Assembly: GCF_965208055.1 (NCBI RefSeq)
Contig: NZ_CBDBNY010000004.1
Span: 2,880,185-2,944,184, forward strand
Origin: Candidatus Palauibacter sp.
Lineage (GTDB): Bacteria > Gemmatimonadota > Gemmatimonadetes > Palauibacterales > Palauibacteraceae
Direction: 5' to 3'
Length of the DNA: 64,000 nt
Positions 1 through 64,000 of this stretch are shown here, piece by piece; within the stretch, counting starts at the first letter, position 1, and the number at the start of each line of letters is the position of its first letter. The notes below the pieces were generated by a model. The model did not search any database. It saw only the letters and a list, made by a program, of their open reading frames with translations, and was not told the origin of the DNA. Both the position numbers and the translations under genes were made by a program.

Positions 1-1266
1 CGTTCCATGTACCTCGCGAACAGCCTCGCGCTCGAGATGGCGGGCATCGCGGACGCCACGCCGTCGCCGCCGGGCGGCACGATCGCGAAGGGCGGGGACG
101 GCCGGGTCACGGGCATCCTCACGGGCTCCGCCGTCGACCTCGTCCGGGCCGCCATCACGCCCAAATCGTTCGAGCAGCGCCTCACCGAGGTCCGCGCCGT
201 GCTCCGGGAGGCCCGCGAGGGCGGCGTCACCACGATCCAGGACATCACGTCCTCCGAGCAACTCCGCGCCTACCAGGAACTGCACGCCCGCGGCGAACTG
301 ACCGCCCGCATCAACATCCGCCCCTCGCTCGACAACGTGACCCACACCGGCGGGCTCGGGATCACGCGCGGCTTCGGCGACGACTGGCTCCGCTTCATCG
401 GCTACAAGGCCTGGATCGACGGAATCATGGGCGGCTCCAGCGCGATGTTCTACGAGGAGTACGACCACGCGCCCGGCAACTTCGGGATCGTGCGCCAGAT
501 CATGCTTCCCGAGGGCATCGACGGTCTCGCCCTCTCCCTGACCCGCGACCAGAACTACGCCGAGTTTCCGAAGGGGAACCTCCAGCGGCTCATGGAGGAG
601 GCGGTGCCCACGGGACTCCCGCCCCACATCCACGCGATCGGCGACAAGGGCGTGAAGATCCTGCTCGACCTGTTTGAGACCGTGTTGAGCGAGCACGACA
701 TCATCGAAGCGGATCACAGGTGGCGGATGATCCACGCGCAGGTCGTGGAGGAGGCGGACTTCCACCGCTTCGGCGAACTCAACCTCGTGGCGGAGGTGAA
801 CCCGTACCACATCTCGGACGACATGCGCTGGATGGAGGAGAGGATCGGCCCGGAGCGGTCGCGCGGCGCGTACGCGTTCCGGTCGCTGAAGGACGCGGGG
901 GCCGTGCTCGTGTTCGGGAGCGACAGTCCCGGTACGAACGCCGCCCGCTACTTCCTGCATCCGAGGTACGGGCTCTACGCGGCGGTCAGCCGCCAGACGC
1001 TCACGGGCGAGCCGGCCGAGGGGTGGTTCCCGGAGCAACGCCTGACGATCGAAGAGGCGATCGAGGCCTACACGCGGAATCCGGCCTGGGCTTCGTTCGA
1101 GGAGGACATCAAGGGCACGCTGACGCCGGGGAAGCTGGCGGACATCGCCGTGTTCGACGTGGACCTGATCGAGGCCGGCGGGAACGATCCGGCGCGGCTG
1201 CTCGAAGCCGAGGCGTTGTACACGATCGTCGGCGGCCGCGTCGTCCACGAGCGCGGCGCACCGTAG
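1..1266 (+). CDS. Amidohydrolase-family metal-dependent hydrolase. The first ATG is at nt 7 with only 6 nt of upstream sequence visible, so the true N-terminus is uncertain.
   Basis: 419-aa ORF with an HAIGDKG-type motif and an amidohydrolase-3-like C-terminus (GSDSPGT...). Normal amino-acid composition. Confidence 0.6.
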   Translation, partial: RSMYLANSLALEMAGIADATPSPPGGTIAKGGDGRVTGILTGSAVDLVRAAITPKSFEQRLTEVRAVLREAREGGVTTIQDITSSEQLRAYQELHARGELTARINIRPSLDNVTHTGGLGITRGFGDDWLRFIGYKAWIDGIMGGSSAMFYEEYDHAPGNFGIVRQIMLPEGIDGLALSLTRDQNYAEFPKGNLQRLMEEAVPTGLPPHIHAIGDKGVKILLDLFETVLSEHDIIEADHRWRMIHAQVVEEADFHRFGELNLVAEVNPYHISDDMRWMEERIGPERSRGAYAFRSLKDAGAVLVFGSDSPGTNAARYFLHPRYGLYAAVSRQTLTGEPAEGWFPEQRLTIEEAIEAYTRNPAWASFEEDIKGTLTPGKLADIAVFDVDLIEAGGNDPARLLEAEALYTIVGGRVVHERGAP

Positions 1267-1376
1267 GCGGACTGCGCCGGGAGGCTCCGGCCAGGGGCGG
1301 CTGCTACGGCGGAACGCTTTGTTGGGAAGAGCTTTACGGGCCACGCAACGTATGAACGCGGAGGACTCCGGCGAGA

Positions 1377-1580
1377 ATGATCAGCGTTGCGGTGGACGGA
1401 GGCTTGGTCGAACAGGTGCGAGAGCTGCTCGAGACGGCCTCACTGGAGGAGACCGTCGACTACGCGCTGCGCCAGGTCGTCCGGCGCGATGCGCGACGCC
1501 GTGAGATTGAAGCCCTCGTGAGGATGGAGGGACTCGATCTATCGGACGAGCAAGTCATGGCGGGTTGCTGGCGCCAGTGA
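1377..1580 (+). CDS. VapB-like type II antitoxin (Arc/MetJ-type small DNA-binding protein), orphan.
   Basis: 67 aa, MISVAVDGGLVEQVRELLE...ALRQVVRRDARRRE...LDLSDEQVMAGCWRQ. This is the typical VapB-antitoxin pattern. No toxin ORF follows. The 3' end overlaps a convergent gene. Confidence 0.5.
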   Translation: MISVAVDGGLVEQVRELLETASLEETVDYALRQVVRRDARRREIEALVRMEGLDLSDEQVMAGCWRQ

Positions 1581-2049
1581 GGTCGTTCCCGCCCTCGAGA
1601 AACCGCCAGCCTTCGTCGGTCTGCGGGATTTCGCAGACCGTCTTCCTGCCGAACCAGCGGTAGCGGTTCCGGGCTACGAAGCGGTACACGAAGTTGCGAA
1701 GCGGGGCGGGGATGACGAGGAGTGTCGCGACGAACGGCCAGGCGCGGCCGAGCCCCGCCAGGATGAGCAGCGCGGCCGTGCTGCTGCGGTAGGCCTTTCC
1801 TCTCGCGAACAGAATCAGCGACCGCGGGGGCTCGCCGGGTCCAAGGGTTCCAGGGGTCTCGACCCTCGCCGCCGTGAGGATCCGGCGTCCCGCGTCGGAC
1901 TGGAGCGCGGCGAAGCGGAAGCGGCCCCGCCGGTCCCGGCGGATGACGAAGCGGACGGCGCCCGCGCACAGGTTGCAGACGCCGTCGAAGAGGACGATGG
2001 GGCCCTCCGGGCGCACCTCGGCGTCGGCGGGCCCCGCCGCGTCGTTCAC
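1555..2049 (-). CDS. DCC1-like thiol-disulfide oxidoreductase (DUF393).
   Basis: C-terminal 165 codons of the 729-aa minus ORF read ...VLFDGVCNLCAGAVRFVIRRDRRGRFRFAALQS.... A probable GTG start overlaps the stop of the upstream gene (GTGA). Confidence 0.55.
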   Translation of the reverse strand: MNDAAGPADAEVRPEGPIVLFDGVCNLCAGAVRFVIRRDRRGRFRFAALQSDAGRRILTAARVETPGTLGPGEPPRSLILFARGKAYRSSTAALLILAGLGRAWPFVATLLVIPAPLRNFVYRFVARNRYRWFGRKTVCEIPQTDEGWRFLEGGNDLTGASNPP

Positions 2050-4394
2050 GGCACGAGGCGGGGTCTTGCCATGTTCTTGAGCAGGAAGAGTCCGTCCCCG
2101 GTTCCCGTCACGGCGATCGTTCCGCTCTCGAAGTAGGGGTAGTTGCTCCACGATGCGCCGCCCTGGTAGGGCGATGTGTCGAAGAAGCCGATCTCGACCG
2201 GGTTCTCGGGGTCCGAGATGTCCAGGACGCGGAAGCCCGCGGAGTAGTTCGACTGGTACATGAGATCGCCGACGATGTAGAGGTTGTGGTCGGTGGCGGT
2301 CGTCTCCGCGATGTATTCCGTGACGAGGATCGGATCGTCGAGGTCCGTCACATCCCACACCAGCGTGCGCGTCCCCTCCACGAGGCCCTGGGGCTCGTCG
2401 CCCTCGTCGTTCATGTAGAAGTAGCGGTGGTCGTCGGTCAGCCAGCCCTGGTGCGCGTAGGCGACGTTCGGATAGTCGATCGTGGCGAGGCCGACCGGCG
2501 CATTCTTGTCGCTCACGTCGGCGATGTTGAACGCCGTCTCGTTCGAGCCGAGGCAGATCTCCTTGCCCGCGTGCTCGGTGTCGGGGCCGCGGTAGGTCAC
2601 GCACTGCGCGTCGTGTACGTACCCCGTGCCGCGGCGTCCCGTCCCCTCCTGCGCGAAGCAGCCGGCGAAGACGGGCTGGGCCGGATCCTCGAGATCGATC
2701 ATGTGCAGGCCGCCGCCGCAGGTCTCGCCTCCGCCGCTGTTCCCGACGGCATAGGCGAAACCGGTCTCCTCGTTGATGACGATGTTGTGGGCCGAGTGAA
2801 TCCCGTCGTAGAGGAACGTCTCCTCGAACGTCACGGGCTCCGCGCCCACGTCGCGCAGTTGCCGCAGGTCGAACACCTGCACGCCGTGCTCCAGGGCCGC
2901 GTCCGCGACGATGTAGGCGTGGTCGCGATACACCTTGATGTCGCGCCAGATCATGTGTCGCGAACCTTCGGTGGCCGGCAGGTCGCCGAGGAAGCGCGGG
3001 TGATAGGGGTCGCTGACGTCGACGAACGATGTGCCGTCCGTACGCCCGACGATCGCGATCTCCCGCCCCGTCTCCGGATCGGTCCAGCCCCAGATGTCGT
3101 TGACGCGCGTGGCGCGGGTGCCGCCGAGGTCCTTGATCGGCATGAACGCGGTGATGTTCACGTCCCGGCACTCGAAGACGTCCGCCTGCCCCTCGGCGCA
3201 CTCGATCTCTTCGCCGGCGATGGCGGGGAGGCCGCGGTAGTCGTTGACGAGGGTGCCGCCCTCTTCCCAGGCACCGGTGGCGGACCGCTCGTAGACGACG
3301 GCGCCGCCGGCGCGGGAGTCGACTCCCGTCGCGCCGATGACGAGGTGGTCGCCGGATCGCGCGGCCGCCCCGGCGAAGCCGGAGCGCTCGCCGAGCGGAG
3401 AGCGCAGGAGAATGGAAGCCTCGCGCCACTGCCCCTCGGCATCGCGCCGGTAGGCATACAGGGTGCCGGCGCCCATGAAGCTGCCCGGCGCCCCAATGAG
3501 GATGTCGTCGCCATCGAATCCGATGGAGGAGCCGAACTGCGCGTTGGGTTCGGGCAGGAGCGGGCCGAGCCGCGCCTCCATGGTCCAGCCGTCGGCGCCC
3601 CGCGCAAAGGCGAAGACCGCCCCGCCGCTCTCCCTCAGCGTCGGGGCGCCCACCAGCGCGAAGCCGTCGCGCACGGCGAGCGAGGCGCCGAACCCGCTCC
3701 GCTCCTGGAGCGGCGGCGTTTCCAGCATCCCGGCCGCCGTCCACGCCCCCGAACGATCGCGCTCGAAGGCATGCACTGCGGGTGGCGCGTCATCGGCCTC
3801 CCGGGTGCCGACGAGCAGCGTTTCTCCGTCGAGGGCCAGCGCCGCGCCGAACCCCTCGGTCGCCACGCCCTCCGTCGGCCGCAGCGCCGCGCCTGCGGAC
3901 GCGGTCCCGTCGGGGCCCGGGACATAGGAGAACACGGCCCCTCGTCCGTCGTCCGCTCCGGGGGAAGACACGATCGCGGCGCCCCCGGTCAGGGCGATGG
4001 CGCTCCCGAACGCCGCGGCGCCCTCCGGCGCCCCGAGCCGGGCCACCTGCTCCCAGCCGCCCGCCCCATCGGACCGGAACACGTAGACCGCGCCGGCCCC
4101 GTCCGCTTCGAGCGGCGCGCCCGCCCACAGCCAGTCCCCCTGAGTCGCGATCGCCCGCCCGAACCCGTCCGGGACGCGCACCTCGCCGGAAACCGTGATC
4201 TGCCCCGTCTCGGCCCAGCCCGAGCCCGTGCGGCCGAAGACCCACACGATGCCGGACATCGTGCCGTTGCCCGCTTCGCCGACCAGCACCTGGTCGCCGC
4301 TCACGGCAAGCGCACCGCCGAACTGCTGCGCGCCGGCCACCGCGGGGCTCGCCAACACCAATCCCGCCGCCAAGAAAAGGATTCGCCGATTCAT
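2046..4394 (-). CDS. Secreted two-propeller protein: N-terminal FG-GAP repeats fused to a C-terminal LVIVD-repeat (choice-of-anchor-B-like) domain.
   Basis: The real start is MNRRILFLAAGLVLASPAVAGAQQ (signal peptide), about 108 codons inside the 890-aa ORF. There are repeated FGxAxAxxGDxLxxGAP...GAVYVF units. The C-terminus has six D[IVL]S[DN]PxNP motifs and is homologous to the 33685 and 35255 genes. Confidence 0.7.
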   Translation of the reverse strand: MNRRILFLAAGLVLASPAVAGAQQFGGALAVSGDQVLVGEAGNGTMSGIVWVFGRTGSGWAETGQITVSGEVRVPDGFGRAIATQGDWLWAGAPLEADGAGAVYVFRSDGAGGWEQVARLGAPEGAAAFGSAIALTGGAAIVSSPGADDGRGAVFSYVPGPDGTASAGAALRPTEGVATEGFGAALALDGETLLVGTREADDAPPAVHAFERDRSGAWTAAGMLETPPLQERSGFGASLAVRDGFALVGAPTLRESGGAVFAFARGADGWTMEARLGPLLPEPNAQFGSSIGFDGDDILIGAPGSFMGAGTLYAYRRDAEGQWREASILLRSPLGERSGFAGAAARSGDHLVIGATGVDSRAGGAVVYERSATGAWEEGGTLVNDYRGLPAIAGEEIECAEGQADVFECRDVNITAFMPIKDLGGTRATRVNDIWGWTDPETGREIAIVGRTDGTSFVDVSDPYHPRFLGDLPATEGSRHMIWRDIKVYRDHAYIVADAALEHGVQVFDLRQLRDVGAEPVTFEETFLYDGIHSAHNIVINEETGFAYAVGNSGGGETCGGGLHMIDLEDPAQPVFAGCFAQEGTGRRGTGYVHDAQCVTYRGPDTEHAGKEICLGSNETAFNIADVSDKNAPVGLATIDYPNVAYAHQGWLTDDHRYFYMNDEGDEPQGLVEGTRTLVWDVTDLDDPILVTEYIAETTATDHNLYIVGDLMYQSNYSAGFRVLDISDPENPVEIGFFDTSPYQGGASWSNYPYFESGTIAVTGTGDGLFLLKNMARPRLVP

Positions 4395-4587
4395 GAGATA
4401 CCTCTCCCGGAGTTCCGTCCCGTCACACCGTCGTGTCACGCGTCCCGTCGCCGATGACACGCATGCAAGCTGCGTTCCCACCGGCCCGACACGCCAGCGC
4501 CCACGCCGATCCCGATGGTTTCCTTCCCCCCATTCCCGCGTGTACGTTGCAAATCTGCACATATCCCGCTTTCGGCAGGAGGTCATC

Positions 4588-6669
4588 ATGTATCGCGCCG
4601 CCCGCTTCGTCTCCGCGAGCCTTCCTCTTCTCCTCTTCGTCGGCCTCTTCGCCGGTCCGGCACCGGTCTCGGCCCAGAACGGCGACGGGACGAAGACCCT
4701 TTCCCTCGACATGTACATGGACTGGGAACGGGTCTCGAACCCCCAGATCTCCCCGGACGGCCGCCACGTCGTCTACACGCGCGGCTGGATCGACCAGATC
4801 AACGACCGCTGGGAGTCCACGCTGTACATCATGAACGCCGACGGCACCCGCAAGCGGGAGCTGATCGAAGGGTCCGGCGCGATCTGGTCTCCGGACGGCA
4901 CCCGCATCGCCTACACCGCGTCGGGTGAGCCGGAGGGCTCGCAGATCTTCGTGCGCTGGATGGACGCGGAGGGGGCGAGGACCCAGATCACGCGGGTCGA
5001 GCATTCCCCCGGCAGCCTGCGCTGGTCGCCGGACGGCACGCACATCGCCTTCACCATGCTGGTGGAGGACGAGGAGAGCTGGCCGATCGACCTGCCGAGC
5101 CGCCCGGATGGCGCGAAGTGGACGGAAGGCCCGAAGATCGTCACCCGCATGGACTATCGTCAGGACCGCCGCGGGTACGTCGACCAGGGCCACTCCCACG
5201 TCTTCGTGGTCCCCGCCGACGGCGGCACGCCGCGCCAGCTCACCGATGGGATGTGGAACCACGGCAACCCGCAGTGGAGCCCGGACGGGAGCGAGATCTA
5301 CTTCTCATCGCTGCGGGAGGAGGACTCCGAGTACAACTGGCGCGAGTCCGAGATCTACGCGGTGGACGTGGCCTCGGGCGCGATCCGGCAGCTTACGACG
5401 CGCCACGGGCCGGACGGCGGCGCCTATCCCTCGCCCGACGGCAGCCTCATCGCCTACGCGGGACAGGACTGGAACGACGACACGTACCGCAACTCCCACC
5501 TCTACGTGATGAACCCGGACGGTTCGGGCGTGCGGCAGATCTCCGGCGACTTCGACCGTGGTCTGCGCGGGAGCCCGCAGCTCATGTGGGCCCCGGACGG
5601 GAGCGGCGTCTACTTCAACGTGAACCGTGAAGGCACGCGGCACCTGCACTTCGCATCCGTGGACGGCGGCGTGACGCAGGTCACGACCGGCAACCACCTC
5701 CTGAGCCTGAGTTCGTTCACCGAAGACGGGGATGCGGTCGGCACGTTGACCACGCCGCACGGCCCCGGCGACGTGGTGTCGTTCGATCTCGACGACGGCG
5801 GCAACCTCATGCCGCTTACGGATGTGAACGCGGATGTGCTGGCGGGGGTCACGCTCGGCGAGGTCGAGGAGATCTGGTACAAGTCGGTGAACGACTGGGA
5901 TATCCAGGGCTGGATCGTGAAGCCGCCCGACTTCGACCCGTCGAGGAAGTACCCGCTCATCCTGTCGATCCACGGCGGGCCGCACGGCATGTACAACACC
6001 GGCTTCAACTTCGGCTGGCAGGAGCACGCCGCGAACGGCTACGTCGTCGTCTACACCAACCCCCGCGGCAGTTCCGGGTACGGGACGGACTTCGGGAACG
6101 CGATCAAGAACGCCTATCCGTCGCAGGATTTCGACGACCTGATGGCCGGCGTCGACGAGGTCGTGGCGCGGGGATACATCGACGAGGACAACATGTTCGT
6201 CTACGGCTGCTCCGGCGGCGGCGTGCTCACCTCATGGGTCGTGGGCCACACGGACCGCTTCCGCGCCGCCTCGGCGAACTGCCCGGTCACGAACTGGCTC
6301 TCCTTCGTCGGGACGACGGACGGACCCGGCTGGTACCGCAACTTCGAGCACTTCCCGTGGGACGACCCCTCGGAGCACCTGCGCCGCTCGCCGCTCATGT
6401 ACGTGGGCAACGTGACGACGCCGACGATGCTGATGACGGGGGAGATGGACCTGCGGACGCCGATGCCCCAGACGGAGGAATACTACCAGGCGCTCAAGAT
6501 GGAGCGGGTGCCGACGGCGATGATCCGCTTCCGCAACGAGTGGCACGGGACGAGCAGCACGCCGTCGAACTTCCTGCGCACGCAGCTCTTCCTGCGCACC
6601 TGGTTCGAGCGCTTCGGGACGCACGACGACGGCGACACGCGCGCCGTATCGGACGACCAAAGCTCCTGA
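4588..6669 (+). CDS. S9 family serine peptidase (prolyl oligopeptidase/acylaminoacyl peptidase type) with an N-terminal PD40/TolB-like propeller.
   Basis: Start MYRAARFVS... with a signal peptide and an AGGAGG-like RBS. SPDG repeats are present. The catalytic-Ser motif is GCSGGG (GxSxGG). A C-terminal His region is present. Confidence 0.8.
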   Translation: MYRAARFVSASLPLLLFVGLFAGPAPVSAQNGDGTKTLSLDMYMDWERVSNPQISPDGRHVVYTRGWIDQINDRWESTLYIMNADGTRKRELIEGSGAIWSPDGTRIAYTASGEPEGSQIFVRWMDAEGARTQITRVEHSPGSLRWSPDGTHIAFTMLVEDEESWPIDLPSRPDGAKWTEGPKIVTRMDYRQDRRGYVDQGHSHVFVVPADGGTPRQLTDGMWNHGNPQWSPDGSEIYFSSLREEDSEYNWRESEIYAVDVASGAIRQLTTRHGPDGGAYPSPDGSLIAYAGQDWNDDTYRNSHLYVMNPDGSGVRQISGDFDRGLRGSPQLMWAPDGSGVYFNVNREGTRHLHFASVDGGVTQVTTGNHLLSLSSFTEDGDAVGTLTTPHGPGDVVSFDLDDGGNLMPLTDVNADVLAGVTLGEVEEIWYKSVNDWDIQGWIVKPPDFDPSRKYPLILSIHGGPHGMYNTGFNFGWQEHAANGYVVVYTNPRGSSGYGTDFGNAIKNAYPSQDFDDLMAGVDEVVARGYIDEDNMFVYGCSGGGVLTSWVVGHTDRFRAASANCPVTNWLSFVGTTDGPGWYRNFEHFPWDDPSEHLRRSPLMYVGNVTTPTMLMTGEMDLRTPMPQTEEYYQALKMERVPTAMIRFRNEWHGTSSTPSNFLRTQLFLRTWFERFGTHDDGDTRAVSDDQSS

Positions 6670-6959
6670 CCTGCAAGCGCCCGGGATCCGCGCCGGGTTC
6701 CAGCGCAGCCCGCGAACGCCCCGTTCGAGCTTCGGTTCCGACGGGGTGTCGCGGGTCGATTACGGTCCGAGCGCGCCGATGGGGATGACGCTCACGCCAT
6801 CGGGCCGCTGGTAACCGTACGGGCTGCAATTGAAGGTCGCGCAACAGGTGTTCCGGTCCGGCGCCAAGTGCCGCCACGGCGAGGGACGGGTCGACGAAGT
6901 GGCCGCCCGTTTGGCGATTTGCAACGCCTACAATCGTGCTTCTGCAACCTCCCGGCCGC

Positions 6960-9635
6960 CTATCGCCCTGGTCCCAGCAGGACGGCGTTCATGAACAGGA
7001 GTTGCGTCGCCTCCGCGTAGGCGCGGTAGTTCGGGTCCTCGGCGAAAGCCACGATCTGGCCGCGCCCCACGGGCTGGTGGATGAGGAACGCCTTGTTCGC
7101 CAGTTGCGGACGCGATTCCTCCCACACGATCCCGCTCAGGACGAGGCTCTCGAGGTCGGCGTAGCGGCCGACGTTCGTGCCCTCGTCGAGGGTGATGGGA
7201 CGGAAGACGCGGGAGCCCTCGACGAGGACGCCGATCTCGCCGTCCGTGCCGGCGGCGAGCCAGTGTTCCGTGTCGAGCCGCGTGCGCAGGATCGCGCCGG
7301 GCACGCCCTCCGGCGATTCGTCCTCCGGGGAGATCGCATCGAGGTAGTCGATCGGCTGCTCGGGCGTGCCGGGCTCCGGCGGGTCGTCGCCCTCGGCGCG
7401 GCCGCCCCGGCGCTCCGGCTCGGTGGCGAGGAGCCCGGCCCGCGAGGCCCAGCGCGAGGACTCGGCCATCGTGATCAGCGTGCCGCCGTCCCGCATCCAG
7501 GCCCGCAGACGATCCAGCAGCCCGTCTCCCACGACACCGCCGTAGTTGCCGCTCGGGAAGACGACGACGTCGTAGTCCGCCAGCCGTGCCCGGCCGAGGC
7601 TCGAGGCGCGCACAGCTGTCGTGCGCTGCCCGTAGCGCCGTTCGAGGACGTAACGGGCCCAGCCCACGGAATAGCCCCGGCCGGGGGCGTCGTAGACGAG
7701 GAGCACGCGCGGCTCGCGCAGCGCCCGGACGCTGCGGCTGCCGAGCGACATGCCCTCGCGCACGTACGCGTCGTCGATCGGGACGACTTCGGCGCGGTGC
7801 CGGGCGGCGATGCCGGCCAGGCGTTGTCGCAGATTGGGGCCGTTCTCGGCCGCCCGGACGATGGCGGTGCCGACGCCGAAGCGGCGGCCGTCCAGCGTGA
7901 ACTCCGCGCCCGCGGCCCGGATACGGAGGCCTTCGCGCAGCGCTTCGGCGACCGCCGCGGCCCCGTTCGTGCCCCACGGGACCAGGTAACCGACGAGCGC
8001 TTCGGGCAGGGGCGCCGCCGAGCCGCCGCCCCCGCCGCCGACTCCCCGGCCGCCGCCCTCGCCACCGCCGTTCACCTCCGGGCGCGCGGCGGTCTCGCTC
8101 GCGGTCAACGGCGCGCCGCGCGCCCCCGTCGGGGCGGTCTCGATCGCCTCCACGTCCCACAGCAGCGGCTGGCTCCACGCCGTCAGGTCGTAGATCTCGT
8201 CCGGCTGCCGGTTCGCCCGACGCTCGACCTGCCGCCGCACGAAATCCTCCTCCATCGGCACGTGCGCGTCGAGGAGGTTGCGGATGAAGCGGTGCGCGGG
8301 CTGCGCGAGCGGCACGATGAAGCTCGAACCGGCGGGTAGCGTCCGGCCTCCGACCGTCACCGGCCCGGCGGCGCGAAACACTTCCATCCCGTTCTCGACG
8401 AGCATGAGGGCGAGCCGCTCCGCCATGCCCGGATCGTGCGCGGAATGGAGCACGATCTCGGCCGGGCCCCGCTCCCCGAGCGCGATCCCTTCACGCAGGA
8501 ACGCCACGTAGTCCCGCAGGATCCGGTCCCGGTTCCGGGCAGCCGTGAGAGCGGTCTCGATCGCCGCCGTGAAGTGGTGCAGCACGCCGTCGCCGTACGT
8601 GAGCAGGTCGTCATCCGATTGCCGCAGCCGGAGTCCCCCGGCGCCCGCCTGCTCGTACGTCATCCCCAGCGCCCCGTGCCCCATCGGCCACATGTCCACG
8701 TAGCCGGGATAGAAGAGGTCGTACACGTCCCGGTTGAAGTACGCGAACCCGCGTTCGTCGAAGCGCGCCGCGATCGCCTCGCCGAACACGTCCATGAGCG
8801 CGACCTGCCGCTCCCCGAACCAGGGGTTGGAGGGCGGCGCGGTGGGGGGGAAGAAGTAGGTCGCGTCCCCTCCCATCTCGTGCAGGTCCGCCACGATGTG
8901 GGGACGGAACTCGAGGAAAATGTCCACCTTCCCCCGCGTTTCGACCTGGCTCTGGATGAACAGGTCCCGGTTGAGGTCGAACAGGTAGTGGTTCCCGCGG
9001 CCGCCCGGCCACGGCGGGTCGTGCTCGGCGGAGACCCGGGCCTCGTCCGGCCAGCGCGCCCCCGCGACCGAGTTCTGGTACACGAAGCGGTTCCGCCCGT
9101 CCGGGTTCTCCATGGGGTCGATGAGGACGAGCGACTCCGAGAGGATGAGGTCGACGTCGGGATCCCCGATCGCCGCGAGCAGGTGGTAGGCTTCGGCCAT
9201 CGCGGCGCCGCTGGAACTGATCTCGTCGCCGTGGATCCCGTGCATGAGCGCGGTGACGACCGGGAGTTCGGCCAGCAAGGCCTCGGCCTCCGCATCGGAG
9301 AGGCCGCGCGGGTCGGCGAGCCGCGCGATGCCCGCCTTCACCTCGTCGAGCCGCGCCATGCGCTCCGGCGAGCCGATGACGAGGACGACGAGCTGCCGGC
9401 CCTCCCAACTCTCCGCGTACTGCATGAGACGCGTCCGGTCGGGGGCCGCGGCGGCGAGCGCCTCCATGTAGCGGATCACGTCGTCGGGCGGCGTGACGAC
9501 CTCGCGGAAGCCGTGTCCCGCCACCTCTTCGAGCGTGGGGATGCCGGGGTCGTAGCGCGTTCCGGGTGCGAGTTCCTGCGCCTGGGCGGGCACCTGCAGC
9601 GCGGCGGCGAGCGCGAGCGTGGAAAGCACGGGCAC
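6960..9635 (-). CDS. M14 family zinc carboxypeptidase, large secreted form.
   Basis: Signal peptide MPVLSTLALAAALQVPAQAQ. An HGIHGDE (HxxE) zinc motif is present. Total length is 891 aa with a long C-terminal extension. Confidence 0.7.
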   Translation of the reverse strand: MPVLSTLALAAALQVPAQAQELAPGTRYDPGIPTLEEVAGHGFREVVTPPDDVIRYMEALAAAAPDRTRLMQYAESWEGRQLVVLVIGSPERMARLDEVKAGIARLADPRGLSDAEAEALLAELPVVTALMHGIHGDEISSSGAAMAEAYHLLAAIGDPDVDLILSESLVLIDPMENPDGRNRFVYQNSVAGARWPDEARVSAEHDPPWPGGRGNHYLFDLNRDLFIQSQVETRGKVDIFLEFRPHIVADLHEMGGDATYFFPPTAPPSNPWFGERQVALMDVFGEAIAARFDERGFAYFNRDVYDLFYPGYVDMWPMGHGALGMTYEQAGAGGLRLRQSDDDLLTYGDGVLHHFTAAIETALTAARNRDRILRDYVAFLREGIALGERGPAEIVLHSAHDPGMAERLALMLVENGMEVFRAAGPVTVGGRTLPAGSSFIVPLAQPAHRFIRNLLDAHVPMEEDFVRRQVERRANRQPDEIYDLTAWSQPLLWDVEAIETAPTGARGAPLTASETAARPEVNGGGEGGGRGVGGGGGGSAAPLPEALVGYLVPWGTNGAAAVAEALREGLRIRAAGAEFTLDGRRFGVGTAIVRAAENGPNLRQRLAGIAARHRAEVVPIDDAYVREGMSLGSRSVRALREPRVLLVYDAPGRGYSVGWARYVLERRYGQRTTAVRASSLGRARLADYDVVVFPSGNYGGVVGDGLLDRLRAWMRDGGTLITMAESSRWASRAGLLATEPERRGGRAEGDDPPEPGTPEQPIDYLDAISPEDESPEGVPGAILRTRLDTEHWLAAGTDGEIGVLVEGSRVFRPITLDEGTNVGRYADLESLVLSGIVWEESRPQLANKAFLIHQPVGRGQIVAFAEDPNYRAYAEATQLLFMNAVLLGPGR

Positions 9636-9761
9636 ATCTCCGGGTACGGGGAACGGGAGGCCGTCGACTCACTATCGCACGATCGTCGCGGGGGTGCACG
9701 ATGCGTTGGGCGGTGCGTTGCACGCCGGGGCGGCCAGGGCGCATCCTCAGGCCGATCCGAT

Positions 9762-9794
9762 CCTGGCAGCCCGCGCCGAAACCGGGCTGCCAGG
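9762..9794 (+). promoter_or_regulatory. Perfect 12-bp-stem hairpin about 35 nt upstream of the NRAMP-like gene start, inside the divergent M14/NRAMP intergenic region.
   Basis: cctggcagcccg-cgccgaaac-cgggctgccagg. Confidence 0.35.
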
Positions 9795-9828
9795 TCCCGC
9801 CGCCCACGGTCCGGCCGGAGGAGACCCA

Positions 9829-11118
9829 ATGAGCGAACCCGCCGCCAGCGAACCCGCCGCGCGCTCCCGCTCCAGCTTCTGGAGGAGCTTCGGCCCCGGC
9901 CTCATCTGGGCCGCGACCTCCATCGGGGTTTCCCACCTCGTGCAATCCACGCGGGCCGGGGCGGAGGCTGGGTTCGCCCTCGCCGGCGTGATCGTGGTCG
10001 CGCTCGTCCTCAAGTATCCCTTCTTCGAGTACGGGGCGCGCTACGCGGCGGCCACGCGGCGGAGCCTGGTCGAGGGCTACCGCGACATCGGCGGCTGGGC
10101 GCTGTGGCTCTTCCTCGCCATCACCCTCCTGACCGCGATCATCTCGCTCGCGGCGCTCGGGATGTTCATGGCCTTCCTCACGCGCTACGCCTTCGGCGCG
10201 GAGTGGCCTCTGGCGGCGACGGCGGCCGTGCTGATGGGCGCCTGCGTGGCGGTGCTCGCGGTGGGGCGTTTCCGCGGCCTCGACATCACGATCAAGATCC
10301 TGCTCGCGATGCTCGTCCTCTCGACCGTCGCGACCGCGCTGGTGGCGGCGCCGCGCGCCGACCTCTCGACGCTGGCGGTCTGGCCGGGCGACGTCGTCGG
10401 CACCGTCGTCCCCTTCGCTTTCCTCCTCGCCCTCATCGGGTGGATGCCCTCGCCCGTCGACGTCGCGGTGTGGAGCAGCCTGTGGACGCTCGCCAAGGAC
10501 AAGACGACGGGCGCGCAGACATCGGTCGCGGACGCGAGGCGCGACTTCCTGGTGGGCTTTGTCGGCACCGGCATCCTCGCCCTCATCTTCGTGTCGGTGG
10601 GCGCCACGGTCCTGTACCAGGCGGATGTCGCGCTCAGCGACGCCGGGGCCGTGTTCTCCACGCAACTCGTCGACATGTACAGCACGACGCTGGGCTCGTG
10701 GTCCCGTCCCATCGTGCTCGTGGCGGCGATGGCGACGATCTTCTCGAGCCTCCTCGCGGTCACGGACGGTTTCCCGCGGGCGATCGAGCGCACGCTGGCG
10801 AACCTGCGGGGGCGCGTCGCGGCGGAGACGGTGACCCGCGTGGGACGCGTCTACTGGTGGAGCATGGTCACGCTCCCCGCCATCGCCTTCTTCATCATCC
10901 TCGGCTTCTCCGGCAGCCTGACCGCGATGGTGGACTTCGCGACGACGGTCGCGTTCCTCACCGCGCCCATCCTCGGCTACTTCAACCTCCGCGCCGTGAC
11001 CTCGGAGGCGGTGCCGCCGGAGCACCGACCGGGCCGCGGCATGGTGACGCTGACCTGGGTGGGACTGGTCCTCCTCGGCGGGACCGGCCTCGCCTACCTC
11101 GCGTCGCTCCTGCGATGA
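9829..11118 (+). CDS. NRAMP-related divalent-cation transporter with non-canonical TM1/TM6 motifs.
   Basis: Start MSEPAASEP after a GGAGGAG RBS. The region GPGLIW..QSTRAGAEAGFAL..YPFFEYGARY..YRD fits the Nramp/MntH N-terminal architecture. The DPGN position reads SIGV and the MPH position reads MPS. Confidence 0.6.
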   Translation: MSEPAASEPAARSRSSFWRSFGPGLIWAATSIGVSHLVQSTRAGAEAGFALAGVIVVALVLKYPFFEYGARYAAATRRSLVEGYRDIGGWALWLFLAITLLTAIISLAALGMFMAFLTRYAFGAEWPLAATAAVLMGACVAVLAVGRFRGLDITIKILLAMLVLSTVATALVAAPRADLSTLAVWPGDVVGTVVPFAFLLALIGWMPSPVDVAVWSSLWTLAKDKTTGAQTSVADARRDFLVGFVGTGILALIFVSVGATVLYQADVALSDAGAVFSTQLVDMYSTTLGSWSRPIVLVAAMATIFSSLLAVTDGFPRAIERTLANLRGRVAAETVTRVGRVYWWSMVTLPAIAFFIILGFSGSLTAMVDFATTVAFLTAPILGYFNLRAVTSEAVPPEHRPGRGMVTLTWVGLVLLGGTGLAYLASLLR

Positions 11119-11990
11119 GCGCCCCCCCGGCCATGGACGGCGCGGCGGGGCCACGCGGCGAGGTGGTGGGGCGGATTGCGAGCCTCTACCGCTATCCCGT
11201 GAAGTCGATGGGGGGAGAACGCCTGGAGGCGGCTCGAATCACGGCGCGCGGGATGGAGGGCGACCGGGCCGGCGCGCTGGTGGACCGCGAGACCGGACGC
11301 GTGGTGAGCGCGAAACGGCCGCGGCTGTGGGGGGCGGTCTACGATCTTTCCGCGAGCTTCCACCGAGAGAACCAGGAGCATGGAGAGAACGGGTCCGCGG
11401 AGATCCGGGTCCGGTTCGAGGACGGCACGACGCTGTCGAGCGCTGCGCGCGGGCGGCTGGAGGCCCGCCTGAGCGCGCTCCTGGGCCGGGAAGTGGCGTT
11501 CGCGACGGAGGCGGCCGGCAGCGGGACGTGCGAGTACCACTGGCCGGACATGGAGGGACTCGTCCAGGACGGGCGGACATACCGCGACGAGATCACGGAG
11601 TGGGAACTGCCGCCCGGGACCTTCTTCGACAGTTCCGGCCTCCACGCCCTGACGACGGCGAGCCTCGACCATCTGCGGGGGCTCGCGCCGGGAAGCGATT
11701 TCCACGTTGGCCGCTTCCGGCCCAACCTCGTGATCGAACCCGTCGCCGGGGCGCGGGGCTTCGTCGAGAACGAGTGGGTGGGCGGCACGCTCCGGATCGG
11801 CGAGGCGCGCCTGCGGGTGACGAAGCCGTGCATGCGCTGCGTCATGGTCACGCTCCCGCTGGGAGATCTCCCGAAGGACCCGCGGGTGCTGCGCGCCGCC
11901 TTCGACCACAACGACGGGAACGTGGGCGTGAAGTGCGAGGTGGACGGGCCGGGCGCCGTCCGGGTCGGCGACGAGATCCGCCTCGGCTAG
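11115..11990 (+). CDS. MOSC domain-containing protein.
   Basis: Start MSAPPAMDG overlaps the upstream stop (ATGA). YRYPVKSMGGE and MOSC-like beta-barrel motifs are present. It is the last 292 codons of an otherwise shadow 1184-aa ORF. Confidence 0.7.
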   Translation: MSAPPAMDGAAGPRGEVVGRIASLYRYPVKSMGGERLEAARITARGMEGDRAGALVDRETGRVVSAKRPRLWGAVYDLSASFHRENQEHGENGSAEIRVRFEDGTTLSSAARGRLEARLSALLGREVAFATEAAGSGTCEYHWPDMEGLVQDGRTYRDEITEWELPPGTFFDSSGLHALTTASLDHLRGLAPGSDFHVGRFRPNLVIEPVAGARGFVENEWVGGTLRIGEARLRVTKPCMRCVMVTLPLGDLPKDPRVLRAAFDHNDGNVGVKCEVDGPGAVRVGDEIRLG

Positions 11991-12077
11991 CACGGCCCGC
12001 CGCACCGCCGGAGAAGGGAGTCGCCGCTGGAGCATTTCGGCGTCGTAAGCCTCGTACCGACGGCCGTCGTACTGGCC

Positions 12078-13382
12078 GTGGCAGTCTGGACGCGTCGGCC
12101 GGTGGAATCCCTCATCGCCGGGGCGCTCGTCGGGTTCGTGATCCTCGTGCCCCGGGATCCGCTCACCGCCTTCACCGACGGCATGGTCGCGGTCATGCAG
12201 AACGAGACCGTGGGCTGGATCATCCTCGTCTGCGCGCTCTTCGGCAGCCTCATCACCCTGCTTGTCCGGGTCGGCGCGGCGGCCCGCTTCGGCGACGCGG
12301 CCTCGGCGCGCATCCGCACGCGCGGCGGCTCGCTCGCCGTGACGTGGCTGCTCGGGCTCGCCGTCTTCATCGACGACTACCTGAACGTCCTCGCGGTCAG
12401 TTCCTCCGTGAAGCGGGTCACCGACCGGTATCGCGTGTCGCGCGAGATGCTGGCCTATGTCGTGGACTCGACCGCCGCGCCGGTGTGCATCCTCGTGCCG
12501 ATCTCGACGTGGGCCGCCTATTTCTCGGGCCTGCTCGAGGAGACGGGGTGGGCGGCGCCGGGCCGTGGCCTCGCCCTCTACATGGATGCGATCCCGTTCA
12601 TGCTCTACGCGTGGATCGCGGTGGTTCTGGCGGCCCTCGTCGGGATCGGCCTGGTCCCCGCCGTCGGCCCCATGCGCACGGCGGAGCGTCGCGCCCGGGA
12701 GACCGGGCAGGTGGTCCCGCCGGGCTTCGAGGAGGCGAGGCTCGAAGGCGAGACCGATCCGCGCGCCGCCGAGCGGGCGCGCCCGTGGCACTTCATCGTT
12801 CCGGTCGTCACGCTCGTGGCCGCCACCTGGTGGCTCGACCTCGACATCCTCAAGGGCGTCATCGTCGCGCTCGGCCTCACCCTCGTCATCTTCGTGGGCG
12901 CGAGACTCCTTCCGGTGCGCGCGGCGCTCGATACCGCCATGGCCGGGGTGCTCACGATGATCGTCCCCTTGGCGACAGTGTTCGGCGGCTTCCTCCTCAA
13001 GGAAGTGAACGACGGACTCGGGCTCACCGCCTACCTCATCCAGACGGTCGAACCGCTGATGACGCCGCGGCTGCTCCCGGCCGTCACCTTCCTCACGATG
13101 TCGCTCGTCGCGTTCGCCACGGCGTCGTTCTGGGGCATCTTCGCGGTGGCGGTCCCGATCGTGCTGCCGCTCGCGGCCTCGGTGGGGGCGGAGATGCCGC
13201 TCGTAATCGGGGCGCTCATCTCCGCCAGCGCGTTCGGCAGCCACGCCTGCTTCTACGGCGACTCGACCGTGCTGGCGTCCCGGGGCGCTGGCTGCGGGGT
13301 GGTCGAGCATGCGCTGACCCAACTCCCCTACGCGCTCCTCGCCGCAGCGCTGGCCACCGGAGGGTTCCTCCTCCTCGCTTGA
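12078..13382 (+). CDS. Na+/H+ antiporter NhaC-family membrane protein.
   Basis: FIDDYLNVLAV...RVSREMLAYVVDSTAAPV matches NhaC signatures. There are multiple TM helices. The start may lie up to about 17 codons upstream (CTG/GTG candidates at 12027-12066). Confidence 0.65.
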   Translation: MAVWTRRPVESLIAGALVGFVILVPRDPLTAFTDGMVAVMQNETVGWIILVCALFGSLITLLVRVGAAARFGDAASARIRTRGGSLAVTWLLGLAVFIDDYLNVLAVSSSVKRVTDRYRVSREMLAYVVDSTAAPVCILVPISTWAAYFSGLLEETGWAAPGRGLALYMDAIPFMLYAWIAVVLAALVGIGLVPAVGPMRTAERRARETGQVVPPGFEEARLEGETDPRAAERARPWHFIVPVVTLVAATWWLDLDILKGVIVALGLTLVIFVGARLLPVRAALDTAMAGVLTMIVPLATVFGGFLLKEVNDGLGLTAYLIQTVEPLMTPRLLPAVTFLTMSLVAFATASFWGIFAVAVPIVLPLAASVGAEMPLVIGALISASAFGSHACFYGDSTVLASRGAGCGVVEHALTQLPYALLAAALATGGFLLLA

Positions 13383-13606
13383 TCCCGTCGCGCGCCGCGG
13401 CCCCTTCGCCGCCCCCCTCAGCGGCGATGCCCCTTCGCCGTCCGGAGTCTGACCCGACCCGCCGTATCCGTAGAGTCCGCATGGGTTTCCGACGATTCCT
13501 CCGCGCTCCAAGCGCAACAGGTCATCGACGCCGCGAACGTAGTTTGGCCCTCGGGCGGGATATACATGGTAGGGGGGTACGTTTCGCGTGGCCCAAGGAG
13601 GTTCGG

Positions 13607-14071
13607 ATGATCGAGATCCTGGCGGACTCGCCAGACGACGGGGCGCTCATCGCAAGAGCCATCGGCAGCGACACACGGGTCGTGAACAATTCCGTTCGGT
13701 TCGCGAACGGCGGCGCCCACGCCGAGTGTCGGATCCTGGGTTGCCGCCATCCGATTCGGGCGGAGCGAATCGAACTCCTGCGAAAGATCGAGCGTGACGC
13801 GCCGTGGGTTCCCGTCATCCTCGTGACGGATCACACGCCCGACCTTGCTCACCGACTGCGCGATATCAGGGTGGCGGCCGTCGTCTGGTACGCCGACGTT
13901 CGAACCGAACTCAAGCCCCGGATCGTCGCCGTCAAGCGATCGGTCCCGCTCCTGCGCCTGGCGAAACAGGTGGAGGAGGCGAAACTGCCTCCTGCCCTTC
14001 GATCCGGACTGGCGTACAGATACTGGAACTCTCGACGACCCCGGTGGTATGGCGGCGCGCTGTGCCGGTGA
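13607..14071 (+). CDS. Hypothetical protein with a receiver-like (pseudo-receiver) fold and no obvious phospho-acceptor Asp.
   Basis: Strong AAGGAGG RBS 7 nt upstream. The product MIEILADSPDDG...ECRILGC...PVILVTDH...AVVWYAD resembles the CheY beta1/beta3/beta4/beta5 layout. First gene of the lower-GC island. Confidence 0.4.
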   Translation: MIEILADSPDDGALIARAIGSDTRVVNNSVRFANGGAHAECRILGCRHPIRAERIELLRKIERDAPWVPVILVTDHTPDLAHRLRDIRVAAVVWYADVRTELKPRIVAVKRSVPLLRLAKQVEEAKLPPALRSGLAYRYWNSRRPRWYGGALCR

Positions 14072-14144
14072 TCTTCTTGGCAACCGACCGACGAGGAGCC
14101 GCCGCACCGCAGACGCAACGGGACTTCATCGCGAGGAGGGACGG

Positions 14145-14669
14145 ATGATTGCCGCCCACGCGAGCATCTGGGCACCCGGTAAGTCGCAGTGCCTGAAGGC
14201 TACGTTGTCGGCAGCTGTTCTGGTCTCGCTGATCGGATGCCACGGGGCGTTCGCGCAGGGTGAAGCTGGCACGTGGGAGGAGCGGGCAAGCGACATCATC
14301 GCCGCGGCGGATCGGCGAGTCGAAGACGCAACGACTGTATATTGGGTCATATCGCAGTCGGCATCAACAATTTGCTCCGATTACCTCTATTACGTGCGCT
14401 ACTTCGCATCGCGTACTACAGATTATAAACATGTGATCATTACGGATTTCGATGAGAATACTCTCCGCAGCCAACTCAGAAAAGCTCGTATAGATGCGAC
14501 GGTTATCGCCGTGCCCCATGTGCTTCCCTCCAACGCGATGCTAGTCGTCGCAGCGGGTACCGGCATGCAGCCCTTGGCGGTCCGATTTGTTGCTGGCACC
14601 GACGCCTCGCGGCACCCCAACCGCGTGTCGGAGATGGTCGCCAATCTTCTCGGCGAGGTCGCTGAATGA
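14145..14669 (+). CDS. Hypothetical lipoprotein.
   Basis: GAGGAGG RBS. The lipobox LVSLIGC follows MIAAHASIWAPGKSQCLKATLSAAV. This is a markedly AT-richer stretch (14300-14500). Its stop overlaps the next start (ATGA). Confidence 0.45.
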   Translation: MIAAHASIWAPGKSQCLKATLSAAVLVSLIGCHGAFAQGEAGTWEERASDIIAAADRRVEDATTVYWVISQSASTICSDYLYYVRYFASRTTDYKHVIITDFDENTLRSQLRKARIDATVIAVPHVLPSNAMLVVAAGTGMQPLAVRFVAGTDASRHPNRVSEMVANLLGEVAE

Positions 14670-15781
14670 TGCGGCTCGTGAGCCGCCCCGGCGAGCTCAT
14701 CTCGGGTGCGGCCATCGTCGTGTTGGCATTGGCGTTGGCGTCGACCCGCGGTGCGGATGGACACACAGAACCTGCGGGAGAAACGACAGCTGGTTGTCGC
14801 GCAGACGTACCAGCAATCGGAACTACGTTCTTCGAGGCGCGTCGTGTCGATCTGCAGGATCTGGACACGGCGAGGCTGGTGACGCCGAGCGTCATCGATA
14901 TCTCGCCATCGGGCAACCACATTCTCATAGGAGACCGCGACGATTACGACGTGAAACTGTTTGATCGCGGCGGCCGCTTGATTAGCGTCATCGCAACGCG
15001 CGGGGAGCAACCCGGACAGGTGTTTATTCTGGATGGCGCGGCCTTTCGCAATGATTCAATGGTCATGATCGCGGACGCCGGGCGGATGCAGTTGATGGAA
15101 TTCGATCTGCAGGGCAAGCTGGTCGCCGAAACGCATCTTCCGGTACGACCGATCACCTCCGTCCAAGTGTTGGACCAAAGCGTGCTCGTCGGAGGAAGGT
15201 CTCCTCCCACGCTCGCGGACCCAAGAGCCAGGGGGGTTCATGTGCTGGATTCCGAGGGGAGTATTTCCCAGTCCCTCGGCTCCCAACCCTTGGCATCGGT
15301 CGGCGGCGTGTCAAGATACTTGGCCGCGACCGCGCCGTTCTTCCATGTCACAAGTGGCGGCCGTGACTCCATCGCGGTGGCTTGGCGCCTGACGAACAAC
15401 GTCGAGGTTTTCGATCTGGTCTCTGGAGGATCCCGAACATTCCGCATCGGAGGGGGACCAGGGTACGTGGACCCCGACACGCTACTTCACCGCCTTGGCC
15501 CCGAGGGGCAGTCGGATGTGTTGAACCGATCAAGTCCCATCGTCGGTCTCTTCACGGCTGCGGGTTACATCATCGTCGCATATTTTTCGCCGGCAACGGG
15601 GAGCGACAACCTGCGTTATCTTGTTTATGATCGATCCGGTACGCTCGTGGAATTTATCGACGATCCACCACTCGTACTAGGAGTGCATGCGGACTCCTTG
15701 CTCGCGATCGGACGATCATCGGAGAGCGAGAATGGACGGTACGCGGTCCGCATTTTCGCGCCGTGTGTAACCAAGTCATAA
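14666..15781 (+). CDS. Secreted NHL-repeat 6-bladed beta-propeller protein.
   Basis: Signal peptide MMRLVSRPGELISGAAIVVLALALAS. NHL-like units include DYDVKLFDRGGRLISVIATRGEQPGQV. Paralogous in fold to the 16297 gene. Confidence 0.55.
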   Translation: MMRLVSRPGELISGAAIVVLALALASTRGADGHTEPAGETTAGCRADVPAIGTTFFEARRVDLQDLDTARLVTPSVIDISPSGNHILIGDRDDYDVKLFDRGGRLISVIATRGEQPGQVFILDGAAFRNDSMVMIADAGRMQLMEFDLQGKLVAETHLPVRPITSVQVLDQSVLVGGRSPPTLADPRARGVHVLDSEGSISQSLGSQPLASVGGVSRYLAATAPFFHVTSGGRDSIAVAWRLTNNVEVFDLVSGGSRTFRIGGGPGYVDPDTLLHRLGPEGQSDVLNRSSPIVGLFTAAGYIIVAYFSPATGSDNLRYLVYDRSGTLVEFIDDPPLVLGVHADSLLAIGRSSESENGRYAVRIFAPCVTKS

Positions 15782-15792
15782 GATCAAGGAGC

Positions 15793-16020
15793 ATGACTGT
15801 GAAGAAACGACACTCGAAGTTGCGTCTGAGGCTCGCACTCGTGCTGATCGCGGCGTTGGCCGGAACTGCCGGAGCATCCCCCACACCTGCCAGTCAGGAC
15901 GCGATGGAAGTCTTGTTGTGCAAGTACGACGCGGAGGAAGATGCGCAGCGGTGCCGCGTTGTCGAAGTGCGGTGCGCGCCAAACTGCTTTACGGGTTTCT
16001 GCTGTATGTATATAGATTAG
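15793..16020 (+). CDS. Secreted cysteine-rich mini-protein 1 (precursor 75 aa; predicted mature ~48 aa with 6 Cys).
   Basis: AAGGA RBS 3 nt before the ATG. Signal peptide MTVKKRHSKLRLRLALVLIAALAGTAGA. Mature part ...CKYDAEEDAQRCRVVEVRCAPNCFTGFCCMYID has a C-x6-C-x3-C-x4-CC C-terminus. Confidence 0.5.
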   Translation: MTVKKRHSKLRLRLALVLIAALAGTAGASPTPASQDAMEVLLCKYDAEEDAQRCRVVEVRCAPNCFTGFCCMYID

Positions 16021-16066
16021 CTTCAGCACTGATCGATTTCGACGCCACCAGGAAGAAAGGTTTACA

Positions 16067-16315
16067 GTGATGTCAGACCAACGGAGGCCACGCCGCTCGA
16101 TCTGGACGTCCGTGCTAACTGCGGTCGTGGTGGTCGGCGCGCTCTGTGCTCCGCAACTCGGCAAGCCGGGGCATGCGCAAGAAGATGATGGGGGGCCACC
16201 CGACGATTCGTACCAAGCGCTCAAGGCCATCCACTGCGACCTTGATGGCTGTGAGGTTCTCGGCTACTACTGCTTGCGAAGGTGCTGGGCGGCTCCATGC
16301 TGTGTCGACGCGTAG
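16067..16315 (+). CDS. Secreted cysteine-rich mini-protein 2 (paralog; 82 aa precursor with 6 Cys in the mature part).
   Basis: AGGAAGAAAGG RBS. GTG/ATG start at 16067/16070. Signal peptide ...VLTAVVVVGALCAPQLGKPGHAQ. Mature part ...HCDLDGCEVLGYYCLRRCWAAPCCVDA shares the C-x6-C-x3-C-x4-CC framework with peptide 1. Confidence 0.5.
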   Translation: MMSDQRRPRRSIWTSVLTAVVVVGALCAPQLGKPGHAQEDDGGPPDDSYQALKAIHCDLDGCEVLGYYCLRRCWAAPCCVDA

Positions 16316-17469
16316 GCTCTTCGTTCCTTCTCGACGAAACTAACCTGTTGCGGACACTGACCCTCGTGGCGGCAGGGGCCACGGCCGCGTCCGGGTGTGG
16401 GATGCCTGCGAACTCGGACGAGGATCGGGAGCTGGCGTGGACTCTGACGCCGGAACTCCGGCTGGGATCACAGTCCGGTCGCGACGCGCTGCATCGCGTG
16501 TCAGCCCGATCGACGACGGTGGGACCTGACGGGTCGTTCTACGTTCTCGACAAGGGCAACTACCGGGTCGTGAAGTTCGATGCGGAGGGGGGATATGTCC
16601 GCGAGTTCGGATCGAGAGGCGAGGGGCGGAGCGAGTTCGCCTACCCGATGGCCCTGCTCGGACCTCGGGGAGATACGTTGAGCATTCTGGACGGTCCTTC
16701 GCTGTCTCACAAGCTCTTCACAACCGCGGGAGACTTCCTGGAGGCGCGGCGTATTCCCCAATCCACAGCCAGTGAAGACCAGCGGGATACGTCGGACGGC
16801 ATTGTTCTCGTGGAGATATTTGGCTATCGCAGTCGCAGCGCGGAGGTGACGGACCGCCTCGTATTGATTCGTGATCGCGGCGACACCATCACGCTGGCCG
16901 ACCAAACCAGGGCGTCATCGGGTACATACACCATTCCGGTGTGCAACTACACCATTCCGGCAGAGCCCCTATTCAGGCATGTCCTGTGGTGGGATGCGGC
17001 CGGTGATCTGATTGCCGCGACCCAGAACGCCGACTACTCGGTGCATGTGTTCAACCGTGGCCGGTTGGTGCAGGAATTGAAGCGGGCGATTCCGCCCGCC
17101 CCGATCACGGAGGTGGTGGCGCGCGCCGAAGTTGGGGACGGATCTACATGGAGCGTGGCGGGCCGCGCCTGCACGGCTGATCCCGAGGATGAACTGGATG
17201 CTCGGGGGTTTGAGGACTTCCGGCAGGTGATCACCGGGATCCGCGTGGACCCGACCGGTTGGATCTGGGTCCGGCGCCACGCCGCGCCGCCGGGCGAGGA
17301 GGACCGACACAGAATCGATGTCTTCGATTCGGCCGGGGGGTTTCACGGCACGCTCCCGGCAGACACGCCGTGGCCGGGCATGTTCACGCCGGACGGTCGA
17401 GTCGTGCGCCGCGAATTGGACGAATTCGACGTGGAGTATCTCGTCGTGTACCGCATCGACAGAAACTAG
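16297..17469 (+). CDS. NHL-repeat beta-propeller lipoprotein.
   Basis: The start is either ATG 16297 or GTG 16282 and overlaps the 3' end of peptide 2. Lipobox-like LVAAGATAASGC. NHL units include YRVVKFDAEGGYVREFGSRGEGRSEF. Confidence 0.55.
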   Translation: MLCRRVGSSFLLDETNLLRTLTLVAAGATAASGCGMPANSDEDRELAWTLTPELRLGSQSGRDALHRVSARSTTVGPDGSFYVLDKGNYRVVKFDAEGGYVREFGSRGEGRSEFAYPMALLGPRGDTLSILDGPSLSHKLFTTAGDFLEARRIPQSTASEDQRDTSDGIVLVEIFGYRSRSAEVTDRLVLIRDRGDTITLADQTRASSGTYTIPVCNYTIPAEPLFRHVLWWDAAGDLIAATQNADYSVHVFNRGRLVQELKRAIPPAPITEVVARAEVGDGSTWSVAGRACTADPEDELDARGFEDFRQVITGIRVDPTGWIWVRRHAAPPGEEDRHRIDVFDSAGGFHGTLPADTPWPGMFTPDGRVVRRELDEFDVEYLVVYRIDRN

Positions 17470-17632
17470 GGCGAGCCTCGATTCCGTCCGGATCATTTCG
17501 AGCGAAAATCCAGTGCAGATGGTTCTGTGACCCATGATCACCTGAGGGCGTCTCGTATCCGGGTACACGCAGGTCAACCAGGGGGAGGTTGGAACGAAAC
17601 GGCGGACATCTGTTGCCGACGGATCTGATGCG

Positions 17633-18727
17633 ATGCCAGTCGAGGTGCAACCTCGTCCTGATCTGGACGCGGTAGCTCTGCGTAACGCGTCAGGACGGCT
17701 GGCCTGCGCGATCGTTGCGCTTCTCGGATTCGGGAACGGGGTGCCGGGGCTTGCCGGTCAGGAGCCGGATTGCGGTGGGCGGGCCGTCATGCGTGTGATG
17801 GTGCTGGACGAGTCCGGGATGATGCCCATTCCGGGGGCGACGGTGGTGCTTCGCTGGACGGACACGGACGCCGTTCGGAGGCCGATGCGGCAAGAGGTCG
17901 ACCTCCAGGGCAGTGTGCGGATCTGCGCCCCAGGCGACGCCAGACGCGCGACGCTGTGGGCGGAATTGGGCGATATCTCGAGCAGGCAGCGGTCGGTCGA
18001 ACTTGAGCCCGGCATGTCGCGGGATGTGGAACTGCGACTGCTGCTGGAGTCGGCAGCGACCGGGCGCTTGATCGGACTGGTGCAAGACGCGCGGACGGAC
18101 CGTCCGGTGGCGGCGGTCGCGGTGTCGCTCGGGGGGCGCACGGTGGCCGAGACCAACCGGAGCGGCCAGTTCATCCTCAGCGGCGTGCCGGTGGGGATCC
18201 ACGAACTCTCCGTGCGGCGGCTTGGCTACGCGCCGCTCGTACACCCGGTCGTGGTGTCCAAGGGCGTCACCACGGACCTGGAGCTTGGTCTGGTTCCCGA
18301 CCCGCTGGAGATGGAGCCCCTGGTGGCGATGGCGACGCGGTCGCGCCGCCTGGAGGTCAAGGGCTTCTACGAGCGCAATTACTGGGGCGAACGCATTGGC
18401 GGCAGCACGTTCTACACGGCGAAGGACATCGAGCGCCGGCGTCCGATCCGCATCTCACACATGATCGCCGAAGAACCGTCGATCCGACTCGACTGCTCCG
18501 GTCGTCGCTGCAGGCTGGTGAGCACGCGGGCGTCGCTGGGGTTCCGGGGACGCCCCTGCGGGGTGAGCGTCTACCTCGATGGCATCTCGGTGGGCCGCGA
18601 CCTGGATGAATTCGTGAAACCCCTCGAGATCGCGGGCGTCGAAATCTACAGGGGAGCGGCGTCGCTGGCGGCGGAGTTCGGGGGGTCGGGTTCACGCTGC
18701 GGAGTCGTCGCGGTCTGGACCAAGTAG
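17633..18727 (+). CDS. CarboxypepD_reg-like domain plus TonB-dependent-receptor plug domain protein with no beta-barrel.
   Basis: 364 aa with an N-terminal hydrophobic leader. GRLIGLVQDARTDRPVAAVAVSLGG..SGVPVG is a carboxypeptidase-regulatory-like fold. The C-terminal ...IEIYRGAASLAAEFGGSGSRCGVVAVWTK is a typical plug-domain ending. Confidence 0.55.
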   Translation: MPVEVQPRPDLDAVALRNASGRLACAIVALLGFGNGVPGLAGQEPDCGGRAVMRVMVLDESGMMPIPGATVVLRWTDTDAVRRPMRQEVDLQGSVRICAPGDARRATLWAELGDISSRQRSVELEPGMSRDVELRLLLESAATGRLIGLVQDARTDRPVAAVAVSLGGRTVAETNRSGQFILSGVPVGIHELSVRRLGYAPLVHPVVVSKGVTTDLELGLVPDPLEMEPLVAMATRSRRLEVKGFYERNYWGERIGGSTFYTAKDIERRRPIRISHMIAEEPSIRLDCSGRRCRLVSTRASLGFRGRPCGVSVYLDGISVGRDLDEFVKPLEIAGVEIYRGAASLAAEFGGSGSRCGVVAVWTK

Positions 18728-18771
18728 GCTCGCCCCCGCGCGGAGGGTTCCTCCTCCTGGCTTGATGCGGG

Positions 18772-19875
18772 GTGCCCCGGATCCCAGTCTTCGGGATGGT
18801 GAGCGGGAAATTCTCGAAGCTGGATGACAGATCGGTGGCGCCAGGACTGGCGTGGAGCCTCGTTGCCGCGTTCGGTCTGGCCGGCGGTGCCGGGACGCTC
18901 TCGGCCCAGGATTCGGATTGCGGCGATCGCGCGAGCTTGCGGGTCGCGGTCCTGAACGACGACGACATGGCTCCGGTCCGGGGCGCGACGGCGGTCGTTC
19001 AGTGGACCGACACTCAACGCGCGAGGCGGCCGGTGCGCGAGGTTGTCGGAGCCGGACGCCTCGTCCTCTGCGCTCCGCGGGATGCGACACGGGCCACGCT
19101 GTGGGCGGAGTACGGGAACTTCTCGAGCGAAGAGGCGGTCGTCGCCATCGTCGCCGGGATGTCCCACGACATCAGACTGGCGCTGCGCTCGGGGCCGATC
19201 CGAACCGGCAGGCTGATCGGCCAGGTGCATGACGCGATCACGGAGGATCCGGTGGTCGCGGCCTCGGTGTTCGTTCCCGACCGTCTGCGGGTGGCCGAGA
19301 CCGATCGCCGGGGACGGTTCGTCCTGAGCGGCGTTCCGGCCGGTGTGCGGGACCTCAACGTGCGGCATCTCGGGTACGCTCCGCTTTCCCATGTGGTCGA
19401 GGTCTCCCCCGGCCTCACCACGGAGGTGGAGATCGGCATGGTCCCCGATCCGGTGGAGATGGAGCCGATCGTGGCGACGGCGACGAGGTCCCGCCGGCTG
19501 GAGGTCAAGGGCTTCTACGAACGCCGGCACTGGAGCGAACTCGTCGGCACGGGCACCTTCTACACGGCGGAGGACATCGATCGCCGCCGGCCCGTGGAGA
19601 TCTCGCACATGATCGCGGACGAGTCGGGGATCCGGCTCCAGTGCAACGCCCGGCGTACCGACTGCAGACTGGTGAACACGAGGCTGTCGTCGGGGGTCAC
19701 GGGCGCCTGTTCGCTGAACTTCTATATCGATGGCCTGCCGACGAGGGGGATCGCACTGGACGACGTCGTCAGACCGAGCGAGATCGCAGGCATCGAGATA
19801 TACAAGGGGCTGGCATCGGGTCCGGCGGAGTTCCCGCCTTCCCGGTGCGGCCTCGTCGCGGTCTGGACGAAATAG
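18772..19875 (+). CDS. Tandem paralog of the 17633 gene (CarboxypepD_reg + plug only).
   Basis: 367 aa with the same architecture and roughly 55-60 % identity by eye (GRLIGQVHDAITEDPVVAASV..., ...IEIYKGLASGPAEFPPSRCGLVAVWTK). The exact start is uncertain (MPRIP, MVSGK or a later site). Confidence 0.55.
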   Translation: MPRIPVFGMVSGKFSKLDDRSVAPGLAWSLVAAFGLAGGAGTLSAQDSDCGDRASLRVAVLNDDDMAPVRGATAVVQWTDTQRARRPVREVVGAGRLVLCAPRDATRATLWAEYGNFSSEEAVVAIVAGMSHDIRLALRSGPIRTGRLIGQVHDAITEDPVVAASVFVPDRLRVAETDRRGRFVLSGVPAGVRDLNVRHLGYAPLSHVVEVSPGLTTEVEIGMVPDPVEMEPIVATATRSRRLEVKGFYERRHWSELVGTGTFYTAEDIDRRRPVEISHMIADESGIRLQCNARRTDCRLVNTRLSSGVTGACSLNFYIDGLPTRGIALDDVVRPSEIAGIEIYKGLASGPAEFPPSRCGLVAVWTK

Positions 19876-19925
19876 CGTCCGGAAACAAGGAACTCCGGAA
19901 ACAAACAACATTGGAGGGTGACAAC

Positions 19926-20528
19926 ATGAAGCGAAGCAGCGCGTGGTACCTCGCCGTTTTATTGGTCCTGGGATGTGGCGGAGGATCCGAGGCCGGCTCC
20001 GAGGCGGAGATGGCGGAGACGGCCGAAGCCATGAACGAAATGGCGGATGCGGCGCTGGCCTGCGTCGTCATGGGCGACGCGGAGGGCAGGCAGAGTCCGC
20101 TCCAGGAATTGAGCTTTTCGTACGACGGGGGTGAGGGTCTCCTCTGCTACGGCGCGCCCTCGGCCCGCGAGCGCGTCGTCATGGGGGACCTGGTGCCCTA
20201 CGGCGAGGTCTGGCGCCTGGGGGCGAACGAGGCGACGGCGCTCCACCTGTCGGCCGCCGCCACGGTAGGCGGTGTCGCGCTCGGGCCCGGGAGCTACTCG
20301 CTGTACGCCACGCCCGGCGAGACGGAATGGGAGTTCCACCTGAACTCGGAGTACGACCGCTGGGGGATCCCGATCGATGCCGCGGTCCAGAGCACCGAGG
20401 TGGGCAGCTTCATGGCGACGCCCTCGGCCACCGCCGAAATGGTGGAGACGATGACCTTCGAGCAGGTGGACGGCGCACTCCGCTTCTCCTGGGAGAACAC
20501 GCAGGTCGACATCCCGCTCGGCATGTAG
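19926..20528 (+). CDS. DUF2911-like lipoprotein.
   Basis: GGAGGG RBS. Lipobox LVLGC follows MKRSSAWYLAV. YGEVWRLGANEATALHLS...EWEFHLNSEYDRWG matches the DUF2911 pattern. Confidence 0.6.
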   Translation: MKRSSAWYLAVLLVLGCGGGSEAGSEAEMAETAEAMNEMADAALACVVMGDAEGRQSPLQELSFSYDGGEGLLCYGAPSARERVVMGDLVPYGEVWRLGANEATALHLSAAATVGGVALGPGSYSLYATPGETEWEFHLNSEYDRWGIPIDAAVQSTEVGSFMATPSATAEMVETMTFEQVDGALRFSWENTQVDIPLGM

Positions 20529-20552
20529 CCCGACGCATTCAACCCGGCGGAT

Positions 20553-20592
20553 GCAGCTGACGAGCCCCGCGAGGGGCGGGCGCGTCAGCTGC
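20553..20592. terminator. GC-rich inverted repeat between the convergent DUF2911 and GNAT genes (candidate bidirectional terminator).
   Basis: gcagctgacg ... cgtcagctgc, a 10-bp stem with a GC-rich loop. It overlaps the GNAT stop codon. Confidence 0.3.
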
Positions 20593-21184
20593 GCCGGTGG
20601 CGCCAGAGGCGGGTCTCGAGGTGTCGCTTGATCCCCGGCCACTCGTGGAGGAGGACGGAGTACATCGCGTCGTCGCGCACGCTCCCGTCGCGCCGCAGGG
20701 AGTGATTGCGGAGGACGCCGTCCTTCTTCGCGCCGAGCGCCTCGATGGCCCGCTGCGAGCGCAGGTTGAGGCCGTCCGTGCGGAGCCCGACGACTCCGCA
20801 CCCCACGGTCTCGAAGGCGTGCGTCATGAGGAGCAGCTTGCACGCGGTGTTGACGTGTGTGCGCTGATGGCTCGCGCCGTACCAGGTGTAGCCGATCTCG
20901 ACCCGGTCCACGTGCGGCAGGATGTCGTGGTAGCGGGTGGACCCGATGATGGCGCCCGTCTCCAGGAGCCGGACGACCCAGGGCAGCATGTGGCCGGCGG
21001 TCCGGCCGTCGAGCGCCGTCTCGATGTAGGTCGTCACTTCGTCCGGGGCCGGGACGAAGGTGAAGAAGAGGTTCCACAGCTCCCCGTCCGCGGCGGCCTC
21101 GGCGAGCGCGTCGGCGTGCTCGAGGCCCATGGGTTCGAGACGGACGCCGCGGCCCTCGAGCGTCACGGGCTGAGGTTCAATCAT
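20585..21184 (-). CDS. GNAT family N-acetyltransferase (RimJ/RimL-like).
   Basis: Start MIEPQPVTLEGRGVRLEP. The region ...IGYTWYGASHQRTHVNTACKLLLMTHAFE... is a typical GNAT core. Confidence 0.7.
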   Translation of the reverse strand: MIEPQPVTLEGRGVRLEPMGLEHADALAEAAADGELWNLFFTFVPAPDEVTTYIETALDGRTAGHMLPWVVRLLETGAIIGSTRYHDILPHVDRVEIGYTWYGASHQRTHVNTACKLLLMTHAFETVGCGVVGLRTDGLNLRSQRAIEALGAKKDGVLRNHSLRRDGSVRDDAMYSVLLHEWPGIKRHLETRLWRHRRS

Positions 21185-21212
21185 CGAGACGCCCCGGGGT
21201 CCGGGCGGGCGG

Positions 21213-22508
21213 TCACTCGGTTCCCGCTCCGAGCATTCGGGCGCTGATCCCTTCCCGGTCCACCATGGTCCCCCGCAGGTAGACCGCGTCGATCCGTCGG
21301 GTGTTCGCGATGTCCTCGAGCGGGTTCGCATCCAGCACGATGAAGTCCGCGCTCTTGCCGGCCGCGATCTCGCCGAGGTCGTCCCAGCTCATCAGCTCGG
21401 CGGAGGTCTTCGTGGCCGCGACGATGACGTCTCCCGGCGTCATCCCCGACCGCACCATGTCCTCCATCTCCTGGTGCGGGGCCCAGGCCGCGTTGCCGTC
21501 CGTGCCGAAGGAGATCTTCACCCCGGCCTCGGCGAAACGGGCGAGGTTGCGCGCCTGGATGCCGAACGACTCCTGCGCGGCCGGGTTGTCGACGGACGCC
21601 GCCTGCATCTCGGCGAGCTGGTCGGGGGGCACGGTGCCGCTCAGCCAGCTCAGATCGAGCGCCACCCCCGGCCCGGGGAGGTTGGGGACGAGGACGACCT
21701 CCGGGCGCTCGGCCCACAGTTCCATGAGTTCGTCGTCCGCGTCGAGGTCCCGCACGCCATGGGCGAACACGTCCACGCCCGCGCGCAGCAGCCCCTTGGC
21801 GTCTTCCAGGTAGAAGACGTGCGCCGTCACCATGAGGCCGTGCCGATGCGCTTCATCGATGACCGCGCCGTACAGTTCGGGCGAGAGCCGCTCGTAACGC
21901 CCGCCGCGGTCGTCCACCCAGATCTTGACGATGTCGGCCTGCCGCTCCGCCAGTTCCCGGACCGCGGCCCGGGCCTCTTCCTCCGTCTCGACCCAGTAGG
22001 GCGCTTCGGAGCGGCCGGGCTCCGGCATCGTGATCCCGCGGTCGGCCGTCTTCGCGCGGGCCGCGTCCGGGATGACTTCGCCGCGCATTTCGATCCCGAC
22101 GCCGCCGGTCTCGGTGCCGAGGCTCACGACGGCCCCCGCCCCGTAGTAGGCCATATGCTGGAGTTGGGCGATCCGCTCATCGCGCTCGGAGGAGAGGTGG
22201 ATGTGCGCGTTGACGATCGCCGGCATGACCGTCTTGCCGGAGAGGTCCACCCGCTCCGCACCGTCCGGGACCTCGACCTCCCCGCTCGCCCCGACGCCGG
22301 CGAACTGCCCGTCCTGGACAAGAAGGACGGCCGACGGGATCACGGACCCGTCGCCCGTGAGGACGGTGGCGCCCTCGAACGCCGTCACGCCGGCCCCGGC
22401 TCCGGCGCCGTCTCCGTCGGTCGCGCAGCCGGCCACCAGTGCGGCAGCGATCGCGAGGGCGGCGGGACGAACGGAAGAGATGGCTGTGACCGTGCGGGCG
22501 CGAATCAT
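21213..22508 (-). CDS. Amidohydrolase-family lipoprotein (metal-dependent hydrolase).
   Basis: Start MIRARTVTAISSVRPAALAIAAALVAGC (lipobox). VNAHIHLS and ...HVFYLEDAKG..FAHGV...FGTDG are amidohydrolase metal-binding motifs. Confidence 0.7.
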   Translation of the reverse strand: MIRARTVTAISSVRPAALAIAAALVAGCATDGDGAGAGAGVTAFEGATVLTGDGSVIPSAVLLVQDGQFAGVGASGEVEVPDGAERVDLSGKTVMPAIVNAHIHLSSERDERIAQLQHMAYYGAGAVVSLGTETGGVGIEMRGEVIPDAARAKTADRGITMPEPGRSEAPYWVETEEEARAAVRELAERQADIVKIWVDDRGGRYERLSPELYGAVIDEAHRHGLMVTAHVFYLEDAKGLLRAGVDVFAHGVRDLDADDELMELWAERPEVVLVPNLPGPGVALDLSWLSGTVPPDQLAEMQAASVDNPAAQESFGIQARNLARFAEAGVKISFGTDGNAAWAPHQEMEDMVRSGMTPGDVIVAATKTSAELMSWDDLGEIAAGKSADFIVLDANPLEDIANTRRIDAVYLRGTMVDREGISARMLGAGTE

Positions 22509-22600
22509 GTCTACCTCCTGTCGGGCTCCTGTCAGGTTCACGCGGGACGCATAAGTATAGAGGCCGAATGACTCCCCTGACACGGACGAACGATCCCCCG

Positions 22601-23887
22601 ATGAGCCATCCCCGCGACTCCCGCTTCCCCGTCGTATCGCTCGCGACCATCGCTCCGACTGTCGCCCCGGCCGCCGCCTTGGCCGCCGCCCTGGTCATCG
22701 CCGCATGCGCTCCCGGCGGCGGAGATCCGGCGGGCGACGACGACGGCATCGTCCCGACCGCGCTCCACGACTTCCGGGTCGAGGAAGTAGCCGGCGGCCT
22801 CGTGCGCCCGTTCTCGATGGCCTTCACGCCCGAGGGCGACCTCCTCGTGACGGAACGTCCCGGCCGGCTCCGCATCATCCGCGACGGCGTCCTGCTCCCG
22901 GATTCCGTGGAGGGCCTGCCGCCGATCCGGGCGCTCGGGCGCGGCGCCCGTTCCATGGCCGGCTTCGAGCAGGCCGGGCTGCGCGACGCGATCCTGCACC
23001 CGGATTTCGCGACGAACCGGCTCCTCTATCTGAGCTACGTGAAGCCGGGTCCCGATTCGCTGGGCACGATCGCGATCGCCCGCGGCCGGCTCGAGAACGA
23101 CCGGCTGAGCGACGTCGAGGAACTGTTCCACGCGGACGCGCCCGGGAACGGGACGGAGCGCAGTTCAATGTGGGGCGGGCGCCTCGTTTTCGACCACGAC
23201 GGCTACCTGTTCATGACGCTGGGCGACCGGCAATGGCCCTCCGCCGGCGACCTCGAGGCGCACCCGGCCCAGGATCTGTCGAACCACAACGGGAGCACGA
23301 TCCGGCTTCACGATGACGGCCGGGTTCCGGAGGACAATCCGTTCGTCGGGGAGGAAGGGATCCACCCCGAGATCTGGACGTGGGGCCACCGCAACGCGCA
23401 GGGGATGGCGGTCCACCCCGAGACCGGAGACCTGTGGCAGAACGAACACGGCCCGCAGGGCGGGGACGAACTCAACCTGATCGCGGGCGGCCGCAACTAC
23501 GGCTGGCCCGTCGTCGGGTACGGCGTGAACTACCGAACGGGCTCGCGCATCCACTCGGGGACCCTCATGGAGGACATGGAGCCGCCGGAGCACATCTGGG
23601 TCCCCTCCATCGGCGTCTCCGGGATGCTCTTCTACACGGGCGACGCCTTCCCTGGGTGGCGCGGCGACATGCTCGTCGGCGGTCTCAGCGGTCGGCAGCT
23701 CGCCCGGCTGCGCATGGAAGGCCGCGAGGTGACGCACGAGGAGACGCTCCTGCAGGGGATCGGCCGCATCCGCGACGTCCGGCAGGGCCCGGACGGGTTC
23801 ATCTATATGGCCATCGACGGCGAGACGCGCGACGTCGACGGTCCACCGACCGGGATCGTGAGGCTCGTACCCGCCGGCCGGCGGTAG
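22601..23887 (+). CDS. PQQ-dependent sugar dehydrogenase (soluble glucose/sorbosone dehydrogenase family) lipoprotein.
   Basis: Lipobox ALVIAAC. The motifs ...GRLRIIRDG..., HRNAQGMAVHPETGDLWQNEHGPQGGDELNL..GGRNYGWP are GSDH beta-propeller signatures. Confidence 0.7.
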   Translation: MSHPRDSRFPVVSLATIAPTVAPAAALAAALVIAACAPGGGDPAGDDDGIVPTALHDFRVEEVAGGLVRPFSMAFTPEGDLLVTERPGRLRIIRDGVLLPDSVEGLPPIRALGRGARSMAGFEQAGLRDAILHPDFATNRLLYLSYVKPGPDSLGTIAIARGRLENDRLSDVEELFHADAPGNGTERSSMWGGRLVFDHDGYLFMTLGDRQWPSAGDLEAHPAQDLSNHNGSTIRLHDDGRVPEDNPFVGEEGIHPEIWTWGHRNAQGMAVHPETGDLWQNEHGPQGGDELNLIAGGRNYGWPVVGYGVNYRTGSRIHSGTLMEDMEPPEHIWVPSIGVSGMLFYTGDAFPGWRGDMLVGGLSGRQLARLRMEGREVTHEETLLQGIGRIRDVRQGPDGFIYMAIDGETRDVDGPPTGIVRLVPAGRR

Positions 23888-23890
23888 CCG

Positions 23891-26398
23891 ATGCGCGTCG
23901 GCACGTTACACACGGCCGCTGTCCTCCTGCTGCCACTACTGGCTTGCCGGGATGCTGGCCCAACCGAGCCTCCGCTCCCGATACCGATCGAGACCAGCCC
24001 ATCGACGGACCGGGAGATCCTCGCTCTTCTCTACGAGACGACGAACGGTCCGGGTTGGAAGAACAGCCGGCATTGGCTCAGCCACGTGCCACTCCACGCC
24101 TGGTATGGGGTCGATGTCGGCGCCGACGGTCGTGTCTCGAGACTCTCGCTCTACAACAACGGTCTGACGGGCCGGATTCCAGCGGAGATCGGAGGGCTCT
24201 CGGAACTTCGGAGTCTGGGGCTGGGATGGAACGAGCTGGCTGGCTCGATCCCCACCGAACTCGGAGACCTTGCGGCCCTTGAACACCTCTGGCTGCAGGG
24301 CAACGACCTGACGGGCCGGATTCCAACGGAGATCGGAGGGCTCTCGGAACTTCGGAGTCTGGGGCTGGGGTGGAACGAGCTGGCTGGCTCGATCCCCACC
24401 GGACTCGGAGACCTTGCGGCCCTTGAACACCTCTGGCTGGAGGGCAACGACCTGACCGGGCCGATCCCGCCCGAGATCGGCCGCCTCGCCGGGCTCAGGG
24501 TTTTGCGCTTCGGCGGCAACGATCTGACCGGGCCGATCCCGCCGGAGATCGCCAGCCTCGCGGGCCTCCGGAGCCTGGAGTTGTGGTCCAACGATCTGAC
24601 GGGCCCCATCCCGCCGAGTCTGGGCAACTTGACCAGCCTCGAGAGCCTCTCTCTTGCACAGAACGACCTCTCGGGCCCGGTCCCGGCGGAACTGGCCCGC
24701 CTCATCTTACTGAGGGAACTGGCCGTGAACGGCAACCCGCAGCTGTCGGGCCTGCTCCCGGCAGGCTTCAAGGACCTCTGGGGACTCACGACGCTCAACG
24801 CCGGCGGGACCGCGCTGTGCGCCCCCGCGGACCCGGATTTTCTCGCGTGGCTCGGCAGGCTGCAGAACCCGCGCGTGCGTCGCTGCGGGAACGATACCCT
24901 GTCCGTTTATCTCACCCAGGCGGTGCAGTCCTTCGAGTTCCCGGTTCCCCTGGTGGCGAATGTGCCGGCCCTGCTTCGTGTGTTCCTCATCGCTCCGGAT
25001 GGGGAAGCCATCGCTTTTCCGCCCGTGCGTGCGCGGTTCTACCTGGAGGGGGCCGAAGTCCACACCGTGGATATCCCGCGCTCCCCGGGCACGATTCCGT
25101 CCCGGCTGGATGAAGGTCGACTTGAAGCATCGGCGAACGTCGCGATCCCGGCCGAAGTCGTTCAGCCCGGTCTGGAACTCGTCGTCGAGATCGACCCGGA
25201 AGATACACTTGGCCCGGAGCTCGGCATCACGAGGCGGATCCCGGCAGCGGGCCGGCACGCCATCGACGTGAGAGCGGTGCCCGCGCTGCACCTGACGTAC
25301 CTGCCCATCGTCCGCCCCGGACGGAGGTCCGCCGAGTTCCTGAGCCGCGTCCGGAACCTGTCGGAAGCCGACACCCTGTTCCGGCGCGTACGACAGTGGT
25401 TGCCCGTCGCCGGCTTCGACGTTGCCCTGCACGACATCGTGTACACCTCGGCGCGAACCGGTGGCGAGTTGATCTCGGAGATCGAGGCCATTCGCGTATT
25501 GGAGGGCGGAACGGGCTACTACATGGGCGGGCTGCCCCAGTATCTCGTGGAAGATCTGGGCTATGCGGGTTCGGCGCGGCTCGCCGGTTGGGCTAGCTTC
25601 TCTCGTGTCCGCTCCATTACGATCGCGCATGAACTCGGCCACAACATGAGCCTCGAGCATGCTCCCTGCGGTAGCGCGAGCAGGCCGGACCCCGGTTTCC
25701 CGACCAGGGATGGAACGATCGGCGCGTGGGGCTACAACCCCACTGACAACTCACTCGTTTCTCCCGAGACGTCCGACCTGATGTCCTACTGCGGTCCAAA
25801 GTGGATCAGCGAATACAGCTTCACCAAGGCGTTCGACCACCGCCTCCGCGGGGAGGGACTGGGATCCGCAACGGCGACCACGGCCGGCGACGCGCCGAGC
25901 ATCCTGCTATGGGGTGGCATCGACGGGGAAGGCGTTCCATTCCTGGAGCCGGCCTTCGTCGTCGACGCTCCCCCGACTCTTCTCGGACCTGCGGGCCCCT
26001 ACACGCTCATGGGCAGAACCGCCGAGGGAGAGGGGTTGTTCTTGCTCCGGTTCGATATGCAGGAGATGGCGGACGGTGACGGGGAGTCGGGATTCGCCTT
26101 CGCCCTGCCCGCGTCGCCGACATGGGCGGACAGGCTGGCGACGGTGGTCCTTTCCGGGCCCGGAGGAACAGCGACGCTGAGGCATGCGAGTGGTCCCCCG
26201 GCCGCTCTCCTTCGAGATCCGCGGACCGGCCGGGTCCGCGGGATCCTGCGTGACCTCACGAGTCCCGGTAGTGGCCTCGCAACGCTCGCCGGAGCCGCAG
26301 CGGATCCGGTCTCCATCGCGTCCTTTCTCCCCGACGTGGCCAACCTCGAGATTTTGATCTCCCGAGGTCTCCCGGCGGCGGAACAGTGGAGGCGGTAG
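23891..26398 (+). CDS. Leucine-rich-repeat protein fused to a metzincin-type zinc metalloprotease domain.
   Basis: About 10 LRRs of 24 residues (LTGRIPAEIGGLSELRSLGLGWNELAGSIP...). The C-terminal HELGHNMSLEH (HExxHxxxxxH) plus the Met-turn DLMSYCGP are metzincin signatures. Confidence 0.7.
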   Translation: MRVGTLHTAAVLLLPLLACRDAGPTEPPLPIPIETSPSTDREILALLYETTNGPGWKNSRHWLSHVPLHAWYGVDVGADGRVSRLSLYNNGLTGRIPAEIGGLSELRSLGLGWNELAGSIPTELGDLAALEHLWLQGNDLTGRIPTEIGGLSELRSLGLGWNELAGSIPTGLGDLAALEHLWLEGNDLTGPIPPEIGRLAGLRVLRFGGNDLTGPIPPEIASLAGLRSLELWSNDLTGPIPPSLGNLTSLESLSLAQNDLSGPVPAELARLILLRELAVNGNPQLSGLLPAGFKDLWGLTTLNAGGTALCAPADPDFLAWLGRLQNPRVRRCGNDTLSVYLTQAVQSFEFPVPLVANVPALLRVFLIAPDGEAIAFPPVRARFYLEGAEVHTVDIPRSPGTIPSRLDEGRLEASANVAIPAEVVQPGLELVVEIDPEDTLGPELGITRRIPAAGRHAIDVRAVPALHLTYLPIVRPGRRSAEFLSRVRNLSEADTLFRRVRQWLPVAGFDVALHDIVYTSARTGGELISEIEAIRVLEGGTGYYMGGLPQYLVEDLGYAGSARLAGWASFSRVRSITIAHELGHNMSLEHAPCGSASRPDPGFPTRDGTIGAWGYNPTDNSLVSPETSDLMSYCGPKWISEYSFTKAFDHRLRGEGLGSATATTAGDAPSILLWGGIDGEGVPFLEPAFVVDAPPTLLGPAGPYTLMGRTAEGEGLFLLRFDMQEMADGDGESGFAFALPASPTWADRLATVVLSGPGGTATLRHASGPPAALLRDPRTGRVRGILRDLTSPGSGLATLAGAAADPVSIASFLPDVANLEILISRGLPAAEQWRR
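24164..24451 (+). repeat. Near-perfect tandem duplication of 2 x 144 bp (two LRR units) inside the LRR-metzincin gene.
   Basis: 24164-24307 versus 24308-24451 differ at about 4 of 144 positions. The encoded 48-aa module repeats as LTGRIPAEIGGLSELRSLGLGWNELAGSIPTELGDLAALEHLWLQGNDL. Confidence 0.8.
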
Positions 26399-26521
26399 GC
26401 CACCCTTAGCGAGCTCCACCACCCGCTACGGTGTCGATACTGCCGTGGCCCGTGGTGATCGCGCTTCCTAAGTTGAAAGGTTGCGAGGCAGCGTCATCCG
26501 TCGTTCTCGAAGGACGGGCGC

Positions 26522-29035
26522 GTGAAGACATTGAGTGCGGGTGCGGTTCTGTGGTTGTGGTTCGCCCTCATGGGGCAGCCTTCGGGGGATCGTGCGTCCG
26601 GCACGGCGCCCACCGCGCCCCTTTCCGATCACGACCTGGCCGCCCTCGTCGACACGACGGATCTGACCGCCGTCGTCCAGCGCTACTGCGCCCGCTGTCA
26701 CAACGAGCGCCTGCTGCGCGGGAACCTCATCCTGGAGACGTTCGACGTGGAGGCGGCGCACGAGCGGGCCCCCACGGCGGAGAAGATGATCCGGAAGCTC
26801 CGCGCGGGGATGATGCCGCCGCCCGGTCAACGCCGGCCCTCGGCGGACACGCTGCTGGCCCTCGTCGAGACGCTCGAGAGCGTGGTCGACCGCGACGCCG
26901 CCCGTGACCGCAACCCCGGCTCCCGGCGCTTCCAGCGGCTGAACCGGGCCGAATATGCGCGCGTCATCCGCGATCTCCTCGACCTCGAGATCGACGCCGG
27001 CCGCTGGCTCCCGGCGGACACCTACCTCGGCGCCTTCGACAACATGGCGGACGCGCAGGGCCTCTCGACCACCCTCCTCGAGGCCTATTTGCGGGCCGCC
27101 ACTGAGGTGAGCCGGATCGCCGTCGGCAACCCGGCCGCCCCCTCGAAGACCGCGAAGTACACGAACCCGATCGACGTCTCGCAGCACGCCTGGGATCACA
27201 TCGAGGGCGCGCCGTACGGGACGCGCGGCGGGATGGTCGTGACCCACGACTTCCCGGTGGATGGGGAGTACGTGGTCTCGATCGAGACGCTCTTCGGGCA
27301 GGGGACCGGTTTCCAGGACATCGACATCTCGATCGACGGGGAAGGGGTCGCCCTTCTCGGCCTCGAGCATGGCGGGCGCTCGACGGTGCCGATCCGGACG
27401 GAACCCATCTTCGTGAAGGCGGGGCAGCGCCAGGTCGCGGCGGCGTTCGTGCGCACGATCGAGGGGCCGTACGAGGACCGTCTGAAGACGCCCGGCTGGT
27501 CCTTCGTCGGAGGCGAGGACTCCCAGGCGTGGGCGAACTACGGGATCACGGCCCTGCCGCACCTGAGTGACCTGATGATCACAGGCCCTCGGCGCAGCAC
27601 GGGCGTCTCCGAGACGGCGAGCCGGCAGAGGATATTCCACTGCCATCCGGGGCGTGGCGAGGCCGTGGCGGGGGCGTCCGGGGCGGGGGCGTCCGGGCCG
27701 GCGGCCCGCGAGGAGGCTCGGGCGTGCGCGGAGTCGATCGTGACCCGGCTTGCGCGCGAGGCGTACCGGCGGCCGGTGACGGAGGAGGATCTCGCGGGGC
27801 CGATGGCCTTCTACGACGGCGCCGCGGCGGAGGACGGGTTCGAGATCGGGGTGCGGACCGCGCTGCAGGCGATCCTCGCCAACCCCTCCTTCATCTTCCG
27901 TCTCGAGCAGGCGCCGCCCGAGGTCGCGCCCGGTGAGAGCTATCCGATCGCGGACGTGGACCTCGCATCGCGCCTTTCGTTCTTCCTCTGGGCGGCGAGC
28001 CCGGATGACGAACTGCTGACGCTGGCCGCGGAGGGAGGGCTCTCGGATCCGGCGGTCCTCGAGGCGCAGGTGCGCCGGATGCTGGCGGACCCCCGCGCGG
28101 AGGCGCTCTCGACGCGCTTCGCCTCGCAGTGGCTGCGGCTCCAGGACGCGGAGGACAACCAGCCCGAGCCCTACCTCTATCCGGACTTCACCGGCCAGCT
28201 TCGCGAGGACCTGGTCCGGGAGACGCAACTCCTCTTCGATCACCTGATTCGAGAGGACCGGAGTCTGCTCGAACTGTTCACGGCGGACTACACCTTCTTG
28301 AACGAGCGCCTCGCGGGCCACTACGGGATCCCGGGCGTCGCGGGGCCCGAATTCCGGCGGGTGAGCTACCCGGGCGCCAGCCGGCGCGGAGTGCTGGGGC
28401 ACGGGAGCGTCCTGCTGCTCACGTCGATGTCCGCGCGTACCTCGCCGGTGCTGCGCGGGAAGTGGGTGATGGAGGTGCTCATGGGCACGCCGCCGCCGCC
28501 CCCGCCGCCCAACATCCCGGCCTTCGACGACACGGAGTCCGCCCGGGGCGGGCGGCTGCTGACGACGCGCGAACGGCTGGAGATGCACGCGGCCAACCCG
28601 ACGTGCCGTTCGTGCCACCGGTTCATGGACCCGATCGGGCTCGCGCTCGACCACTACGACGTGACGGGTCGCGTGCGGATCCGTGAGAACGGCGTCGCGC
28701 TCGACACGCGGGGGACCTTCTACGACGGGACCGACGTGAGCACGCCGGCGGAACTCGTGGACCTGCTCATGAAGCGGCCGGTCCCGCTCGTCCGGAACTT
28801 CGCGGCGCATCTGCTCGCGTACGCGATCGGGCGCCGCGCGGAGTACTTCGACCAGCCCGGGATCCGGACCATCGCGCGCGAGGCGGAAGCCAACGACTAC
28901 CGGATGTCCTCGTTCATCCTCGGCGTCGTGAACAGCGACCCCTTCCGGATGGCGCGTCCCGCGCCCGCCGTGGAGGAAGAGGGGGAATCGGAAGACCGAA
29001 TGAAAAATAGCCTGAGAAGCGGAGTGGGCTCATGA
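26522..29035 (+). CDS. DUF1592/DUF1595/DUF1587/DUF1588-family protein (PSD1-like) with a cytochrome-c-type CxxCH motif.
   Basis: GTG start with a signal-like N-terminus. CARCHNE is present. A long conserved multi-domain body is present, including GTPPPPPPPNIPAFDD and ANPTCRSCHRFMDPIGLALDHYD, as in DUF1592 proteins that pair with DUF1552. Confidence 0.75.
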   Translation: MKTLSAGAVLWLWFALMGQPSGDRASGTAPTAPLSDHDLAALVDTTDLTAVVQRYCARCHNERLLRGNLILETFDVEAAHERAPTAEKMIRKLRAGMMPPPGQRRPSADTLLALVETLESVVDRDAARDRNPGSRRFQRLNRAEYARVIRDLLDLEIDAGRWLPADTYLGAFDNMADAQGLSTTLLEAYLRAATEVSRIAVGNPAAPSKTAKYTNPIDVSQHAWDHIEGAPYGTRGGMVVTHDFPVDGEYVVSIETLFGQGTGFQDIDISIDGEGVALLGLEHGGRSTVPIRTEPIFVKAGQRQVAAAFVRTIEGPYEDRLKTPGWSFVGGEDSQAWANYGITALPHLSDLMITGPRRSTGVSETASRQRIFHCHPGRGEAVAGASGAGASGPAAREEARACAESIVTRLAREAYRRPVTEEDLAGPMAFYDGAAAEDGFEIGVRTALQAILANPSFIFRLEQAPPEVAPGESYPIADVDLASRLSFFLWAASPDDELLTLAAEGGLSDPAVLEAQVRRMLADPRAEALSTRFASQWLRLQDAEDNQPEPYLYPDFTGQLREDLVRETQLLFDHLIREDRSLLELFTADYTFLNERLAGHYGIPGVAGPEFRRVSYPGASRRGVLGHGSVLLLTSMSARTSPVLRGKWVMEVLMGTPPPPPPPNIPAFDDTESARGGRLLTTRERLEMHAANPTCRSCHRFMDPIGLALDHYDVTGRVRIRENGVALDTRGTFYDGTDVSTPAELVDLLMKRPVPLVRNFAAHLLAYAIGRRAEYFDQPGIRTIAREAEANDYRMSSFILGVVNSDPFRMARPAPAVEEEGESEDRMKNSLRSGVGS

Positions 29036-30468
29036 ATTTCATCACCGGCACACACCTCTCGCGCCGCACCTTCCTGCGAGGGGCCGGCGCCAGCGTGGCG
29101 CTGCCCCTGCTCGACGCGATGGTCCCCGCCGGACGGCTGTGGGCCGACCCGGCCAGGGCGACCGGGGCAGCGGAATTCACGCGTCTGGTCTGCATCGAGG
29201 AGTCGATGGGCGCGGCGGGTTCGAGCGACTGGGGCGACGCCCGGCACCTGTTCGCGCCGGCGGCGACCGGGCGCGACTTCGAGCTGGTCGCGGACAGCCA
29301 ACTCAAGCCGCTGGAGGCGTTCCGCGAGTACATGACGATCGTGAGCAACACGGATTGTCGCTCGGCGGAAGCGTTTCGGGCCGAGGAGATCGGCGGCGAC
29401 CACGACCGGTCGACGGCGGTGTTCCTCACCCAGGCGCATCCGAAGCAGACGCAGGGGTCCGACATCTTCCTCGGCACCTCGCTGGACCAGTTGCATGCCA
29501 AGCGCTTCGGGCGGGAGACCGTGCTCCCTTCGCTCGAACTCTGCATCGAGGGGATCGATCGGGGCGGGGGCTGCGCGTACAACTACCACTGCGCGTACAC
29601 GACGTCGCTCGCCTGGGCGTCGCCGAACCAGCCGCTGCCGGCCATCCGGGAGCCGCGCGTCGTGTTCGAACGCCTGTTCGGCGCCGGGGACTCGGCCGAG
29701 GACCGGGCCGCACGCCGCCGCACGGACCGCAGCATGATCGACTGGATCGCGACCGAGGTCGCTCGGCTCAGGAGGACGCTGGGCGCGGCGGACCGGGTCG
29801 CGCTTGACGAGTACGTCGAGCACATCCGCGAAATCGAGCGCCGGATCCAGCTCGTCGAGGCGCGCAACGCGAGCGGGGAGGAACGGGAGATGCCGGAGGC
29901 GCCTTCCGGGGTCCCGGACTCCTTCGAGGAGCACATGCGGCTCATGTTCGACCTGCAGTTGCTCGCGCTGCAGACCGACCTCACGCGCGTCATCACCTTC
30001 AAGACCGGCTTCGATCAGTCCAACCGGACCTTCCCGGCGAGCGGGACGACGAAGTCCGTCCACGGGGCGTCGCACCACGGCAACGTCCCCGAGGACATCA
30101 TGGACTTCAACAGGATCAACACGTACCGGCTGGGCCAGGTCGCGTACTTCCTGGAGAAGCTGCGCGACACGGTCGAGGGCGACGCCTCGCTGCTCGACAA
30201 GACGGCGATCGTGTGGGGTTCGCCGATGGCGGACGGGAACCTCCACAACCACCGGCGCGCGCCGCTGTTGATCATGGGCGGGGCGAACGGGGCGCTCGAG
30301 GGCGGCGTCCATCTGCGGGCCCCCGACGGGACGCCGATGGCGAACGCCTTCGTGAGCCTCATGCGGAAGATCGGGCACCCGGAGATGGCCTCGTTCGGCG
30401 ACAGCGACGGACTCTTCCCGCTCGACTTCACGGGCGAGGCGGCCCCGGGCGGGAGCGGCACGGGATGA
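29032..30468 (+). CDS. DUF1552 domain-containing protein (Tat-signal).
   Basis: SRRTFLRGAGASVALP is a twin-arginine signal. Overlaps the DUF1592 stop (ATGA). This is the classic DUF1592/DUF1552 gene pair. Confidence 0.75.
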   Translation: MNFITGTHLSRRTFLRGAGASVALPLLDAMVPAGRLWADPARATGAAEFTRLVCIEESMGAAGSSDWGDARHLFAPAATGRDFELVADSQLKPLEAFREYMTIVSNTDCRSAEAFRAEEIGGDHDRSTAVFLTQAHPKQTQGSDIFLGTSLDQLHAKRFGRETVLPSLELCIEGIDRGGGCAYNYHCAYTTSLAWASPNQPLPAIREPRVVFERLFGAGDSAEDRAARRRTDRSMIDWIATEVARLRRTLGAADRVALDEYVEHIREIERRIQLVEARNASGEEREMPEAPSGVPDSFEEHMRLMFDLQLLALQTDLTRVITFKTGFDQSNRTFPASGTTKSVHGASHHGNVPEDIMDFNRINTYRLGQVAYFLEKLRDTVEGDASLLDKTAIVWGSPMADGNLHNHRRAPLLIMGGANGALEGGVHLRAPDGTPMANAFVSLMRKIGHPEMASFGDSDGLFPLDFTGEAAPGGSGTG

Positions 30469-32480
30469 GGCGCGGCGCGGGAGCCTTCGCGGTCGCGCTC
30501 GCGATTGCGGCCCTCCTGCCGGCGGGTTCGGCCGCGCAGGAGGGAGCGTCCGCCTCCAACGACCGGCTGCTCGAGGTGGCGCGCGGCGGGGATGTGGACG
30601 TCGTGCGCGCGCTCGTGGGGAACGGCGCGGACGTGAGCGCGGCGCGGGGGGATGGGATGACCGCGTTGCACTTCGCCGCCGAGAGCGGCCGCGCGGAGGT
30701 GGCCCGGGTGCTGCTCGACGCGGGCGCGGCGGTCGACGCCGGGACGCGGATCGGCCGCTATGCGCCGCTGCACCTGGCCGCCCGCGGAGGGCACGGGCCC
30801 GTCGTCGCGCTCCTGCTGCAGGCCGGGGCCGACGCGAACGCCGCGACGACGAACAGCGGCGTGACCGCGCTGCACCTCGCCGCCGCCGCCGTGGACGGCC
30901 GGTCCGCCGTGGCCGCGCTGCTCGACCACGGCGCCGATCCGAACGCCCGGGAGGGGTCGGCGGGGCAGACCCCCCTGATGTTCGCCGCCGCCGCGAACCG
31001 GCCCGCCGCGGTCGCCGCGCTGCTCGAGGCCGGCGCCGACCCCGGCCTCACGACCGCCGTGGTCGACGTCCTGCCCCGCCTGGCGCTGGACCGGGAGGCC
31101 AACCGCCGCATGCGGGACATGATCGGCGCGCCGGCCGAAACGCTCGGACCGTACAGGCCCGAGGTGGACCCCGACGCGGACCCCGATGCGGACCCCGATG
31201 CGGACCCCGACGCCGAGTGGCCGGGCGAGCCCGGCCCGGCCCGCGTTCAGGCCGCCATCCGCGCCCAGCGCGAGTTCCTCCGCTCGGGCTCCGACGTCGG
31301 CGACGTCGGCGCGCACTCGCTCGGCCGCGTGGGGCCCGACTACCCGGGCGGCCCCGACCTCATCCGTCCCCCGTACCGCGAGGTGCTCGTCGGCCGGACC
31401 GGCGGGATGACCGCGCTGCTGCACGCGGCGCGCGAGGGCCACATCGAAGCGGCCACGGCCCTCCTCGACGGCGGCGCGGACATCGACCGGGTGAGCGCGG
31501 ACGCCACGAGCCCCCTCCTCATGGCGGCGCTCAACGGCCAGTTCGACCTGGCGCTCGTCCTCATCGAACGCGGCGCCGACCCCGACCTCGCCGCCTCGAC
31601 GGACGGGGCCACGCCCCTCTTCGCCGTCCTCCAGACCCAGTGGGCGCCCAAGTCCAACTACCCGCAGCCGCGCGCGCAGGACCTGCAGGACGCCGGGCAC
31701 ATGGACGTGCTCCGCGCGCTGCTCGAGGCCGGGGCCGACCCCAACCCGCGCCTGAACACGCACCTGTGGTACTGGGAATACGGCCTCACGAAGATGGGGA
31801 TCGACCTCACGGGAGCGACGCCGTTCTGGCGGGCGGCCTTCGCGCAGGACCTCGAGGCGATGAAGCTCCTCGTCGCGCGCGGAGCGGATCCGCACATCCC
31901 CACGCGCTGGCCCGAAGTCGGGATGCGCGAGCGGCGGCAGCAGGATGGCCGGCAGCAGGAGGACTCCGCGCTGCCCTGGATTCCGGAGGGGGCGCCCAAC
32001 GCCTGGCCGATCCACGCGGCGGCGGGTGGCGGCTACCTGGGGCTGGGCGCGTTCAGCGTCCGCAACCGGCCCGACCAGTTCATCCCCGCCGTGAGGTACC
32101 TGATCGAGGAACTCGGCGCGAACGTGAACCATCGCGACTCGTGGCTCTACACTCCGATGCACTACGCGGCGTCCCGCGGAGACAACGACCTCATCGAGTA
32201 TCTCGTGTCCCGGGGCGGGGACGTCTCCGCGATCACCCGCCTCGGCCAATCCACGGCAGACATGGCGCGCGGCGGCCGGGCCGGCTTCTTCACCCGCGTC
32301 CCGTTCCCGGAGACGGTCGAACTGCTGACGACTCTCGGCGCGACCCTCGAGTGCCTGCACACGCACTTCCTGGACACCGGGGACTCCTGCCCCGGCGCGG
32401 GAATCAACGACCCCTGGGCGCCTGCCGCGACGGACGAGGAGGAGAAACGGTCCGACAGCGGCAAGCCGGGCGCGCGCTGA
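30465..32480 (+). CDS. Secreted ankyrin-repeat protein.
   Basis: Start MRRGAGAFAVALAIAALLPAGSAAQ overlaps the DUF1552 stop (ATGA). More than 10 ANK units (G.TALHFAAESGRAEVARVLLDAGAAVDA...) and an internal PDADPDADPDADPDA linker. Confidence 0.7.
   Translation: MRRGAGAFAVALAIAALLPAGSAAQEGASASNDRLLEVARGGDVDVVRALVGNGADVSAARGDGMTALHFAAESGRAEVARVLLDAGAAVDAGTRIGRYAPLHLAARGGHGPVVALLLQAGADANAATTNSGVTALHLAAAAVDGRSAVAALLDHGADPNAREGSAGQTPLMFAAAANRPAAVAALLEAGADPGLTTAVVDVLPRLALDREANRRMRDMIGAPAETLGPYRPEVDPDADPDADPDADPDAEWPGEPGPARVQAAIRAQREFLRSGSDVGDVGAHSLGRVGPDYPGGPDLIRPPYREVLVGRTGGMTALLHAAREGHIEAATALLDGGADIDRVSADATSPLLMAALNGQFDLALVLIERGADPDLAASTDGATPLFAVLQTQWAPKSNYPQPRAQDLQDAGHMDVLRALLEAGADPNPRLNTHLWYWEYGLTKMGIDLTGATPFWRAAFAQDLEAMKLLVARGADPHIPTRWPEVGMRERRQQDGRQQEDSALPWIPEGAPNAWPIHAAAGGGYLGLGAFSVRNRPDQFIPAVRYLIEELGANVNHRDSWLYTPMHYAASRGDNDLIEYLVSRGGDVSAITRLGQSTADMARGGRAGFFTRVPFPETVELLTTLGATLECLHTHFLDTGDSCPGAGINDPWAPAATDEEEKRSDSGKPGAR
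31168..31215 (+). repeat. 12-bp x 4 coding microsatellite (gaccccgaYgcg) encoding a (DPDA)n linker in the ankyrin protein.
   Basis: Direct reading of gaccccgacgcggaccccgatgcggaccccgatgcggaccccgacgcc. Confidence 0.7.
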
Positions 32481-32501
32481 CCGCCAGCCCCGAGAGGAAG
32501 C

Positions 32502-33662
32502 ATGAAGACCCAACCGCTTTGCCTGACCGTCATGCTCGCCGCGTCCCTTGCCGCCTCGGCATGTGAAGCCGGCGACCGCGCGGCCGCCGCCACGATGGAC
32601 GGAGCGAACGGCGCCGTCGTGAAGGGGGGAGACGACCGCACCGGGCCGTACGATCCCGTAGCCGGCTGGTGGAAGGCTGCTCCCGACCACGACGACGCGT
32701 GGGGCTGGGGGCAGGTGGCCGGCGTCGCGGTGGACCACGCGGACCGCATCATCGTCGTCACGCGCGGCGACTGGCCCGCCGACCGCTCGGCCCCGCGCGA
32801 GGGCCGGCTGCGGCGCACGAACTACGTCGTCGTCGCGAACGGCAACGGCGAGATCGTCGAACAGTGGGCGCAGTGGGACTCCATCTTCACGCTCCCGCAC
32901 CAGGTGTACATCAGCCCCTACGACCCCGACCGGCACGTGTGGGTGATCGACAGCGGCGGCGGAGAAGGGCACATGCAGGTCGTCAAGTTCACGAACGACG
33001 GCAGCGAGATCGCGATGCGCCTCGGCGAACGCGACCACCCGAAGACGCGCGAGGCCGCCCGCGCCCGATCCGACTGGGGACCCTACACCTACGGCTGGCC
33101 ATCGAAGCTCGCGTTCCTCCCGGACGGGAGCTTCCTGCTGGCCGACGGGTACTGGAACTCGCGGATCATCAAGTACTCGGAGGACGGAGAGTTCATCATG
33201 CAGTGGGGCGGGCTCGGCACCGGCCCGGGCGAGTTCGATCTCCTGCACGGTCTCGCGGTGGACGAGGACCGGGTCTATGTCGCGGACCGGCAGAACGAAC
33301 GCCTCCAGTTGTTCACGCATGACGGCGAGTTCATCGAGGAATGGCCGAACATCTTCGATCCCGTGAACATCTGGCTCGACGCGAACAGCGCCGTGTGGGT
33401 CCTGGACGCGACGCTGAACCGCGTTCTGAAGTACGACCGCGACGGTGTCCTCCAGGACTACTGGGGCGCCTACGGCGCGGCGGGCGCGATCGGGCGCGGG
33501 ACATGGCCGGGCGGCCTCTCCCTGCCTCACCAGCTGGATATGGACGCGGACGGCAACCTGTATATTGCCTCCTACAGCGGCGGTTGGATCAACAAGTTCA
33601 CCCCGAAGCCGGACGCGGACCCGGGGAGGCTCCTGGGACCGCGGCTGCTTCTGAGAGACTGA
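32502..33662 (+). CDS. Secreted NHL-repeat beta-propeller protein (fold like peptidyl-alpha-hydroxyglycine lyase).
   Basis: Signal or lipoprotein N-terminus (LAASLAASAC). Repeats of ...DG.FL.AD....RIIKYSEDGEFIMQWGGLGTGPGEFD... type. Confidence 0.6.
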   Translation: MKTQPLCLTVMLAASLAASACEAGDRAAAATMDGANGAVVKGGDDRTGPYDPVAGWWKAAPDHDDAWGWGQVAGVAVDHADRIIVVTRGDWPADRSAPREGRLRRTNYVVVANGNGEIVEQWAQWDSIFTLPHQVYISPYDPDRHVWVIDSGGGEGHMQVVKFTNDGSEIAMRLGERDHPKTREAARARSDWGPYTYGWPSKLAFLPDGSFLLADGYWNSRIIKYSEDGEFIMQWGGLGTGPGEFDLLHGLAVDEDRVYVADRQNERLQLFTHDGEFIEEWPNIFDPVNIWLDANSAVWVLDATLNRVLKYDRDGVLQDYWGAYGAAGAIGRGTWPGGLSLPHQLDMDADGNLYIASYSGGWINKFTPKPDADPGRLLGPRLLLRD

Positions 33663-33684
33663 GTGTGCGGAAGATGCGGGAGAC

Positions 33685-35001
33685 ATGAAGCCGAAGCGCC
33701 GTTCCGTCTCCACCCGAGCCGCGACGCTCCTGCTGGCATTCCTCTCATGTCAGTCTATCGTCGGGTGTAGCGACAGCCCGACGGGTCCGCCCGAACCGCC
33801 GGAACCGCCCGAACCGCCGCCGGTAGCCACGCTGCTCGCCGCCTGCGAGGGGGGGAGGGCGCGCGGCTTCCCGTGCGAGCGTGTGGACCTCGTCGGGCGC
33901 GTGGCCCTGCCGAACCTGACACCGGGACGAACCCCCGACGGGACGAGCGATCGCTGGGCCGTGAACGACATCTGGGGGTGGACGGATCCGCAGACGGGTG
34001 TGGAGTATGCCCTCGTCGCACGCCACGACGGGCTCGCCATCGTCGATCTCTCGACTCCGATCGAACCGCGGCCCATCGCGTTCATGGGCTCCCCGACCTC
34101 GTACAGTGCCTGGCGCGACGTGAAGGTGTACGCGGATCACGCGTACGTCGTGGCCGAAATCACGGGGCACGGAGTGCAGGTGCTCGACCTCACCCGGCTT
34201 CGCGGACTGACGGAGTTCACGGTCTTGAGCGCGGATGCCCGCTACCGGGAGGTGAGCGCGGTCCACAACATCGCGATCAACGAGGAGACCGGTTTCGCCT
34301 ACGCCGTCGGCAGCAACTCGGGCGGCGAAACGTGCGGCGGCGGCCTGCACATGATCGATCTCTCGGACCCGCGGAACCCGACGTTCGCGGGGTGTTACGC
34401 GGCGGAGGGGACGGGCTGGCTGGGCAGCGGGTACACGCACGATGTCCAGTGCGTCGTATACCGGGGTCCCGACGGCGACCACGCGGGTCGCGAGATCTGC
34501 ATCGGCGCGAACGAGACCGCGATCGTCGTCTCCGACGTGACGGACAAGTCGAATCCGGTGACGGTGTCGACCGCCACCTACGCGGACCGCGACTACATCC
34601 ACCAGGGGTGGCTCAGCGAGGACCACCGGTACTTCTACCAGAACGATGAGGCGGACGAGCGGAACAACCGGGTGTCGCGGACGCGCCTGCTCGTATGGGA
34701 CGTCACCGACCTCGACGATCCGGTGCTCGCGAAGGAGCACCTGGGCCCCAGCGAGGCGGTCGATCACAACCTCTACGTCCATGAGGGGTTGATCTACCAC
34801 TCGAATTACACGTTCGGGGTGCGCATCCTCGACATCTCGGATCCGGCGAATCCCATGGAGCGGGGCTACTTCGACACGGTGCCGGACCGTGACGACCAGA
34901 CGTTCGACGGCTCCTGGTCGACCTACCCCTGGTTCGAGAGCGGCATCTTCGTCGCCTCGAGCTGGGACGAGGGCCTCTTCGTCCTGCGCCTCCAGCAGTA
35001 G
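33685..35001 (+). CDS. LVIVD-repeat (choice-of-anchor-B-like) beta-propeller lipoprotein.
   Basis: Lipoprotein N-terminus followed by a PPEPPEPPEPPP linker. Six D[LIV]S[DN]PxNP-type motifs, WGWTDPQTG and CGGGLHMIDLS. Paralog of the 35255 gene and of the C-terminus of the 2046 gene. Confidence 0.7.
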   Translation: MKPKRRSVSTRAATLLLAFLSCQSIVGCSDSPTGPPEPPEPPEPPPVATLLAACEGGRARGFPCERVDLVGRVALPNLTPGRTPDGTSDRWAVNDIWGWTDPQTGVEYALVARHDGLAIVDLSTPIEPRPIAFMGSPTSYSAWRDVKVYADHAYVVAEITGHGVQVLDLTRLRGLTEFTVLSADARYREVSAVHNIAINEETGFAYAVGSNSGGETCGGGLHMIDLSDPRNPTFAGCYAAEGTGWLGSGYTHDVQCVVYRGPDGDHAGREICIGANETAIVVSDVTDKSNPVTVSTATYADRDYIHQGWLSEDHRYFYQNDEADERNNRVSRTRLLVWDVTDLDDPVLAKEHLGPSEAVDHNLYVHEGLIYHSNYTFGVRILDISDPANPMERGYFDTVPDRDDQTFDGSWSTYPWFESGIFVASSWDEGLFVLRLQQ

Positions 35002-35254
35002 CGGTGGAACCCGCCACCCGGCTTCCCGGCCCTCTCCTTCAGGACCCTCCCTCGGCGTTCGGGGTACTGCCACTAACGAGTCATCAACAATTCCGAGGGA
35101 GCGAGAACATTGATCCAGCGGGGCGGCGCCGGACGCCGATAGACCGCGCCAGACGCCGATAGGCCCTGCTTCCATGTTGCACAGCGCCGGACGACCCGAG
35201 GGGTGGTTCGGCAGGCGACTCCTCCCTCGTAGAAGGAATAGATGAGGTGGATGA

Positions 35255-36559
35255 ATGCTTGCCGATCTCGGAACCGCGCGCGTCAGGCGTACGACGGCCG
35301 CTCTCGTTTCGACTCTGATCCTCACCGCGTGCGGCGAGAGCCTTGCGGGCCCCGTCGAACGGGACACGGATCCTCCAACCCTGTCCACCGCACCCGTCCT
35401 GGTGCGCACGACCGCCTGTCAGGGCGGGTCGGCGGGCGGGTTCCCGTGCAACGGTGTGGACCTCGTCGCGAGGATGACCGCCAGCGCCCTGCGGCCGGGG
35501 AGGGCGGCGACCCACGTGAACGATGTCTGGGGATGGACCGACCCGCAGACGGGCGTCGAGTACGCCCTGGTCGGCCGCGACGACGGGCTCTCGATCGTCG
35601 ACCTCTCCACGCCTCACGCGCCGCGGCCGATTGCGTTCCTCCCATCCCATACCGGTTCGAGCCTTTGGCGCGACATGAAGGTGTACGCGGACCATGTCTA
35701 CGTCGTCGCGGACAACATCGCCGGCCACGGGATGCAGATTCTCGACCTGACGCGGCTGCGCGGGCTGGCGGCCTTCACCGAACTCTCGGCTGACGCCCGG
35801 TATACCCGCGTAAGCGCGGTCCACAACCTCGCGATCAACGAAGAGACCGGTTTCGCCTACGCCGTCGGAAGCAACCGTGGCGGCGACACGTGCGGGGGCG
35901 GGCTGCACATGATCAATCTCTCGAACCCGACGAGCCCGAGCTTCGCGGGGTGCCACGCCGTCCCGGGCACCGGGCGCCAAGGGAGGGGATACACGCACGA
36001 TGTCCAGTGCGTCGTATATGGCGGGCCGGACGGCGCGTACGCCGGTCGAGAGATCTGCGTGGGCGCCAACGAGACCGCGATCGTCGTCTCGGACGTGACG
36101 GACAAGGCGAACCCGAGGGCGCTCTCCACCGGCGCCTACGCCGACTACGGCTACGTCCATCAGGGGTGGCTCAGCGAAGACCATCGGTACTTCTACCAGA
36201 ACGATGAACTGGATGAACTGAACGGCCGGGTCTCCCGGACGCGCCTGCTCGTGTGGGACCTGGTCGATCTCGATGATCCCGTCCTCGTAAGGGAGCATCC
36301 GGGTCCCACGGGGGCGATCGACCACAACCTCTACGTCCGCGGCAACTCCATCTACCACTCCAACTACGCGTTCGGAGTTCGGATCCTCGACATCTCGAAC
36401 GCGGCGACGCCCGTGGAGCGGGGCTTCTTCGATACCGTAGCCAGCCATGACAACACGTCGTGGGCCGGCTCGTGGTCGACCTATCCCTGGTTCGAGAGCG
36501 GCGTTTTCGTCGCCACGAGCTGGGACGAGGGCCTTTTCGTCCTGCGTCTTCAGCGGTAG
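35255..36559 (+). CDS. LVIVD-repeat (choice-of-anchor-B-like) beta-propeller lipoprotein, tandem paralog.
   Basis: Lipobox ILTAC. About 70 % identical by eye to the 33685 product (NDVWGWTDPQTGVEYALVGRDDGLSIVDLSTP...). Confidence 0.7.
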   Translation: MLADLGTARVRRTTAALVSTLILTACGESLAGPVERDTDPPTLSTAPVLVRTTACQGGSAGGFPCNGVDLVARMTASALRPGRAATHVNDVWGWTDPQTGVEYALVGRDDGLSIVDLSTPHAPRPIAFLPSHTGSSLWRDMKVYADHVYVVADNIAGHGMQILDLTRLRGLAAFTELSADARYTRVSAVHNLAINEETGFAYAVGSNRGGDTCGGGLHMINLSNPTSPSFAGCHAVPGTGRQGRGYTHDVQCVVYGGPDGAYAGREICVGANETAIVVSDVTDKANPRALSTGAYADYGYVHQGWLSEDHRYFYQNDELDELNGRVSRTRLLVWDLVDLDDPVLVREHPGPTGAIDHNLYVRGNSIYHSNYAFGVRILDISNAATPVERGFFDTVASHDNTSWAGSWSTYPWFESGVFVATSWDEGLFVLRLQR

Positions 36560-36649
36560 CGGACCGTAAGGGTTGCTCTGTCGACACTGGCCCCGGCGGG
36601 CGCCTCGCCCATAGAGTCGATCAGCAACCTCAAGGAGAAGGAGTCCCCG

Positions 36650-39544
36650 ATGACTCGGATCCTCCCCGCCCGCTTCCGGATGCTCGCGGGACTCGCCGCC
36701 CTTGGCGGTCTCACGCTCGTCCTTCCATCCCCCGCTTCCGCCCAGGACCGACCACTCGTCACCCCTGAAGACTACGGCCGCTGGGAGCGGCTCGGCGGCG
36801 CGGAGTTTTCACCGTCCGGTGACTGGATCGCCTACGTCGTCACCCGGGTGGACGAGAAGTCGGAACTGCGCGTGCGCAAGGTCGCAAAGGACTCCGTCCG
36901 GGTCTTCCCGTGGGGCTCGGCGCCGCGGTTCTCCCCCGACGGGCGCTGGTTGAGCTGGACCGTCGGTCTGCCGCCGGAGGAACGGGAGCGGCTCGAAGAG
37001 AGCGACGAACCGATCCGTGAGAAGGCCTCGCTGATGGATCTGCACACCGGCGAGACGCGCGAGTTCGACGCGGTCTCCGAGCCGCGCTTCGACGCCTCCG
37101 GCAGGTTCCTGGCGCTGCGCGGCTACGCGCCGGATGAGCCCGCGGGCAAGGGCGCCGATGTCCGCATCGTCACGCTCGCCACGGGAACGGAGACCAGCTT
37201 CGGCAACGTGACCGAGATGGCCTGGAGCTCGGCCGGATCCCTGCTCGCGCTCGCCATCGCGACCGGCGCCGATGTGGGCAACGGCGTGCAGGTGTACGAC
37301 GCGGGCGCGGGTACGCTGCGTTCCGCCGACGCCTCCGGTTCCGCCTACCGGAGCCTGAGTTGGCGCGATGATTCCGCGGACCTGGCCGTCCTCCGCTCCC
37401 GCGAAGCCGCTTCCGCCGACGGCACGGCCTACGATGTTCTGGCCTGGCGCGACCTGGACCGACGCGTCGAGACACTGGTCCTCGGCGCGGGCACCGCCGG
37501 CATCCCGGACACGCTCGAGGCTGTCCGGCACCGCGCCCCCGCCTGGTCGGACGATGGCCGCATGATCTCCCTGGGGCTGCGGCCGATCGAGCAGGAAGCG
37601 GACGAAGATCCCGCCGACGATGCCGGCGACGGCGCGGAGAACGAGCCGGGAGCCGCCCCGTCCGACGACCCGGAGAACGCGGACCCGGACGCCGACGACG
37701 CCCCGACCGACGACGCCGAACCCGACCTCCCGGACCTGCAAATCTGGCATACCGGCGATGTCCGCCTCTTCCCGGAGCAGCGGGTCTCGGAGGGGCGCGA
37801 CGACACGCGATCGCTGCTGGCCGTCTGGCGCCTCGACGAGGATCGCGCCGTCGTCCTCGGATCCGACCTCATGGGCTCCGCTCAACTCCTGCACGGCTGG
37901 AAGTACGCGCTCGAGGACATCGACGAACCCTACCCGTGGGGCGCGATGTTCGGCCGTCCGTACCACGATGTGCGGGCCATCGACGCGGACACCGGCGAGC
38001 GCCGCCGACTCCTCACCCGCGTGCGCTACGAGTGGCCGAGCGCGGGCGGCGACTGGCTGATTTCGTGGGATGGCTCCGCCTACCACAGCCTCCACATCGC
38101 CACGGGCGCCACGCACGACCTCACGTCAGCGTTGGCCGCCGACTTCGCCGACACGGACTACGACACGCCCACGGACGTCATCCCCCCGCACGGTTTCGGC
38201 CCCGGCGGCTGGCTTGAGGGCGACGCCGCCGTCCTGCTCTACGACGAACACGACGTCTGGCGCGTGGCGCCCGATGGCTCGGGGGGCGAGCGGCTCACGC
38301 GCGGCGCGGAGACGGGGATCACCCACCGACTGACCCGCGTGACGGACGACGACAATGAGCCCGGTTTCGACCCCGACGCGCGCCCTTACCTGTCCCTCTA
38401 CAACGAGAAGACGGAAGAGCGCGGCTACGCCCGCTTCACGACCGGCTGGGCCAGCGCCCGCGACCGGGATTCGGCCGAGACCCTGGTCCTGGAGGACGCC
38501 TACGTGCGCGGACTCGAACGCGCCGACAGCGCCGACGTGCTGTTCTACCGCGCCGAGCGCTTCGACGACCCGCCGGACTACTTCGCGGCGGGGCCCGGCC
38601 TCGCCGACCCCGCGCGGGTGACCGGGATCAACCCCTTCATCGACGAGGTGGCGTGGGGCCGCGCGGAACTGGTCGACTTCGTGAGCGAATCGGGTCGCGA
38701 CCTCCAGTTCGTCCTCCTTCTCCCCGCGAACTACGAGGAGGGCGGTGCCGTCCCCACGATCGTGTACACCTACGAGATCCTCTCCCCGCAGATGCACCTC
38801 TTCGAGGTCCCCAGCGAGCGGGACTACTACAACTACACCGCCTGGACCCAGCACGGGTACGCGGTGCTGCTGCCGGACATCGTGTACCGGGCGCGGGATC
38901 CGGGCGTGAGCGCGCTGGAGTCCGTGCGCGCGGCGGTGGCGAAGGCCGTCGAGATGGGGGTGACGGACCCGGACGCGGTCGGGCTCATCGGGCACTCGTG
39001 GGGCGGCTACCAGGCGACGTTCCTGCCCACCCGGACCGACATCTTCGCGGCTTCCGTGGCCGGCGCGCCGCTCACCGACTTCGTGAGCTTCATGGGCCAG
39101 TTGCACTGGAACCCGGGCATCGCCGAACTGAGCCACTGGGAGACCGGCCAGGCGCGCATGGAGGTGCCGTTCTGGGAGGACCCGGACGCGCACCGCCGGA
39201 ATTCGCCGATCCACGAGGTCCACCGCATGGAGACGCCGCTGCTGATGGCCTTCGGCGACGAGGACGGCGTGGTGGACTGGGACCAGGGGACCGAGTTCTT
39301 CAACTTCGCCCGCCGCGCCGGAAAGCAGATGGTGCTCCTGGTCTACGAGGGGGAGGACCACGGTTTCCGTGACGAGGCGAACCAGAAGGACTACCACCGC
39401 CGCATCCTCGAGTGGTTCGGGCACTACCTGAAGGGCGAGCCGGCGCCGGCGTGGATTACGGACGGCGTGCCGCTGGACGGGCTGGAAGAGGAGAAGAAGC
39501 GGGTGGCCGGGACCGGTACCGAATGCGGTAGCAGGGATTTCTGA
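36650..39544 (+). CDS. S9 family serine peptidase with an N-terminal beta-propeller, secreted.
   Basis: Signal peptide MTRILPARFRMLAGLAALGGLTLVLPSPASAQ. Catalytic-Ser motif GHSWGGY, ...DEDGVVDW (Asp) and EGEDHGF (His). Confidence 0.8.
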   Translation: MTRILPARFRMLAGLAALGGLTLVLPSPASAQDRPLVTPEDYGRWERLGGAEFSPSGDWIAYVVTRVDEKSELRVRKVAKDSVRVFPWGSAPRFSPDGRWLSWTVGLPPEERERLEESDEPIREKASLMDLHTGETREFDAVSEPRFDASGRFLALRGYAPDEPAGKGADVRIVTLATGTETSFGNVTEMAWSSAGSLLALAIATGADVGNGVQVYDAGAGTLRSADASGSAYRSLSWRDDSADLAVLRSREAASADGTAYDVLAWRDLDRRVETLVLGAGTAGIPDTLEAVRHRAPAWSDDGRMISLGLRPIEQEADEDPADDAGDGAENEPGAAPSDDPENADPDADDAPTDDAEPDLPDLQIWHTGDVRLFPEQRVSEGRDDTRSLLAVWRLDEDRAVVLGSDLMGSAQLLHGWKYALEDIDEPYPWGAMFGRPYHDVRAIDADTGERRRLLTRVRYEWPSAGGDWLISWDGSAYHSLHIATGATHDLTSALAADFADTDYDTPTDVIPPHGFGPGGWLEGDAAVLLYDEHDVWRVAPDGSGGERLTRGAETGITHRLTRVTDDDNEPGFDPDARPYLSLYNEKTEERGYARFTTGWASARDRDSAETLVLEDAYVRGLERADSADVLFYRAERFDDPPDYFAAGPGLADPARVTGINPFIDEVAWGRAELVDFVSESGRDLQFVLLLPANYEEGGAVPTIVYTYEILSPQMHLFEVPSERDYYNYTAWTQHGYAVLLPDIVYRARDPGVSALESVRAAVAKAVEMGVTDPDAVGLIGHSWGGYQATFLPTRTDIFAASVAGAPLTDFVSFMGQLHWNPGIAELSHWETGQARMEVPFWEDPDAHRRNSPIHEVHRMETPLLMAFGDEDGVVDWDQGTEFFNFARRAGKQMVLLVYEGEDHGFRDEANQKDYHRRILEWFGHYLKGEPAPAWITDGVPLDGLEEEKKRVAGTGTECGSRDF

Positions 39545-40690
39545 ATGGACAGGGAAGCCGGTTTCGATGTCCGGAAGGATTTTCGGCGCTTCTCGCAGAG
39601 GGACGACATCTTCTGCCGCTCGTTCTGGGACCCGGAGGTGCGTACGCACCGCTCGGACATGTTCTACGAGACGTACCGCACGCCGAAGCTGACCTGGCGT
39701 TCCGTCGACGGCTTCACGCAGCGTGACTACGCGCTGCGCAACGCGTCCTGGCACGTGACGGACGTCTTCGCCGAACTGCGTGACGGCGAAGACCGTCGCG
39801 AGGGCTTTCTGGATCCGTACACCACCGTTCGCGAGGGCCCGGGCAGCACGCCGCCGGTGGCGTCTCCCGAGGAGATGGCGCGCGAGATCAAGCACGCCGC
39901 CAAGACCCTGGGCGCCGATCTGGTGGGGATCACCGGCAACGACGAGCGGTGGCTCTACACGCATGCCTACAGCCGCGAAAACGAGCACGAGAAACCGCAG
40001 GAGATCTCCACCGATCTCGAAACCGTGATCGTGATCGCGCAGTCCATGGACCGGGAACTGCTGCGGACGGCGCCCTCCGCGCTGAGCGGCGCCGCGACGG
40101 GCGCCACCTACTCCCGGGATACCATCGTGCTGCTGGCCATCGCGCAGTACATCACCAATCTCGGCTATCGCGCCGTGGCCAGCATGAACGACTCGGCGCT
40201 CGCCATCCCGCTCGCCATCAAGGCCGGGCTGGGCGAATACGGGCGCCACGGTCTCCTCATCACCCGCGAGTACGGCCCCCGGGTCCGGCTCGGCAAGGTC
40301 TTCACCGACATGCCGCTCGCCCGCGACAGGCCCGCCGGATTCGGCGTGAAGGAGACGTGCGACATCTGCCGCGCGTGCACGAACGGCTGCCCCGCGGGGG
40401 CGATCGCCGACGGTGAGCCGTCCACCCTGGTCCACAACCGGTCGAACATCCAGGGCATCCGAAAATGGACCACGGATGCCGAGAAGTGCTTCCGATTCTG
40501 GGCCAACCAGAACACCGACTGCTCGATCTGCGTGCGCGTCTGTCCCTACAACCGCGACTATCGCCGCCGATGGAGTCGAGTGTGGCGCTGGATGGCCGGG
40601 ACGCGGCTCAGGCGACTCGCGCTCTGGCTGGACTCCATCGGTGGACGCGGCGAGCGCCTGAGACCCGCCCATTGGTGGAGCGCCGCGTGA
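39545..40690 (+). CDS. Reductive dehalogenase (RdhA)-family cobalamin/Fe-S protein with no Tat signal (catabolic type).
   Basis: The ATG sits immediately after the S9 stop (TGAATG). GPRVRLGKVFTDMPLARDRPAGFGVKETCDICRACTNGCPAGAI...HNRSNIQGIRKWTTDAEKCFRFW...CSICVRVCP parallels PceA-type RdhA C-termini (CxxCxxCxxxCP and CxxCxxxCP). Confidence 0.6.
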   Translation: MDREAGFDVRKDFRRFSQRDDIFCRSFWDPEVRTHRSDMFYETYRTPKLTWRSVDGFTQRDYALRNASWHVTDVFAELRDGEDRREGFLDPYTTVREGPGSTPPVASPEEMAREIKHAAKTLGADLVGITGNDERWLYTHAYSRENEHEKPQEISTDLETVIVIAQSMDRELLRTAPSALSGAATGATYSRDTIVLLAIAQYITNLGYRAVASMNDSALAIPLAIKAGLGEYGRHGLLITREYGPRVRLGKVFTDMPLARDRPAGFGVKETCDICRACTNGCPAGAIADGEPSTLVHNRSNIQGIRKWTTDAEKCFRFWANQNTDCSICVRVCPYNRDYRRRWSRVWRWMAGTRLRRLALWLDSIGGRGERLRPAHWWSAA

Positions 40691-40762
40691 TGCGGTTGGC
40701 CGCCCCCGGGGTGATCGTGCCGCACGTTGACGGGTTTACGGTAATACAGCTATCATGGCGCC

Positions 40763-41029
40763 ATGAAGGCGACCATTGATATTCCGGATGACCTGTACCG
40801 ACAAGTCAAGTCGGAGGCGGCACTGCGGGGCTTGACCATTCGCGAAGTCACCACGGGACTCTATCGGCGCTGGTTGAGCGAGGACGAAGGCGCGGAGACC
40901 CGCGAGGCACCCAACGCATGGCTGCGCTCCTGGCTCGATGCGGCCGACGAAGCGCTCAAGCGTGCGCCCGGGGGCCCATCGGCGAGGGAAGAGCTGGCCG
41001 CCGACCGGAACCGGTTGGGAGCCGAGTGA
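40763..41029 (+). CDS. vapB: Type II antitoxin (VapB-like, AbrB/RHH-type).
   Basis: 88 aa, MKATIDIPDDLYRQVKSEAALRGLTIREV.... The stop overlaps the toxin start (GTGA). Confidence 0.6.
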   Translation: MKATIDIPDDLYRQVKSEAALRGLTIREVTTGLYRRWLSEDEGAETREAPNAWLRSWLDAADEALKRAPGGPSAREELAADRNRLGAE

Positions 41030-41448
41030 CGACGCTGGTCATTGACGCCAGCGTGTGGGTGTCGGCGGCAGACGCGACCGATGGATTTTCCGAGTCGAGC
41101 CGAGCCTTTCTCTCCCTGGTGGTGGAACGGGAACTCCCGGTTTCTCTCCCGGAGCTGGCGAAGCTGGAGATCGCCTGCGCGCTCGCGCGGAGGCTGCGCG
41201 ACGCCGAGCGCGGACGGAACCTGGCTGATCAAATGCTGGGTTCTCCGCTGGTCACCGTGTACTCATCGAACCGGGCGATGCTCCAACGGGCCCTCGAGGT
41301 CGGCACCCGAGGTTTTCTGCGCTCCGGGGACGCTCTCTACGCCGCCCTCGCCGATTGGCTGGGTGCCGAGGTCGTGTCGTGGGATGGCGAGCTGATCGAT
41401 CGGGCCGGGGCTTTCCCTCCCACCGACTGGATCGAACGGAACGCGTAG
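41026..41448 (+). CDS. vapC: PIN-domain ribonuclease toxin VapC.
   Basis: VTTLVIDASVWVSAADATD...GDALYAALADWLGAEVVSWDGEL carries PIN acidic residues. GTG start. Confidence 0.7.
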   Translation: MTTLVIDASVWVSAADATDGFSESSRAFLSLVVERELPVSLPELAKLEIACALARRLRDAERGRNLADQMLGSPLVTVYSSNRAMLQRALEVGTRGFLRSGDALYAALADWLGAEVVSWDGELIDRAGAFPPTDWIERNA

Positions 41449-41456
41449 GAGAGAGA

Positions 41457-42443
41457 ATGTCGGAGTCCGGCCACGACAGCACGACGACCGCCGGGGGGCG
41501 CGACTGTCCGAACTGTGGGCGCGAGCGGCCGGAGAGCTTCTGCGCGGGGTGCGGGCAGAGCGACCGGCACTACGCCCGTTCGCTCGGCTCCGTGGCTCTC
41601 GAGTTTCTGCGCGAGATGTTCGAGCTGGATTCCCGGCTCTTCCGCACGCTGAAGCTTCTCTTCTTCAGGCCCGGCAGCCTCACCCGGGAGTTCTCGCGCA
41701 ACCGGCGGGTCAGCTTCGTGTCGCCCGTGAGGCTCTACATCTTCGCCAGCTTCGTCTTCTTCCTCCTGCTGTCGCTGTTCGGAGACTTCGGGGAAGTGGT
41801 CGTGACGGGCATGACCGAGGAGGACCGGGAAAATGCCGCAACCCAGCTCTCCGACGCCGTCACCCGGCCACCGACTGAAGAGCGCCTCGCGGCCTTCACG
41901 GCGGCACTACCGCCGGAACAACGGAGGAAGGCCGACGACATTCTCCGTCGCTCGGAAGAGGATTTCGGGAGACAAGTCGTCCTTTCCGCGGCCGAGGAGG
42001 ACTTCGAGGAGCGGAACTGGATCGCGCGGTTCATGGTGATGGCCGCGATCGACATCTTTCACGATCCCTCGGTTGTCCGCCGGCGCCTCCTCGCGAACAT
42101 GCCGATCGCGATGTTCTTCGTGCTGCCGGTCCTCGGGCTGGTCCTCGCCGTCTTCCATTTTCGGAGGAAGCGCTTCTACGTGGAGCACCTGGTCTTCGCC
42201 ATCCATGTCCAGACCTTCACGTTTCTCATCTACGCGGTCGCGCTCCTGCTCCCGGACTCGGGGCTGGGCGGCTGGGTCCGTGCGGGCTGCCTGCTGATTC
42301 CGTACCCCTACTTCGTCATCGCCCTCCGGCGCTACTACGAGAACGGCTGGGTACTGACGGTGGCGAAGTCGGTCGGCGTGTACGTGCTCTATTCACTGGT
42401 GCTGCTTCCCGCGTTTGTGATCTCGATTGTCGTGACCGGGTAG
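41457..42443 (+). CDS. DUF3667-like membrane protein with an N-terminal zinc-ribbon.
   Basis: GGAGAGAG RBS. CPNCGRERPESFCAGCGQ (CxxC...CxxC) followed by 5-6 TM helices. Confidence 0.5.
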   Translation: MSESGHDSTTTAGGRDCPNCGRERPESFCAGCGQSDRHYARSLGSVALEFLREMFELDSRLFRTLKLLFFRPGSLTREFSRNRRVSFVSPVRLYIFASFVFFLLLSLFGDFGEVVVTGMTEEDRENAATQLSDAVTRPPTEERLAAFTAALPPEQRRKADDILRRSEEDFGRQVVLSAAEEDFEERNWIARFMVMAAIDIFHDPSVVRRRLLANMPIAMFFVLPVLGLVLAVFHFRRKRFYVEHLVFAIHVQTFTFLIYAVALLLPDSGLGGWVRAGCLLIPYPYFVIALRRYYENGWVLTVAKSVGVYVLYSLVLLPAFVISIVVTG

Positions 42444-42470
42444 GCCTTACTTCGACGGTGTACGCGGGAG

Positions 42471-43766
42471 CTACGCCGGGCCCACCAGTTCGAGGGCCGT
42501 CAGCGCGAGGGCCTGCGTGCACGCCACGAGATCGTCGACCGCGCAGGACTCGTCCGGCTGGTGGGCCTCCTCGAGGGGGCCGGGGCCGTAGGCCACGCAG
42601 TGCTCGATGCCGGCGATGCGGGCGAGGTGCTTCTGGTCGTAGGTGCCGGGGCTCGCCACGAGTTCCGGAGGACGGCCGATGACCGTCTCCACCGCCCGGG
42701 ACAGGGCGGCCACGAGCGGCGAGCCGGGCGGCGCGGAGGTGGGGTGCACGATCATGCGCTCCTCGATCGTGAAGCGGCGTTCCGGGTCGTCGCCCTCCAC
42801 CGACGCGACCAGGCGCGCGATTTCGGCGCGGACCTCGTCGAACGGCTCCTCCGGGATGAAGCGGCGGTCGAAGGTGGCCGCGCAGCGGTCGGCCACGCAC
42901 GGCGACTGGGTCGCCTCGCCGGACTGCCCGCCGGTGATCGCGTTGACGTTCAGCGAGGGACGGCGGGAGGGTTCCGGCACGACGGGCAGGGCGGAGAGAC
43001 GCGTCGCGAGGTCGGGGGCGAGCCGGGTTCGGAAGGCTTCCAGCAGGGCGCCCATGTCATCGATGGCGCTGCGGCCGAGGTGGCTCATGCTGCCGTGGGC
43101 CGTGTGGCCGTGTGCGACGACGTCGAACCAGTAGACGCCCCGGTGCCCCACGCACACGCGACCGGGCCCGAACGGCTCCGGGATGATGGCGTAGCGGGTG
43201 TCGTCGCTGGAGATGACCCCGGCCTCGCACAGGTGCGCGACCCCCGCGAACCCGCCGCTCTCCTCGTCGACCGTCGCACTGATGTCCACGGCGCCCTCGA
43301 GTTCGATCCCGGCGCGCCGCAACGCCTCGAGCGCGAAGACCGCGGCGGCGATCCCGGACTTCATGTCCGACGCCCCCCGCCCGTAGATGCGGCCCTCGCG
43401 CACCACGCCCGCGAACGGGTCGACCGTCCACCCGTCCCCCGGCGGGACCACGTCGAAGTGGCCGTTCAGGTGGAGCCGCGGACGTCCCGGAAGGGCGGCC
43501 CCCCGCCCCACCACATTCACTCGCGGGTGGTCGGCGGTATGCTCCGGGCGCCCCTCCGCCTCCACGTACTCGACCGCCAGGCCCGTCGCCCCGAGCCGCC
43601 GCCCGATCAGTTCGGCGCAGTCCCGGTAGCACTCCCCGGGGGGATTCACCGTGGGGATCCGGATCATCTCCGCCGTGAAGACCACGATCTCGTCGCGGGC
43701 GGCCTCCACTTCGGCGAGGACCCGGTCCTCCCGGCGCGTGCCGGCTGGTGGGTTTACGTGGTGCAT
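42471..43766 (-). CDS. M20 family metallopeptidase (ArgE/DapE/acetylornithine deacetylase-like).
   Basis: Start MHHVNPPAG. HLNGHFDVVP, GRGASDMKSG and TVDEESGG are M20 metal-binding motifs. Confidence 0.75.
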   Translation of the reverse strand: MHHVNPPAGTRREDRVLAEVEAARDEIVVFTAEMIRIPTVNPPGECYRDCAELIGRRLGATGLAVEYVEAEGRPEHTADHPRVNVVGRGAALPGRPRLHLNGHFDVVPPGDGWTVDPFAGVVREGRIYGRGASDMKSGIAAAVFALEALRRAGIELEGAVDISATVDEESGGFAGVAHLCEAGVISSDDTRYAIIPEPFGPGRVCVGHRGVYWFDVVAHGHTAHGSMSHLGRSAIDDMGALLEAFRTRLAPDLATRLSALPVVPEPSRRPSLNVNAITGGQSGEATQSPCVADRCAATFDRRFIPEEPFDEVRAEIARLVASVEGDDPERRFTIEERMIVHPTSAPPGSPLVAALSRAVETVIGRPPELVASPGTYDQKHLARIAGIEHCVAYGPGPLEEAHQPDESCAVDDLVACTQALALTALELVGPA

Positions 43767-43820
43767 ACCCCTACATTGTGTCGCGCCCTGCACCACACGA
43801 AACCCTGCCCGAGAATCTCC

Positions 43821-44609
43821 ATGACCCAGATGTTCAGCCTGGAAGGACGCACCGCCGCGATCGTCGGAAGCGGCTCCGGCATCGGCGAGGCCGTCGCGAT
43901 CGGGTGCGCGGAGGCGGGAGCGTACGTGTCCTGCCTCGACATCGATGCGGACGCCGCGGCCCGCACGGCGGCGACCATCCGCGCGACGGGGGGCGAGGCC
44001 GACTCCGCCCGCCTCGACATCCTGGACGGCGCGGCGATCACCGGCGCGTTCGCGGACATCACGACGGCCCGCGGGTCCCTCGACGTCGTGGCCTGCACCC
44101 CCGGCGTGAACGTGCGCAAACCCCTCCTCGACTACACCGATGAGGAGATCGACCGCGTGCTGGGCCTCAACCTCAAGGGCGGCGCCCACGTCATTCAGTC
44201 CGCGGGCCGGATCATGAGCGCTCAGGGATCGGGGTCCATCATCCTCTTCAGTTCCATCCGGTCGGTCGTGGTCGAGCCCGGGCAGAGCATGTACGCCGCC
44301 ACCAAGGCGGGGATCGTGCAACTGGTGCGCACCGCCGCGGCCGAACTCGGGCCCCGCGGGGTGCGGGTCAACGCGGTCGCGCCGGGCGTCATCGACACGC
44401 CGCTCACGGCCCCGATCAAAGGCCGCCCGGACTGGTACGGCGCCTACGCCGCGCGCAACATCCTCAACCGCTGGGGCAGCGCCGCGGAGATGGCCGGCCC
44501 CACGGTCTTCCTCGCCTCGGACGCCGCCAGCTACGTGACCGGGACGGTCCTGTTCGCCGACGGCGGCTGGACCGCCATCGATGGGCGGTACACGCCGCCG
44601 TCAGGCTGA
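43821..44609 (+). CDS. SDR family oxidoreductase.
   Basis: IVGSGSGIGEAVA (Rossmann), the catalytic motif S..YAATK, and PGVIDTP. Confidence 0.8.
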   Translation: MTQMFSLEGRTAAIVGSGSGIGEAVAIGCAEAGAYVSCLDIDADAAARTAATIRATGGEADSARLDILDGAAITGAFADITTARGSLDVVACTPGVNVRKPLLDYTDEEIDRVLGLNLKGGAHVIQSAGRIMSAQGSGSIILFSSIRSVVVEPGQSMYAATKAGIVQLVRTAAAELGPRGVRVNAVAPGVIDTPLTAPIKGRPDWYGAYAARNILNRWGSAAEMAGPTVFLASDAASYVTGTVLFADGGWTAIDGRYTPPSG

Positions 44610-44670
44610 GTTGGACCCTACCGTGATCGCCGGTATTCGACCGCGCGTAACCTTCTTCCGGGAGAAGAAC

Positions 44671-45342
44671 ATGGACGACGCCAATCGGGCGACCGGCGAA
44701 GACACAGGCTCGCACGCCGGGTTCCGCGACCCGACCGTGCTCACGAAGTGGACGCGGATCTTTCTCTACGCGGGCATCGCGGTGGCGCTCGTGTCGGCAT
44801 GGGAGGTTGCCGGCGGCCTGCAGGTGGGCGGAGGCGAGGGATCGCGGGAGGGCCGGACGCCAGGCGCGATCATCTGGCTCATCGCGGAAATCGCGATCGG
44901 GCTCACCACCGCGATCCTCGTGCTCGCGTGGATCTTTCGCGCCAATCACAATGCCAGGCAACTGGGCGCGGCCGACATGCACTTCACGCCGGGATGGGCG
45001 GTCGGATGGCATTTCGTGCCGATCGCGTGGTTCTGGAAACCGTACCAGGCGATGAGAGAGATCTGGCGTGCCTCCGTGAATCCTTCCGACTGGCGCGCGG
45101 TGCCCGTATCGCCTCTGCTGCCCTGGTGGTGGGGCCTGTGGATCGTGACGTCCTGGGTCCCGGACATCGTGGATTGGGCGGCGAGCGGCCGTCTGGACGA
45201 GGCGGGCGCGGAGACCCTGGAGGCGGCCACCGCACTGGCCGGCCGGGTGCTGGAGATTCCGCTGGCCCTCGTTCTCCTGATCATCATCGGAGCCGTCAGC
45301 CGGATGCAGGCCGCACACTACCGGAGCCGAAGAGAGGCTTGA
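44671..45342 (+). CDS. DUF4328-like membrane protein.
   Basis: Four TM helices. A W-rich stretch ...VPIAWFWKPYQAMREIWRAS...LLPWWWGLWIV. Confidence 0.5.
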   Translation: MDDANRATGEDTGSHAGFRDPTVLTKWTRIFLYAGIAVALVSAWEVAGGLQVGGGEGSREGRTPGAIIWLIAEIAIGLTTAILVLAWIFRANHNARQLGAADMHFTPGWAVGWHFVPIAWFWKPYQAMREIWRASVNPSDWRAVPVSPLLPWWWGLWIVTSWVPDIVDWAASGRLDEAGAETLEAATALAGRVLEIPLALVLLIIIGAVSRMQAAHYRSRREA

Positions 45343-45356
45343 CCACGGAACCCGAG

Positions 45357-45779
45357 CTAAGGGATTCGCCAGAGTCTCAAAGACGAAATGCCTCCCGCTC
45401 TCGAGGCGCGACGGACATACCGTTCGTCCGCTGTCACGAACACACCCCCGAGGCCGAGGGCCACGGCATGGTACGCCGCGTCGTAGAAGGCGACTCCGTA
45501 CGTCACGGAAAGAGACACGGCGCGGGTTCTCCACCTGGCGTCCAGCCGCGCCTCGGTCAGGCCGAAATCGGCCAGCGATGCCAGTAGTTCGTCGGCATCA
45601 TCGGGAAACCGTCTCGCCAGCGTGTTGCCCACCTCGTAGATCCAGAGCTGAGGAACGACCAGATCAAGGGTTCCGGCGACCGCTTCGGCACGCAATGCGA
45701 GTGCGACGTCCGTGTCCTGCTCGTCGTCGCCCGGAAGAACCCATTTGAGGAGAACCGATGCGTCGGGCGTTACGATCAC
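45357..45779 (-). CDS. PIN-domain toxin (VapC-like).
   Basis: VIVTPDASVLLKWVL...YDAAYHAVALGLGGVFVTADERY. The GTG start overlaps the upstream antitoxin stop (GTGA). Confidence 0.6.
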   Translation of the reverse strand: MIVTPDASVLLKWVLPGDDEQDTDVALALRAEAVAGTLDLVVPQLWIYEVGNTLARRFPDDADELLASLADFGLTEARLDARWRTRAVSLSVTYGVAFYDAAYHAVALGLGGVFVTADERYVRRASRAGGISSLRLWRIP

Positions 45780-46009
45780 GACAGCCGCCGCTCCCGCCCC
45801 TCCCGTATCCATCGGACGATCTGGTCCGTTTCGACCACGGGTAACCGTGCGCGGAGCGCATCCATCCGGGCGGAGGCGTCCCGCTTGGCGGAAGTGCCCG
45901 ACCACTCCCGGATCGCGGCGTTGACGGCACGGCTGCGAGTGCCGCGCGGCAGCCTCCGGATCACACGCCACGAGTCCTCGTCCATCATGATGTTGACGCG
46001 TCGAGCCAT
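45776..46009 (-). CDS. Ribbon-helix-helix (CopG-like) antitoxin.
   Basis: MARRVNIMMDEDSWRVIRRLPRGTRSRAVNAAIREW..., 77 aa, immediately upstream of the PIN gene. Confidence 0.55.
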   Translation of the reverse strand: MARRVNIMMDEDSWRVIRRLPRGTRSRAVNAAIREWSGTSAKRDASARMDALRARLPVVETDQIVRWIREGRERRLS

Positions 46010-46113
46010 CTCACCCTCGGTCAGGGTTTTTTGGGGTGGTGTGTAAAGGTTACACACCACCGCGCTTGTGGCAAGCGGCGCGGTGGACTCTGGAGACATG
46101 GGATCTCCCTGCG

Positions 46114-46992
46114 TTACAGCTTCAGCGGCCGCTTCTCAAGCCTGTGGAGCCCGAGGCACGCGATGCCGGTCCACAGGACGAAGTGATAGAAGGCCAATCC
46201 CGTCGCTCCCCAGTCCCAGGCCGCGCCGGACCCGAACCCCGCGACCAGGTCGCGTATGACTCCGGCGGGGAAGATGACGAACTGCAGGACAGCCCGGGCC
46301 GACTCCACCGCTGGAAACGTTGCCAGGGCGGGGTTTTCGAGCAGCGAGCCCACAGCACCCGAGAGCAGATAGTACAGGAGCCCGAGGAGCGCGGCCCGAC
46401 GGATGCCGAGGGAGGTGATGGCGAAGCTGATCGCGCATGCGAGCGCACCGGTGAGACAGATGCTCGCCACTCCTCCCAGTTCCGTGGTCGGCGCCATCCC
46501 GGCCGGCAGGGCGGCGACAGCGGCTGTCAGACCGAAGATCGCGAGCGCGGCGAACGTCGCCACCTGTATGCCGACGTATCGCTGCAGATAGAAGGAGCGC
46601 AGCGGCATCGGATGTTGCGCCCACAGCATAATCGCACCGCTGCGTCGCTCGTCCGCGACCATTCCGCCCGGCATCAGGAAGGCAAAGAGGGTCGTGCCGA
46701 AGCCGAAGGCGAGGTTCAACAGGCTGAAGAGGGCGAACATCCCCGCACCACGCGCCATGGTTTCGACCTGCTCGGCGGACGGCTCGGCGCCTTCGCTTTC
46801 GATCTGCTGCCCCACGGCCTGTATACGTTCGAGGGTCTCCGCGATGTCGTAGGCGTACGTGAGGATGACGACCCCGACGCCCAACACGAACACCACCACC
46901 GCGAACTTCCACTGGCGGCGCACCGCGTTCCGGAGGGAGACCTTGATGATGTTCACGAAACCGTCTGCGGCACCGTCCCTGACACCGCTCAT
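46114..46992 (-). CDS. ABC-2 type transporter permease.
   Basis: Start MSGVRDGAADGFVNIIKVSLRNAVRRQWKF. Six TM helices. Coupled (ATGA) to the upstream ATPase gene. Confidence 0.6.
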   Translation of the reverse strand: MSGVRDGAADGFVNIIKVSLRNAVRRQWKFAVVVFVLGVGVVILTYAYDIAETLERIQAVGQQIESEGAEPSAEQVETMARGAGMFALFSLLNLAFGFGTTLFAFLMPGGMVADERRSGAIMLWAQHPMPLRSFYLQRYVGIQVATFAALAIFGLTAAVAALPAGMAPTTELGGVASICLTGALACAISFAITSLGIRRAALLGLLYYLLSGAVGSLLENPALATFPAVESARAVLQFVIFPAGVIRDLVAGFGSGAAWDWGATGLAFYHFVLWTGIACLGLHRLEKRPLKL

Positions 46993-47705
46993 GACACCGC
47001 CCCTTCCAGCCCGACGAACTCCGCCTCCAGGAACTCGCGGGTAAAGCCGCCTTCCGGTGGCTCCACTATGCGCCCGCGCCCTTGGTCGATCAGGAGCACG
47101 CGGTCGCTCATCATCGCCAGTTCGCCGAGGTCGTGGCTCGCGACCAGGATCGTGGTCCGGCCGCGAATCTCCTCGATCCGCCTGCGGAGGCGGATCCGTT
47201 GCCCGGGATCCAGTCCCGATTCGGGCTCGTCCAGGAGGAGCAACCCGGTCGGTCGCATCAGCGCCATGGCGAGCGCCAGCCGGCGTCGCATCCCCTTGGA
47301 CAGCGAGTCGGCCGGACCGTCGGTGTCGTAGTCCAGACCGGCCAGCCGACACGCGCGCCCGATGTCAGCGTCCGGACCGGCCGCGGCCGCCGCCAGCGCG
47401 AGCAGACCGTCGCAGGTCCAGTGCGGCGGGAGCACCGTGTCTTCCGCCAGGTAGCCGATACCGTGCCGGCGCCGGTAGTCCGCCGGGCCCGTGCCGGACA
47501 CCAGGGCCTCGCCATCCATCGGAGCCAGCACACCCAGCAGCGTGCGGAAGAGCGTCGTCTTGCCCGAGCCGTTGGGTCCCACCACCGCGAGCACCTCGCC
47601 GGGCACGATGTCGAGCGAGAGTCCACCCACCACGCACTCCCCCCGGCGATACCCGACATCCAGCACGCGAAGCTTCAGTTCCGCCGGTCCGCTTTCGATG
47701 GTCAT
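46989..47705 (-). CDS. ABC transporter ATP-binding protein.
   Basis: Walker A GPNGSGKTT, signature LSKGMRRRLALA, Walker B LLLLDEPESGLD. Confidence 0.75.
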   Translation of the reverse strand: MTIESGPAELKLRVLDVGYRRGECVVGGLSLDIVPGEVLAVVGPNGSGKTTLFRTLLGVLAPMDGEALVSGTGPADYRRRHGIGYLAEDTVLPPHWTCDGLLALAAAAAGPDADIGRACRLAGLDYDTDGPADSLSKGMRRRLALAMALMRPTGLLLLDEPESGLDPGQRIRLRRRIEEIRGRTTILVASHDLGELAMMSDRVLLIDQGRGRIVEPPEGGFTREFLEAEFVGLEGAVS

Positions 47706-47850
47706 GTCCCCTTCAGTTCCCCTCATTGATCTGCCTCAGGCCACGGGTCTACCCAGGGCCGAATCCGCTGAGCCAGATCGATTTCACTCTCTGCAGCGTT
47801 TTCAGCGATATGCTGAAATACACCATGGACTGAACGGAATTCCAGTCTGC

Positions 47851-48558
47851 CTACCTCAGGGACACATGCAGATGGTCGGCCGTGCCCACGTGGCGGAGGG
47901 TGTGGAAGCCCATCGCCCGGAACGCGAGTTCGGCCGCGAGGTTCCGCCACTCGGGCCGGTTGACGGTGCGAAGATCCAGCGCGTGGACGAATCCGTCGTC
48001 CTGGCGGAAGTGCAGGGAAGACTCGTTGGATGGGAGCCCCGCGCGAGCGTAGAACTCGGGCGTGCGAGCCGCATCGGTGATCACGGCGTCGGCGTCGGCC
48101 AGCACGAAGACCGAGACGGCCAGCCGCAGCAGGGGATGAAGACCCAGGTACTCGGCTCGCACCTCTTCCGACTTCACGTTGCCACCCGCGATGACCAGCA
48201 GCGAGTAGAGCACGAACGCGGCGGCGGCGAGCGCCGCGACCCGAGTCGCGAACTTCCTGAGCCGCTTGCCCGCCCCCAGGCGGCGGCTCGCCGCCCATGC
48301 GTAGAACGCCAGGAGCAGCGCGGCGGCGGCCGCCGAGACGGCCAGCGAGGACCACGCGCCCAGCCCCCATTGCTGGTAGGCGAAGACGCCTCCGCGGACG
48401 AGGAGGATGAAAGGAAGCACCGCAAGCAGGACGGCCGTCACCCCCCACCGCACGACCCGGCCAGGCCAGCGTCGCGGTCGCCTCCGGGCACGCGGGTTCG
48501 CCTCCTCCGGTCCGGCGGCGGCCTCGGCGCCCGGATCCTCGACCTGCAGTCTGTTCAC
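47851..48558 (-). CDS. Membrane protein with a possible M15/LAS-type zinc peptidase-like C-terminal domain.
   Basis: Three to four TM helices. C-terminal SLHFRQDDGFVHALD ... GTADHLHVS resembles the HxxxxxxD/DHxH zinc sites of M15A (DUF882) proteins. Weak. Confidence 0.35.
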   Translation of the reverse strand: MNRLQVEDPGAEAAAGPEEANPRARRRPRRWPGRVVRWGVTAVLLAVLPFILLVRGGVFAYQQWGLGAWSSLAVSAAAAALLLAFYAWAASRRLGAGKRLRKFATRVAALAAAAFVLYSLLVIAGGNVKSEEVRAEYLGLHPLLRLAVSVFVLADADAVITDAARTPEFYARAGLPSNESSLHFRQDDGFVHALDLRTVNRPEWRNLAAELAFRAMGFHTLRHVGTADHLHVSLR

Positions 48559-48687
48559 ATGTCCTCCGATGACCCTGCCCTCCCTTCGTGCCTACGCGGA
48601 GAGTCATCCGTACGCTTCAGCGCGGTTACCTGATCTGCCTTCCCGCGGGAGCCTTGGTTCGACAGTTGCGTGCTCCGGCCCAGGCTT

Positions 48688-49425
48688 CTAACGCTTCCTT
48701 GCGACGAAAAACATCCTGCCCTCATACGGCGCGCCCTCCACGATGGGTTCGTTCCCATCGAAAGACTGCGGCTCTTCGAACCCGACCTTTCGCAACCGCT
48801 CCCGGATCTCACTTTCTTCGTACCAGCGCTGAGTCAGAGAGAAATCGGTCCGCTCCCAGCCTGAACCCTTCGGTTCGAACAGGGTGACGTCGAACCTTCC
48901 GGTTTTCTCGTTCGCGTCATGTGAAGTTCGACCCGCGCAGACGTGATCCTCCTCCACATATGCGAACGAACCGCGCCACCTGGACCGGTAACCTTCTTCC
49001 ATGTTGAGGTCGAACGCGAAGTAGCCGCCGCCTTCGAGGAGGGTGAAGACACTCTGAAACACCTGCTCCAGCTCGCCCAGGCTCATCACGTGATTCAGAC
49101 TGTCGAAGGTAGAGAGAACGGCCGAAAACCTGCGGGGTAAGTCGATGTTCCGGGCGTCCTGGACGATGAACTCGACGTCCGGAGCGTTTTTCCTCGCGAC
49201 CTCGATCATCGCGGCGGAACCATCCAGCCCCGTGGTGAGGTAGCCTTGCCGCGACAGCTCGGCGGCAAGCTGTCCCGTGCCGCAGCAGAGATCCAGGACC
49301 GCGCAGCCGGGCGAGAGTTTCCCCAAGACGAGATGGTCGAGGATCGGGTACACGCTCGTCGCGAAGAACCCCCAGTGCCGATCGTAGATGCGCGCAAGGG
49401 GGTCATATGCGTGGTAGCGGCTCAC
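48688..49425 (-). CDS. Class I SAM-dependent methyltransferase.
   Basis: VLDLCCGTGQLAAEL (motif I) and DGSAAMIEVAR. Confidence 0.75.
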   Translation of the reverse strand: MSRYHAYDPLARIYDRHWGFFATSVYPILDHLVLGKLSPGCAVLDLCCGTGQLAAELSRQGYLTTGLDGSAAMIEVARKNAPDVEFIVQDARNIDLPRRFSAVLSTFDSLNHVMSLGELEQVFQSVFTLLEGGGYFAFDLNMEEGYRSRWRGSFAYVEEDHVCAGRTSHDANEKTGRFDVTLFEPKGSGWERTDFSLTQRWYEESEIRERLRKVGFEEPQSFDGNEPIVEGAPYEGRMFFVARKR

Positions 49426-49714
49426 TCCCTGGCCTCCTTCCGCGAGCGTCCCGACCCCCCTACCTGCGCGGTGGGTTCCGACAGGACGGGCTGGTCAGCC
49501 TACAACGGACGACTTCTCGGAGGGGTTTCACAACGGCTTGCCAAGTGCCTGACCGGTCAAGCCAACATTAGGCGCACCCTTGGGCTCCGGCACGGATCCG
49601 TCGTGGCGGAGTTGGTTTGCGGGCGAGACGCCCGGTGCCTAGCGTCGTGTGCGAAGGCTCGGTCGGGCTCGTGCAGCGCAGGAGAATCCATGTCCACGTT
49701 CGTGATGGTTCGCC

Positions 49715-50506
49715 GTGTCCAGGCATCGGACACCCAGGCGCGCGGACCTCTCGCAGCACTTCCTCCGGAGCAGGTCGCTTGCGGCTAGCCTGATCGCTCA
49801 GGCTCCCGTCGAACGAAGCGATCTGGTCGTCGAGATCGGGCCGGGCCGCGGGATTCTCACTCGAGAACTGGCGCGTCGATGCCGTGAGGTCGTCGCGGTG
49901 GAGTTCGACGGCGCGCTGTCCGAGGCGCTTCGCACGCGCTTCGGGAGTGACGACCGGGTCACGATCGTCACGTCCGACTTCCTGCGGTTTCGGCTGCCCG
50001 ACGTCCCCTACAAGGTTCTGGGGAACATCCCGTTCAACCGGACCGCCGCCATCGTCCGGCGCCTCGTCGAGGCCGATGCTCCGCCGCGCGACGCCTGGCT
50101 CGTGGTCCAGCGTGAGGCGGCCGAGCGGTTTGCGGGCCGCCCCTGTTCACGGGAGACCCTGCCCTCGCTGCTGCTCAAGCCGTGGTGGCAGATCGAGATC
50201 GCGCGGCGCCTTCGCCGTACGGACTTCGACCCCCCTCCGAGGGTGGACGCCGTCGCGCTCTGGCTCGCCCGTCGAACGAGACCGCTCGTGGACCGATTCC
50301 AGGCCGCGGACTACCGGCGCTTCATTCGGCGTGGCTTCGGTCGCGACGGCCGCTCGATCCGGCGGTGTCTGCGACCCGAATTCACGCCAACGCAGATCCA
50401 CCGGCTGGGTCGGGATCTCAGGTTCGATCCTTCCGGACCGCCCCGCGGCCTCACCTTCGACCAGTGGCTCGCATTGTTCCGGTTCCGGAGCCTGACGCGA
50501 TCGTAG
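49715..50506 (+). CDS. rRNA adenine N6-methyltransferase family protein with Erm-like features (possible 23S rRNA A2058 dimethyltransferase).
   Basis: GTG start. SQHFL, VVEIGPGRGILT and VLGNIPFN are KsgA/Erm motifs. The C-terminus ...LTFDQWLALFRF resembles the Erm-type ...FEQFLSLF tail rather than KsgA. Confidence 0.55.
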   Translation: MSRHRTPRRADLSQHFLRSRSLAASLIAQAPVERSDLVVEIGPGRGILTRELARRCREVVAVEFDGALSEALRTRFGSDDRVTIVTSDFLRFRLPDVPYKVLGNIPFNRTAAIVRRLVEADAPPRDAWLVVQREAAERFAGRPCSRETLPSLLLKPWWQIEIARRLRRTDFDPPPRVDAVALWLARRTRPLVDRFQAADYRRFIRRGFGRDGRSIRRCLRPEFTPTQIHRLGRDLRFDPSGPPRGLTFDQWLALFRFRSLTRS

Positions 50507-50545
50507 GCGCTGATACGGCGTTGCGGTTGGCCCGGTTCCTTGGGA

Positions 50546-50830
50546 CTATGCCGCAAGTCCGGGTATGTGTAGCTCCAGTCCGGGCCTCCTGCCGCGCATC
50601 ACGGAAGCGAGTCGATGCGCCATCTCAAGGTGTCCGGAATCCGGCTGGCGGCGAACCCCGTCGGTGCAACTCTGTCCGGGCCCGAGTTCCTGCCCGACCC
50701 GGCACGGCGGGCCCTCGAACGCGGGCGCCAACTCCACCGCGCTCTCCGCGCCACAGGCGGCGACGCCGCACACGAGCAGGAGCGTTGCGCAGCCTCCGAT
50801 CATCTTCGCTGCCGGACCGTACGGGCGCAT
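50546..50830 (-). CDS. Small hypothetical lipoprotein.
   Basis: AGGAGG RBS 6 nt before ATG (MRPYGPAAKMIGGCATLLLVCGVAAC lipobox). 94 aa. Confidence 0.35.
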   Translation of the reverse strand: MRPYGPAAKMIGGCATLLLVCGVAACGAESAVELAPAFEGPPCRVGQELGPGQSCTDGVRRQPDSGHLEMAHRLASVMRGRRPGLELHIPGLAA

Positions 50831-50986
50831 GCGGCACCTCCTGAACACTCCTCGACTCCTCATGATGGCGGCTCCCTCCCTGGCTCATCGTCATGCCGGC
50901 ACAATGGAACGCGCGTATGGTAGATGCGGGAAATGCGAGCCGGTATTCCCCAAATGGGGGACACTCCGGTCGCGCTTGCGCTTCCC

Positions 50987-51323
50987 TCAGTCGTCTTTCT
51001 TGCCGTGGCGGCTCTCCGGATCGAAGGTCGCTCCGGAAAGGGACTGGAGCGACAGCACGCGCCTCACCAGATCTGCCTGCCTCCCAATACCCTGCTTGCG
51101 AAAAATCTGCTGGAGGTGCCAGTGGACGCTCCGGTCCTTCCGACCAGTCGCCGCGGCGATCTCCCGCACGGTGTGACCGGCGGCCAGCATCACCGCCAAC
51201 CGGCTCTCCGTCGGCGTGAGCCCGAGGGCCGACGCCACGAAAATCCGGATCAACCCGGACCCGACTTTCGGCCTCTCTCGCAAGCGGTGCCCCACATCCA
51301 ATTCTGGTGGTGCTCCCCCTCAA
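50987..51323 (-). pseudogene. Truncated, frameshifted paralog of the LuxR-family regulator at 58547-59812. It retains the N-terminal 19 aa and the C-terminal HTH only.
   Basis: MRGSTTRIGCGAPLAREAE is identical to the start of the full-length copy and joins directly to SRVRVDPDF... An extra A in the A-run at ~51245-51248 shifts the frame. The HTH (LTPTESRLAVMLAAGHTVREIAAATGRK...) continues in another frame (50987-51301). Confidence 0.5.
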
Positions 51324-51475
51324 ACTACGTGGCCCAACCTCCCGAAGTCACCGTCAGAACTACCGGCGCGCCGGACCGCCCTTTCCCTGCAAGTTGGTGG
51401 TGCGAACCGGGCTCGTGACCGGACGACAATGTCTTGGAGGTGCCACGATTCGATTAGGCCGGGTGCGGATCGGGA
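51262..51475. promoter_or_regulatory. Copy A of a ~210-bp repeated divergent-promoter region (LuxR paralog <-> TonB-dependent receptor gene).
   Basis: About 90 % identical to 59750-59965 (ctctcgcaagcggtgccccacatccaa...ccggacgacaatg...). Confidence 0.6.
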
Positions 51476-51520
51476 CACCGTCGCCCCCCGGACGACTTCC
51501 CGGAGCTTCCATAACGAACG

Positions 51521-54500
51521 GTGAGGATCATGTTCAGAATCCGACGTATCGCAGCACTCGGTGTCCTCGCCCTGGCGTGGCCCGCCGCGGTCGCGGGCCA
51601 GGATGGGGCGATCAGCGGAACCATCACCGACGAGACCGGCCTCGCCCTGCCTACGGTGAGCGTGACCGCGACGGGTCCGGCGCTCGGGGATGAGTCGCGT
51701 ACGGCACTCAGTTCGGAGCAGGGACTCTACTCTCTGACCGGACTCCCGACGGGGACGTTCTCGCTGCGGTTCGTCTACCCCGGCTTTGCGATCGAGACGC
51801 GGGCGGGCGTCGCGGTTACGGCCGGCGACCGGACGTTGCTCGACGTCGAACTCGTCTCGCTGCGGACGGTGACGCTCGAAGAGTTGACCGCGGTGGTGAC
51901 GGGAACACACTTCGCGGCCCCGCCGATCAGTCTTCCCTACGCAGTGGACGTCTCGACCCGAGAGTCGCTGCAGGAGGAAGGGTCGCCGCTGGTGGTCGAC
52001 TTCTTCAAGCGGCTCGGGGCGAACCACGGCTCGCTGGGGGAACGGAACAGCTGGTACAACCGCAGCGGAGCGCTCGTCCCCGAGACGGTGGCCAGCGTCA
52101 ACCTGCGGGGGCTGGGAGCTTCGCGAACGCTCGTGCTGTTCAACGGACGCCGGCAGGTGTACACACCGTCCCGGCTCCCCGGCGGCCGATTCGTGGACGT
52201 CAACGCCTTCCCGAGCATCGCGCTGGACCGGATTGAGGTGCTGAAGGAGGGGGCGTCGGCGATCTACGGATCCGACGCGGTGGCCGGCGTGGCGAACTTC
52301 GTCACGCGGCAGGACTTCGAGGGCTTCGAGGTCACCGCCGCTCACGACTACTTCAGCGGGGCCGGGGACTCGAACGCAGGCGCGATCTGGGGCGGCCGCC
52401 TTGGGGCGTCCACGAACGTGGTCGTCGCCGCAGAGTGGGCGGCGCGGCAGGAACTCATGCCCGAGGAGCGAGACTGGGGGCTGCGACCGTACCCGGGGCC
52501 CGGCGGCGGGGGCTGGTCATACTACGGGAACCCCGGGGCCTTCCTCATGCCGAGCCTGACCGGGAACGAGACGCCCGGTGAGTTCGTGAGCGCGCTCATC
52601 GGCTCGCAGTTCGGCGCCAACCCGAATCTGTTCGTGGATCCCGAGTGCGAGAACTTCGGCGGAGTGAACGAGGGTGTCACGTGCCGGTTCCGCTACCAGC
52701 CGTACGACAACCTGGTCGATAAGCAGAACCATATACGGGCCTTCGGCGAGATCAACGGCGAACTGGGCGCAAGCACGACGTTCCACCTCGAGGGCCTGTG
52801 GTCCGAGGCCACAATCCCGGACTGGCGGACCACGCCCTCGTTTCCCCCGATCTCCCTTTACGACGGCCTTCAGCTCGTCGTACCGGAAAACCCGGGCCGG
52901 CAGGCGTTCTGCGCGGCCAACGCGGGGCACGCCGGGTTCGCTTCCGCCGCCGACTGCCTGCAGGACGACTGGTACTTCTACGGACGGATGGTGGGGAACA
53001 GCGGCCCGGGACGGACGCTGCACCGGTCGTCGCGCACCCAGAGGATCGCGGCATCGATCGACCGGCACTTCGAGGAGACCGAGGGCCACCTGGACATCTC
53101 CGTCAGCTACTCGCGTGCCTCCGGCAACGTGAACCAGCCGGCGGAGTACGCCTACCGCAAATACCTCGCCTACCGCGGCTTCGGAGGCCCGAACTGCGGC
53201 GTCGATGTGGTCGTTGACCCGACTTCGCCGGCCGGCATGTCGCTCGGTTCGACCGGCGGCGCCGTGGCGGGGCAGGGCGACTGCATGTTCTACAACCCGT
53301 TCAGCAACGCGATCCAGCGCGCCGAGCAGCCGGGGACGCAATACACCAACGCCAACAACCCCGGATACGTGGCCGGTGCGGCCAACTCCCCCGAGTTGCT
53401 CGGCTGGATCAACGAGGAAGTCGATCTCTTCAACACCGCCGACCTGTTCGTGGCGGAGGCCACCTTCACGGGCCAGTTCACGGAGGCGCTCGGCTACGCG
53501 CTCGGATATCAGTTCCGCCGCTTCGACGTGACGGGGACGCCCAACGACGCCGGCAACCAGGCGCTCAACCCTTGCCAGGTGCCGGGGGATCGCACCTGCC
53601 TCGAGCAGGCGGGGCCGTTCACGTTCACGACGGGGTACTTCCCGTACGAGGACGGGCAGACCGTGCATCGCTTCTACGGCGAGATCCCGCTCAATCTCGG
53701 GGACCGGCTCGATCTGCAGTTCGCCGCCAACTACGAGTTCCACGACGTGGCGAGCAGCTTCGACCCAAAGGTCTCACTTCGGCTGAACCTGACCGACTCG
53801 GACAATCACGAGCTTTCTCTTCGTGGCTCGCTTCAGTCGACATTCCGCGTCCCGTCCGTGGATGACGTGAACACGGACCAGATCACGGCGCTCGAGTACG
53901 TGCAGGAAGTGGATGTCTACAAGGCGGTGGACACCTTCGGAAGCGCCGATCTGGACCCGGAACGGGCGGTGACGGGCAACGTGGGGCTCATTTTCTTTCA
54001 CTATCCGAGCCGCCTGCAGGCGACTTTCGATTACTGGAGCTACGACTTCAGGGACGTGATCAACGTGATCCCCCATTCGAGTATCACGCGGCTCTATCAC
54101 GAGGGGGGCGCCAGCCGCGCCGCGGTCCGGGGGTTCGTGAAGTGCCCGGACGGCTGGGGGACGGGGACCTGTGACGCGGCCCTCATCGAGCGCATCCGGA
54201 TCGATCTGATCAACTGGCCGGGCATGCAGACCTCGGGCTTCGATTGGAGCCTGTCGACCCGGCGCACGCTCGGGAGCGGGGAGCTTGCACTCGGGATCGA
54301 CGGCACCTACACGCGCACCTACGACATCAAGGCGCTCGAGGTCGGCGGCGTGGAGCTGGTGGGCGCGACGGAGGGCGTCGGGACGCTGAATCGCAACAAC
54401 CCGCTCGCCTGGCCCCTGCCGCAGTGGAAGTGGTCGGCGTCGGCCGGATACCACGCGGATCGCTATTCGATCATCGGCAACGTCAACTACATCTCATCCT

Positions 54501-54739
54501 ACGAGGACGACCTCAACGCGGGCGACCCGACGTATCCCCACCGCGTCATCGACGCCTTCGGCACCTTCGACGCCACGGTGATGATGAAGCTGACGGACAG
54601 CATCGACGCCTTCGTGACGGGCTTCAACCTGTTCGATACGGCGCCGCCGCTGGTCAATCAGGAAGGGGCCTACGACGGCCTCACGCACGACCCCAAGGGG
54701 CAGCGCCTCAAGGCCGGCATGACCTACACGATCAACTAG
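51521..54739 (+). CDS. TonB-dependent receptor (SusC/RagA-like; CarboxypepD_reg + plug + beta-barrel).
   Basis: Signal peptide. ISGTITDETGLALPTVSVTATG... The plug ends ...IEVLKEGASAIYGSDAVAGVANFVTR. Long barrel domain. 1072 aa. Confidence 0.8.
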   Translation: MRIMFRIRRIAALGVLALAWPAAVAGQDGAISGTITDETGLALPTVSVTATGPALGDESRTALSSEQGLYSLTGLPTGTFSLRFVYPGFAIETRAGVAVTAGDRTLLDVELVSLRTVTLEELTAVVTGTHFAAPPISLPYAVDVSTRESLQEEGSPLVVDFFKRLGANHGSLGERNSWYNRSGALVPETVASVNLRGLGASRTLVLFNGRRQVYTPSRLPGGRFVDVNAFPSIALDRIEVLKEGASAIYGSDAVAGVANFVTRQDFEGFEVTAAHDYFSGAGDSNAGAIWGGRLGASTNVVVAAEWAARQELMPEERDWGLRPYPGPGGGGWSYYGNPGAFLMPSLTGNETPGEFVSALIGSQFGANPNLFVDPECENFGGVNEGVTCRFRYQPYDNLVDKQNHIRAFGEINGELGASTTFHLEGLWSEATIPDWRTTPSFPPISLYDGLQLVVPENPGRQAFCAANAGHAGFASAADCLQDDWYFYGRMVGNSGPGRTLHRSSRTQRIAASIDRHFEETEGHLDISVSYSRASGNVNQPAEYAYRKYLAYRGFGGPNCGVDVVVDPTSPAGMSLGSTGGAVAGQGDCMFYNPFSNAIQRAEQPGTQYTNANNPGYVAGAANSPELLGWINEEVDLFNTADLFVAEATFTGQFTEALGYALGYQFRRFDVTGTPNDAGNQALNPCQVPGDRTCLEQAGPFTFTTGYFPYEDGQTVHRFYGEIPLNLGDRLDLQFAANYEFHDVASSFDPKVSLRLNLTDSDNHELSLRGSLQSTFRVPSVDDVNTDQITALEYVQEVDVYKAVDTFGSADLDPERAVTGNVGLIFFHYPSRLQATFDYWSYDFRDVINVIPHSSITRLYHEGGASRAAVRGFVKCPDGWGTGTCDAALIERIRIDLINWPGMQTSGFDWSLSTRRTLGSGELALGIDGTYTRTYDIKALEVGGVELVGATEGVGTLNRNNPLAWPLPQWKWSASAGYHADRYSIIGNVNYISSYEDDLNAGDPTYPHRVIDAFGTFDATVMMKLTDSIDAFVTGFNLFDTAPPLVNQEGAYDGLTHDPKGQRLKAGMTYTIN

Positions 54740-54884
54740 AGAGGTGGACCCTGGATCACCTGATCGCCAGATACTCGATCGAGGCGGAGAGACCGTCGTC
54801 TAACTCCTGCTGCAGGCCGGCGTCGATCCCCACGCCCGGAACGACCTTCGGAACTACGCCCTCATCAACCATGGAGTTGCCCAA

Positions 54885-57878
54885 TTGATCCAGAGAGATT
54901 TTTCCGGAAGCACACGCCTCGCGATCTCCGCGGCGGCGGGACTGGTCGTAACGACCTTGTTCACGTCCGCATGTCGAGACGGGACGACCAACCCCGAGCG
55001 GGTGAACGACTCGCCAGTCGCAACCGGGACGATTCCCGCCCAGACCGTGGAAGTGGGAGAAACCGTCACCGTGGACCTGTCCGACCACCTGAGTGACCCG
55101 GATGGAGATGCGCTGACCTATTCGGCTCAGACCTCCGACCCCCGCGTGGCCACCGTCTCGGTGTCGGGGAGCAACGCGCTCGTGACCGGCGTAGCGAAGG
55201 GAGCGGCGACTATCACCTTGACGGCGACGGATCCGAGCGGCCTCTCGGCACAGCAGAGCTTCGGGGTCGAGGTGCCGAACCGTGCGCCGGAAACCGTGGG
55301 GAACATTGCGGACCTGGAACTGCTCGGTGGAGACACGGTCACCATCGATGTCTCCGGACACTTCACCGATCCCGATGGCGACGCCCTGACCTTCGAGGCC
55401 ATCACTTCGGACGAAGGGGTGGCGACCGCTTCCGTGCAAGGCGCAACCGTCACCGTCGTCGCCGTTTCCGACGGCACCGCGTTGCTGACCGTCACCGCGG
55501 GCGACCCCGGGGGCCTCTCTGCGGAACAGGGCTTTTCCGCCACGGTGGATCGTTCGGGCGACCCGATGGTGAGGTTCCTGACGGGTCCGGTGTCAGTCCT
55601 CGAGGGGGAGAGGGTCGTCGTGGAACTGGAAGCGCGCCCGGTACCCGAATCGGCACTCGAAGTGGGCTACACGGTCGGGGGAGACGACGACCCGCAGACC
55701 GACGACGCGGACGCAGCGGACCACGACGCCGGGACCGGCGGTACGATTCGATTCGAGGCCGGATCAGGGCGTGCAACGCTCGAGATCACGGTCCGGGATG
55801 ACCGCGAAGTCGACCCGACGCGCGAGGTCCTCGGAGTCTCGCTCGATACGCCGGCGGCAGGGGCGGGCTACGGCCTGGGTTCCTCCACCGTTGCTTTGGC
55901 GACCATCGAAGAGGGCGTGTGCGACCGGACGCCGCGGGTCCGGGACGAACTGATGGCCATCACGGCGGTAGACCGGTGCCACGCGATCGCAGGCTCTCAT
56001 CTGGCGGCGATAAATGCGCTCGACCTGCGGGGGCCCGCGCCGCAGCGCTCGAACGTGGCATCGGATCTCCCCGGGGCGGAAGGAGCGCGGAGCCGCGGCT
56101 GCAGCCCTCGGGAGAGCTCCGCCCTGCGTGGACAGGGCCGCGGGCTCTCGGCGCCGGAGCTGGCGGAATGTTTGCCGATGGCCCAAGCGCGCATGTCGCC
56201 GGCGTCTCCGCCCTCGAGCGCAAGCGCGGGCGCGAGCACCGGAGAGCCCCTCACCGAACTGCGCGCCGGGGACTTCCTGGAGTTGACCGAACTGAAAGAG
56301 TTGCGTCTGCTCGACAACGATCTGACCGAACTCCCGGGGGGCATCTTCTCCGGGCTGAACGAGTTGCGCGTCCTCATCATGGACCGCAACCGGCTGGAGA
56401 AACTCCCCGGTGGGCTCCTGTCGGGACTCCCGCGGCTGGAGGTCTTCGCGGTCGCCGAGAACGAACTGACCCGGCTCCCGCCCGATCTTTTCTCCGGGCC
56501 TTCACGGCTGGAGGGTGTATGGCTGTACGGGAACAAGCTGACCGAACTGCCGGCGGGGCTGTTCACGGATCTCGACAACCTGGAGCAACTTCACCTCGCG
56601 GATAACCGCCTGGACGTCTTGCCGGCAGAGATCTTCGCCGGGCTGGGCCGACTCAGGATTCTCACTCTGCACAGAAACAGGCTGGCGGAATTGGACGCAG
56701 CGGTGTTTTCCGAACTCGGCGACCTGGAGCAACTGTATCTCTCGCACAACGGACTGACCGAGCTGCCCTCCGGCGTGTTCTCGAACCTCGGCGGCCTGGA
56801 GATATTGCTGCTCGCCGAGAACCGGTTGACCGGGCTGCCGCTTGACGTGTTCGCGAACCTCGGCAGTCTTGAAGGCTTGTACCTGGACGACAACCGGCTG
56901 CGGGGACTGCCGAACGGGCTGTTCGACGGCCTTACGGGTCTTGTGACGCTGCGCCTCGGCGGCAACCGGATCGCCGAGGTCGAGAGCGGCGCCTTCGCCG
57001 CCCTGTCCGGACTCCGATGGTTGCACCTGCATCAGAACCGCCTTGTCCGCCTCGAGCCCGGCGTGTTCTCGGGGCTCTCCGGATTGCACGGCCTGGCGCT
57101 GGAAGAGAACCGGATCCGTGATCTCGGGCCGGGAGTGTTCGACGGGCTGTCGCGTCTCGAAGTGCTCATCCTGAGAGACAACCAGTTGGACGTGCTGGAA
57201 GGCGGTGTCTTCACCGGCCTTCCCGCGCTGGTTGAGCTGTGGCTCTACAGCAACCAGATCGCGGAGCTGTCGGAAGACGTGCTCGCGGACCTTCCGCTCT
57301 TGAGGAAACTGAGCATGTGGGACAACCGACTGACCGAATTGCCGCCGGGAGTGTTCTCGGAGCTCACCAGGCTGGAGGAGTTGTCCGTTGCCCAAAACCA
57401 GCTCGCCAAGCTGCCGGAGGGGGTCTTTTCCGGCCTCGCCGCGTTGAAAGTTCTGTCTGCGGCGCGCAACGATCTTGCCGCGCTGCCCGACGGCGTATTC
57501 GAGGGACTTTCGGACCTGGCCTACCTCAATCTGGGCTCCAATCCGGGCGCGCCCTTCCCCCTCGATGTCCGGTTGGAAAGGACGGATACGCTGGATCTCA
57601 AGGCCCCCGGGCCGGCCAGGGTGGTGCTGTCCCTCGCGGAGGCGACGCCCTTCCCCATAACGATCCCGCTGGCCGTGGAGGGAGGAACGCTGTCCACCGA
57701 CAGGGCGACGATCGAGCGAGGGCGAACCACGAGCGCCGAGTTCACCGTGACCATGAACCCGTCCAGCCAGACCGGCACCGCAGTTGTCCTGGGGCCGGCA
57801 CCCCTGGTTCCGGAGCCGATGATCGGAGTGTATCCGGTTGCGGCCGACAGGCTGGTCCTCTTCACGACGGGAGGTTGA
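54885..57878 (+). CDS. Large lipoprotein with two Ig-like (Big/cadherin-like) domains, a Calx-beta-like domain and about 19 leucine-rich repeats.
   Basis: Lipobox LFTSAC. DPDGDALTY/DPDGDALTF Ig-like modules. Long array of LxxLxLxxNxLxxLPxGxFxGL repeats. Confidence 0.7.
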   Translation: MIQRDFSGSTRLAISAAAGLVVTTLFTSACRDGTTNPERVNDSPVATGTIPAQTVEVGETVTVDLSDHLSDPDGDALTYSAQTSDPRVATVSVSGSNALVTGVAKGAATITLTATDPSGLSAQQSFGVEVPNRAPETVGNIADLELLGGDTVTIDVSGHFTDPDGDALTFEAITSDEGVATASVQGATVTVVAVSDGTALLTVTAGDPGGLSAEQGFSATVDRSGDPMVRFLTGPVSVLEGERVVVELEARPVPESALEVGYTVGGDDDPQTDDADAADHDAGTGGTIRFEAGSGRATLEITVRDDREVDPTREVLGVSLDTPAAGAGYGLGSSTVALATIEEGVCDRTPRVRDELMAITAVDRCHAIAGSHLAAINALDLRGPAPQRSNVASDLPGAEGARSRGCSPRESSALRGQGRGLSAPELAECLPMAQARMSPASPPSSASAGASTGEPLTELRAGDFLELTELKELRLLDNDLTELPGGIFSGLNELRVLIMDRNRLEKLPGGLLSGLPRLEVFAVAENELTRLPPDLFSGPSRLEGVWLYGNKLTELPAGLFTDLDNLEQLHLADNRLDVLPAEIFAGLGRLRILTLHRNRLAELDAAVFSELGDLEQLYLSHNGLTELPSGVFSNLGGLEILLLAENRLTGLPLDVFANLGSLEGLYLDDNRLRGLPNGLFDGLTGLVTLRLGGNRIAEVESGAFAALSGLRWLHLHQNRLVRLEPGVFSGLSGLHGLALEENRIRDLGPGVFDGLSRLEVLILRDNQLDVLEGGVFTGLPALVELWLYSNQIAELSEDVLADLPLLRKLSMWDNRLTELPPGVFSELTRLEELSVAQNQLAKLPEGVFSGLAALKVLSAARNDLAALPDGVFEGLSDLAYLNLGSNPGAPFPLDVRLERTDTLDLKAPGPARVVLSLAEATPFPITIPLAVEGGTLSTDRATIERGRTTSAEFTVTMNPSSQTGTAVVLGPAPLVPEPMIGVYPVAADRLVLFTTGG

Positions 57879-58296
57879 CATCCATCGGCGGGTTCGCGCT
57901 GGAGCCGCCCTGTTCCTGGTCGGCGCCATCGCGTGCGTTGACGGCCCGTCCGAACCGGCTTCGATCGAATTCGGCGGCCGCTCGGCAAGCATCACATCAG
58001 TGCCGACGAACGGGGGGACGCTGTCCGGCGGTGGGTCGTGGCGCCTGGCGGCGGGACAGACGGTCACCACCAGCCTGAGTGCGATCCCCAACCCCGGCTA
58101 CGACTTCGACCGTTGGACGGAAGACGGAACGACGCTCTCCACCGATTCGGTGTACCTCTCATTATTTCCGCCAGAACGAAGCGGGTTTCCTCGGCCCCTA
58201 GTGGTCGCAAATGGACGCCTCGCCCCGGAGTTGCTAGGCGTACACGCACCGGCGACGGGCTCGTGTGAACGAAGCTGGGGGTGCTCCGATCCCTAA
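57838..58296 (+). CDS. Small lipoprotein fragment with one Listeria-Bacteroides (Flg_new/InlB-B type) repeat. It looks 3'-truncated.
   Basis: ...LFLVGAIAC lipobox, then PNPGYDFDRWTEDGTTLSTDSVYL. The ORF then runs into an AT-richer junction. The only in-frame ATG lies 41 nt inside the upstream gene. Confidence 0.3.
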   Translation: MRPTGWSSSRREVDIHRRVRAGAALFLVGAIACVDGPSEPASIEFGGRSASITSVPTNGGTLSGGGSWRLAAGQTVTTSLSAIPNPGYDFDRWTEDGTTLSTDSVYLSLFPPERSGFPRPLVVANGRLAPELLGVHAPATGSCERSWGCSDP

Positions 58297-58546
58297 GCTC
58301 GCGCCCAACCCACTCGATGTGGCGGCACGGAGAGCGGGCGCCACGTGCGCCTACCGTTACCGTCCCCGGCTGTTTTGATACGGTAAGTGGAGCACGGGTG
58401 GCGCGAACCACGGCAAGAAACAACGTAAGTTCAATCAGGACTGTACGATCTGCCCTTCGTGTCGCCGGATCATGTCTTGATCCGCCGTGCTGAAATGGCC
58501 GGCAAACGGCATCGGTTTACGGCATTCGGAGTGATCGAACACCCGG

Positions 58547-59812
58547 TCAAGCGGTCGTGCTTCCCCTTTCCTCAGTGGTACCTCCGCCGTGGCCGCTCTT
58601 CGGATCGACCGTCGTTCCGAAAAGAGTCTGCATCGACAACACGCGCCTCACCAACTCAGCCTGCCTCCCGATGCCCTGCTTGCGGTAAATCTGCTGCAGG
58701 AGCCAGTGGACGCTCCTTTCCTTTCGACCCGTCGCGGCGGCGATCTCCCGCACGGTGTGACCGGCGGCCAGCATCACCGCCAACCGGCTCTCCGTCGGCG
58801 TGAGCCCGAGGGCCGACGCCACGAAATCCGGATCAACCCGGACCCGACTTTCCGGGCTCACCGCCAGGACGATGGCGGCCACACGGTGCGTTCGGTCGTC
58901 CCTCGACTCCGCTCCCACCGGATTGACATGAACGATCAACGTCTTCGAAGGGGAAGGGCGCCGGATGACCATCGACCCACCGACCGCCTGACCGCCGAAG
59001 GGCGGCAGAGCACCCGCAAGCAACAGCTGAAGTTCGGCATTCTCCGCCTGTCTCGCAGCGCGAAGAAAACCTCCCGGGTCGATCAACGCGTCGCCCTGCC
59101 GCAGGATGTCACGGGCCACGTCGTTTGCCTCCACGACCCGACCCCGCCGATCCAGCTGGATGGCGCACGTGCGGGTGTTGTCGAGCAGGCCGGCGAGTGT
59201 CTCGCCATATGCGCGGGCATCGACGAGAACCTGTCGCACGCCGATGGAATGGCCCATGTGCGGCAGCAGGCGCTCGATCATCTCGACCTGTCCGGACGAC
59301 CAGCCCGCCGACTCGCTGGAGTCGGCCAGGGCGACGACGATGTGCGTTCCCGCGGGCCCGTCCAGACGCACGTTGAGGCCGTCTCGCCCCCGCATGTCGC
59401 GCAACATCTCGTTGTAGACGGCCGACGTCTTCCGCTCGCTCTCGGTCAGGAGATCCCCGGTAGGCGCCACCTCGCCACTCGCCAGCCGACCGAAGGCGGG
59501 CAGGCGTTCGTCACGAGTCACGTAGTCACGGAGATACGCGCGCTCCCAATCCCTGCGCCGCCGCCGTCCGAAGACGAAGCGCAGCGCCAGGAGGTCCCCG
59601 TCGCGGTCCGGATACCCCGGGCCGAATCCGAGGCCGTGGCCCCTCGTTCCGGTGGCTTCGTTGAAGCCGGCAGCGGCGGAGAGCCAATACCCGTCCTCCA
59701 ACGCCGCCCGTTGCAGCAGCGCGAGGGTACGCTGGAACAGATCCCCCTGGCTCACTTCGGCCTCTCTCGCAAGCGGTGCCCCACATCCAATCCTGGTGGT
59801 GCTCCCCCTCAA
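58547..59812 (-). CDS. LuxR-family transcriptional regulator with a ~320-aa N-terminal sensor domain.
   Basis: C-terminal HTH LTPTESRLAVMLAAGHTVREIAAATGRKERSVHWLLQQIYRK. 421 aa. Confidence 0.7.
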   Translation of the reverse strand: MRGSTTRIGCGAPLAREAEVSQGDLFQRTLALLQRAALEDGYWLSAAAGFNEATGTRGHGLGFGPGYPDRDGDLLALRFVFGRRRRRDWERAYLRDYVTRDERLPAFGRLASGEVAPTGDLLTESERKTSAVYNEMLRDMRGRDGLNVRLDGPAGTHIVVALADSSESAGWSSGQVEMIERLLPHMGHSIGVRQVLVDARAYGETLAGLLDNTRTCAIQLDRRGRVVEANDVARDILRQGDALIDPGGFLRAARQAENAELQLLLAGALPPFGGQAVGGSMVIRRPSPSKTLIVHVNPVGAESRDDRTHRVAAIVLAVSPESRVRVDPDFVASALGLTPTESRLAVMLAAGHTVREIAAATGRKERSVHWLLQQIYRKQGIGRQAELVRRVLSMQTLFGTTVDPKSGHGGGTTEERGSTTA

Positions 59813-59965
59813 ACTACGTGGCCCATCCTCCAGAAGTCACCGTCAGAACTACCGGCGCGCCGGACCGCCCTTTCCCTGCAAGTTGGTGGTGCGAACCGGG
59901 CTCGTGACCGGACGACAGTGCATTGGAGGTGAAAGAATTCGACTAAACGGGGTGGGGATCACGAT
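59750..59965. promoter_or_regulatory. Copy B of the repeated divergent-promoter region (LuxR regulator <-> TPR membrane protein gene).
   Basis: See copy A. Confidence 0.6.
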
Positions 59966-59983
59966 GGCGGCGTGGGGTCGATG

Positions 59984-62275
59984 AGCGTGACCGGGATTGG
60001 GTTGATCCGCAGCCTGATCGAGCGTCGCGTTCCGCACGCCGTGGGCATCTATGCAGGTGCCTTCTGGGGTCTCTTCGAGTTCACCGAAGCAATCGTGGTG
60101 GAGCGGCTGCTGCTCTCAACGCACTACGACAACCTCGTCTTGTTGGCGGCCCCCCTTCTGCTGCCGAGCGTGATCCTGCTGGCGTGGTTTCACGGCAAGC
60201 CCGGCCGGGACAGGGAGACGCTCGCCCGGACCGAGAAGATCGGGATTCCGGCGAATCTGGCGCTGTGCGGGATCGTACTCTGGGCGGTCTTCGCCGGCAC
60301 GGATCTCGGTCGCATGACGACTGCCGTGACGGTCACGGACGAGGACGGAGGCGTCGTCGAGCGGGAGATCGTGAAACCCGGGTTCCGGAAGTCCGTGGCC
60401 CTGTTTCCGTTCAACCTCGGACCCGGCGCCGGCGAGGACGACACGTGGCTCGCCTACGCGGTGCCGTTCGCACTCGAGCTGGATCTCCTGGCGGACGACT
60501 TCTTCATCGCGAAGGGGGGTTTCCTCGACAGGAACGAAGCCCTCTTCCGCGACCGCCTTATCGAACGGGGCTTTGCCGACCTCCGCGGCGTCCCGCTGAC
60601 CCTCAAACGGGAGGTTGGCGAAGAGGCGCACGCGGAGTTTCTGACCGACGGCGAAATCGGTCGCACCGGTGATCTCTACCGGGCGGTCCAGCGGGTGTAC
60701 AGGGTGGACGACGGGTCGCTGGAGAACGAGACCGTCCATGAGGGAACGGACCTCCTGGCGCTGCTGGACGACCTGTCGGTCTCGCTGAAGCGGGCGGTCG
60801 GGATTCCGGCCCGGGAGGGTGTGGAGGACCTTCCCGTTCGCGCACGGCTCTCCGACGACGACGCGGCCGTGGAGGCGTTATTCCGCGGCCTTGAGGCGGC
60901 CTTCGTCAGGGCCGATCTTGCTGCTGCCATCGAACTCACGACTGCGGCGATCGAGCGGGACCCCACCTTCGCGGCGGCCCAGTACATCCTGTCGACTTAC
61001 GCGCAGCTCGCCAACCGGGGGGAGAAAGCCGCCGCCCCGATGCAGGCGGCCATCGATCACGAGTACCGGTTGCCGGAGCGCGTGCGCCTCGGTGTCAGGA
61101 AGGATTACTACCTTGCGCTGGGGGATCTCGAAAAGGCGGCCGCCGCCGCAAGGATGTGGGTCGAGCTCTACCCGGACGACCTGCTCGCGCTCACCAACTA
61201 CAAGGAGTTGCTGGACGCCCTGGGCGACAAGGAAGGCGTGCTCGCAACGCTGGAGGCCATGCGGGATCTCGACCCGCGGAATGGTGATCTCCCCCAACAG
61301 ATCGCCCGAGTTCACGAAGAACTGGGAAACGACGAACGGGCCCTTCGGGCGCTAACCGACTATGTAGACAGCTTCCCGGAGGATGCGAGCGGGTACGCGG
61401 GGCTCGCCGCGCTTCAGAAACGCCTTGGGGACTACGGAGCCGCGCGCGGTCTCCTGGACGACGCCATCCTCCTGGAGCCCTTCTCGGCGGCATTGACGGC
61501 CCAACTCGCAGCCCTTGAACTGGACGCCGGCAACTACGCGCAAGCATGGGCGGGATACGAGCGCGCCCTGGAGGCGGCCCGGACCCCGGAGCAGAAGATC
61601 GAAGTGCTCGGTGGGATCGCGAAGTATCACCTGCGCCGGGGCGAGGTGGTGCTTGCCGTGGAGGCCACGGAAATGTTGCTGGAAGGGGCGTCCGGCCTCA
61701 CAAGCCCGGCGGAGGTCTCGGGTGTGCTGGTCCTTTTTCTCCTTGACATCCTTTTTTCCGGTGGCCGTGCGAGTGACCTCTCGGCCCTTATTGAAACGGC
61801 GAATGACCCGAACATCACCCAGTTCGGGATGATGCTCGGGATGGTCGAGTCGGCGGCGCCGGAGACCGCGCGCGAGCTCTACCGCACGTTTGAAGCGGCC
61901 GCTCCCTCCGATCCGACTCTCCTGCGGTTAATCGGATCGCTGGCGGAACGCGCGGGAGAATATGAGCCTGCCGCCGAAGCTTACCGGCGGGCCACGGGGC
62001 TGGACCGTAGCCTGAACTTGCACGGCGATGCCGGACGTGCGCTGCGCATGGCCGGGCGGCTGGACGAGTCCGAGGCCGAACTGACCGAAGCGTTGCGTCT
62101 GGTTCCCGGCGATCCGAGGGCGCACTTCGAGATGGCGCTGCTGCTGGAGGCCCGGGGTGACCTCGATGGCGCGGCAGAACATCTGCGCGGCGCGTTGACC
62201 GCCTGGGAGAACGCGGACGAAGACTACGAGCCGGCGACACAGACGCGGACGAAGCTGGACGAACTCGAGCGATGA
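59984..62275 (+). CDS. Membrane-anchored tetratricopeptide-repeat (TPR) protein.
   Basis: Two or three N-terminal TM helices, then a long TPR-like helical region (...ALRALTDYVDSFPEDASGYAGLAALQKRLGDYGAARGLLDDAI...). Confidence 0.6.
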   Translation, partial: SVTGIGLIRSLIERRVPHAVGIYAGAFWGLFEFTEAIVVERLLLSTHYDNLVLLAAPLLLPSVILLAWFHGKPGRDRETLARTEKIGIPANLALCGIVLWAVFAGTDLGRMTTAVTVTDEDGGVVEREIVKPGFRKSVALFPFNLGPGAGEDDTWLAYAVPFALELDLLADDFFIAKGGFLDRNEALFRDRLIERGFADLRGVPLTLKREVGEEAHAEFLTDGEIGRTGDLYRAVQRVYRVDDGSLENETVHEGTDLLALLDDLSVSLKRAVGIPAREGVEDLPVRARLSDDDAAVEALFRGLEAAFVRADLAAAIELTTAAIERDPTFAAAQYILSTYAQLANRGEKAAAPMQAAIDHEYRLPERVRLGVRKDYYLALGDLEKAAAAARMWVELYPDDLLALTNYKELLDALGDKEGVLATLEAMRDLDPRNGDLPQQIARVHEELGNDERALRALTDYVDSFPEDASGYAGLAALQKRLGDYGAARGLLDDAILLEPFSAALTAQLAALELDAGNYAQAWAGYERALEAARTPEQKIEVLGGIAKYHLRRGEVVLAVEATEMLLEGASGLTSPAEVSGVLVLFLLDILFSGGRASDLSALIETANDPNITQFGMMLGMVESAAPETARELYRTFEAAAPSDPTLLRLIGSLAERAGEYEPAAEAYRRATGLDRSLNLHGDAGRALRMAGRLDESEAELTEALRLVPGDPRAHFEMALLLEARGDLDGAAEHLRGALTAWENADEDYEPATQTRTKLDELER

Positions 62276-62302
62276 CAGCTCGCGAAAGGAGAGGCTGATC
62301 CA

Positions 62303-62782
62303 ATGAAGATTCTCGCTTGCATGCTTGTGGTGGTTGCGGGGCTTGCCTGTGCGTCGGCGGCCTCGGCACAGGTCATTGGCGACGACGAGTTCCACTGGAA
62401 CGTCAGGGAAGGGCGTGTGACCTACGCAGGCACTTTCATGACGGAAGACCCGGTACTCGGGCCCATTCGTCCCGCCCTTTCGATCGGGAGTTTTTCGATC
62501 GGCGAGGACTCGGACGAATTGTACGCCGCAGCGGGGCTCCGCTTGGGGGATCGCCTGTTCGTCCAGTGGGTGGCGGGCTACCTGAACTACGATGACAAGT
62601 TCGGAGATGGCGATGATGCCACCTTCAGCACGTTCGAGGGTGTCGGCGGAATCGGCACGGTAGGCTTTCAGACCGGCGACAGTGGATTCAGCGTGAAGCT
62701 GTTCCATCAGTTCGGAGACGACGCCGCTCACGATACGGTCCTGGGCTGGAGCTTCGGCATCTTTTCGCTGAGTCCCCTGTGA
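62303..62782 (+). CDS. Small secreted hypothetical protein.
   Basis: Signal peptide MKILACMLVVVAGLACASAASAQ. 159 aa. Gly/aromatic-rich C-terminus ending SLSPL. Confidence 0.5.
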   Translation: MKILACMLVVVAGLACASAASAQVIGDDEFHWNVREGRVTYAGTFMTEDPVLGPIRPALSIGSFSIGEDSDELYAAAGLRLGDRLFVQWVAGYLNYDDKFGDGDDATFSTFEGVGGIGTVGFQTGDSGFSVKLFHQFGDDAAHDTVLGWSFGIFSLSPL

Positions 62783-63124
62783 CCTCGAGTGCGATTCGTT
62801 TGTCGCAGTCGAAAGCAACGTGGATCAACGGACTCGTACCGGCGTCAGATGTGGAAGCGGAGGAAGACTGCGGGGATTCGGGAGTCGCCGTCGTGCAGAC
62901 CGAATTGTCGTTCGTGAACCAGTTGGTTGGTCTGCTCACGTTCGGCATCTATACGCCAGTAACTGTGCGGCTTGTTTGTGGCGCTCAGAATGGTGACGAT
63001 GTTGATGCCGGTGAAGACGAGTCGAAGGACGGGAATCAAGATCAGGAAGCGGAGAAGGAAAGAGGTGGGGCCAGAGAAGGCGTCGAAGCAGTGATAGGGC
63101 GCCGACGCGCTGATCAACGTCAAC

Positions 63125-63775
63125 GTGACTCGCTGCGCGACGGAGCAGGAGCGCTTCGAGGGGTCGAGGGAAATCGTCGAGCGAGTCGGAGACAACACCC
63201 GCCGCCGAACCGTGACGGAGCATCACGCGCGCACCAGGGTGGCCTTTCGGGCGACGTTCGAGGTCGTCGATCCGTCCACCGGTCTCGTGGCCGCTTCGCG
63301 CACGCTCGCCTACGAGCCCGAGTTGACCAATTCCAGCGTCAGCGGACAGCCGGACTTTCCGTCCCCGGGAGTGGTGGCGAGGCGAGCCTACCGCGGAACC
63401 ATCGAGGACATCGCGCCGATGGTGTTTCACTGGGTCGAAGCGAGGGAACTGGTTTTCTTCGACGACGAGAGATGCGGCATGAACGTGGCCCACCGCGCCG
63501 TGGAGGCTGGCGACTACGAGCGCGCGCTCGAGATCTCGATTGCGAACGTCAGTTCCTGCCAGCCCAATCCGGCGGTGGACATCACCGACAGGGATGTGGC
63601 GGCCGCACACCACAATGTCGGCGTGCTGTATCGGATCCGGGGAGACTTCGAGTCGGCGCTGGCAGAGTTGACCGAAGAGGGCTTGAGCGCGGCGGTGATT
63701 GCGGCCATGGTGCGGCGCGCCGGAGGTTCGGACGCGGAGGCCGGGACCGCCGACGGCCGGAGGGGTGCGTCATGA
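63125..63775 (+). CDS. Hypothetical protein.
   Basis: GTG start. Normal composition, unlike the opposite-strand shadow ORF. The stop overlaps the next start (ATGA). Confidence 0.4.
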   Translation: MTRCATEQERFEGSREIVERVGDNTRRRTVTEHHARTRVAFRATFEVVDPSTGLVAASRTLAYEPELTNSSVSGQPDFPSPGVVARRAYRGTIEDIAPMVFHWVEARELVFFDDERCGMNVAHRAVEAGDYERALEISIANVSSCQPNPAVDITDRDVAAAHHNVGVLYRIRGDFESALAELTEEGLSAAVIAAMVRRAGGSDAEAGTADGRRGAS

Positions 63776-64000
63776 GCCGGCGAGGTCGTCCGGCGGCCGT
63801 GCTCTTGCTGGTCGCCGCCGTGTTCGCGTCGTGCGGGGATGACTCGGCGGGACCGGACGCGGTGAGCGCCGCGGGATCCTGGGAACTCTGGTCGCTCAAC
63901 GGGCAGGCGCCACCGGTCTCGGTCGACATACTGACCATTCACTCCGGGGCCCTCGACCTTCGTGGGAACGGCAGCTACGCCTTCGCGCTCAGCGGTGTGG
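63772..64000 (+). CDS. Hypothetical lipoprotein (3' partial, runs off the window).
   Basis: MSRRGRPAAVLLLVAAVFASCGDDS lipobox. Confidence 0.4.
   Translation, partial: MSRRGRPAAVLLLVAAVFASCGDDSAGPDAVSAAGSWELWSLNGQAPPVSVDILTIHSGALDLRGNGSYAFALSGV

Follow-up and report, generated by a model that had tools for sequence, protein, structure and literature searches.

A cassette of two NHL propellers and six-cysteine mini-proteins in Gemmatimonadota: a possible ligand or small subunit in the cell envelope

Introduction

Why should genes for small cysteine-rich proteins stand between two genes for beta-propellers? The question was raised by a 64-kb stretch of DNA from a Gemmatimonadota genome (the window, by which we mean the whole stretch analysed), where four ORFs on the + strand encode propeller A, pep1, pep2 and propeller B. 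The original prediction took the peptides for secreted, paralogous six-cysteine mini-proteins, each flanked by its own NHL propeller, and suggested a knot-like toxin or bacteriocin for which the propellers would serve in maturation, as chaperones or in immunity. We report here that the genes and their linkage are genuine, and we weigh the alternative that the mini-protein belongs to the propellers as their dedicated ligand or small subunit.

Results

Layout of the cassette

The features of the locus are listed in Table 1. The spacing along the cassette, from 5' to 3', was a 4-nt overlap (ATGA, between the stop codon of lipo174 and the start of propeller A), 17 nt, 46-49 nt, and finally either an overlap or up to 33 nt, and terminator signals above chance were absent from the cassette. 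Judged from the sequence, spacing and absence of terminators speak for an operon structure. Signal peptides were scored by a simple heuristic rather than by SignalP (positively charged n-region; 11-residue hydrophobic core with a Kyte-Doolittle value of 2.3-3.4; small residues at -3/-1), and by this heuristic all four structural products (lipo174, propeller A, the peptides and propeller B) carry export signals. No radical-SAM, ABC exporter or lysis gene and no recognised RiPP enzyme was found near the cassette, the first two absences having been predicted for the adjoining genes.

Table 1. Positions in the window of the cassette genes and of the elements 5' of them
Feature	Position	Strand	Evidence
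AraC-type regulator remnant	13544..14071	+	tblastn to L053 regulator
lipo174, 174-aa lipoprotein not assigned to a family	14145..14669	+	lipobox LIGC; homologues 5' of propeller A
Propeller A, secreted NHL/DUF5128 6-bladed beta-propeller	14666..15781	+	Pfam, PDB profile search, AF2/Foldseek
pep1, 73-aa precursor, six-Cys	15799..16020	+	orthologues, dN/dS, Shine-Dalgarno spacing, signal-peptide heuristic
pep2, 81/82-aa precursor, six-Cys	16067..16315	+	orthologues, dN/dS, paralogy to pep1, signal-peptide heuristic
Propeller B, NHL/DUF5128 6-bladed beta-propeller lipoprotein	16297..17469	+	Pfam, PDB search, lipobox, homologues

The cassette is accessory and patchily distributed, its GC content is low (0.61 versus 0.70), IS elements are associated with it, and IS elements and toxin-antitoxin genes flank or hit its copies. 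Low GC, IS association and patchy spread are also typical of competition or defence cargo, and count against a ligand reading.

The usual 5' neighbours of the cassette are genes for a small lipoprotein and an AraC-type regulator. lipo174, with the lipobox Cys at residue 32, had no match in Pfam or the PDB, and its homologues lie directly 5' of propeller A in L001, L003, L004, L006, L009, L010, L011 and L204. The regulator, which has a receiver-like N-terminal domain, was found upstream in L001, L006, L011/L012, L053 and L204 and, as a remnant, in the window. Full-length homologues bear HTH_AraC/HTH_18; the remnant is the receiver-like half alone, with 57% identity to residues 1-158 of the 287-aa L053 regulator, after which the match ends, and comparison with L006 showed a deletion of 717 bp at window position 14019/14020. 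Because the regulator has lost its HTH half, expression of the window copy is uncertain.

The two peptide genes

The pep1 gene was predicted correctly except for its start at 15793: the GTG at 15799 is likelier than the ATG at 15793, because AAGGAG ends 7 nt before the former but 1 nt before the latter and because orthologues begin at the equivalent codon. The start of pep2 is GTG 16067 or ATG 16070. The mature part of pep1 (~47 aa, net charge -4) reads C-x10-C-x6-C-x3-C-x4-CC with a 4-residue tail and that of pep2 (~45 aa, net charge -6) reads C-x4-C-x6-C-x3-C-x4-CC with a 3-residue tail. The common C-terminal framework and the x4 spacing of pep2 are thus as predicted, while the x11 proposed for pep1 is x10. 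Six is the number of cysteines in both mature parts; the pep2 precursor has a seventh in its signal peptide, which is not conserved (Tyr in L002). The pep2 of the close relative L003 showed a Cys4-to-Arg change. The proposed paralogy of pep1 and pep2 was borne out by BLASTP (E 0.001) and by the intermediates P0016-P0020, which bridge them.

Orthologues of pep1 (P0001-P0003) showed 70-95% identity and those of pep2 (P0004 and P0005; others occur in L002 and L004) 73-98%, and together they came from at least six related contigs. The dN/dS values of pep1 (0.19-0.36) and pep2 (0.19-0.32) resemble those of the propellers (0.13-0.27). Both peptide genes are real and under purifying selection, and their products are genuine Sec-type six-cysteine mini-proteins by the signal-peptide heuristic and the conserved framework. 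In the 64 kb of the window (68% GC), pep1 and pep2 were the only ORFs with both a signal peptide and at least four cysteines in the last 45 residues. That both ORFs might be spurious products of high-GC DNA was suggested by their omission by the gene callers in GCA_022826685.1 and L005 and by an antisense ORF of 148 aa that overlaps them. This reading, to which we attach virtually no credence, is refuted by purifying selection in the reading frame of both, by the invariance of six cysteines across distant lineages and by a placement between propellers A and B that is kept where these are only 26-35% identical; chance alone would produce the back-translated core motif 0.00 times in the window.

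A rare family of six-cysteine peptides

The family to which both peptides belong has the framework C-x4..10-C-x6-C-x3-C-x4(9)-CC, followed by a tail of 3-9 residues that is conserved neither in length nor in sequence. The six cysteines were invariant across 11-16 aligned sequences, and all 16 mature peptides were anionic (-2 to -10). Mature pep2-type peptides start with Gln; neither a C-terminal Gly nor any Trp is conserved in the family. Searched with a profile, 1.84 billion representative proteins yielded just seven clusters, and degenerate-DNA scans found the family in 2 of 185,579 species genomes and in one metagenome lineage. No match was obtained in Pfam, NCBIfam, the PDB or PADLOC, and a literature search found no paper describing such peptides, in line with the prediction of an unrecognised framework. 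The peptides are a real, rare and undescribed family.

In the AF2 model of the peptide, an N-terminal beta-hairpin was confident (pLDDT ~91 at residues 11-30), with Cys15 and Cys26 on opposite strands, and the C-terminal Cys-rich half was of low confidence (pLDDT 62-71), so that the model does not fix the disulfide pattern. Foldseek gave no structural match below E 2. A knot-like fold, as proposed originally, finds no support here, the hairpin being the sole confident part.

The two propellers

Propeller A matched Pfam DUF5128 ('6-bladed beta-propeller', E 2.9e-5), its profile matched the TRIM2 NHL domain in the PDB (E 4.5e-17), and its AF2 model (pTM 0.72) matched the NHL propellers of Brat, TRIM2 and Thin and Bacteroides fragilis BF0058 (4raa) in Foldseek. 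Propeller B matched Pfam NHL (E 3e-4) and, among PDB sequences, the Thin NHL domain (E 6.4e-24), with PknD also among the matches and PAL (3fvz) at E 0.38 only. Its lipobox, ASGC, places the Cys at residue 34 (numbering from 16297). Each propeller carries one conserved Cys pair, which in propeller A lies near the N- and C-termini (C44 and C367). Ten homologues of propeller A were found at 51-96% identity (dN/dS 0.19-0.27); propeller B (dN/dS 0.13-0.19) lies directly 3' of the peptide in L001-L006, L009, L012, L160/L183, L204 and L205 at 35-96% identity.

The prediction of secreted six-bladed NHL propellers holds, although as a paralogous pair they are only distant relatives (BLASTP E 0.03) and form two separate orthologous groups, both retained across lineages. 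The nearest structures of both are not enzymes but NHL domains that bind RNA or protein and exported Bacteroides proteins of unassigned function, and we count both as putative binding-type propellers with a predicted NHL fold. Because none of the 57 invariant residues of propeller B is a His and those of propeller A include one, there is no PAL-type Zn(His)3 site; lacking a conserved His triad, the propellers do not support the PAL-like maturation originally suggested.

Conservation and decay of the linkage

The order propeller A, peptide(s), propeller B was kept wherever the DNA extends far enough (L009, L012, L160/L183, L204 and L205), and the L053 contig, which ends at the peptide, is consistent up to there. 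This linkage to both propellers, conserved far beyond the window genome, persists with propeller A down to 26% and propeller B down to 35% identity to the window. Between the window and L204, the C-terminal core of pep1 was identical at 8 of 12 positions, while propeller A fell to 29% and propeller B to 35%; the N-terminal half of pep2 was identical to P0017 at 12 of 20. The propellers have diverged more between lineages than the Cys core of the peptides.

In most lineages a single peptide stands between these two propellers, which contradicts the idea of a propeller for each peptide; the two of the window lineage show that the gene is duplicated in this Gemmatimonadota lineage. L013 has lost both peptide genes and carries a frameshift in propeller B, and in L006, propeller A is truncated while the peptides and propeller B are intact; this pattern points to the peptide and propeller B as the tightest pair. 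The predicted overlap of pep2 and propeller B depends on which start of the latter is used (16282, 16297 or 16348). In L004, where a single stop codon separates the two in one frame, it does not occur, so that the tight spacing is conserved and the overlap is not. Further pairs, in which a Cys-rich peptide precedes a propeller (lipo)protein, were found in related loci (L009 4057-5440 and L011 2109-3394).

Discussion

Comparison with known systems

Both propellers match the NHL six-bladed families (PF01436 NHL, PF17170 DUF5128, PF15869 TolB_like) by sequence, and propeller A also by predicted fold. As with BF0058 and the DUF5128 proteins, these are bacterial proteins that are exported and have no assigned function. 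For these families and for the solved TRIM2, TRIM71, Brat and Thin domains no small Cys-rich partner is described, unlike in the cassette. The NHL domains of eukaryotes are fused to TRIM modules and bind RNA or protein in the cytoplasm, whereas the cassette propellers stand alone, with a conserved Cys pair and, in one case, a lipid anchor. In Bacteroidales, small 'NVEALA' proteins (PF14055), which we take to be encoded beside DUF5128/TolB_like six-bladed propellers, would be a second pairing of a signal-bearing small ORF with a propeller. The cassette peptides matched neither PF14055 nor any other Pfam model, and a literature search found no paper on NVEALA or DUF5128, so this comparison is a lead only.

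In the TTQ-dependent methylamine and aromatic amine dehydrogenases, the small disulfide-rich light subunit MauA sits on the beta-propeller heavy subunit MauB. Shared with the cassette are a small exported disulfide-rich polypeptide and its gene beside that of a periplasmic beta-propeller, and in MauA/MauB the small polypeptide works bound to the propeller. By analogy, we regard this pair as the best precedent for a mini-protein as the small subunit of a propeller. The methylamine dehydrogenase heavy chain has seven blades and is not NHL, and the light chain, of ~130 aa, has 12 Cys and a cofactor derived from Trp-Trp, whereas the cassette peptides have no conserved Trp, no mau accessory genes nearby and no sequence match.

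Alternative explanations

The peptides could instead be a secreted bacteriocin-like antimicrobial or toxin, in which case the propellers or the small lipoprotein would act in immunity, as chaperones or in release. The small size, Sec export and disulfide richness of the peptide, its duplication in the window lineage, the accessory, low-GC and patchy cassette with its IS elements and toxin-antitoxin genes, and a membrane-anchored partner encoded next door, which suits an immunity layout, all agree with this. Vertebrate alpha- and beta-defensins are likewise secreted, of ~40 aa, with six Cys of which the last two are adjacent, but they are cationic, whereas 16 of 16 mature peptides here are anionic, loop lengths differ, and no defensin-like match was found by Pfam or PDB sequence or by fold. 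Class II bacteriocins and microcins, which do not use Sec, are also small ribosomally made peptides, sometimes disulfide-bonded, of accessory cassettes; they have double-glycine leaders, an ABC exporter and an immunity gene, whereas the cassette has Sec-type leaders, no C39/ABC exporter and conserved anionic peptides. In a diderm bacterium, a Sec signal by itself delivers a peptide to the periplasm only, and no exporter or lysis gene is there to take it across the outer membrane. Selection is not diversifying (omega 0.2-0.35), the core is near-fixed while the propellers diverge, neither PADLOC nor Pfam gave a toxin or bacteriocin match, and for immunity proteins, two large propellers would be out of the ordinary. 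Because of the anionic charge, the core more conserved than its partners and the missing exporter, the toxin reading is not supported and we consider it unlikely; the peptides do not resemble a classical antimicrobial toxin. Less likely again is a peptide signal sensed by the propeller lipoprotein with output through the AraC-type regulator. Such a regulator is present upstream in several lineages, and NHL propellers act as extracellular sensor domains elsewhere, as the PknD match recalls, but the cassette encodes no transducer that spans the membrane, be it a kinase or an anti-sigma factor, the regulator is cytoplasmic with no evident envelope link, and the window and L003 carry a deletion of it alongside intact structural genes.

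Processing of the peptide by one or both propellers, in a RiPP-like manner (PAL-like C-terminal chemistry or trimming of the tail), appears very improbable. Six-bladed propellers do include enzymes (PAL, lactonases), 3fvz was among the matches of propeller B, and the variable tail after the CC pair and the initial Gln of pep2-type peptides would fit a substrate. Against this stand the absence of the Zn(His)3 site from both propellers, best sequence and structure matches that are non-enzymatic NHL domains, and the lack of a conserved C-terminal Gly and of any recognised RiPP enzyme nearby. We give scarcely any weight to a tight-binding inhibitor akin to the small disulfide-rich inhibitors of carboxypeptidases, whose C-terminal tail blocks the active site of an M14 enzyme. 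The compact Cys core with a short free tail recalls these, and Peptidase_M14 (6960-9635, - strand) and Peptidase_S9 genes lie 4.5-10 kb upstream in the window lineage. These genes are not adjacent, however: they lie on the opposite strand or beyond unrelated transporters, and the loci of other lineages lack them; the tail sequence is not conserved, and the conserved partners are propellers, not a peptidase. Knottins, including the potato carboxypeptidase inhibitor with its short functional C-terminal tail, pack three disulfides into ~40 residues in a C-C-CC-C-C or C-C-C-C-C-C framework, with any doublet in the middle, whereas the cassette peptides have theirs at the C-terminal end and a long hairpin without a knot in the AF2 model.

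A possible envelope module

The reading that we tentatively prefer, while holding it at somewhat less than even confidence, is that two binding-type NHL propellers of the cell envelope have a disulfide-locked mini-protein as their dedicated ligand or small subunit. The cassette would be a conserved accessory module of a small lipoprotein, propeller A, one or two six-Cys peptides and propeller B, often with an AraC-type regulator. Sec would take all four structural products out of the cytoplasm, where propeller B and the small lipoprotein would be lipid-anchored, the peptides and propeller A soluble. Three disulfides, formed by the six invariant cysteines in the oxidising periplasm, would lock an acidic mini-protein of ~45 residues, in which Cys1-Cys2 closes an N-terminal beta-hairpin and C-x3-C-x4-CC makes up a compact C-terminal unit that ends in a short tail. 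After the duplication, pep1 would have kept the ancestral C-terminal half and pep2 the ancestral N-terminal half. We infer that the mini-protein, acting as neither a free toxin nor an enzyme substrate, may be held by both NHL propellers and possibly bridge them.

Organization of the cassette

Five genes on the same strand are packed into 3.3 kb of the window (14145-17469; see the table). The first two overlap by 4 nt, the next two junctions are gaps of 17 nt and 46-49 nt, and pep2 and propeller B overlap or lie no more than 33 nt apart, according to the start chosen for propeller B. Consensus scans of the cassette gave no terminator signal exceeding chance, and with junctions this tight an operon is the simplest reading. 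The GC content of the five genes is 61%, compared with 70% on the left, 68% on the right and 68% for the window overall. Values of 0.61 in the cassette and 0.68-0.71 in the flanks were obtained in three related genomes (window 13400-17500; L004, GCA_022826685.1, 9480-12805; L006, OY762926.1, 9480-12557), which suggests a foreign origin or a distinct mutational regime.

Coordinates of the cassette genes and of related features, with dN/dS ranges where calculated
Sequence	Position	Feature	dN/dS
Window	13544-14071	AraC-type regulator remnant	
Window	14019/14020	Junction of the regulator deletion	
Window	14145-14669	lipo174, 174-aa lipoprotein	
Window	14666-15781	Propeller A, NHL/DUF5128 propeller	0.19-0.27
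Window	15799-16020	pep1, six-Cys peptide	0.19-0.36
Window	16067/16070-16315	pep2, six-Cys peptide	0.19-0.32
Window	16297-17469	Propeller B, NHL propeller lipoprotein	0.13-0.19
Window	17633-18727	CarboxypepD_reg/Plug protein	
Window	18772-19875	CarboxypepD_reg/Plug protein	
L003	2293-2538	pep2 orthologue (P0004)	
L004	11134-11660	Both peptide genes, uncalled	
L004	19281-21134	Big_2 and multiple-LRR protein	
L005	9057-9583	Both peptide genes, uncalled	
L006	8636-9353	Regulator segment deleted from the window	
L006	10001-10816	Propeller A, shortened	
L007	2248-3447	IS element within propeller A	
L008	3271-4431	IS element within propeller A	
L009	4057-4314	Third Cys-rich peptide	
L009	4349-5440	Third propeller lipoprotein	
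L011	2109-2315	Cys-rich precursor (its pair with a propeller ends at 3394)	
L013	2436-4690	Decayed cassette	
L160	2-808, 5939-7176	Flanking transposases	
L183	1-1344	Flanking transposase	

The AraC-type regulator upstream of the cassette retains its N-terminal half only, the HTH half having been lost by a 717-bp deletion relative to OY762926.1, whose DNA is about 96% identical to the window; the related locus L003 has the same deletion junction. Homologues of lipo174 were found at L001, L003, L004, L006, L009, L010, L011 and L204. This family had no match in Pfam or the PDB, and its conserved motifs are C-[SP]-D-[FY]-x-Y-Y-[IV]-R, H-x-[VI]-[VI]-T-D and L-P, with a single conserved cysteine opening a predicted helix. 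The strand - C-x-x - helix pattern and a V-P motif in lipo174 allow the guess of a thioredoxin-like fold that could help to oxidise the peptides; the Pfam and PDB profile searches gave no support for a thioredoxin fold.

The genes around the cassette in the window encode an Nramp transporter, a MOSC protein, a Na/H antiporter, CarboxypepD_reg/Plug proteins, a DUF2911 protein, a GNAT acetyltransferase and an amidohydrolase. The CarboxypepD_reg/Plug proteins are tandem paralogues of about 365 aa that combine CarboxypepD_reg with a TonB-dependent-receptor Plug, without a beta-barrel. Their genes follow immediately on the downstream side of the cassette, with conserved synteny in L003, L004 and L006, and are absent at the distant cassettes. 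A few kb downstream of its cassette, L004 carries a large Big_2 and multiple-LRR protein. Host-associated bacteria typically have eukaryote-like repeat proteins of this type.

The six-cysteine peptides

The pep1 start is better placed at the GTG at 15799, 7 nt past an AAGGAG, a start shared by all orthologues. The cysteine framework of the original prediction was borne out except for the first loop of pep1, which is x10 and not x11. Over the whole family the spacing is x4-10 / x6 / x3 / x4 (x9 in one lineage) / CC, followed by a tail of 3-9 residues, and all six cysteines are invariant in the family alignment. In the L003 orthologue of pep2 (P0004, 98% identical), and in that sequence only, an arginine stands in place of Cys4 (CLRRRW instead of CLRRCW). 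The change may stem from an error in sequencing or assembly, or it may be a variant that is either tolerated or inactivating.

A scan of the window for ORFs with a signal peptide and at least four cysteines in the last 45 residues returned pep1 and pep2 only, and the chance expectation for the back-translated core motif in the window is 0.00. Orthologues of pep1 are 95, 79 and 70% identical, and those of pep2 98 and 73%. The results of our dN/dS comparisons, 0.19-0.36 over the two peptides, indicated purifying selection, and an overlapping antisense ORF is therefore an artefact. Two comparisons are uninformative, namely the pep1 pair L003-L006 (0.61, with three substitutions in total) and one pep2 pair without synonymous changes. 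An absence of homologues would have marked both ORFs as spurious; with orthologues at hand and the cysteines invariant, the sequence evidence shows that pep1 and pep2 are real genes. Additional copies that had escaped gene calling are present in L004/L005 and L006, and both peptide genes are uncalled in the deposited MAG GCA_022826685.1 (L004) and in the Logan contig L005, so that the family is under-counted by protein-database searches.

Both peptides and nine more family precursors have Sec-type tripartite signals by a simple heuristic, which looked for a positive n-region, a hydrophobic core and small residues at -3 and -1 (n = 11; n-region charge 0 to +6, core Kyte-Doolittle 2.3-3.4, AXA-like sites). 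This agrees with the Sec-dependent export proposed originally, as does the lack of any ABC exporter or radical SAM gene among the neighbours. Export of pep2 by the Tat pathway was ruled out, as the RR pair is not kept and is missing from the L002 and L004 orthologues. The mature peptides of the family are all acidic, with net charges of -2 to -10. The AF2 peptide model contains a hairpin (residues 7-18 and 23-33, pLDDT about 91) in which Cys15 faces Cys26, while the C-terminal C-x3-C-x4-CC unit is of low confidence. Foldseek comparison of this model, with its low-confidence Cys-rich half, gave no PDB match below E 2, and the peptide profile had 0 matches among PDB sequences at E up to 10.

Distribution of the peptide family

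The homology search that the original prediction had called for, run as a profile search of the mature region against 1.84 billion representative proteins, recovered homologues with the conserved cysteine framework: seven clusters, two from the window and five new (P0016-P0020). The new sequences and that of the metagenome locus L160 share the motif DA[ILM]..I.C-x4-6-C-x-V-x-G-x-x-C-x-P-x-C-x-T-G-F-C-C and are intermediate in sequence between pep1 and pep2. The ancestral N-terminal half is retained in pep2 (CDLDGCEV.G; 12/20 residues identical to P0017) and the ancestral C-terminal half in pep1 (C.P.C.TGFCC; 8/12 identical to P0017), whose first loop is expanded.

Degenerate-DNA scans with C-x-P-x-C-x-[TS]-G-F-C-C, which are independent of gene calling, yielded 87 stretches from genomes, 103 from metagenomes and 1 from a virus, nearly all of them matching by chance and in the wrong context; the true members are L053, L058, L160 and L183 only. 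The core motif stands in its proper context in only 2 of 185,579 species genomes, one being the Gemmatimonadota MAG OY762926.1 and the other a MAG that carries the label Gammaproteobacteria (contig VYDD01000485), in one lineage of the JGI metagenomes (L160/L183) and in none of the viral contigs scanned. This rarity is somewhat overstated, since the pattern is blind to pep2-type and more divergent members.

None of 11 family members matched Pfam, and the family had no match in NCBIfam, the PDB, PADLOC or PHROGs; the last two resources also gave no significant match for the five cassette proteins or the AraC-type regulator. No paper on the family, or on its pairing with NHL/DUF5128 propellers, was found in the literature. 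Both the peptide family and the pairing are undescribed in the databases and literature searched.

The two propellers

Propeller A matched Pfam DUF5128 (E 2.9e-5) and propeller B matched Pfam NHL (E 3e-4), both above the gathering score. In PDB profile searches, propeller A as a 10-sequence profile matched the TRIM2 NHL domain (E 4.5e-17) and propeller B the Thin NHL domain (E 6.4e-24). The AF2 model of propeller A (pTM 0.72, about 24 beta-strands) is a six-bladed propeller, and Foldseek matched it, at probability 1.00 in each case, with the NHL propellers of Brat, TRIM2 and Thin and with 4raa (B. fragilis exported BF0058); an exact-sequence look-up of propeller A returned no record. The propellers are ordinary members of the NHL/DUF5128 superfamily. 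They had been described as two paralogous NHL propellers, and both are of the NHL type, but their mutual similarity is only remote (E 0.03). Propeller B has an ASGC lipobox and lipo174 an LIGC lipobox ([LVI][ASTVI][GAS]C), and the lipobox-type cysteine is kept in the propeller B homologues of L001, L004, L009, L012, L160 and L205.

PAL-type NHL enzymes carry a conserved Zn-binding His triad and a catalytic Tyr/Arg at the centre of the propeller. No histidine occurs among the 57 residues of propeller B that are invariant over 8 lineages, propeller A has a single invariant histidine (H192), and PAL (3fvz) appeared in the PDB search with propeller B at E 0.38 only. A PAL-type enzyme was rejected for A and B on these grounds, and the suggestion that the propellers process the peptides as PAL does is not upheld.

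Conservation, mobility and decay of the module

The identity of about 96% to OY762926.1 assigns the window to a Gemmatimonadota bacterium, and the whole neighbourhood is syntenic in that clade (L001-L006). The order propeller A - peptide - propeller B also occurs in L009, L012, L160/L183, L204 and L205, and in L053 as far as the contig end, which falls at the peptide; the A-peptide-B linkage is obligate wherever enough sequence is available. Identity to the window falls from 51-58% (L009, L012) to 26-29% (L160/L183, L204, L205) for propeller A and from 43-44% to 35-36% for propeller B in the same two groups, and the peptide core is better conserved across lineages than either propeller. A single peptide is present in L160, L204 and L205, only a pep2-type peptide in L012, and a pep1-type together with a truncated pep2-type peptide in L009. 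The lipo174 family lies upstream of propeller A in most loci, and an AraC-type regulator lies upstream of the module in the window (the remnant), L001, L006, L011/L012, L053 and L204.

Several copies have conspicuous flanking genes: transposases at the L160/L183 cassette, an integrase-like fragment in L012 and toxin-antitoxin genes (HigB and BrnA) in L013. Together with the GC dip, these genes mark the cassette as mobile accessory DNA. In the JGI metagenome lineage L160/L183, an IS256-like (mutator-type) transposase and an IS3-type transposase pair bracket the single-peptide cassette, an arrangement that fits mobility of the module.

Decay was seen at several loci. L013 retains an intact propeller A (72% identity) but has a 94-nt gap in place of both peptide genes, and its propeller B is split over three reading frames. 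OY762926.1 has a propeller A shortened to 227 aa, with a short scar, next to intact pep1, pep2 and propeller B. From these two patterns, the peptide and propeller B look like the tightest pair in the module. Propeller A is also interrupted by an IS element (transposase with HTH_23/29/32 domains) in the metagenome contigs L007 and L008.

Two further Cys-rich peptide/propeller pairs were found. In L009, an 85-aa precursor with six cysteines ending in CC (C-x6-C-x17-C-x4-C-x6-CC and a tail) lies 35 nt before a third propeller lipoprotein, and in L011 a 68-aa Cys-rich precursor precedes a TolB_like (PF15869) propeller. Such pairing may be more general than this one family.

Discussion

We tentatively propose that, in the envelope, the six-cysteine mini-protein serves the two propellers as their dedicated ligand or as a small subunit. 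After export the peptide would be oxidised in the periplasm to three disulfides, the first of which (Cys15/Cys26) probably closes the N-terminal hairpin of the model. The conservation of the core beyond that of either propeller, the acidic charge and the propellers' nearest relatives, which are binders, argue for a protein-protein contact and not for an arms-race weapon.

A secreted toxin or bacteriocin, the function first suggested for these peptides, would suit a mobile and patchy cassette, but it is unlikely for anionic peptides under purifying selection that have no route over the outer membrane. The adjoining AraC-type regulator would suit a peptide signal and its receptor; no transducer is encoded, however, and the regulator is dispensable in the window, which makes signalling rather improbable. 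Still less probable is an enzyme acting on the peptide as its substrate, even though PAL and other enzymes occur among six-bladed propellers, since the PAL-type His triad is absent, the C-terminal glycine is not conserved and there is no RiPP enzyme close by. The cysteine core with its short free tail, and the peptidase genes upstream in the window lineage, might recall a carboxypeptidase inhibitor, but the M14 gene is 4.5 kb away and particular to that lineage, and we consider such a role very improbable. That the ORFs were passed over by gene callers is the one point in favour of their being spurious, a chance made negligible by the purifying selection, the invariant cysteines and the conserved position.

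Among known systems, the closest functional precedent is that of the TTQ amine dehydrogenases, in which a small disulfide-rich subunit sits on a propeller. Those enzymes have a Trp pair that forms TTQ, a 7-bladed heavy chain and mau accessory genes, whereas mau genes are absent at the cassette. A MauA-like light subunit was rejected, as the family has no conserved Trp and no PDB sequence match and its partners are 6-bladed NHL propellers. At the level of sequence, the peptides have only the cysteine count in common with defensins and knottins. An alpha or beta defensin was rejected from the anionic charge and the lack of a Pfam, PDB sequence or fold match; the framework differs from the knottin (inhibitor cystine knot) type in its terminal CC pair, and the peptide model, low-confidence in its Cys-rich half, had no match in Foldseek. 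A class II bacteriocin or microcin was rejected because the leaders are Sec-type rather than double-glycine and the locus has no ABC or C39 gene. No peptide-modifying enzyme of the RiPP kind (radical SAM, YcaO, LanM etc.) was found at the window locus or at the loci of other lineages.

The ligand or small-subunit reading can be taken further, to a doubtful but specific arrangement in which an acidic, disulfide-locked mini-protein of 45 residues clamps a soluble and a lipid-anchored NHL propeller through its N-terminal hairpin and its C-terminal CC unit. After gene duplication, pep1 and pep2 would have divided the two halves between them. Their complementary retention, in pep1 next to propeller A and pep2 next to propeller B, suggests, speculatively, that each half may contact a different propeller. 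The role of such a clamp may lie in the interaction of symbiotic Gemmatimonadota and their relatives with a host or partner, possibly in sponges. The SB06xx MAG series, the source of one relative, has Poribacteria among its bins, which hints at a sponge origin for L053 and at sponge-associated communities.

Much is known of disulfide-rich mini-proteins from animals, plants and fungi, but hardly any have been catalogued in bacteria, in part because gene callers pass over them. A secreted mini-protein of this sort with a dedicated partner is of a known kind; the peptide family and its propeller pairing are new. The impact is moderate for now, the family being rare, its hosts uncultured and any function putative. 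The family nevertheless gives peptide engineering a scaffold that is new, stable and acidic and about 45 residues long, and it supplies a first candidate ligand for the large superfamily of exported DUF5128/NHL propellers, and the cassette is a tractable test case for small secreted proteins that work with propellers in the diderm envelope.

Follow-up and report, generated by a model that had tools for sequence, protein, structure and literature searches.

The 64-kb window analyzed here, by which we mean the whole 64,000-nucleotide stretch of DNA from a Candidatus Palauibacter genome, carries on its forward strand two directly abutting open reading frames (ORFs), the first encoding an S9 peptidase and the second a protein of the reductive dehalogenase (RdhA) family, with the following features in window positions:

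36650-39544, + strand: S9 peptidase ORF, 964 aa
36650..39510, + strand: native S9 (prolyl-oligopeptidase family) part of the peptidase gene (PF00326; alignment with locus L022)
39511..39513, + strand: deletion junction as read from alignment A3, with the 3-nt microhomology GAC (blastn breakpoints 39512/39511)
39514..39544, + strand: aminotransferase 3' remnant by alignment, forming the last 10 codons of the peptidase (GTECGSRDF) and TGA, and also the 5' leader of rdhA
39545..40690, + strand: rdhA-like gene, 381 aa, predicted soluble, signal-less and PceA-like (TIGR02486, PF13486, PDB, AF2)
40109..40288, + strand: codons of Tyr189 (40109-40111), Asn215 (40187-40189) and Arg248 (40286-40288), from the HMMER alignment
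40358..40393, + strand: first [4Fe-4S] motif CDICRACTNGCP, residues 272-283, invariant in alignment A2
40487..40546, + strand: second Fe-S motif C315-x10-C326-x2-C329-x3-C333-P334, invariant in A2
40727..40756, + strand: sigma-70-like promoter TTGACG-18-TATCAT before the VapB-like gene (1 site vs 0.1 expected)
40763..41448, + strand: VapB-like antitoxin and PIN-domain toxin module (PF01850; synteny)

Both ORFs and their tgaATG abutment (ttcTGAATGgac), as given in the preliminary description, are real, and the two ORFs share a frame (2895 = 3 x 965). No promoter-like site was found between them and no terminator 3' of rdhA; the sigma-70-like promoter at 40727..40756 is the downstream limit of the peptidase-rdhA unit. 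Beyond it, the antitoxin gene occupies 40763-41029, and the PIN toxin, which matches PF01850 (3.8e-07), probably starts at about 41026; by synteny, this module sits at another position in the related loci L022 and L033 and is missing from L027. No rdh accessory, corrinoid or ferredoxin genes were found in the 64-kb window, and an Rfam scan of it gave no match and no cobalamin riboswitch.

The upstream protein matched PF00326 (Peptidase_S9) with an E-value of 1.4e-25 over residues 751-929, and its GxSxG motif, GHSWG at residue 781, falls in this C-terminal catalytic domain. The N-terminus is signal-peptide-like (MTRILPARFRMLAGLAALGGLTLVLPSPASAQ), and the N-terminal region is beta-propeller/PD40-like, giving way to an acidic low-complexity linker before the catalytic domain. 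The gene had been described as encoding a secreted S9 peptidase, and these features agree; the peptidase is predicted to be exported and the RdhA to stay in the cytoplasm.

To place the 381-aa protein, it was scored against family profiles. It reached 174.3 bits on TIGR02486, above the cutoff of 160.35, and also passed PF13486 (34.3 vs 24.3) and Fer4_16 (35.1 vs 30), whereas the QueG model TIGR00276 gave 62.9 bits, below its equivalog cutoff of 200; no further domains were detected by profile search, and an exact-sequence look-up returned no match. All of the C-terminal motifs quoted for it beforehand are present: the first Fe-S motif FGVKETCDICRACTNGCP (C272/275/278/282, then P283), HNRS, KCFRFW (C315) and CSICVRVCP (C326/329/333). 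The eight Fe-S cysteines are invariant across 63 diverse relatives (alignment A2). In an HMMER alignment, from which the correspondence was mapped by hand, Tyr189, Asn215 and Arg248 align with Tyr246, Asn272 and Arg305 of Sulfurospirillum multivorans PceA; conservation of these three residues is 90% or more in A2 (63 sequences), and in A1 they do not vary. An AF2 model built on the 63-sequence alignment was confident (pLDDT 91.1, pTM 0.92), 17 close homologues having given a pLDDT of only 38.9, and it provides a predicted structure for a minimal RdhA clade. All of the top 36 Foldseek matches to this model were RdhAs, the best being 8q4h_A (E 6e-30, TMq 0.81). Altogether, profiles and model identify the protein as a true RdhA-family member, not QueG, and predict that it consists of the catalytic core only, in which a corrinoid-binding domain is joined by a ferredoxin-like domain with two [4Fe-4S] clusters. 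RdhAs share no simple sequence motif for corrinoid binding. QueG belongs to the same superfamily and likewise has a B12-binding core and two 4Fe-4S clusters, but it matched the window protein with a TMq of only 0.39 and PDB E-values of 6e-11 to 7e-07. It is a cobalamin-dependent enzyme; the preliminary description, in naming it as the match that would speak against an RdhA, wrongly took it to be B12-independent.

The protein had also been assigned to the catabolic type of NpRdhA and BhbA (4ras, 6zy1), and here the comparison pointed elsewhere. In the PDB its sequence matched PceA at 2e-51 and 1e-48 and the NpRdhA/BhbA type at 2e-28, and in a neighbor-joining tree of the core, built without support values and with crude Tat labels that were wrong for several Tat proteins and for P0053, NpRdhA was a distant outgroup. 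Both best matches in sequence and fold are of the PceA type, the Desulfitobacterium hafniense RDH complex (8q4h) and S. multivorans PceA (4uqu), with TMq values of 0.81 and 0.73; the window protein has the two Fe-S motifs in common with them, as well as counterparts of the active-site Tyr, Asn and Arg. The NpRdhA type resembles the window protein in being predicted cytoplasmic, without Tat signal or RdhB, and its catalytic core superposes with a TMq of 0.73; identity is only 21-23%, however, and the match spans only about 41% of NpRdhA (TMt 0.41). This type is marked either by an extra, vestigial N-terminal domain resembling a cobalamin-binding one, for a total of about 700 aa, or by a fused NAD(P)H reductase domain; the window protein has neither, and its Arg248 (GPRVRLGKVF) aligns with Lys488 of NpRdhA (GPRSKSIVF), where PceA has Arg305. 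By sequence, the window RdhA is PceA-like and not NpRdhA/BhbA-like.

Unlike PceA, the window RdhA has no Tat signal, RdhB anchor or accessory rdh genes. On the Kyte-Doolittle scale its first 60 residues are markedly hydrophilic, with 19-residue averages running from -0.85 to -1.5, and no segment of the protein reached transmembrane level (maximum 1.33). Near the N-terminus there is no motif of the RRxF[LK] type, and an in-frame TGA bars upstream extension of the ORF; in our reading of the alignments, the protein opens with the conserved stretch that comes after the Tat cleavage site in mature RdhAs. No rdhB-like small ORF with at least two transmembrane segments was found in the roughly 5 kb flanking the gene on each side, nor any rdhB in the homologue contexts examined, which upholds the earlier statement that signal and anchor are missing. 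Deposited PceA chains, of 464 and 503 aa, have about 80-120 residues more than this protein, which had been called short for an RdhA; the N-terminal extension is, however, missing in 49 of 81 full-length relatives, and the nearest relatives are all signal-less, so that 381 aa is normal for a clade in which the short form prevails. Because Tat signal, membrane anchor and fused reductase are all lacking, the reaction is expected to run in the cytoplasm and not to serve respiration, as RdhAs without the RR motif have been read elsewhere (PMC7031245; PMC12219181).

Two described types come close. Cold-seep metagenomes have yielded uncharacterised RdhA-like proteins of a "simplified cytosolic" kind, which average about 395 aa and are by their description similar in length and, like the window protein, free of vestigial domain, TM helices and Tat signal (PMC12219181). 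They occur mainly in Desulfobacterota and Chloroflexota and were placed in the cytosolic, NpRdhA-related group, whereas the window family, as set against that description, comes from Gemmatimonadota and Acidobacteriota and resembles PceA far more than NpRdhA; this similarity argues, at the sequence level, for a different clade. The second is RdhA1 of Desulfoluna butyratoxydans MSL71, from a marine, sponge-linked genus, which by description is PceA-like and lacks RR motif, rdhB and rdhC, and which its authors also read as cytoplasmic and non-respiratory; its host lives by sulfate reduction and is strictly anaerobic (PMC7031245).

We then compared the peptidase-rdhA junction with related loci. 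At L022 and L033, which carry RdhA 93-95% identical to that of the window, 4.7 kb encoding agcS, xsc and a class-III aminotransferase lies between the same peptidase gene and rdhA. Window positions 38257-39512 align with L022 positions 1-1253 at 91%, and in the window and in L004 those 4.7 kb are deleted at GAC, a trinucleotide common to the 3' ends of the peptidase and aminotransferase genes. The peptidase ends in ...RVAGTGTECGSRDF in the window and in ...RVAGKPPP at L022, where the aminotransferase ends in ...VKTGIEYGCRDL*. The alignments thus indicate that the deletion put the last 10 aminotransferase codons in frame behind the peptidase ORF, and that the TGA-ATG junction was inherited from the aminotransferase-rdhA pair; the shared frame is likewise due to the deletion. 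L027 shows a second, independent loss of the aminotransferase, with rdhA again spared. Altogether, the comparison identifies the tight junction as a scar left by a recent deletion of 4.7 kb and not a functional partnership, a worked example of a stop/start junction that is inherited and is not evidence of a functional operon. Two further ideas were considered and rejected. A read-through or selenocysteine fusion across the TGA is contradicted by the separate genes of relatives, the independent starts of homologues and the origin of the frame match in the deletion; a functional tie to the ancestral xsc-aminotransferase (taurine-type) cluster is unsupported, since other lineages have rdhA without the cluster and the cluster has been deleted twice with rdhA kept.

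Among 83 related loci, the gene upstream of rdhA differs by clade, and only L004 has the peptidase in common with the window. Targeted tblastn, used since six-frame clustering of neighbors was noisy with overlapping-frame ORFs at 69% GC, counted an ABC exporter 29 times, GT20 20, an aminotransferase 11, an amine oxidase 3, Xsc 1 and S9 2. Among the relatives, rdhA has no consistent neighbor that is a regulator, an rdh accessory gene or part of a catabolic pathway, and it behaves as an autonomous unit, mobile in context. RdhA identity is 66-92% within Gemmatimonadota, across an order, and 72-73% to Acidobacteriota, with dN/dS (omega) of 0.10-0.23; by these sequence comparisons, the family is conserved under purifying selection in Ca. 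Palauibacter and Acidobacteriota metagenome-assembled genomes (MAGs). The closest genomes are Ca. Palauibacter/Longimicrobiales and Acidobacteriota MAGs, some with two rdhA paralogues. Going by MAG names and one paper, the family is conserved in sponge-associated bacteria; sponge-derived Palauibacterales MAGs form one genus, and Palauibacterales are facultative aerobes without B12 biosynthesis and with btuB/btuF (PMC10469786). Our literature searches turned up no account of an RdhA from Palauibacter or from Gemmatimonadota of sponges. What emerges is a clearly delimited and uncharacterised clade of minimal PceA-like RdhAs, strongly conserved and predicted to be cytoplasmic, whose hosts, abundant sponge-associated bacteria, probably import B12.

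We therefore favor, with good though not full confidence, a soluble cytoplasmic RdhA of the PceA branch, reduced to its core and non-respiratory, encoded by an autonomous gene that a 4.7-kb deletion brought against the peptidase. Working in a PceA-like manner, it would take electrons from a separate ferredoxin or flavodoxin and pass them through the two clusters to base-off cobalamin, probably imported and not made by the organism. The cobalamin would then reduce a carbon-halogen bond, with Tyr189 as the putative proton donor assisted by Arg248 and Asn215. The role would most likely be cytoplasmic detoxification or catabolic priming of natural organohalides, brominated aromatics being the best guess at a substrate because the carriers belong to a sponge-derived genus. 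Two observations sit uneasily with this explanation: high conservation without a conserved partner would equally suit a housekeeping role on a non-halogen substrate, and the oxygen sensitivity of classical RdhAs fits poorly with facultatively aerobic hosts.

A more specific proposal, which we offer tentatively, is that the minimal family is a cytoplasmic debrominase of facultatively aerobic sponge and coral symbionts, serving organobromine detoxification or use and exchanged between phyla within the holobiont. The carriers would be Ca. Palauibacter and Thermoanaerobaculia/Holophagales-type Acidobacteriota, and the organobromines made by host and symbionts. If so, organohalide turnover in sponges would reach well beyond the rare anaerobic Desulfoluna; activity on natural organobromines would mean a wider set of dehalogenating members in sponge holobionts and would give enzymology an RdhA scaffold that is small and soluble and needs no partner.

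It is rather unlikely, yet worth weighing, that this is an RdhA-fold B12/Fe-S reductase acting on a non-organohalide, a conserved cellular or symbiosis-related metabolite, much as QueG reduces an epoxide. The conservation reported above is unusually high for an RdhA, no regulator, accessory or catabolic gene keeps it company, and rdhA was kept while its neighbors were repeatedly deleted. Against this, the protein exceeds the curated RDH cutoff and falls far below that of QueG, keeps the PceA Tyr/Asn/Arg set, finds dehalogenases as its best structural matches and has two paralogues in some MAGs, a less usual state for a housekeeping enzyme. A respiratory dehalogenase docking on an unrecognised membrane partner encoded elsewhere seems very improbable: sequence and fold are nearest the respiratory PceA enzymes, and in the cold-seep survey some RdhA-like genes of Gemmatimonadota and Acidobacteriota were grouped with respiratory types (PMC12219181), but the periplasmic face is out of reach without a Tat signal, no TM helix or rdhB was found in the window or in the contexts examined, and the closest relatives are uniformly signal-less.

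Equally hard to sustain is a functional operon, in which the peptidase would free a halogenated residue from halogenated peptides or tyrosine derivatives for RdhA to dehalogenate. Sponges make bromotyrosine compounds, the host genus is sponge-derived, and abutting codons with no intervening promoter-like site make co-transcription likely in the window strain; yet the adjacency is limited to the window and L004, other genes intervene where RdhA is nearly identical, the junction with the last 10 peptidase codons comes from the aminotransferase gene, and a peptidase with a signal peptide faces a cytoplasmic RdhA. The window moreover encodes several further peptidases, a second S9 among them, and a peptidase neighbor is therefore expected by chance. 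Of the co-expression first proposed, only the functional meaning is excluded; since the deletion, the rdhA of the window may well share a transcript with the peptidase gene. The headline of an RdhA operonic with a peptidase thus dissolves, along with the adjacency as a hint at halogenated tyrosine or peptide substrates, on which a junction confined to the window and its nearest relative is uninformative.

The 381-aa RdhA homologue begins at the nucleotide following the stop codon of an S9 peptidase gene, with both ORFs where the preliminary description had placed them:

36650-39544, + strand: S9 peptidase ORF, 964 aa
39545-40690, + strand: rdhA-like ORF, 381 aa

The junction reads ttcTGAATGgac, and the two ORFs share one reading frame with a single TGA between them. 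The peptidase has a signal-peptide-like N-terminus and a C-terminal Peptidase_S9 domain (PF00326, 1.4e-25); its nucleophile motif, GHSWG, lies at residue 781. The operonic coupling proposed from this arrangement is explained away by a deletion, evident from synteny, a chimeric C-terminus and microhomology. A scan of GTDB species genomes yielded 80 loci with 72-96% identical RdhA proteins; among the compared loci, the S9 peptidase abuts rdhA only in the window and in its nearest relative, L004 (RdhA 96% identity; nucleotides 95% identity over 8 kb). In the relatives L022 and L033 (RdhA 93-95% identity), 4.7 kb of DNA with three genes separates the end of this peptidase gene from the downstream rdhA:

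gene 1, opposite strand: AgcS-type amino-acid carrier
gene 2: sulfoacetaldehyde acetyltransferase Xsc (TIGR03457, 735.8 bits; cutoff 676.4)
gene 3: class-III aminotransferase, its stop abutting the rdhA ATG (...GIEYGCRDL, stop, ATG) exactly as at the window junction

These genes, with xsc above its equivalog cutoff, are the neighbours that this rdhA lineage had ancestrally (L022:1293-6000, also L033 and the further relative L027). They resemble a catabolic cluster of the taurine/sulfonate type, which was deleted in the window.

By blastn, window 38257-39512 matches L022 1-1253 and window 39511-40692 matches L022 5967-7148, and nucleotide alignment places the breakpoint at a 3-nt microhomology, GAC (window 39511-39513). 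The relevant C-termini are as follows:

native peptidase, L022: ...EEEKKRVAGKPPP (stop)
native peptidase, L033: ...EEEKKRVAGTPPP (stop)
aminotransferase, L022: ...VKTGIEYGCRDL (stop)
window peptidase: ...EEEKKRVAGT-GTECGSRDF (stop)

Compared in this way with L022 and L033, the window peptidase C-terminus reads explicitly as a peptidase/aminotransferase chimera. The C-termini and the breakpoint together indicate that the "peptidase" ORF takes its final 31 nt, TGA included, from the 3' end of the deleted aminotransferase gene, and that the common reading frame is a by-product of the deletion. The peptidase-rdhA junction is a deletion scar. The ancestral aminotransferase-rdhA order is kept in at least 11 species-level loci, and a second, independent deletion in L027 has taken exactly the class-III aminotransferase ORF (L022:4571-5992; L027:5985-6003), putting Xsc directly in front of an intact rdhA. 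Genes upstream of rdhA have thus been lost repeatedly, with rdhA itself retained.

The gene immediately 5' of rdhA on the same strand was recorded for 83 loci and the window:

ABC exporter: 29 loci
trehalose-phosphate synthase (GT20): 20 loci, all Acidobacteriota
class-III aminotransferase: 11 loci
amine oxidase: 3 loci
S9 peptidase: 2 loci (window, L004)
Xsc: 1 locus
something else or nothing: 17 loci
contig edge: 1 locus

rdhA has no conserved partner gene. No rdhB, regulator or corrinoid gene was found in the rdhA-homologue contexts with precomputed Pfam calls, and the 64-kb window contains no corrinoid, ferredoxin or rdh accessory gene and no cobalamin riboswitch. The window encodes several further peptidases (a second S9, an M14 and an M20), so that a peptidase beside rdhA is unremarkable; with TonB-dependent receptor fragments, they make the region rich in peptide-scavenging genes:

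4144-6669: second S9 peptidase (DPPIV_N and PD40 domains)
6960-9668, - strand: M14 carboxypeptidase
42471-43799, - strand: M20 peptidase
17546-19875 and 51515-54739: TonB-dependent receptor fragments

rdhA is under purifying selection (omega 0.10-0.23 against seven relatives). Directly 3' of its stop, a VapB-like antitoxin and PIN toxin module with its own sigma-70-like promoter occupies 40727-41448; it follows rdhA directly in the window and L004, lies after a DUF3667 gene in L022 and L033, is absent from L027, and seems to be a toxin-antitoxin module of a mobile kind. At the other end of rdhA, the first ~30 nt carry variable hexanucleotide repeats (GACAGG/GACACG) in L011, L015, L017, L018 and L036 (locus coordinates about 5970-6000), giving N-termini such as MDRDREAGF and MDTDTDTGRDREAGF where the window has MDREAGF, a pattern that resembles slippage-prone length polymorphism near the start codon.

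HMMs, sequence matches to solved structures, catalytic residues and the predicted fold all identify the 381-aa protein as an RdhA. It scores 174.3 bits with TIGR02486, the NCBIfam reductive dehalogenase model (curated cutoff 160.35), and above the gathering scores of PF13486 and Fer4_16; the epoxyqueuosine reductase (QueG) model TIGR00276 gives 62.9 against a cutoff of 200. Every motif quoted in the preliminary description was located, including both 4Fe-4S motifs (C272-x2-C275-x2-C278-x3-C282-P; KC315FRFW with C326-x2-C329-x3-C333-P) and HNRS, and the eight cluster cysteines are all invariant among 63 diverse relatives. The best solved-structure sequence match is PceA in the RDH complex from Desulfitobacterium (8q4h, 2e-51), followed by Sulfurospirillum multivorans PceA (4uqu, 1e-48), NpRdhA (2e-28) and QueG (6e-11). 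In a hand-read HMMER alignment, Tyr189, Asn215 and Arg248 occupy the positions of PceA Tyr246, Asn272 and Arg305, respectively; these three residues do not vary within the close family, and each is conserved in 90% or more of the 63 relatives. An AF2 model from 17 close homologues (pLDDT 38.9) was set aside in favor of one from the 63-sequence alignment (pLDDT 91.1, pTM 0.92). For the latter model, Foldseek ranked 8q4h_A highest in the PDB (E 6e-30, TMq 0.81), ahead of S. multivorans PceA (TMq 0.73), NpRdhA (TMq 0.73, TMt 0.41) and QueG (TMq 0.39).

Judged from its sequence, this RdhA does not fit the respiratory type. As noted earlier, Tat signal and RdhB gene are missing: residues 1-60 are strongly hydrophilic with no twin-arginine motif, hydrophobicity stays below TM level in every 19-residue window, no RdhB-like small multi-TM ORF lies within about 5 kb, and the window sequence makes upstream extension of the ORF impossible. 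The proposed assignment to the NpRdhA/BhbA "catabolic" type did not hold. Unlike those proteins, the window RdhA has neither the additional N-terminal domain nor a reductase domain; it has Arg at the position of NpRdhA Lys488; and an NJ tree built roughly from the conserved core, without support values, places NpRdhA as a distant outgroup and the window family inside the PceA-like radiation. Nor is 381 aa unusually short. Among 1.84 billion representative proteins searched, 5579 related clusters appeared at E ≤1e-3 and 459 at ≤1e-30; of 81 full-length relatives with 29-50% identity, 49 (312-420 aa), the eight closest among them, likewise have no N-terminal extension, and about 27 carry an RR motif inside a 40-70-aa extension. 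Similar cases described earlier are the "simplified cytosolic" RdhA-like type of cold-seep metagenomes, with a mean length of 395 aa (PMC12219181), and Desulfoluna butyratoxydans RdhA1, RR-less and rdhB-less and interpreted as cytoplasmic (PMC7031245). Fold, family and "short, signal-less" architecture are all already known; this clade is uncharacterised, and we found no literature report of an RdhA in Palauibacter or sponge Gemmatimonadota.

The gene encodes a soluble RdhA core that is intact and under selection; it has PceA-like residues at the active site and two motifs for cluster binding. Such a protein would bind imported cobalamin base-off and receive electrons through its two clusters from a ferredoxin or flavodoxin encoded by a separate gene; Co(I) would attack a carbon-halogen bond, while Tyr189 would donate a proton to the product and Arg248/Asn215 would hold it in position. 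The reaction would be a non-respiratory one in the cytoplasm, used for detoxification or catabolic priming, and given the host niche our guess at the most plausible substrates is brominated aromatics. The main rival, action on a non-halogen substrate, draws on the unusually high conservation of the protein and the lack of pathway context around rdhA; we consider it unlikely and retain dehalogenation as the preferred reading.

The closest genomes are MAGs that bear the names Ca. Palauibacter (denitrificans, irciniicola, rhopaloidicola), Longimicrobiales or Gemmatimonadota. Palauibacterales are facultative aerobes in which B12 biosynthesis was not found and btuB and btuF are present, and their sponge-derived MAGs all fall in one genus (PMC10469786). 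RdhAs of 72-73% identity occur in Acidobacteriota (Thermoanaerobaculia, Holophagales, "Ca. Multivorans"); the Acidobacteriota genes (L064-L083) always lie behind a trehalose-phosphate synthase gene and, in an approximate NJ tree, branch from inside the Gemmatimonadota diversity, which hints at one inter-phylum transfer followed by vertical descent. The window also encodes eukaryote-like repeat proteins, consistent with a host-associated lifestyle:

23888-26398, 54804-57878 and 59933-62275: two large LRR proteins (one also with Ig/cadherin-like domains) and a TPR protein

Sponge symbionts typically encode such large LRR and TPR proteins. The peptidase gene is closely preceded by two tandem genes for paralogous LVIVD-repeat proteins (33685-35001 and 35255-36559); both align to the same segment of L004, which on this alignment appears to carry a single copy, and L027 has two. 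A lower-GC stretch at 13400-17500 (0.60-0.63, about 0.69 elsewhere) includes a pair of paralogous ORFs for lipoprotein-like products (14666-15781 and 16282-17469) and may have been horizontally acquired. Finally, a DUF1592/DUF1588/DUF1585/DUF1587/DUF1595 (PSD/PSCyt) protein adjoins a DUF1552 (HXXSHH) protein at 26477-30468, a conserved pair of unknown function typical of Planctomycetes-like genomes.

Follow-up and report, generated by a model that had tools for sequence, protein, structure and literature searches.

The window analysed here, a 64-kb stretch of DNA from Candidatus Palauibacter (marine Gemmatimonadota), carries two copies of a predicted LuxR/GerE-type regulator gene, both on the minus strand, of which one is intact and one is short. 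The copies are spaced 7.5 kb apart, and a repeat search across the 64 kb found their repeat blocks (families D4 and D5) at these two places only. The features of the locus are as follows:

50987-51149, minus strand: 3′ part of the short copy (recognition helix and tail), apparently from an older, different paralogue lineage
51150-51266, minus strand: 5′ part of the short copy, equivalent to codons 303-341
51268-51430, minus strand: control region of the short copy
51431-51483, plus strand: distal part of the repeat at the short copy, a gene-start relic upstream of the TonB-receptor gene
51521-54739, plus strand: TonB-dependent receptor with CarboxypepD_reg and Plug domains (Pfam), divergent from the short copy
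54885-57878, plus strand: surface protein with Ig-like (Big_9/cadherin-like) domains and leucine-rich repeats (Pfam), 3′ of the receptor gene
58547-59755, minus strand: intact LuxR/GerE-type regulator of 402 aa, with a GTG start at 59755-59753
58850-59755, minus strand: part of the intact gene that is missing from the short copy
59756-59917, minus strand: control region of the long copy
59918-59972, plus strand: distal part of the repeat at the long copy, a gene-start relic
59972-62275, plus strand: TPR-repeat membrane protein (Pfam TPR families), divergent from the intact regulator

The short copy has unique flanks, with an Erm-like gene on one side and the TonB receptor on the other. Both neighbours named in an earlier note on this DNA, the TonB-dependent receptor and the TPR protein, are present according to Pfam, and we infer that each control-region copy drives its plus-strand gene. 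The description of the receptor as SusC-like holds for its CarboxypepD_reg and Plug N-terminus only; TIGR04056 scores 25.1 bits (cut-off 368) and the next gene encodes the Ig/LRR protein, not a SusD, so that the gene is not assigned to the SusC/RagA family. A composition profile over the 7.9-kb block revealed no anomaly and thus no signal of horizontal transfer.

The intact gene had previously been read as an ORF of 421 aa (58547-59812), which is over-extended. Sixteen homologues, the nearest of them 397-402 aa long, align from the MSQGD that begins at the GTG at 59755, and the annotation should therefore read 402 aa. The predicted protein combines two PAS/GAF-like sensors (residues ~1-150 and ~185-300) with a C-terminal HTH (~309-374), and its AF2 model (mean pLDDT 81) shows helices at 309-374. 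Foldseek matched this model to VqmA, EL222 and the ligand-binding domains of AHL-LuxR receptors, while the profile of the regulator family matched the HTH domains of GerE, NarL, DesR and VraR in the PDB. As a single sequence the long copy reaches 20.2 bits for PF00196, below the cut-off of 23.5, most of its homologues carry PF00196, and the 3′ part of the short copy scores 27.3 bits; both copies can thus be assigned, by profile and model, to the LuxR/GerE-type HTH class. No Pfam or NCBIfam model matches the sensor part of the intact regulator. The autoinducer-binding domain PF03472 is absent at E values up to 0.01, with a fold resemblance that is distant at 10-19% identity, and no luxI-type synthase turned up in the examined gene neighbourhood of either copy, so that filing the protein as a quorum-sensing receptor would not be justified. 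A check for lux-box palindromes returned a 10-bp near-palindrome in the control region, GGTkCGCACC, whose conservation is partial.

Aligned by blastn, the regions of the two copies share two significant blocks, 50967-51275 with 58552-58859 (87.7% over 310 columns, E 1e-102) and 51267-51471 with 59756-59960 (92.7% over 205 nt, E 9e-84). These blocks and the junction between them bear out that a degenerate paralog of the regulator has been retained together with its upstream control region, as the earlier note had proposed, and the supposed similarity of the intergenic regions is upheld. The loss of sensor sequence, first put at ~0.9 kb, amounts to 906 nt, comprising the start codon and codons 1-302 of 402 and with them both sensor domains. 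In the short copy GCGAGAGAGGCCGAA is joined to AGTCGGGTCC at 51266/51267, and the breakpoints in the long copy read ...GGCCGAA / GTGAGCC... and ...GAGCCCGGAA / AGTCGG...; the microhomology recognised before is either an exact GAA or an imperfect CCGAA/CGGAA. As the homologues begin at the GTG at 59755, the 19 codons that were thought to be retained are non-coding 5′ leader, and the true start codon is deleted. No ATG, GTG or TTG lies 4-10 nt past the GAGAGG ribosome-binding site of the short copy, the nearest in-frame TTG being found by eye at 18 nt. RefSeq annotates a 102-aa HTH protein here (WP_419940202.1) and not a pseudogene, and gene callers predict products of 83 aa (P0121) and 102 aa. 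A peptide predicted from the fragment reads ASALGLTPTESR...

The short copy furthermore carries the extra base reported earlier, which lies at AAAA 51240-51243 instead of ~51245 and corresponds to AAA at 58824-58826 (plus strand; TTTT on the coding strand of the short copy). That this base represents a homopolymer phase switch, as had been suggested, or else a site of programmed frameshifting, either of which would toggle an HTH product, would suit an indel in a homopolymer that is the only difference from the long copy within 117 nt. We nevertheless regard such a switch as very improbable. A mononucleotide contingency tract usually measures at least 7 nt and the run grows just from 3 to 4 nt, the HTH has no credible start codon in either frame, the allele occurs on one contig only, and the 906-bp deletion already inactivates a gene that, with its start codon gone and its length cut by 75%, does not resemble a contingency locus.

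An assembly or sequencing artefact would also account for the inserted base, or even for the deletion. The errors that persist in long-read assemblies are chiefly homopolymer indels, the related records are long-read MAG assemblies, and exact-protein look-ups gave no match for the regulator, whether as 421 or as 402 aa, or for the 83-aa P0121, leaving the short allele without a second, independent assembly. The junction is, however, a clean microhomology junction between unique flanks, where a repeat collapse would instead have dropped the 7.5 kb that separate the copies; the short copy is marked as a distinct locus by its divergent 3′ end, and a run of 4 nt is short for a consensus error, so that we consider an artefact unlikely.

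The metagenome scaffold L086 from a close relative carries the same TonB-receptor gene, adjoining a full-length regulator of 402 aa (P0001). It matches the window with 95.3% identity in the 5′ end of the receptor gene (L086 1-696) and with 98.9% in the receptor-proximal intergenic DNA. Because the gene at this site in L086 is full length, the short copy is, judged by sequence comparison, a derived deletion of a gene that was once full length, and the decay at one site proposed earlier is supported at that very position. Decayed loci are found in other genomes as well, where 12 of ~73 family loci (~1 in 6) are truncated or frameshifted, one protein shows another internal deletion (P0159 compared with P0138), and the family also yields dozens of ORFs of 63-180 aa, some of these fragments lying beside IS elements. 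LRR/Big_2 genes, found upstream of the regulator in six loci (L002, L003, L081-L083, L085), represent the usual type of divergent neighbour. From these data a family of tandem-PAS LuxR-type regulators emerges that is large, uncharacterised and spread over unrelated uncultured marine lineages, many of them sponge-derived; no literature on this family in sponge symbionts or Palauibacter was found.

The earlier observation that ~210 bp upstream of the two copies are alike, ahead of different plus-strand genes, corresponds to the 92.7% block described above. On alignment with its homologues, this shared ~200 bp is a complete, compact divergent intergenic region, with probable operator sites, followed by the relic of an ex-neighbour's gene start. 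The control regions of the two copies are 98.1% identical, with 3 mismatches in 161 nt, and the region is conserved in the subfamily loci (L001-L006, L068, L081-L087). In the leader of the long copy a Shine-Dalgarno sequence, GAGAGG (59766-59761), stands 5 nt ahead of the GTG, together with two conserved TAnnnT boxes, and the region probably holds both divergent promoters; a sigma-70 scan of both copies gave no consensus promoter site. The control region is non-coding, as homologues differ here by indels whose lengths are not divisible by three, which also rules out a small coding ORF in the leader. Terminator-like hairpins number one per region, within chance expectation. In the distal part, the long copy retains the ribosome-binding site (GGAGGTG at 59925), a destroyed ATG and the opening codons of a divergent gene that once stood here, and the short copy retains the same ribosome-binding site (GGAGGTG at 51436) with the ATG changed to ACG. 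Both were recognised as relics by alignment with two subfamily loci (L005 and L068), in which GGAGGTGcc-ATG opens the signal peptide MIRLNRARITTVALFSLMAG.

The strong conservation right before the start codon, which extends to subfamily members whose proteins are 73-93% identical, could also be expected of a structured, riboswitch-like cis-regulatory RNA in the ~165-nt leader common to both copies, and one helix indeed shows an A-U/G-C/C-G exchange. Yet the fold of either strand is less stable than those of shuffled sequences (z +1.67 and +2.65), the RNAalifold consensus amounts to -5.9 kcal/mol with a covariation term of ~0, Rfam at E values up to 10 gives no family, and a degenerate leader pattern found no match in JGI metagenome contigs. 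As the conserved region is moreover the whole 176-nt divergent intergenic region, we see hardly any likelihood of such an RNA.

The identity between the copies changes sharply along the short copy. The first 117 nt past the junction are identical to the long copy bar the indel, whereas the last 163 nt are only 83.8% identical (Fisher p = 1e-8), and dS rises from 0.03 to 0.56 at the boundary. These 163 nt are closer to genes of other species (89.6% to L005, 90% to L006) than to the long copy, while ~280 nt at the 5′ side are 98-100% identical to it, so that the simple recent duplication first assumed has to be given up. As the 3′ end is diverged while the 5′ parts are near-identical, the pattern indicates two paralogues of long standing that recombination has homogenised in part, and a recent tract of gene conversion that would span the junction. 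The control region of L086 is 90% identical to either window copy but its receptor-side flank (equivalent to 51431-51520) is 98.9% identical, which places the overwrite in the lineage of the window. The near-identity of the control regions could also reflect selection, not conversion alone, and the events could have occurred in either order, conversion followed by deletion or deletion followed by two junction-bounded conversions. Single-event histories, such as a Campbell-type integration or a tandem duplication, could not be fitted, with identities among L086, L087, L005 and the long copy that are patchy at 86-99% per 100 nt.

We therefore favour, with a probability of roughly 80%, reading the short copy as a pseudogene relic that arose by ordinary decay in a gene family with rapid turnover. 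It has lost its start codon and three quarters of its codons as detailed above, and an intact gene stands at the orthologous site in L086. A full-length copy beside the TonB-receptor and LRR genes would have lost 906 bp through a microhomology-flanked deletion that removed the start codon and both sensor domains, and afterwards would have gained, or been mis-sequenced with, one extra base. Gene conversion with the long copy as donor would recently have overwritten the control region (163 nt) and the 117 nt that directly follow the junction. The intact regulator may then act in trans on both control-region copies, at one site governing its own expression and that of the TPR gene, at the other the TonB-receptor and LRR genes, while the HTH fragment itself would be a non-functional relic.

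The fragment might instead work as an HTH-only mini-regulator of 83-104 aa that, independent of any signal, competes with or substitutes for the intact regulator at a shared operator. Its HTH is intact and above the Pfam GerE cut-off, its promoter region is held at 98% identity to that of the intact gene, and PGAP as well as other gene callers predict proteins of 83 and 102 aa. GerE is known to function as a stand-alone protein, its HTH fold (1fse) is matched in the PDB, and many short HTH-only ORFs of the family lie on long contigs. We judge this quite unlikely all the same, as the native start codon is gone and no substitute is suitably spaced from the ribosome-binding site. Elsewhere, the starting points of the short ORFs vary, many lying at the conserved internal Met of GGSM as an effect of ORF calling, and several of these ORFs adjoin IS elements or carry frameshifts; the full-length gene in the close relative, in turn, makes the short form young and not conserved. 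The 3′ part shows an omega of 0.18 (range for the HTH of the fragment 0.18-0.29) and no disabling substitution, but such a low omega (~0.2) is uninformative on function after the deletion, since the divergence predates the recent truncation.

Going beyond a pseudogene relic, we tentatively consider, as a possibility that is rather doubtful at present, that the regulator and its compact divergent control region form a portable recombination cassette in Palauibacter, and that the short copy is kept for its control region, which the intact paralogue would switch in trans. Exchange between paralogues would then put one sensor-controlled promoter before differing surface or envelope genes, among them the TonB receptor with the LRR protein, the TPR protein, FGE-sulfatase-like proteins and others, and every move would leave relics of the prior neighbour's start codon. 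Conversion would keep the control region identical, enabling the intact paralogue to activate the TonB-receptor and LRR genes in trans, and a leftover HTH-only peptide might even modulate this control.

For annotation, the 102-aa HTH protein listed by RefSeq at the short copy is most likely a relic. The locus offers what appears to be a clean case in which gene conversion preserves the same promoter region at an intact regulator and at its decayed paralogue, and it leaves the current understanding of regulators or pseudogenes unchanged. The family is usually encoded beside leucine-rich-repeat or Ig-like surface proteins, which are candidates for host interaction.

Among known systems, VqmA of Vibrio and EL222 of Erythrobacter likewise combine a PAS-type sensor with a C-terminal four-helix GerE-type HTH (7dwm, 6ide and 8a5r; Foldseek E ~1e-4, profile match to 7dwm E 2e-4), but the window protein carries two PAS/GAF-like modules in tandem (~300 aa) and shares only 12-17% sequence identity with them. 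With AHL LuxR receptors and LuxR solos such as TraR, LasR, CviR and QscR it has the HTH class in common, and its N-terminal module reaches a TM score of 0.6 in Foldseek to the ligand-binding domains of CviR, LasR and CepR2; unlike these receptors, it gives no sequence match to the autoinducer-binding domain and has an extra PAS domain. TrlR/TraS of Agrobacterium Ti plasmids is a frameshift-truncated, dominant-negative TraR paralogue that occurs with the intact gene in the same genome. TrlR has no HTH but still possesses the domain for ligand binding and dimerisation, whereas the short copy has kept the HTH and lost the sensor together with the start codon. The sharp switch from ~99% to ~84% identity and the concerted evolution of the 5′ part resemble the gene-conversion mosaics of tuf genes, rRNA operons and surface-protein cassettes, although here, unlike in those mosaics, the recipient would be a pseudogene and the tract covers a deletion junction and a promoter region.

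The short regulator copy in the window, which we judge to be a pseudogene relic of a LuxR/GerE-type regulator, lies about 7 kb from an intact paralogue, and the elements concerned are the following.

50987-51266, minus strand: short copy, truncated paralogue
51268-51430: control region of the short copy
51521-54739, plus strand: TonB-receptor gene
58547-59755, minus strand: long copy, intact regulator gene
59756-59917: control region of the long copy
59972-62275, plus strand: TPR gene

Local alignment of the two regions gave two blocks of significant similarity, 50967-51275 against 58552-58859 (87.7 % identity, E 1e-102) and 51267-51471 against 59756-59960 (92.7 %, E 9e-84), and a repeat search found only two copies of the regulator repeat within the 64-kb window. 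Read in gene orientation (minus strand, breaks marked by a slash), the short copy runs GCGAGAGAGGCCGAA/AGTCGGGTCC across its junction, while the long copy reads ...GGCCGAA/GTGAGCC... at the 5' and ...GAGCCCGGAA/AGTCGG... at the 3' breakpoint; the short copy thus lacks 906 nt (58850-59755). The deletion is flanked by the microhomology GAA (imperfect CCGAA/CGGAA), and the short copy carries one extra base, AAAA at 51240-51243 versus AAA at 58824-58826. The degenerate paralogue with internal deletion and extra A beside an intact gene, as reported in the earlier note, is therefore real and far beyond chance. On the minus strand, the extra T also makes a terminator-like site at 51245-51264, a 7-bp stem followed by ATTTTCGT; the hairpin also occurs inside the coding region of the long copy, and the count of 1 against 0.5 expected is within chance.

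When the protein was aligned with 16 homologues, those at 70-93 % identity, ten in number, began at MSQGD or had unrelated upstream extensions. This start is the GTG at 59755-59753, which gives a 402-aa protein and is preceded by GAGAGG 5 nt upstream; indels between homologues upstream of it are not multiples of three. The 421-aa ORF is thus over-extended, the true long-copy product having 402 aa, and the "first 19 codons" believed to be kept in the short copy are 5' leader. The 906-nt deletion took the start codon together with codons 1-302, and no ATG, GTG or TTG is in reach of the ribosome-binding site of the short copy, the nearest in-frame TTG being 18 nt off. A functional HTH-only product might be considered, as the HTH of the short copy shows no disabling change and omega is ~0.2, but this value reflects divergence accumulated while the gene was intact and is therefore silent on selection since a recent truncation. 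With a ribosome-binding site devoid of a start codon, a short form that is not conserved and a full-length gene at the same site in a relative (scaffold L086), such a product is improbable; the proposed homopolymer phase-switch generating an HTH-only mini-regulator is less credible still. In RefSeq, the short ORF of the relic is annotated as WP_419940202.1, a 102-aa "helix-turn-helix domain-containing protein" from Candidatus Palauibacter sp. encoded on a 4.03-Mb contig, Palauibacter belonging to the order Palauibacterales of the Gemmatimonadota (PMC10469786).

Identity between the two copies is uneven along their length.

51268-51430 (163 nt), control region: 98.1 % to the long copy, 3 mismatches in 161 nt
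51150-51266 (117 nt), after the junction: full match to the long copy except for a one-base insertion
50987-51149 (163 nt), 3' end: 83.8 % to the long copy; elsewhere 89.6 % to L005, 90 % to L006 and 87.7 % to L084 (homologous loci)

Mismatch density differs significantly between these segments (Fisher p 1e-8), and from the post-junction segment to the 3' end synonymous divergence rises sharply, from 0.03 to 0.56; the copies are therefore old paralogues with a recent gene-conversion tract, ~280 nt as now standing, that crosses the deletion junction. The idea of a duplicated regulator module consequently stands as far as two related copies are concerned, but the duplication was not a recent one. 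The single-base insertion falls within the young tract and is either very recent or an error; we consider a sequencing error unlikely.

The direction of events is indicated by L086 (ENA ERZ23495228), a 3.9-kb scaffold whose TonB-receptor 5' end is 95.3 % identical to 51521-52225 and in which a full-length 402-aa regulator (P0001) is encoded divergently from that receptor gene, so the short copy derives, by truncation, from a gene that was once full-length at this site. The L086 control region shares just 90 % identity with each of the window copies, whereas its receptor-proximal intergenic flank reaches 98.9 % to 51431-51520; the control region of the short copy was therefore overwritten, most simply by the long copy as donor. 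The 3' end of L086 is closer to the long copy (97.9 % identity) than to the short one (85.8 %). L087, a further subfamily locus, has the 3' flank of the long copy (58153-58385); its HTH end is about equally close to both (88.7 % to the short, 88-89 % to the long copy), and its protein P0003 has recognition-helix residues of the short type. Relatives resemble one another unevenly along the gene (86-99 % identity per 100 nt); recombination among paralogues is evidently recurrent, and the history could not be reduced to a single event. In our reading, a deletion produced the relic, and gene conversion with the intact paralogue has kept it partly identical.

The divergent promoter repeat of ~200 bp, said to precede different plus-strand genes, is present at 51267-51471 and 59756-59960, but its distal end is the relic of a former gene start. 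In L005 and L068 of the related genome NZ_OZ244149.1, a divergent gene begins at this end with its ribosome-binding site, ATG and signal peptide (MIRLNRARITTVALFSLMAG...), and the entire intergenic region there is 176 nt only; both window copies keep the distal stretch with the ATG destroyed (GGAGGTG at 51436 and 59925). The repeat therefore comprises the whole of a compact divergent control region, with a remnant of a former neighbour's 5' end attached. Downstream of the block lie genes for a TonB receptor (window, L086), a TPR protein (window) and an FGE-sulfatase-like protein (L005), another gene (L068) or an IS element (L001). A profile search located the control region in front of subfamily members of 73 % protein identity or more and nowhere else; it had no match in Rfam and no covariation support, and its predicted folding on either strand was poorer than that of shuffled sequence. 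It presumably drives the plus-strand genes and would be bound by the intact regulator. The control region contains two conserved TAnnnT boxes, TAGTTCTG and TAGTTTGA, which may serve as -10-type elements; no site came out of a strict sigma-70 scan. The first box (59853-59860 / 51364-51371) reads TAGTTCTG, with TAGTTTTG or TATTTTTG at the homologous position in relatives (L002, L084, L006). It matches the Bacteroidota-type -7 promoter element, TAnnTTTG, and may offer a lead on Gemmatimonadota promoter architecture.

Decay is common in the family, 12 of ~73 loci from species-representative genomes being truncated and/or frameshift-split (L058, L061, L063-L068, L070, L071, L073, L075), some of them with an IS3 or IS21 element or a group II intron reverse transcriptase as neighbour. 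Dozens of HTH-only family ORFs of 63-180 aa are present in the protein database, many with the internal Met of the conserved GGSM as their start, this being the first ATG to remain once the 5' part is lost. P0159, an internal-deletion form of the longer family ORF P0138, joins ...QGDGLA to VMVAVG...; this deletion is of the same kind as that in the window at another position, which suggests recurrent microhomology deletions. A converse relic, control region plus the first 68-87 codons, lies in NZ_OZ244149.1 (L068:5837-6256, L005; ~1.08-1.10 Mb), 10 kb from the full-length copy and surrounded by IS21 IstB, a group II intron reverse transcriptase and three FGE-sulfatase paralogues.

Two gene relics were also observed between the TonB-receptor and LRR genes (54747-54836). 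One, 54747-54789, is on the reverse strand 95 % identical to part of the N-terminal coding region (LDHLIARYSIEAE) of the L005 FGE-sulfatase-like gene (5567-5610), which adjoins the L005 regulator; the other, 54793-54836, shares 80 % identity with an ankyrin-like repeat (30799-30842). These relics suggest that a rearrangement joined the receptor and LRR genes. Further repeats in the window are a 144-nt tandem array of 4 copies (24143-24646), a tandem gene duplication at 33839-36562 (1.56-kb spacing, 76-84 % identity) with an inverted third copy 31 kb away (2317-3105), and a second duplicated pair at 17922-19589 (1.15-kb spacing).

Relatives of the regulator, tandem-PAS/LuxR proteins of ~380-400 aa and 45-57 % identity, were found in MAGs from very different phyla (L005-L080), the Gemmatimonadota among them, with the labels Longimicrobiales, Binatia, Entotheonella, Gamma-, Delta- and Alphaproteobacteria, Acidobacteriota and Dehalococcoidia, several apparently sponge-derived by species name or bin label. 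Multiple copies per genome are frequent, and some lie in tandem (L013, L029). The sensor is covered by no model of Pfam or NCBIfam, and a literature search found no paper on the family. Members of the close subfamily typically have an Ig-like/LRR surface-protein gene as their divergent neighbour (L002, L003, L081-L083, L085); in the window, this canonical position belongs to the short copy, beside the TonB-receptor and Ig/LRR genes. This family and its cassette-like shuffling beside surface-protein genes represent a lead of greater interest than the relic.

Pfam and NCBIfam matched only the C-terminal GerE/LuxR-type HTH of the regulator, through which the family profile also hit GerE, NarL, DesR, VraR, EL222 and a phage VqmA entry (7dwm) in the PDB, with weak PAS-domain matches at residues 174-242. 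In an AlphaFold2 model (mean pLDDT 81), two PAS/GAF-like alpha/beta modules precede the HTH. The protein belongs to the one-component sensor-regulators, in the LuxR/GerE class, and the label of quorum-sensing receptor cannot be assigned to it. Foldseek returned AHL-receptor ligand-binding domains at E ~1e-4 and 10-19 % identity; in the same search and the same ranges, the modelled fold resembles those of VqmA and EL222.
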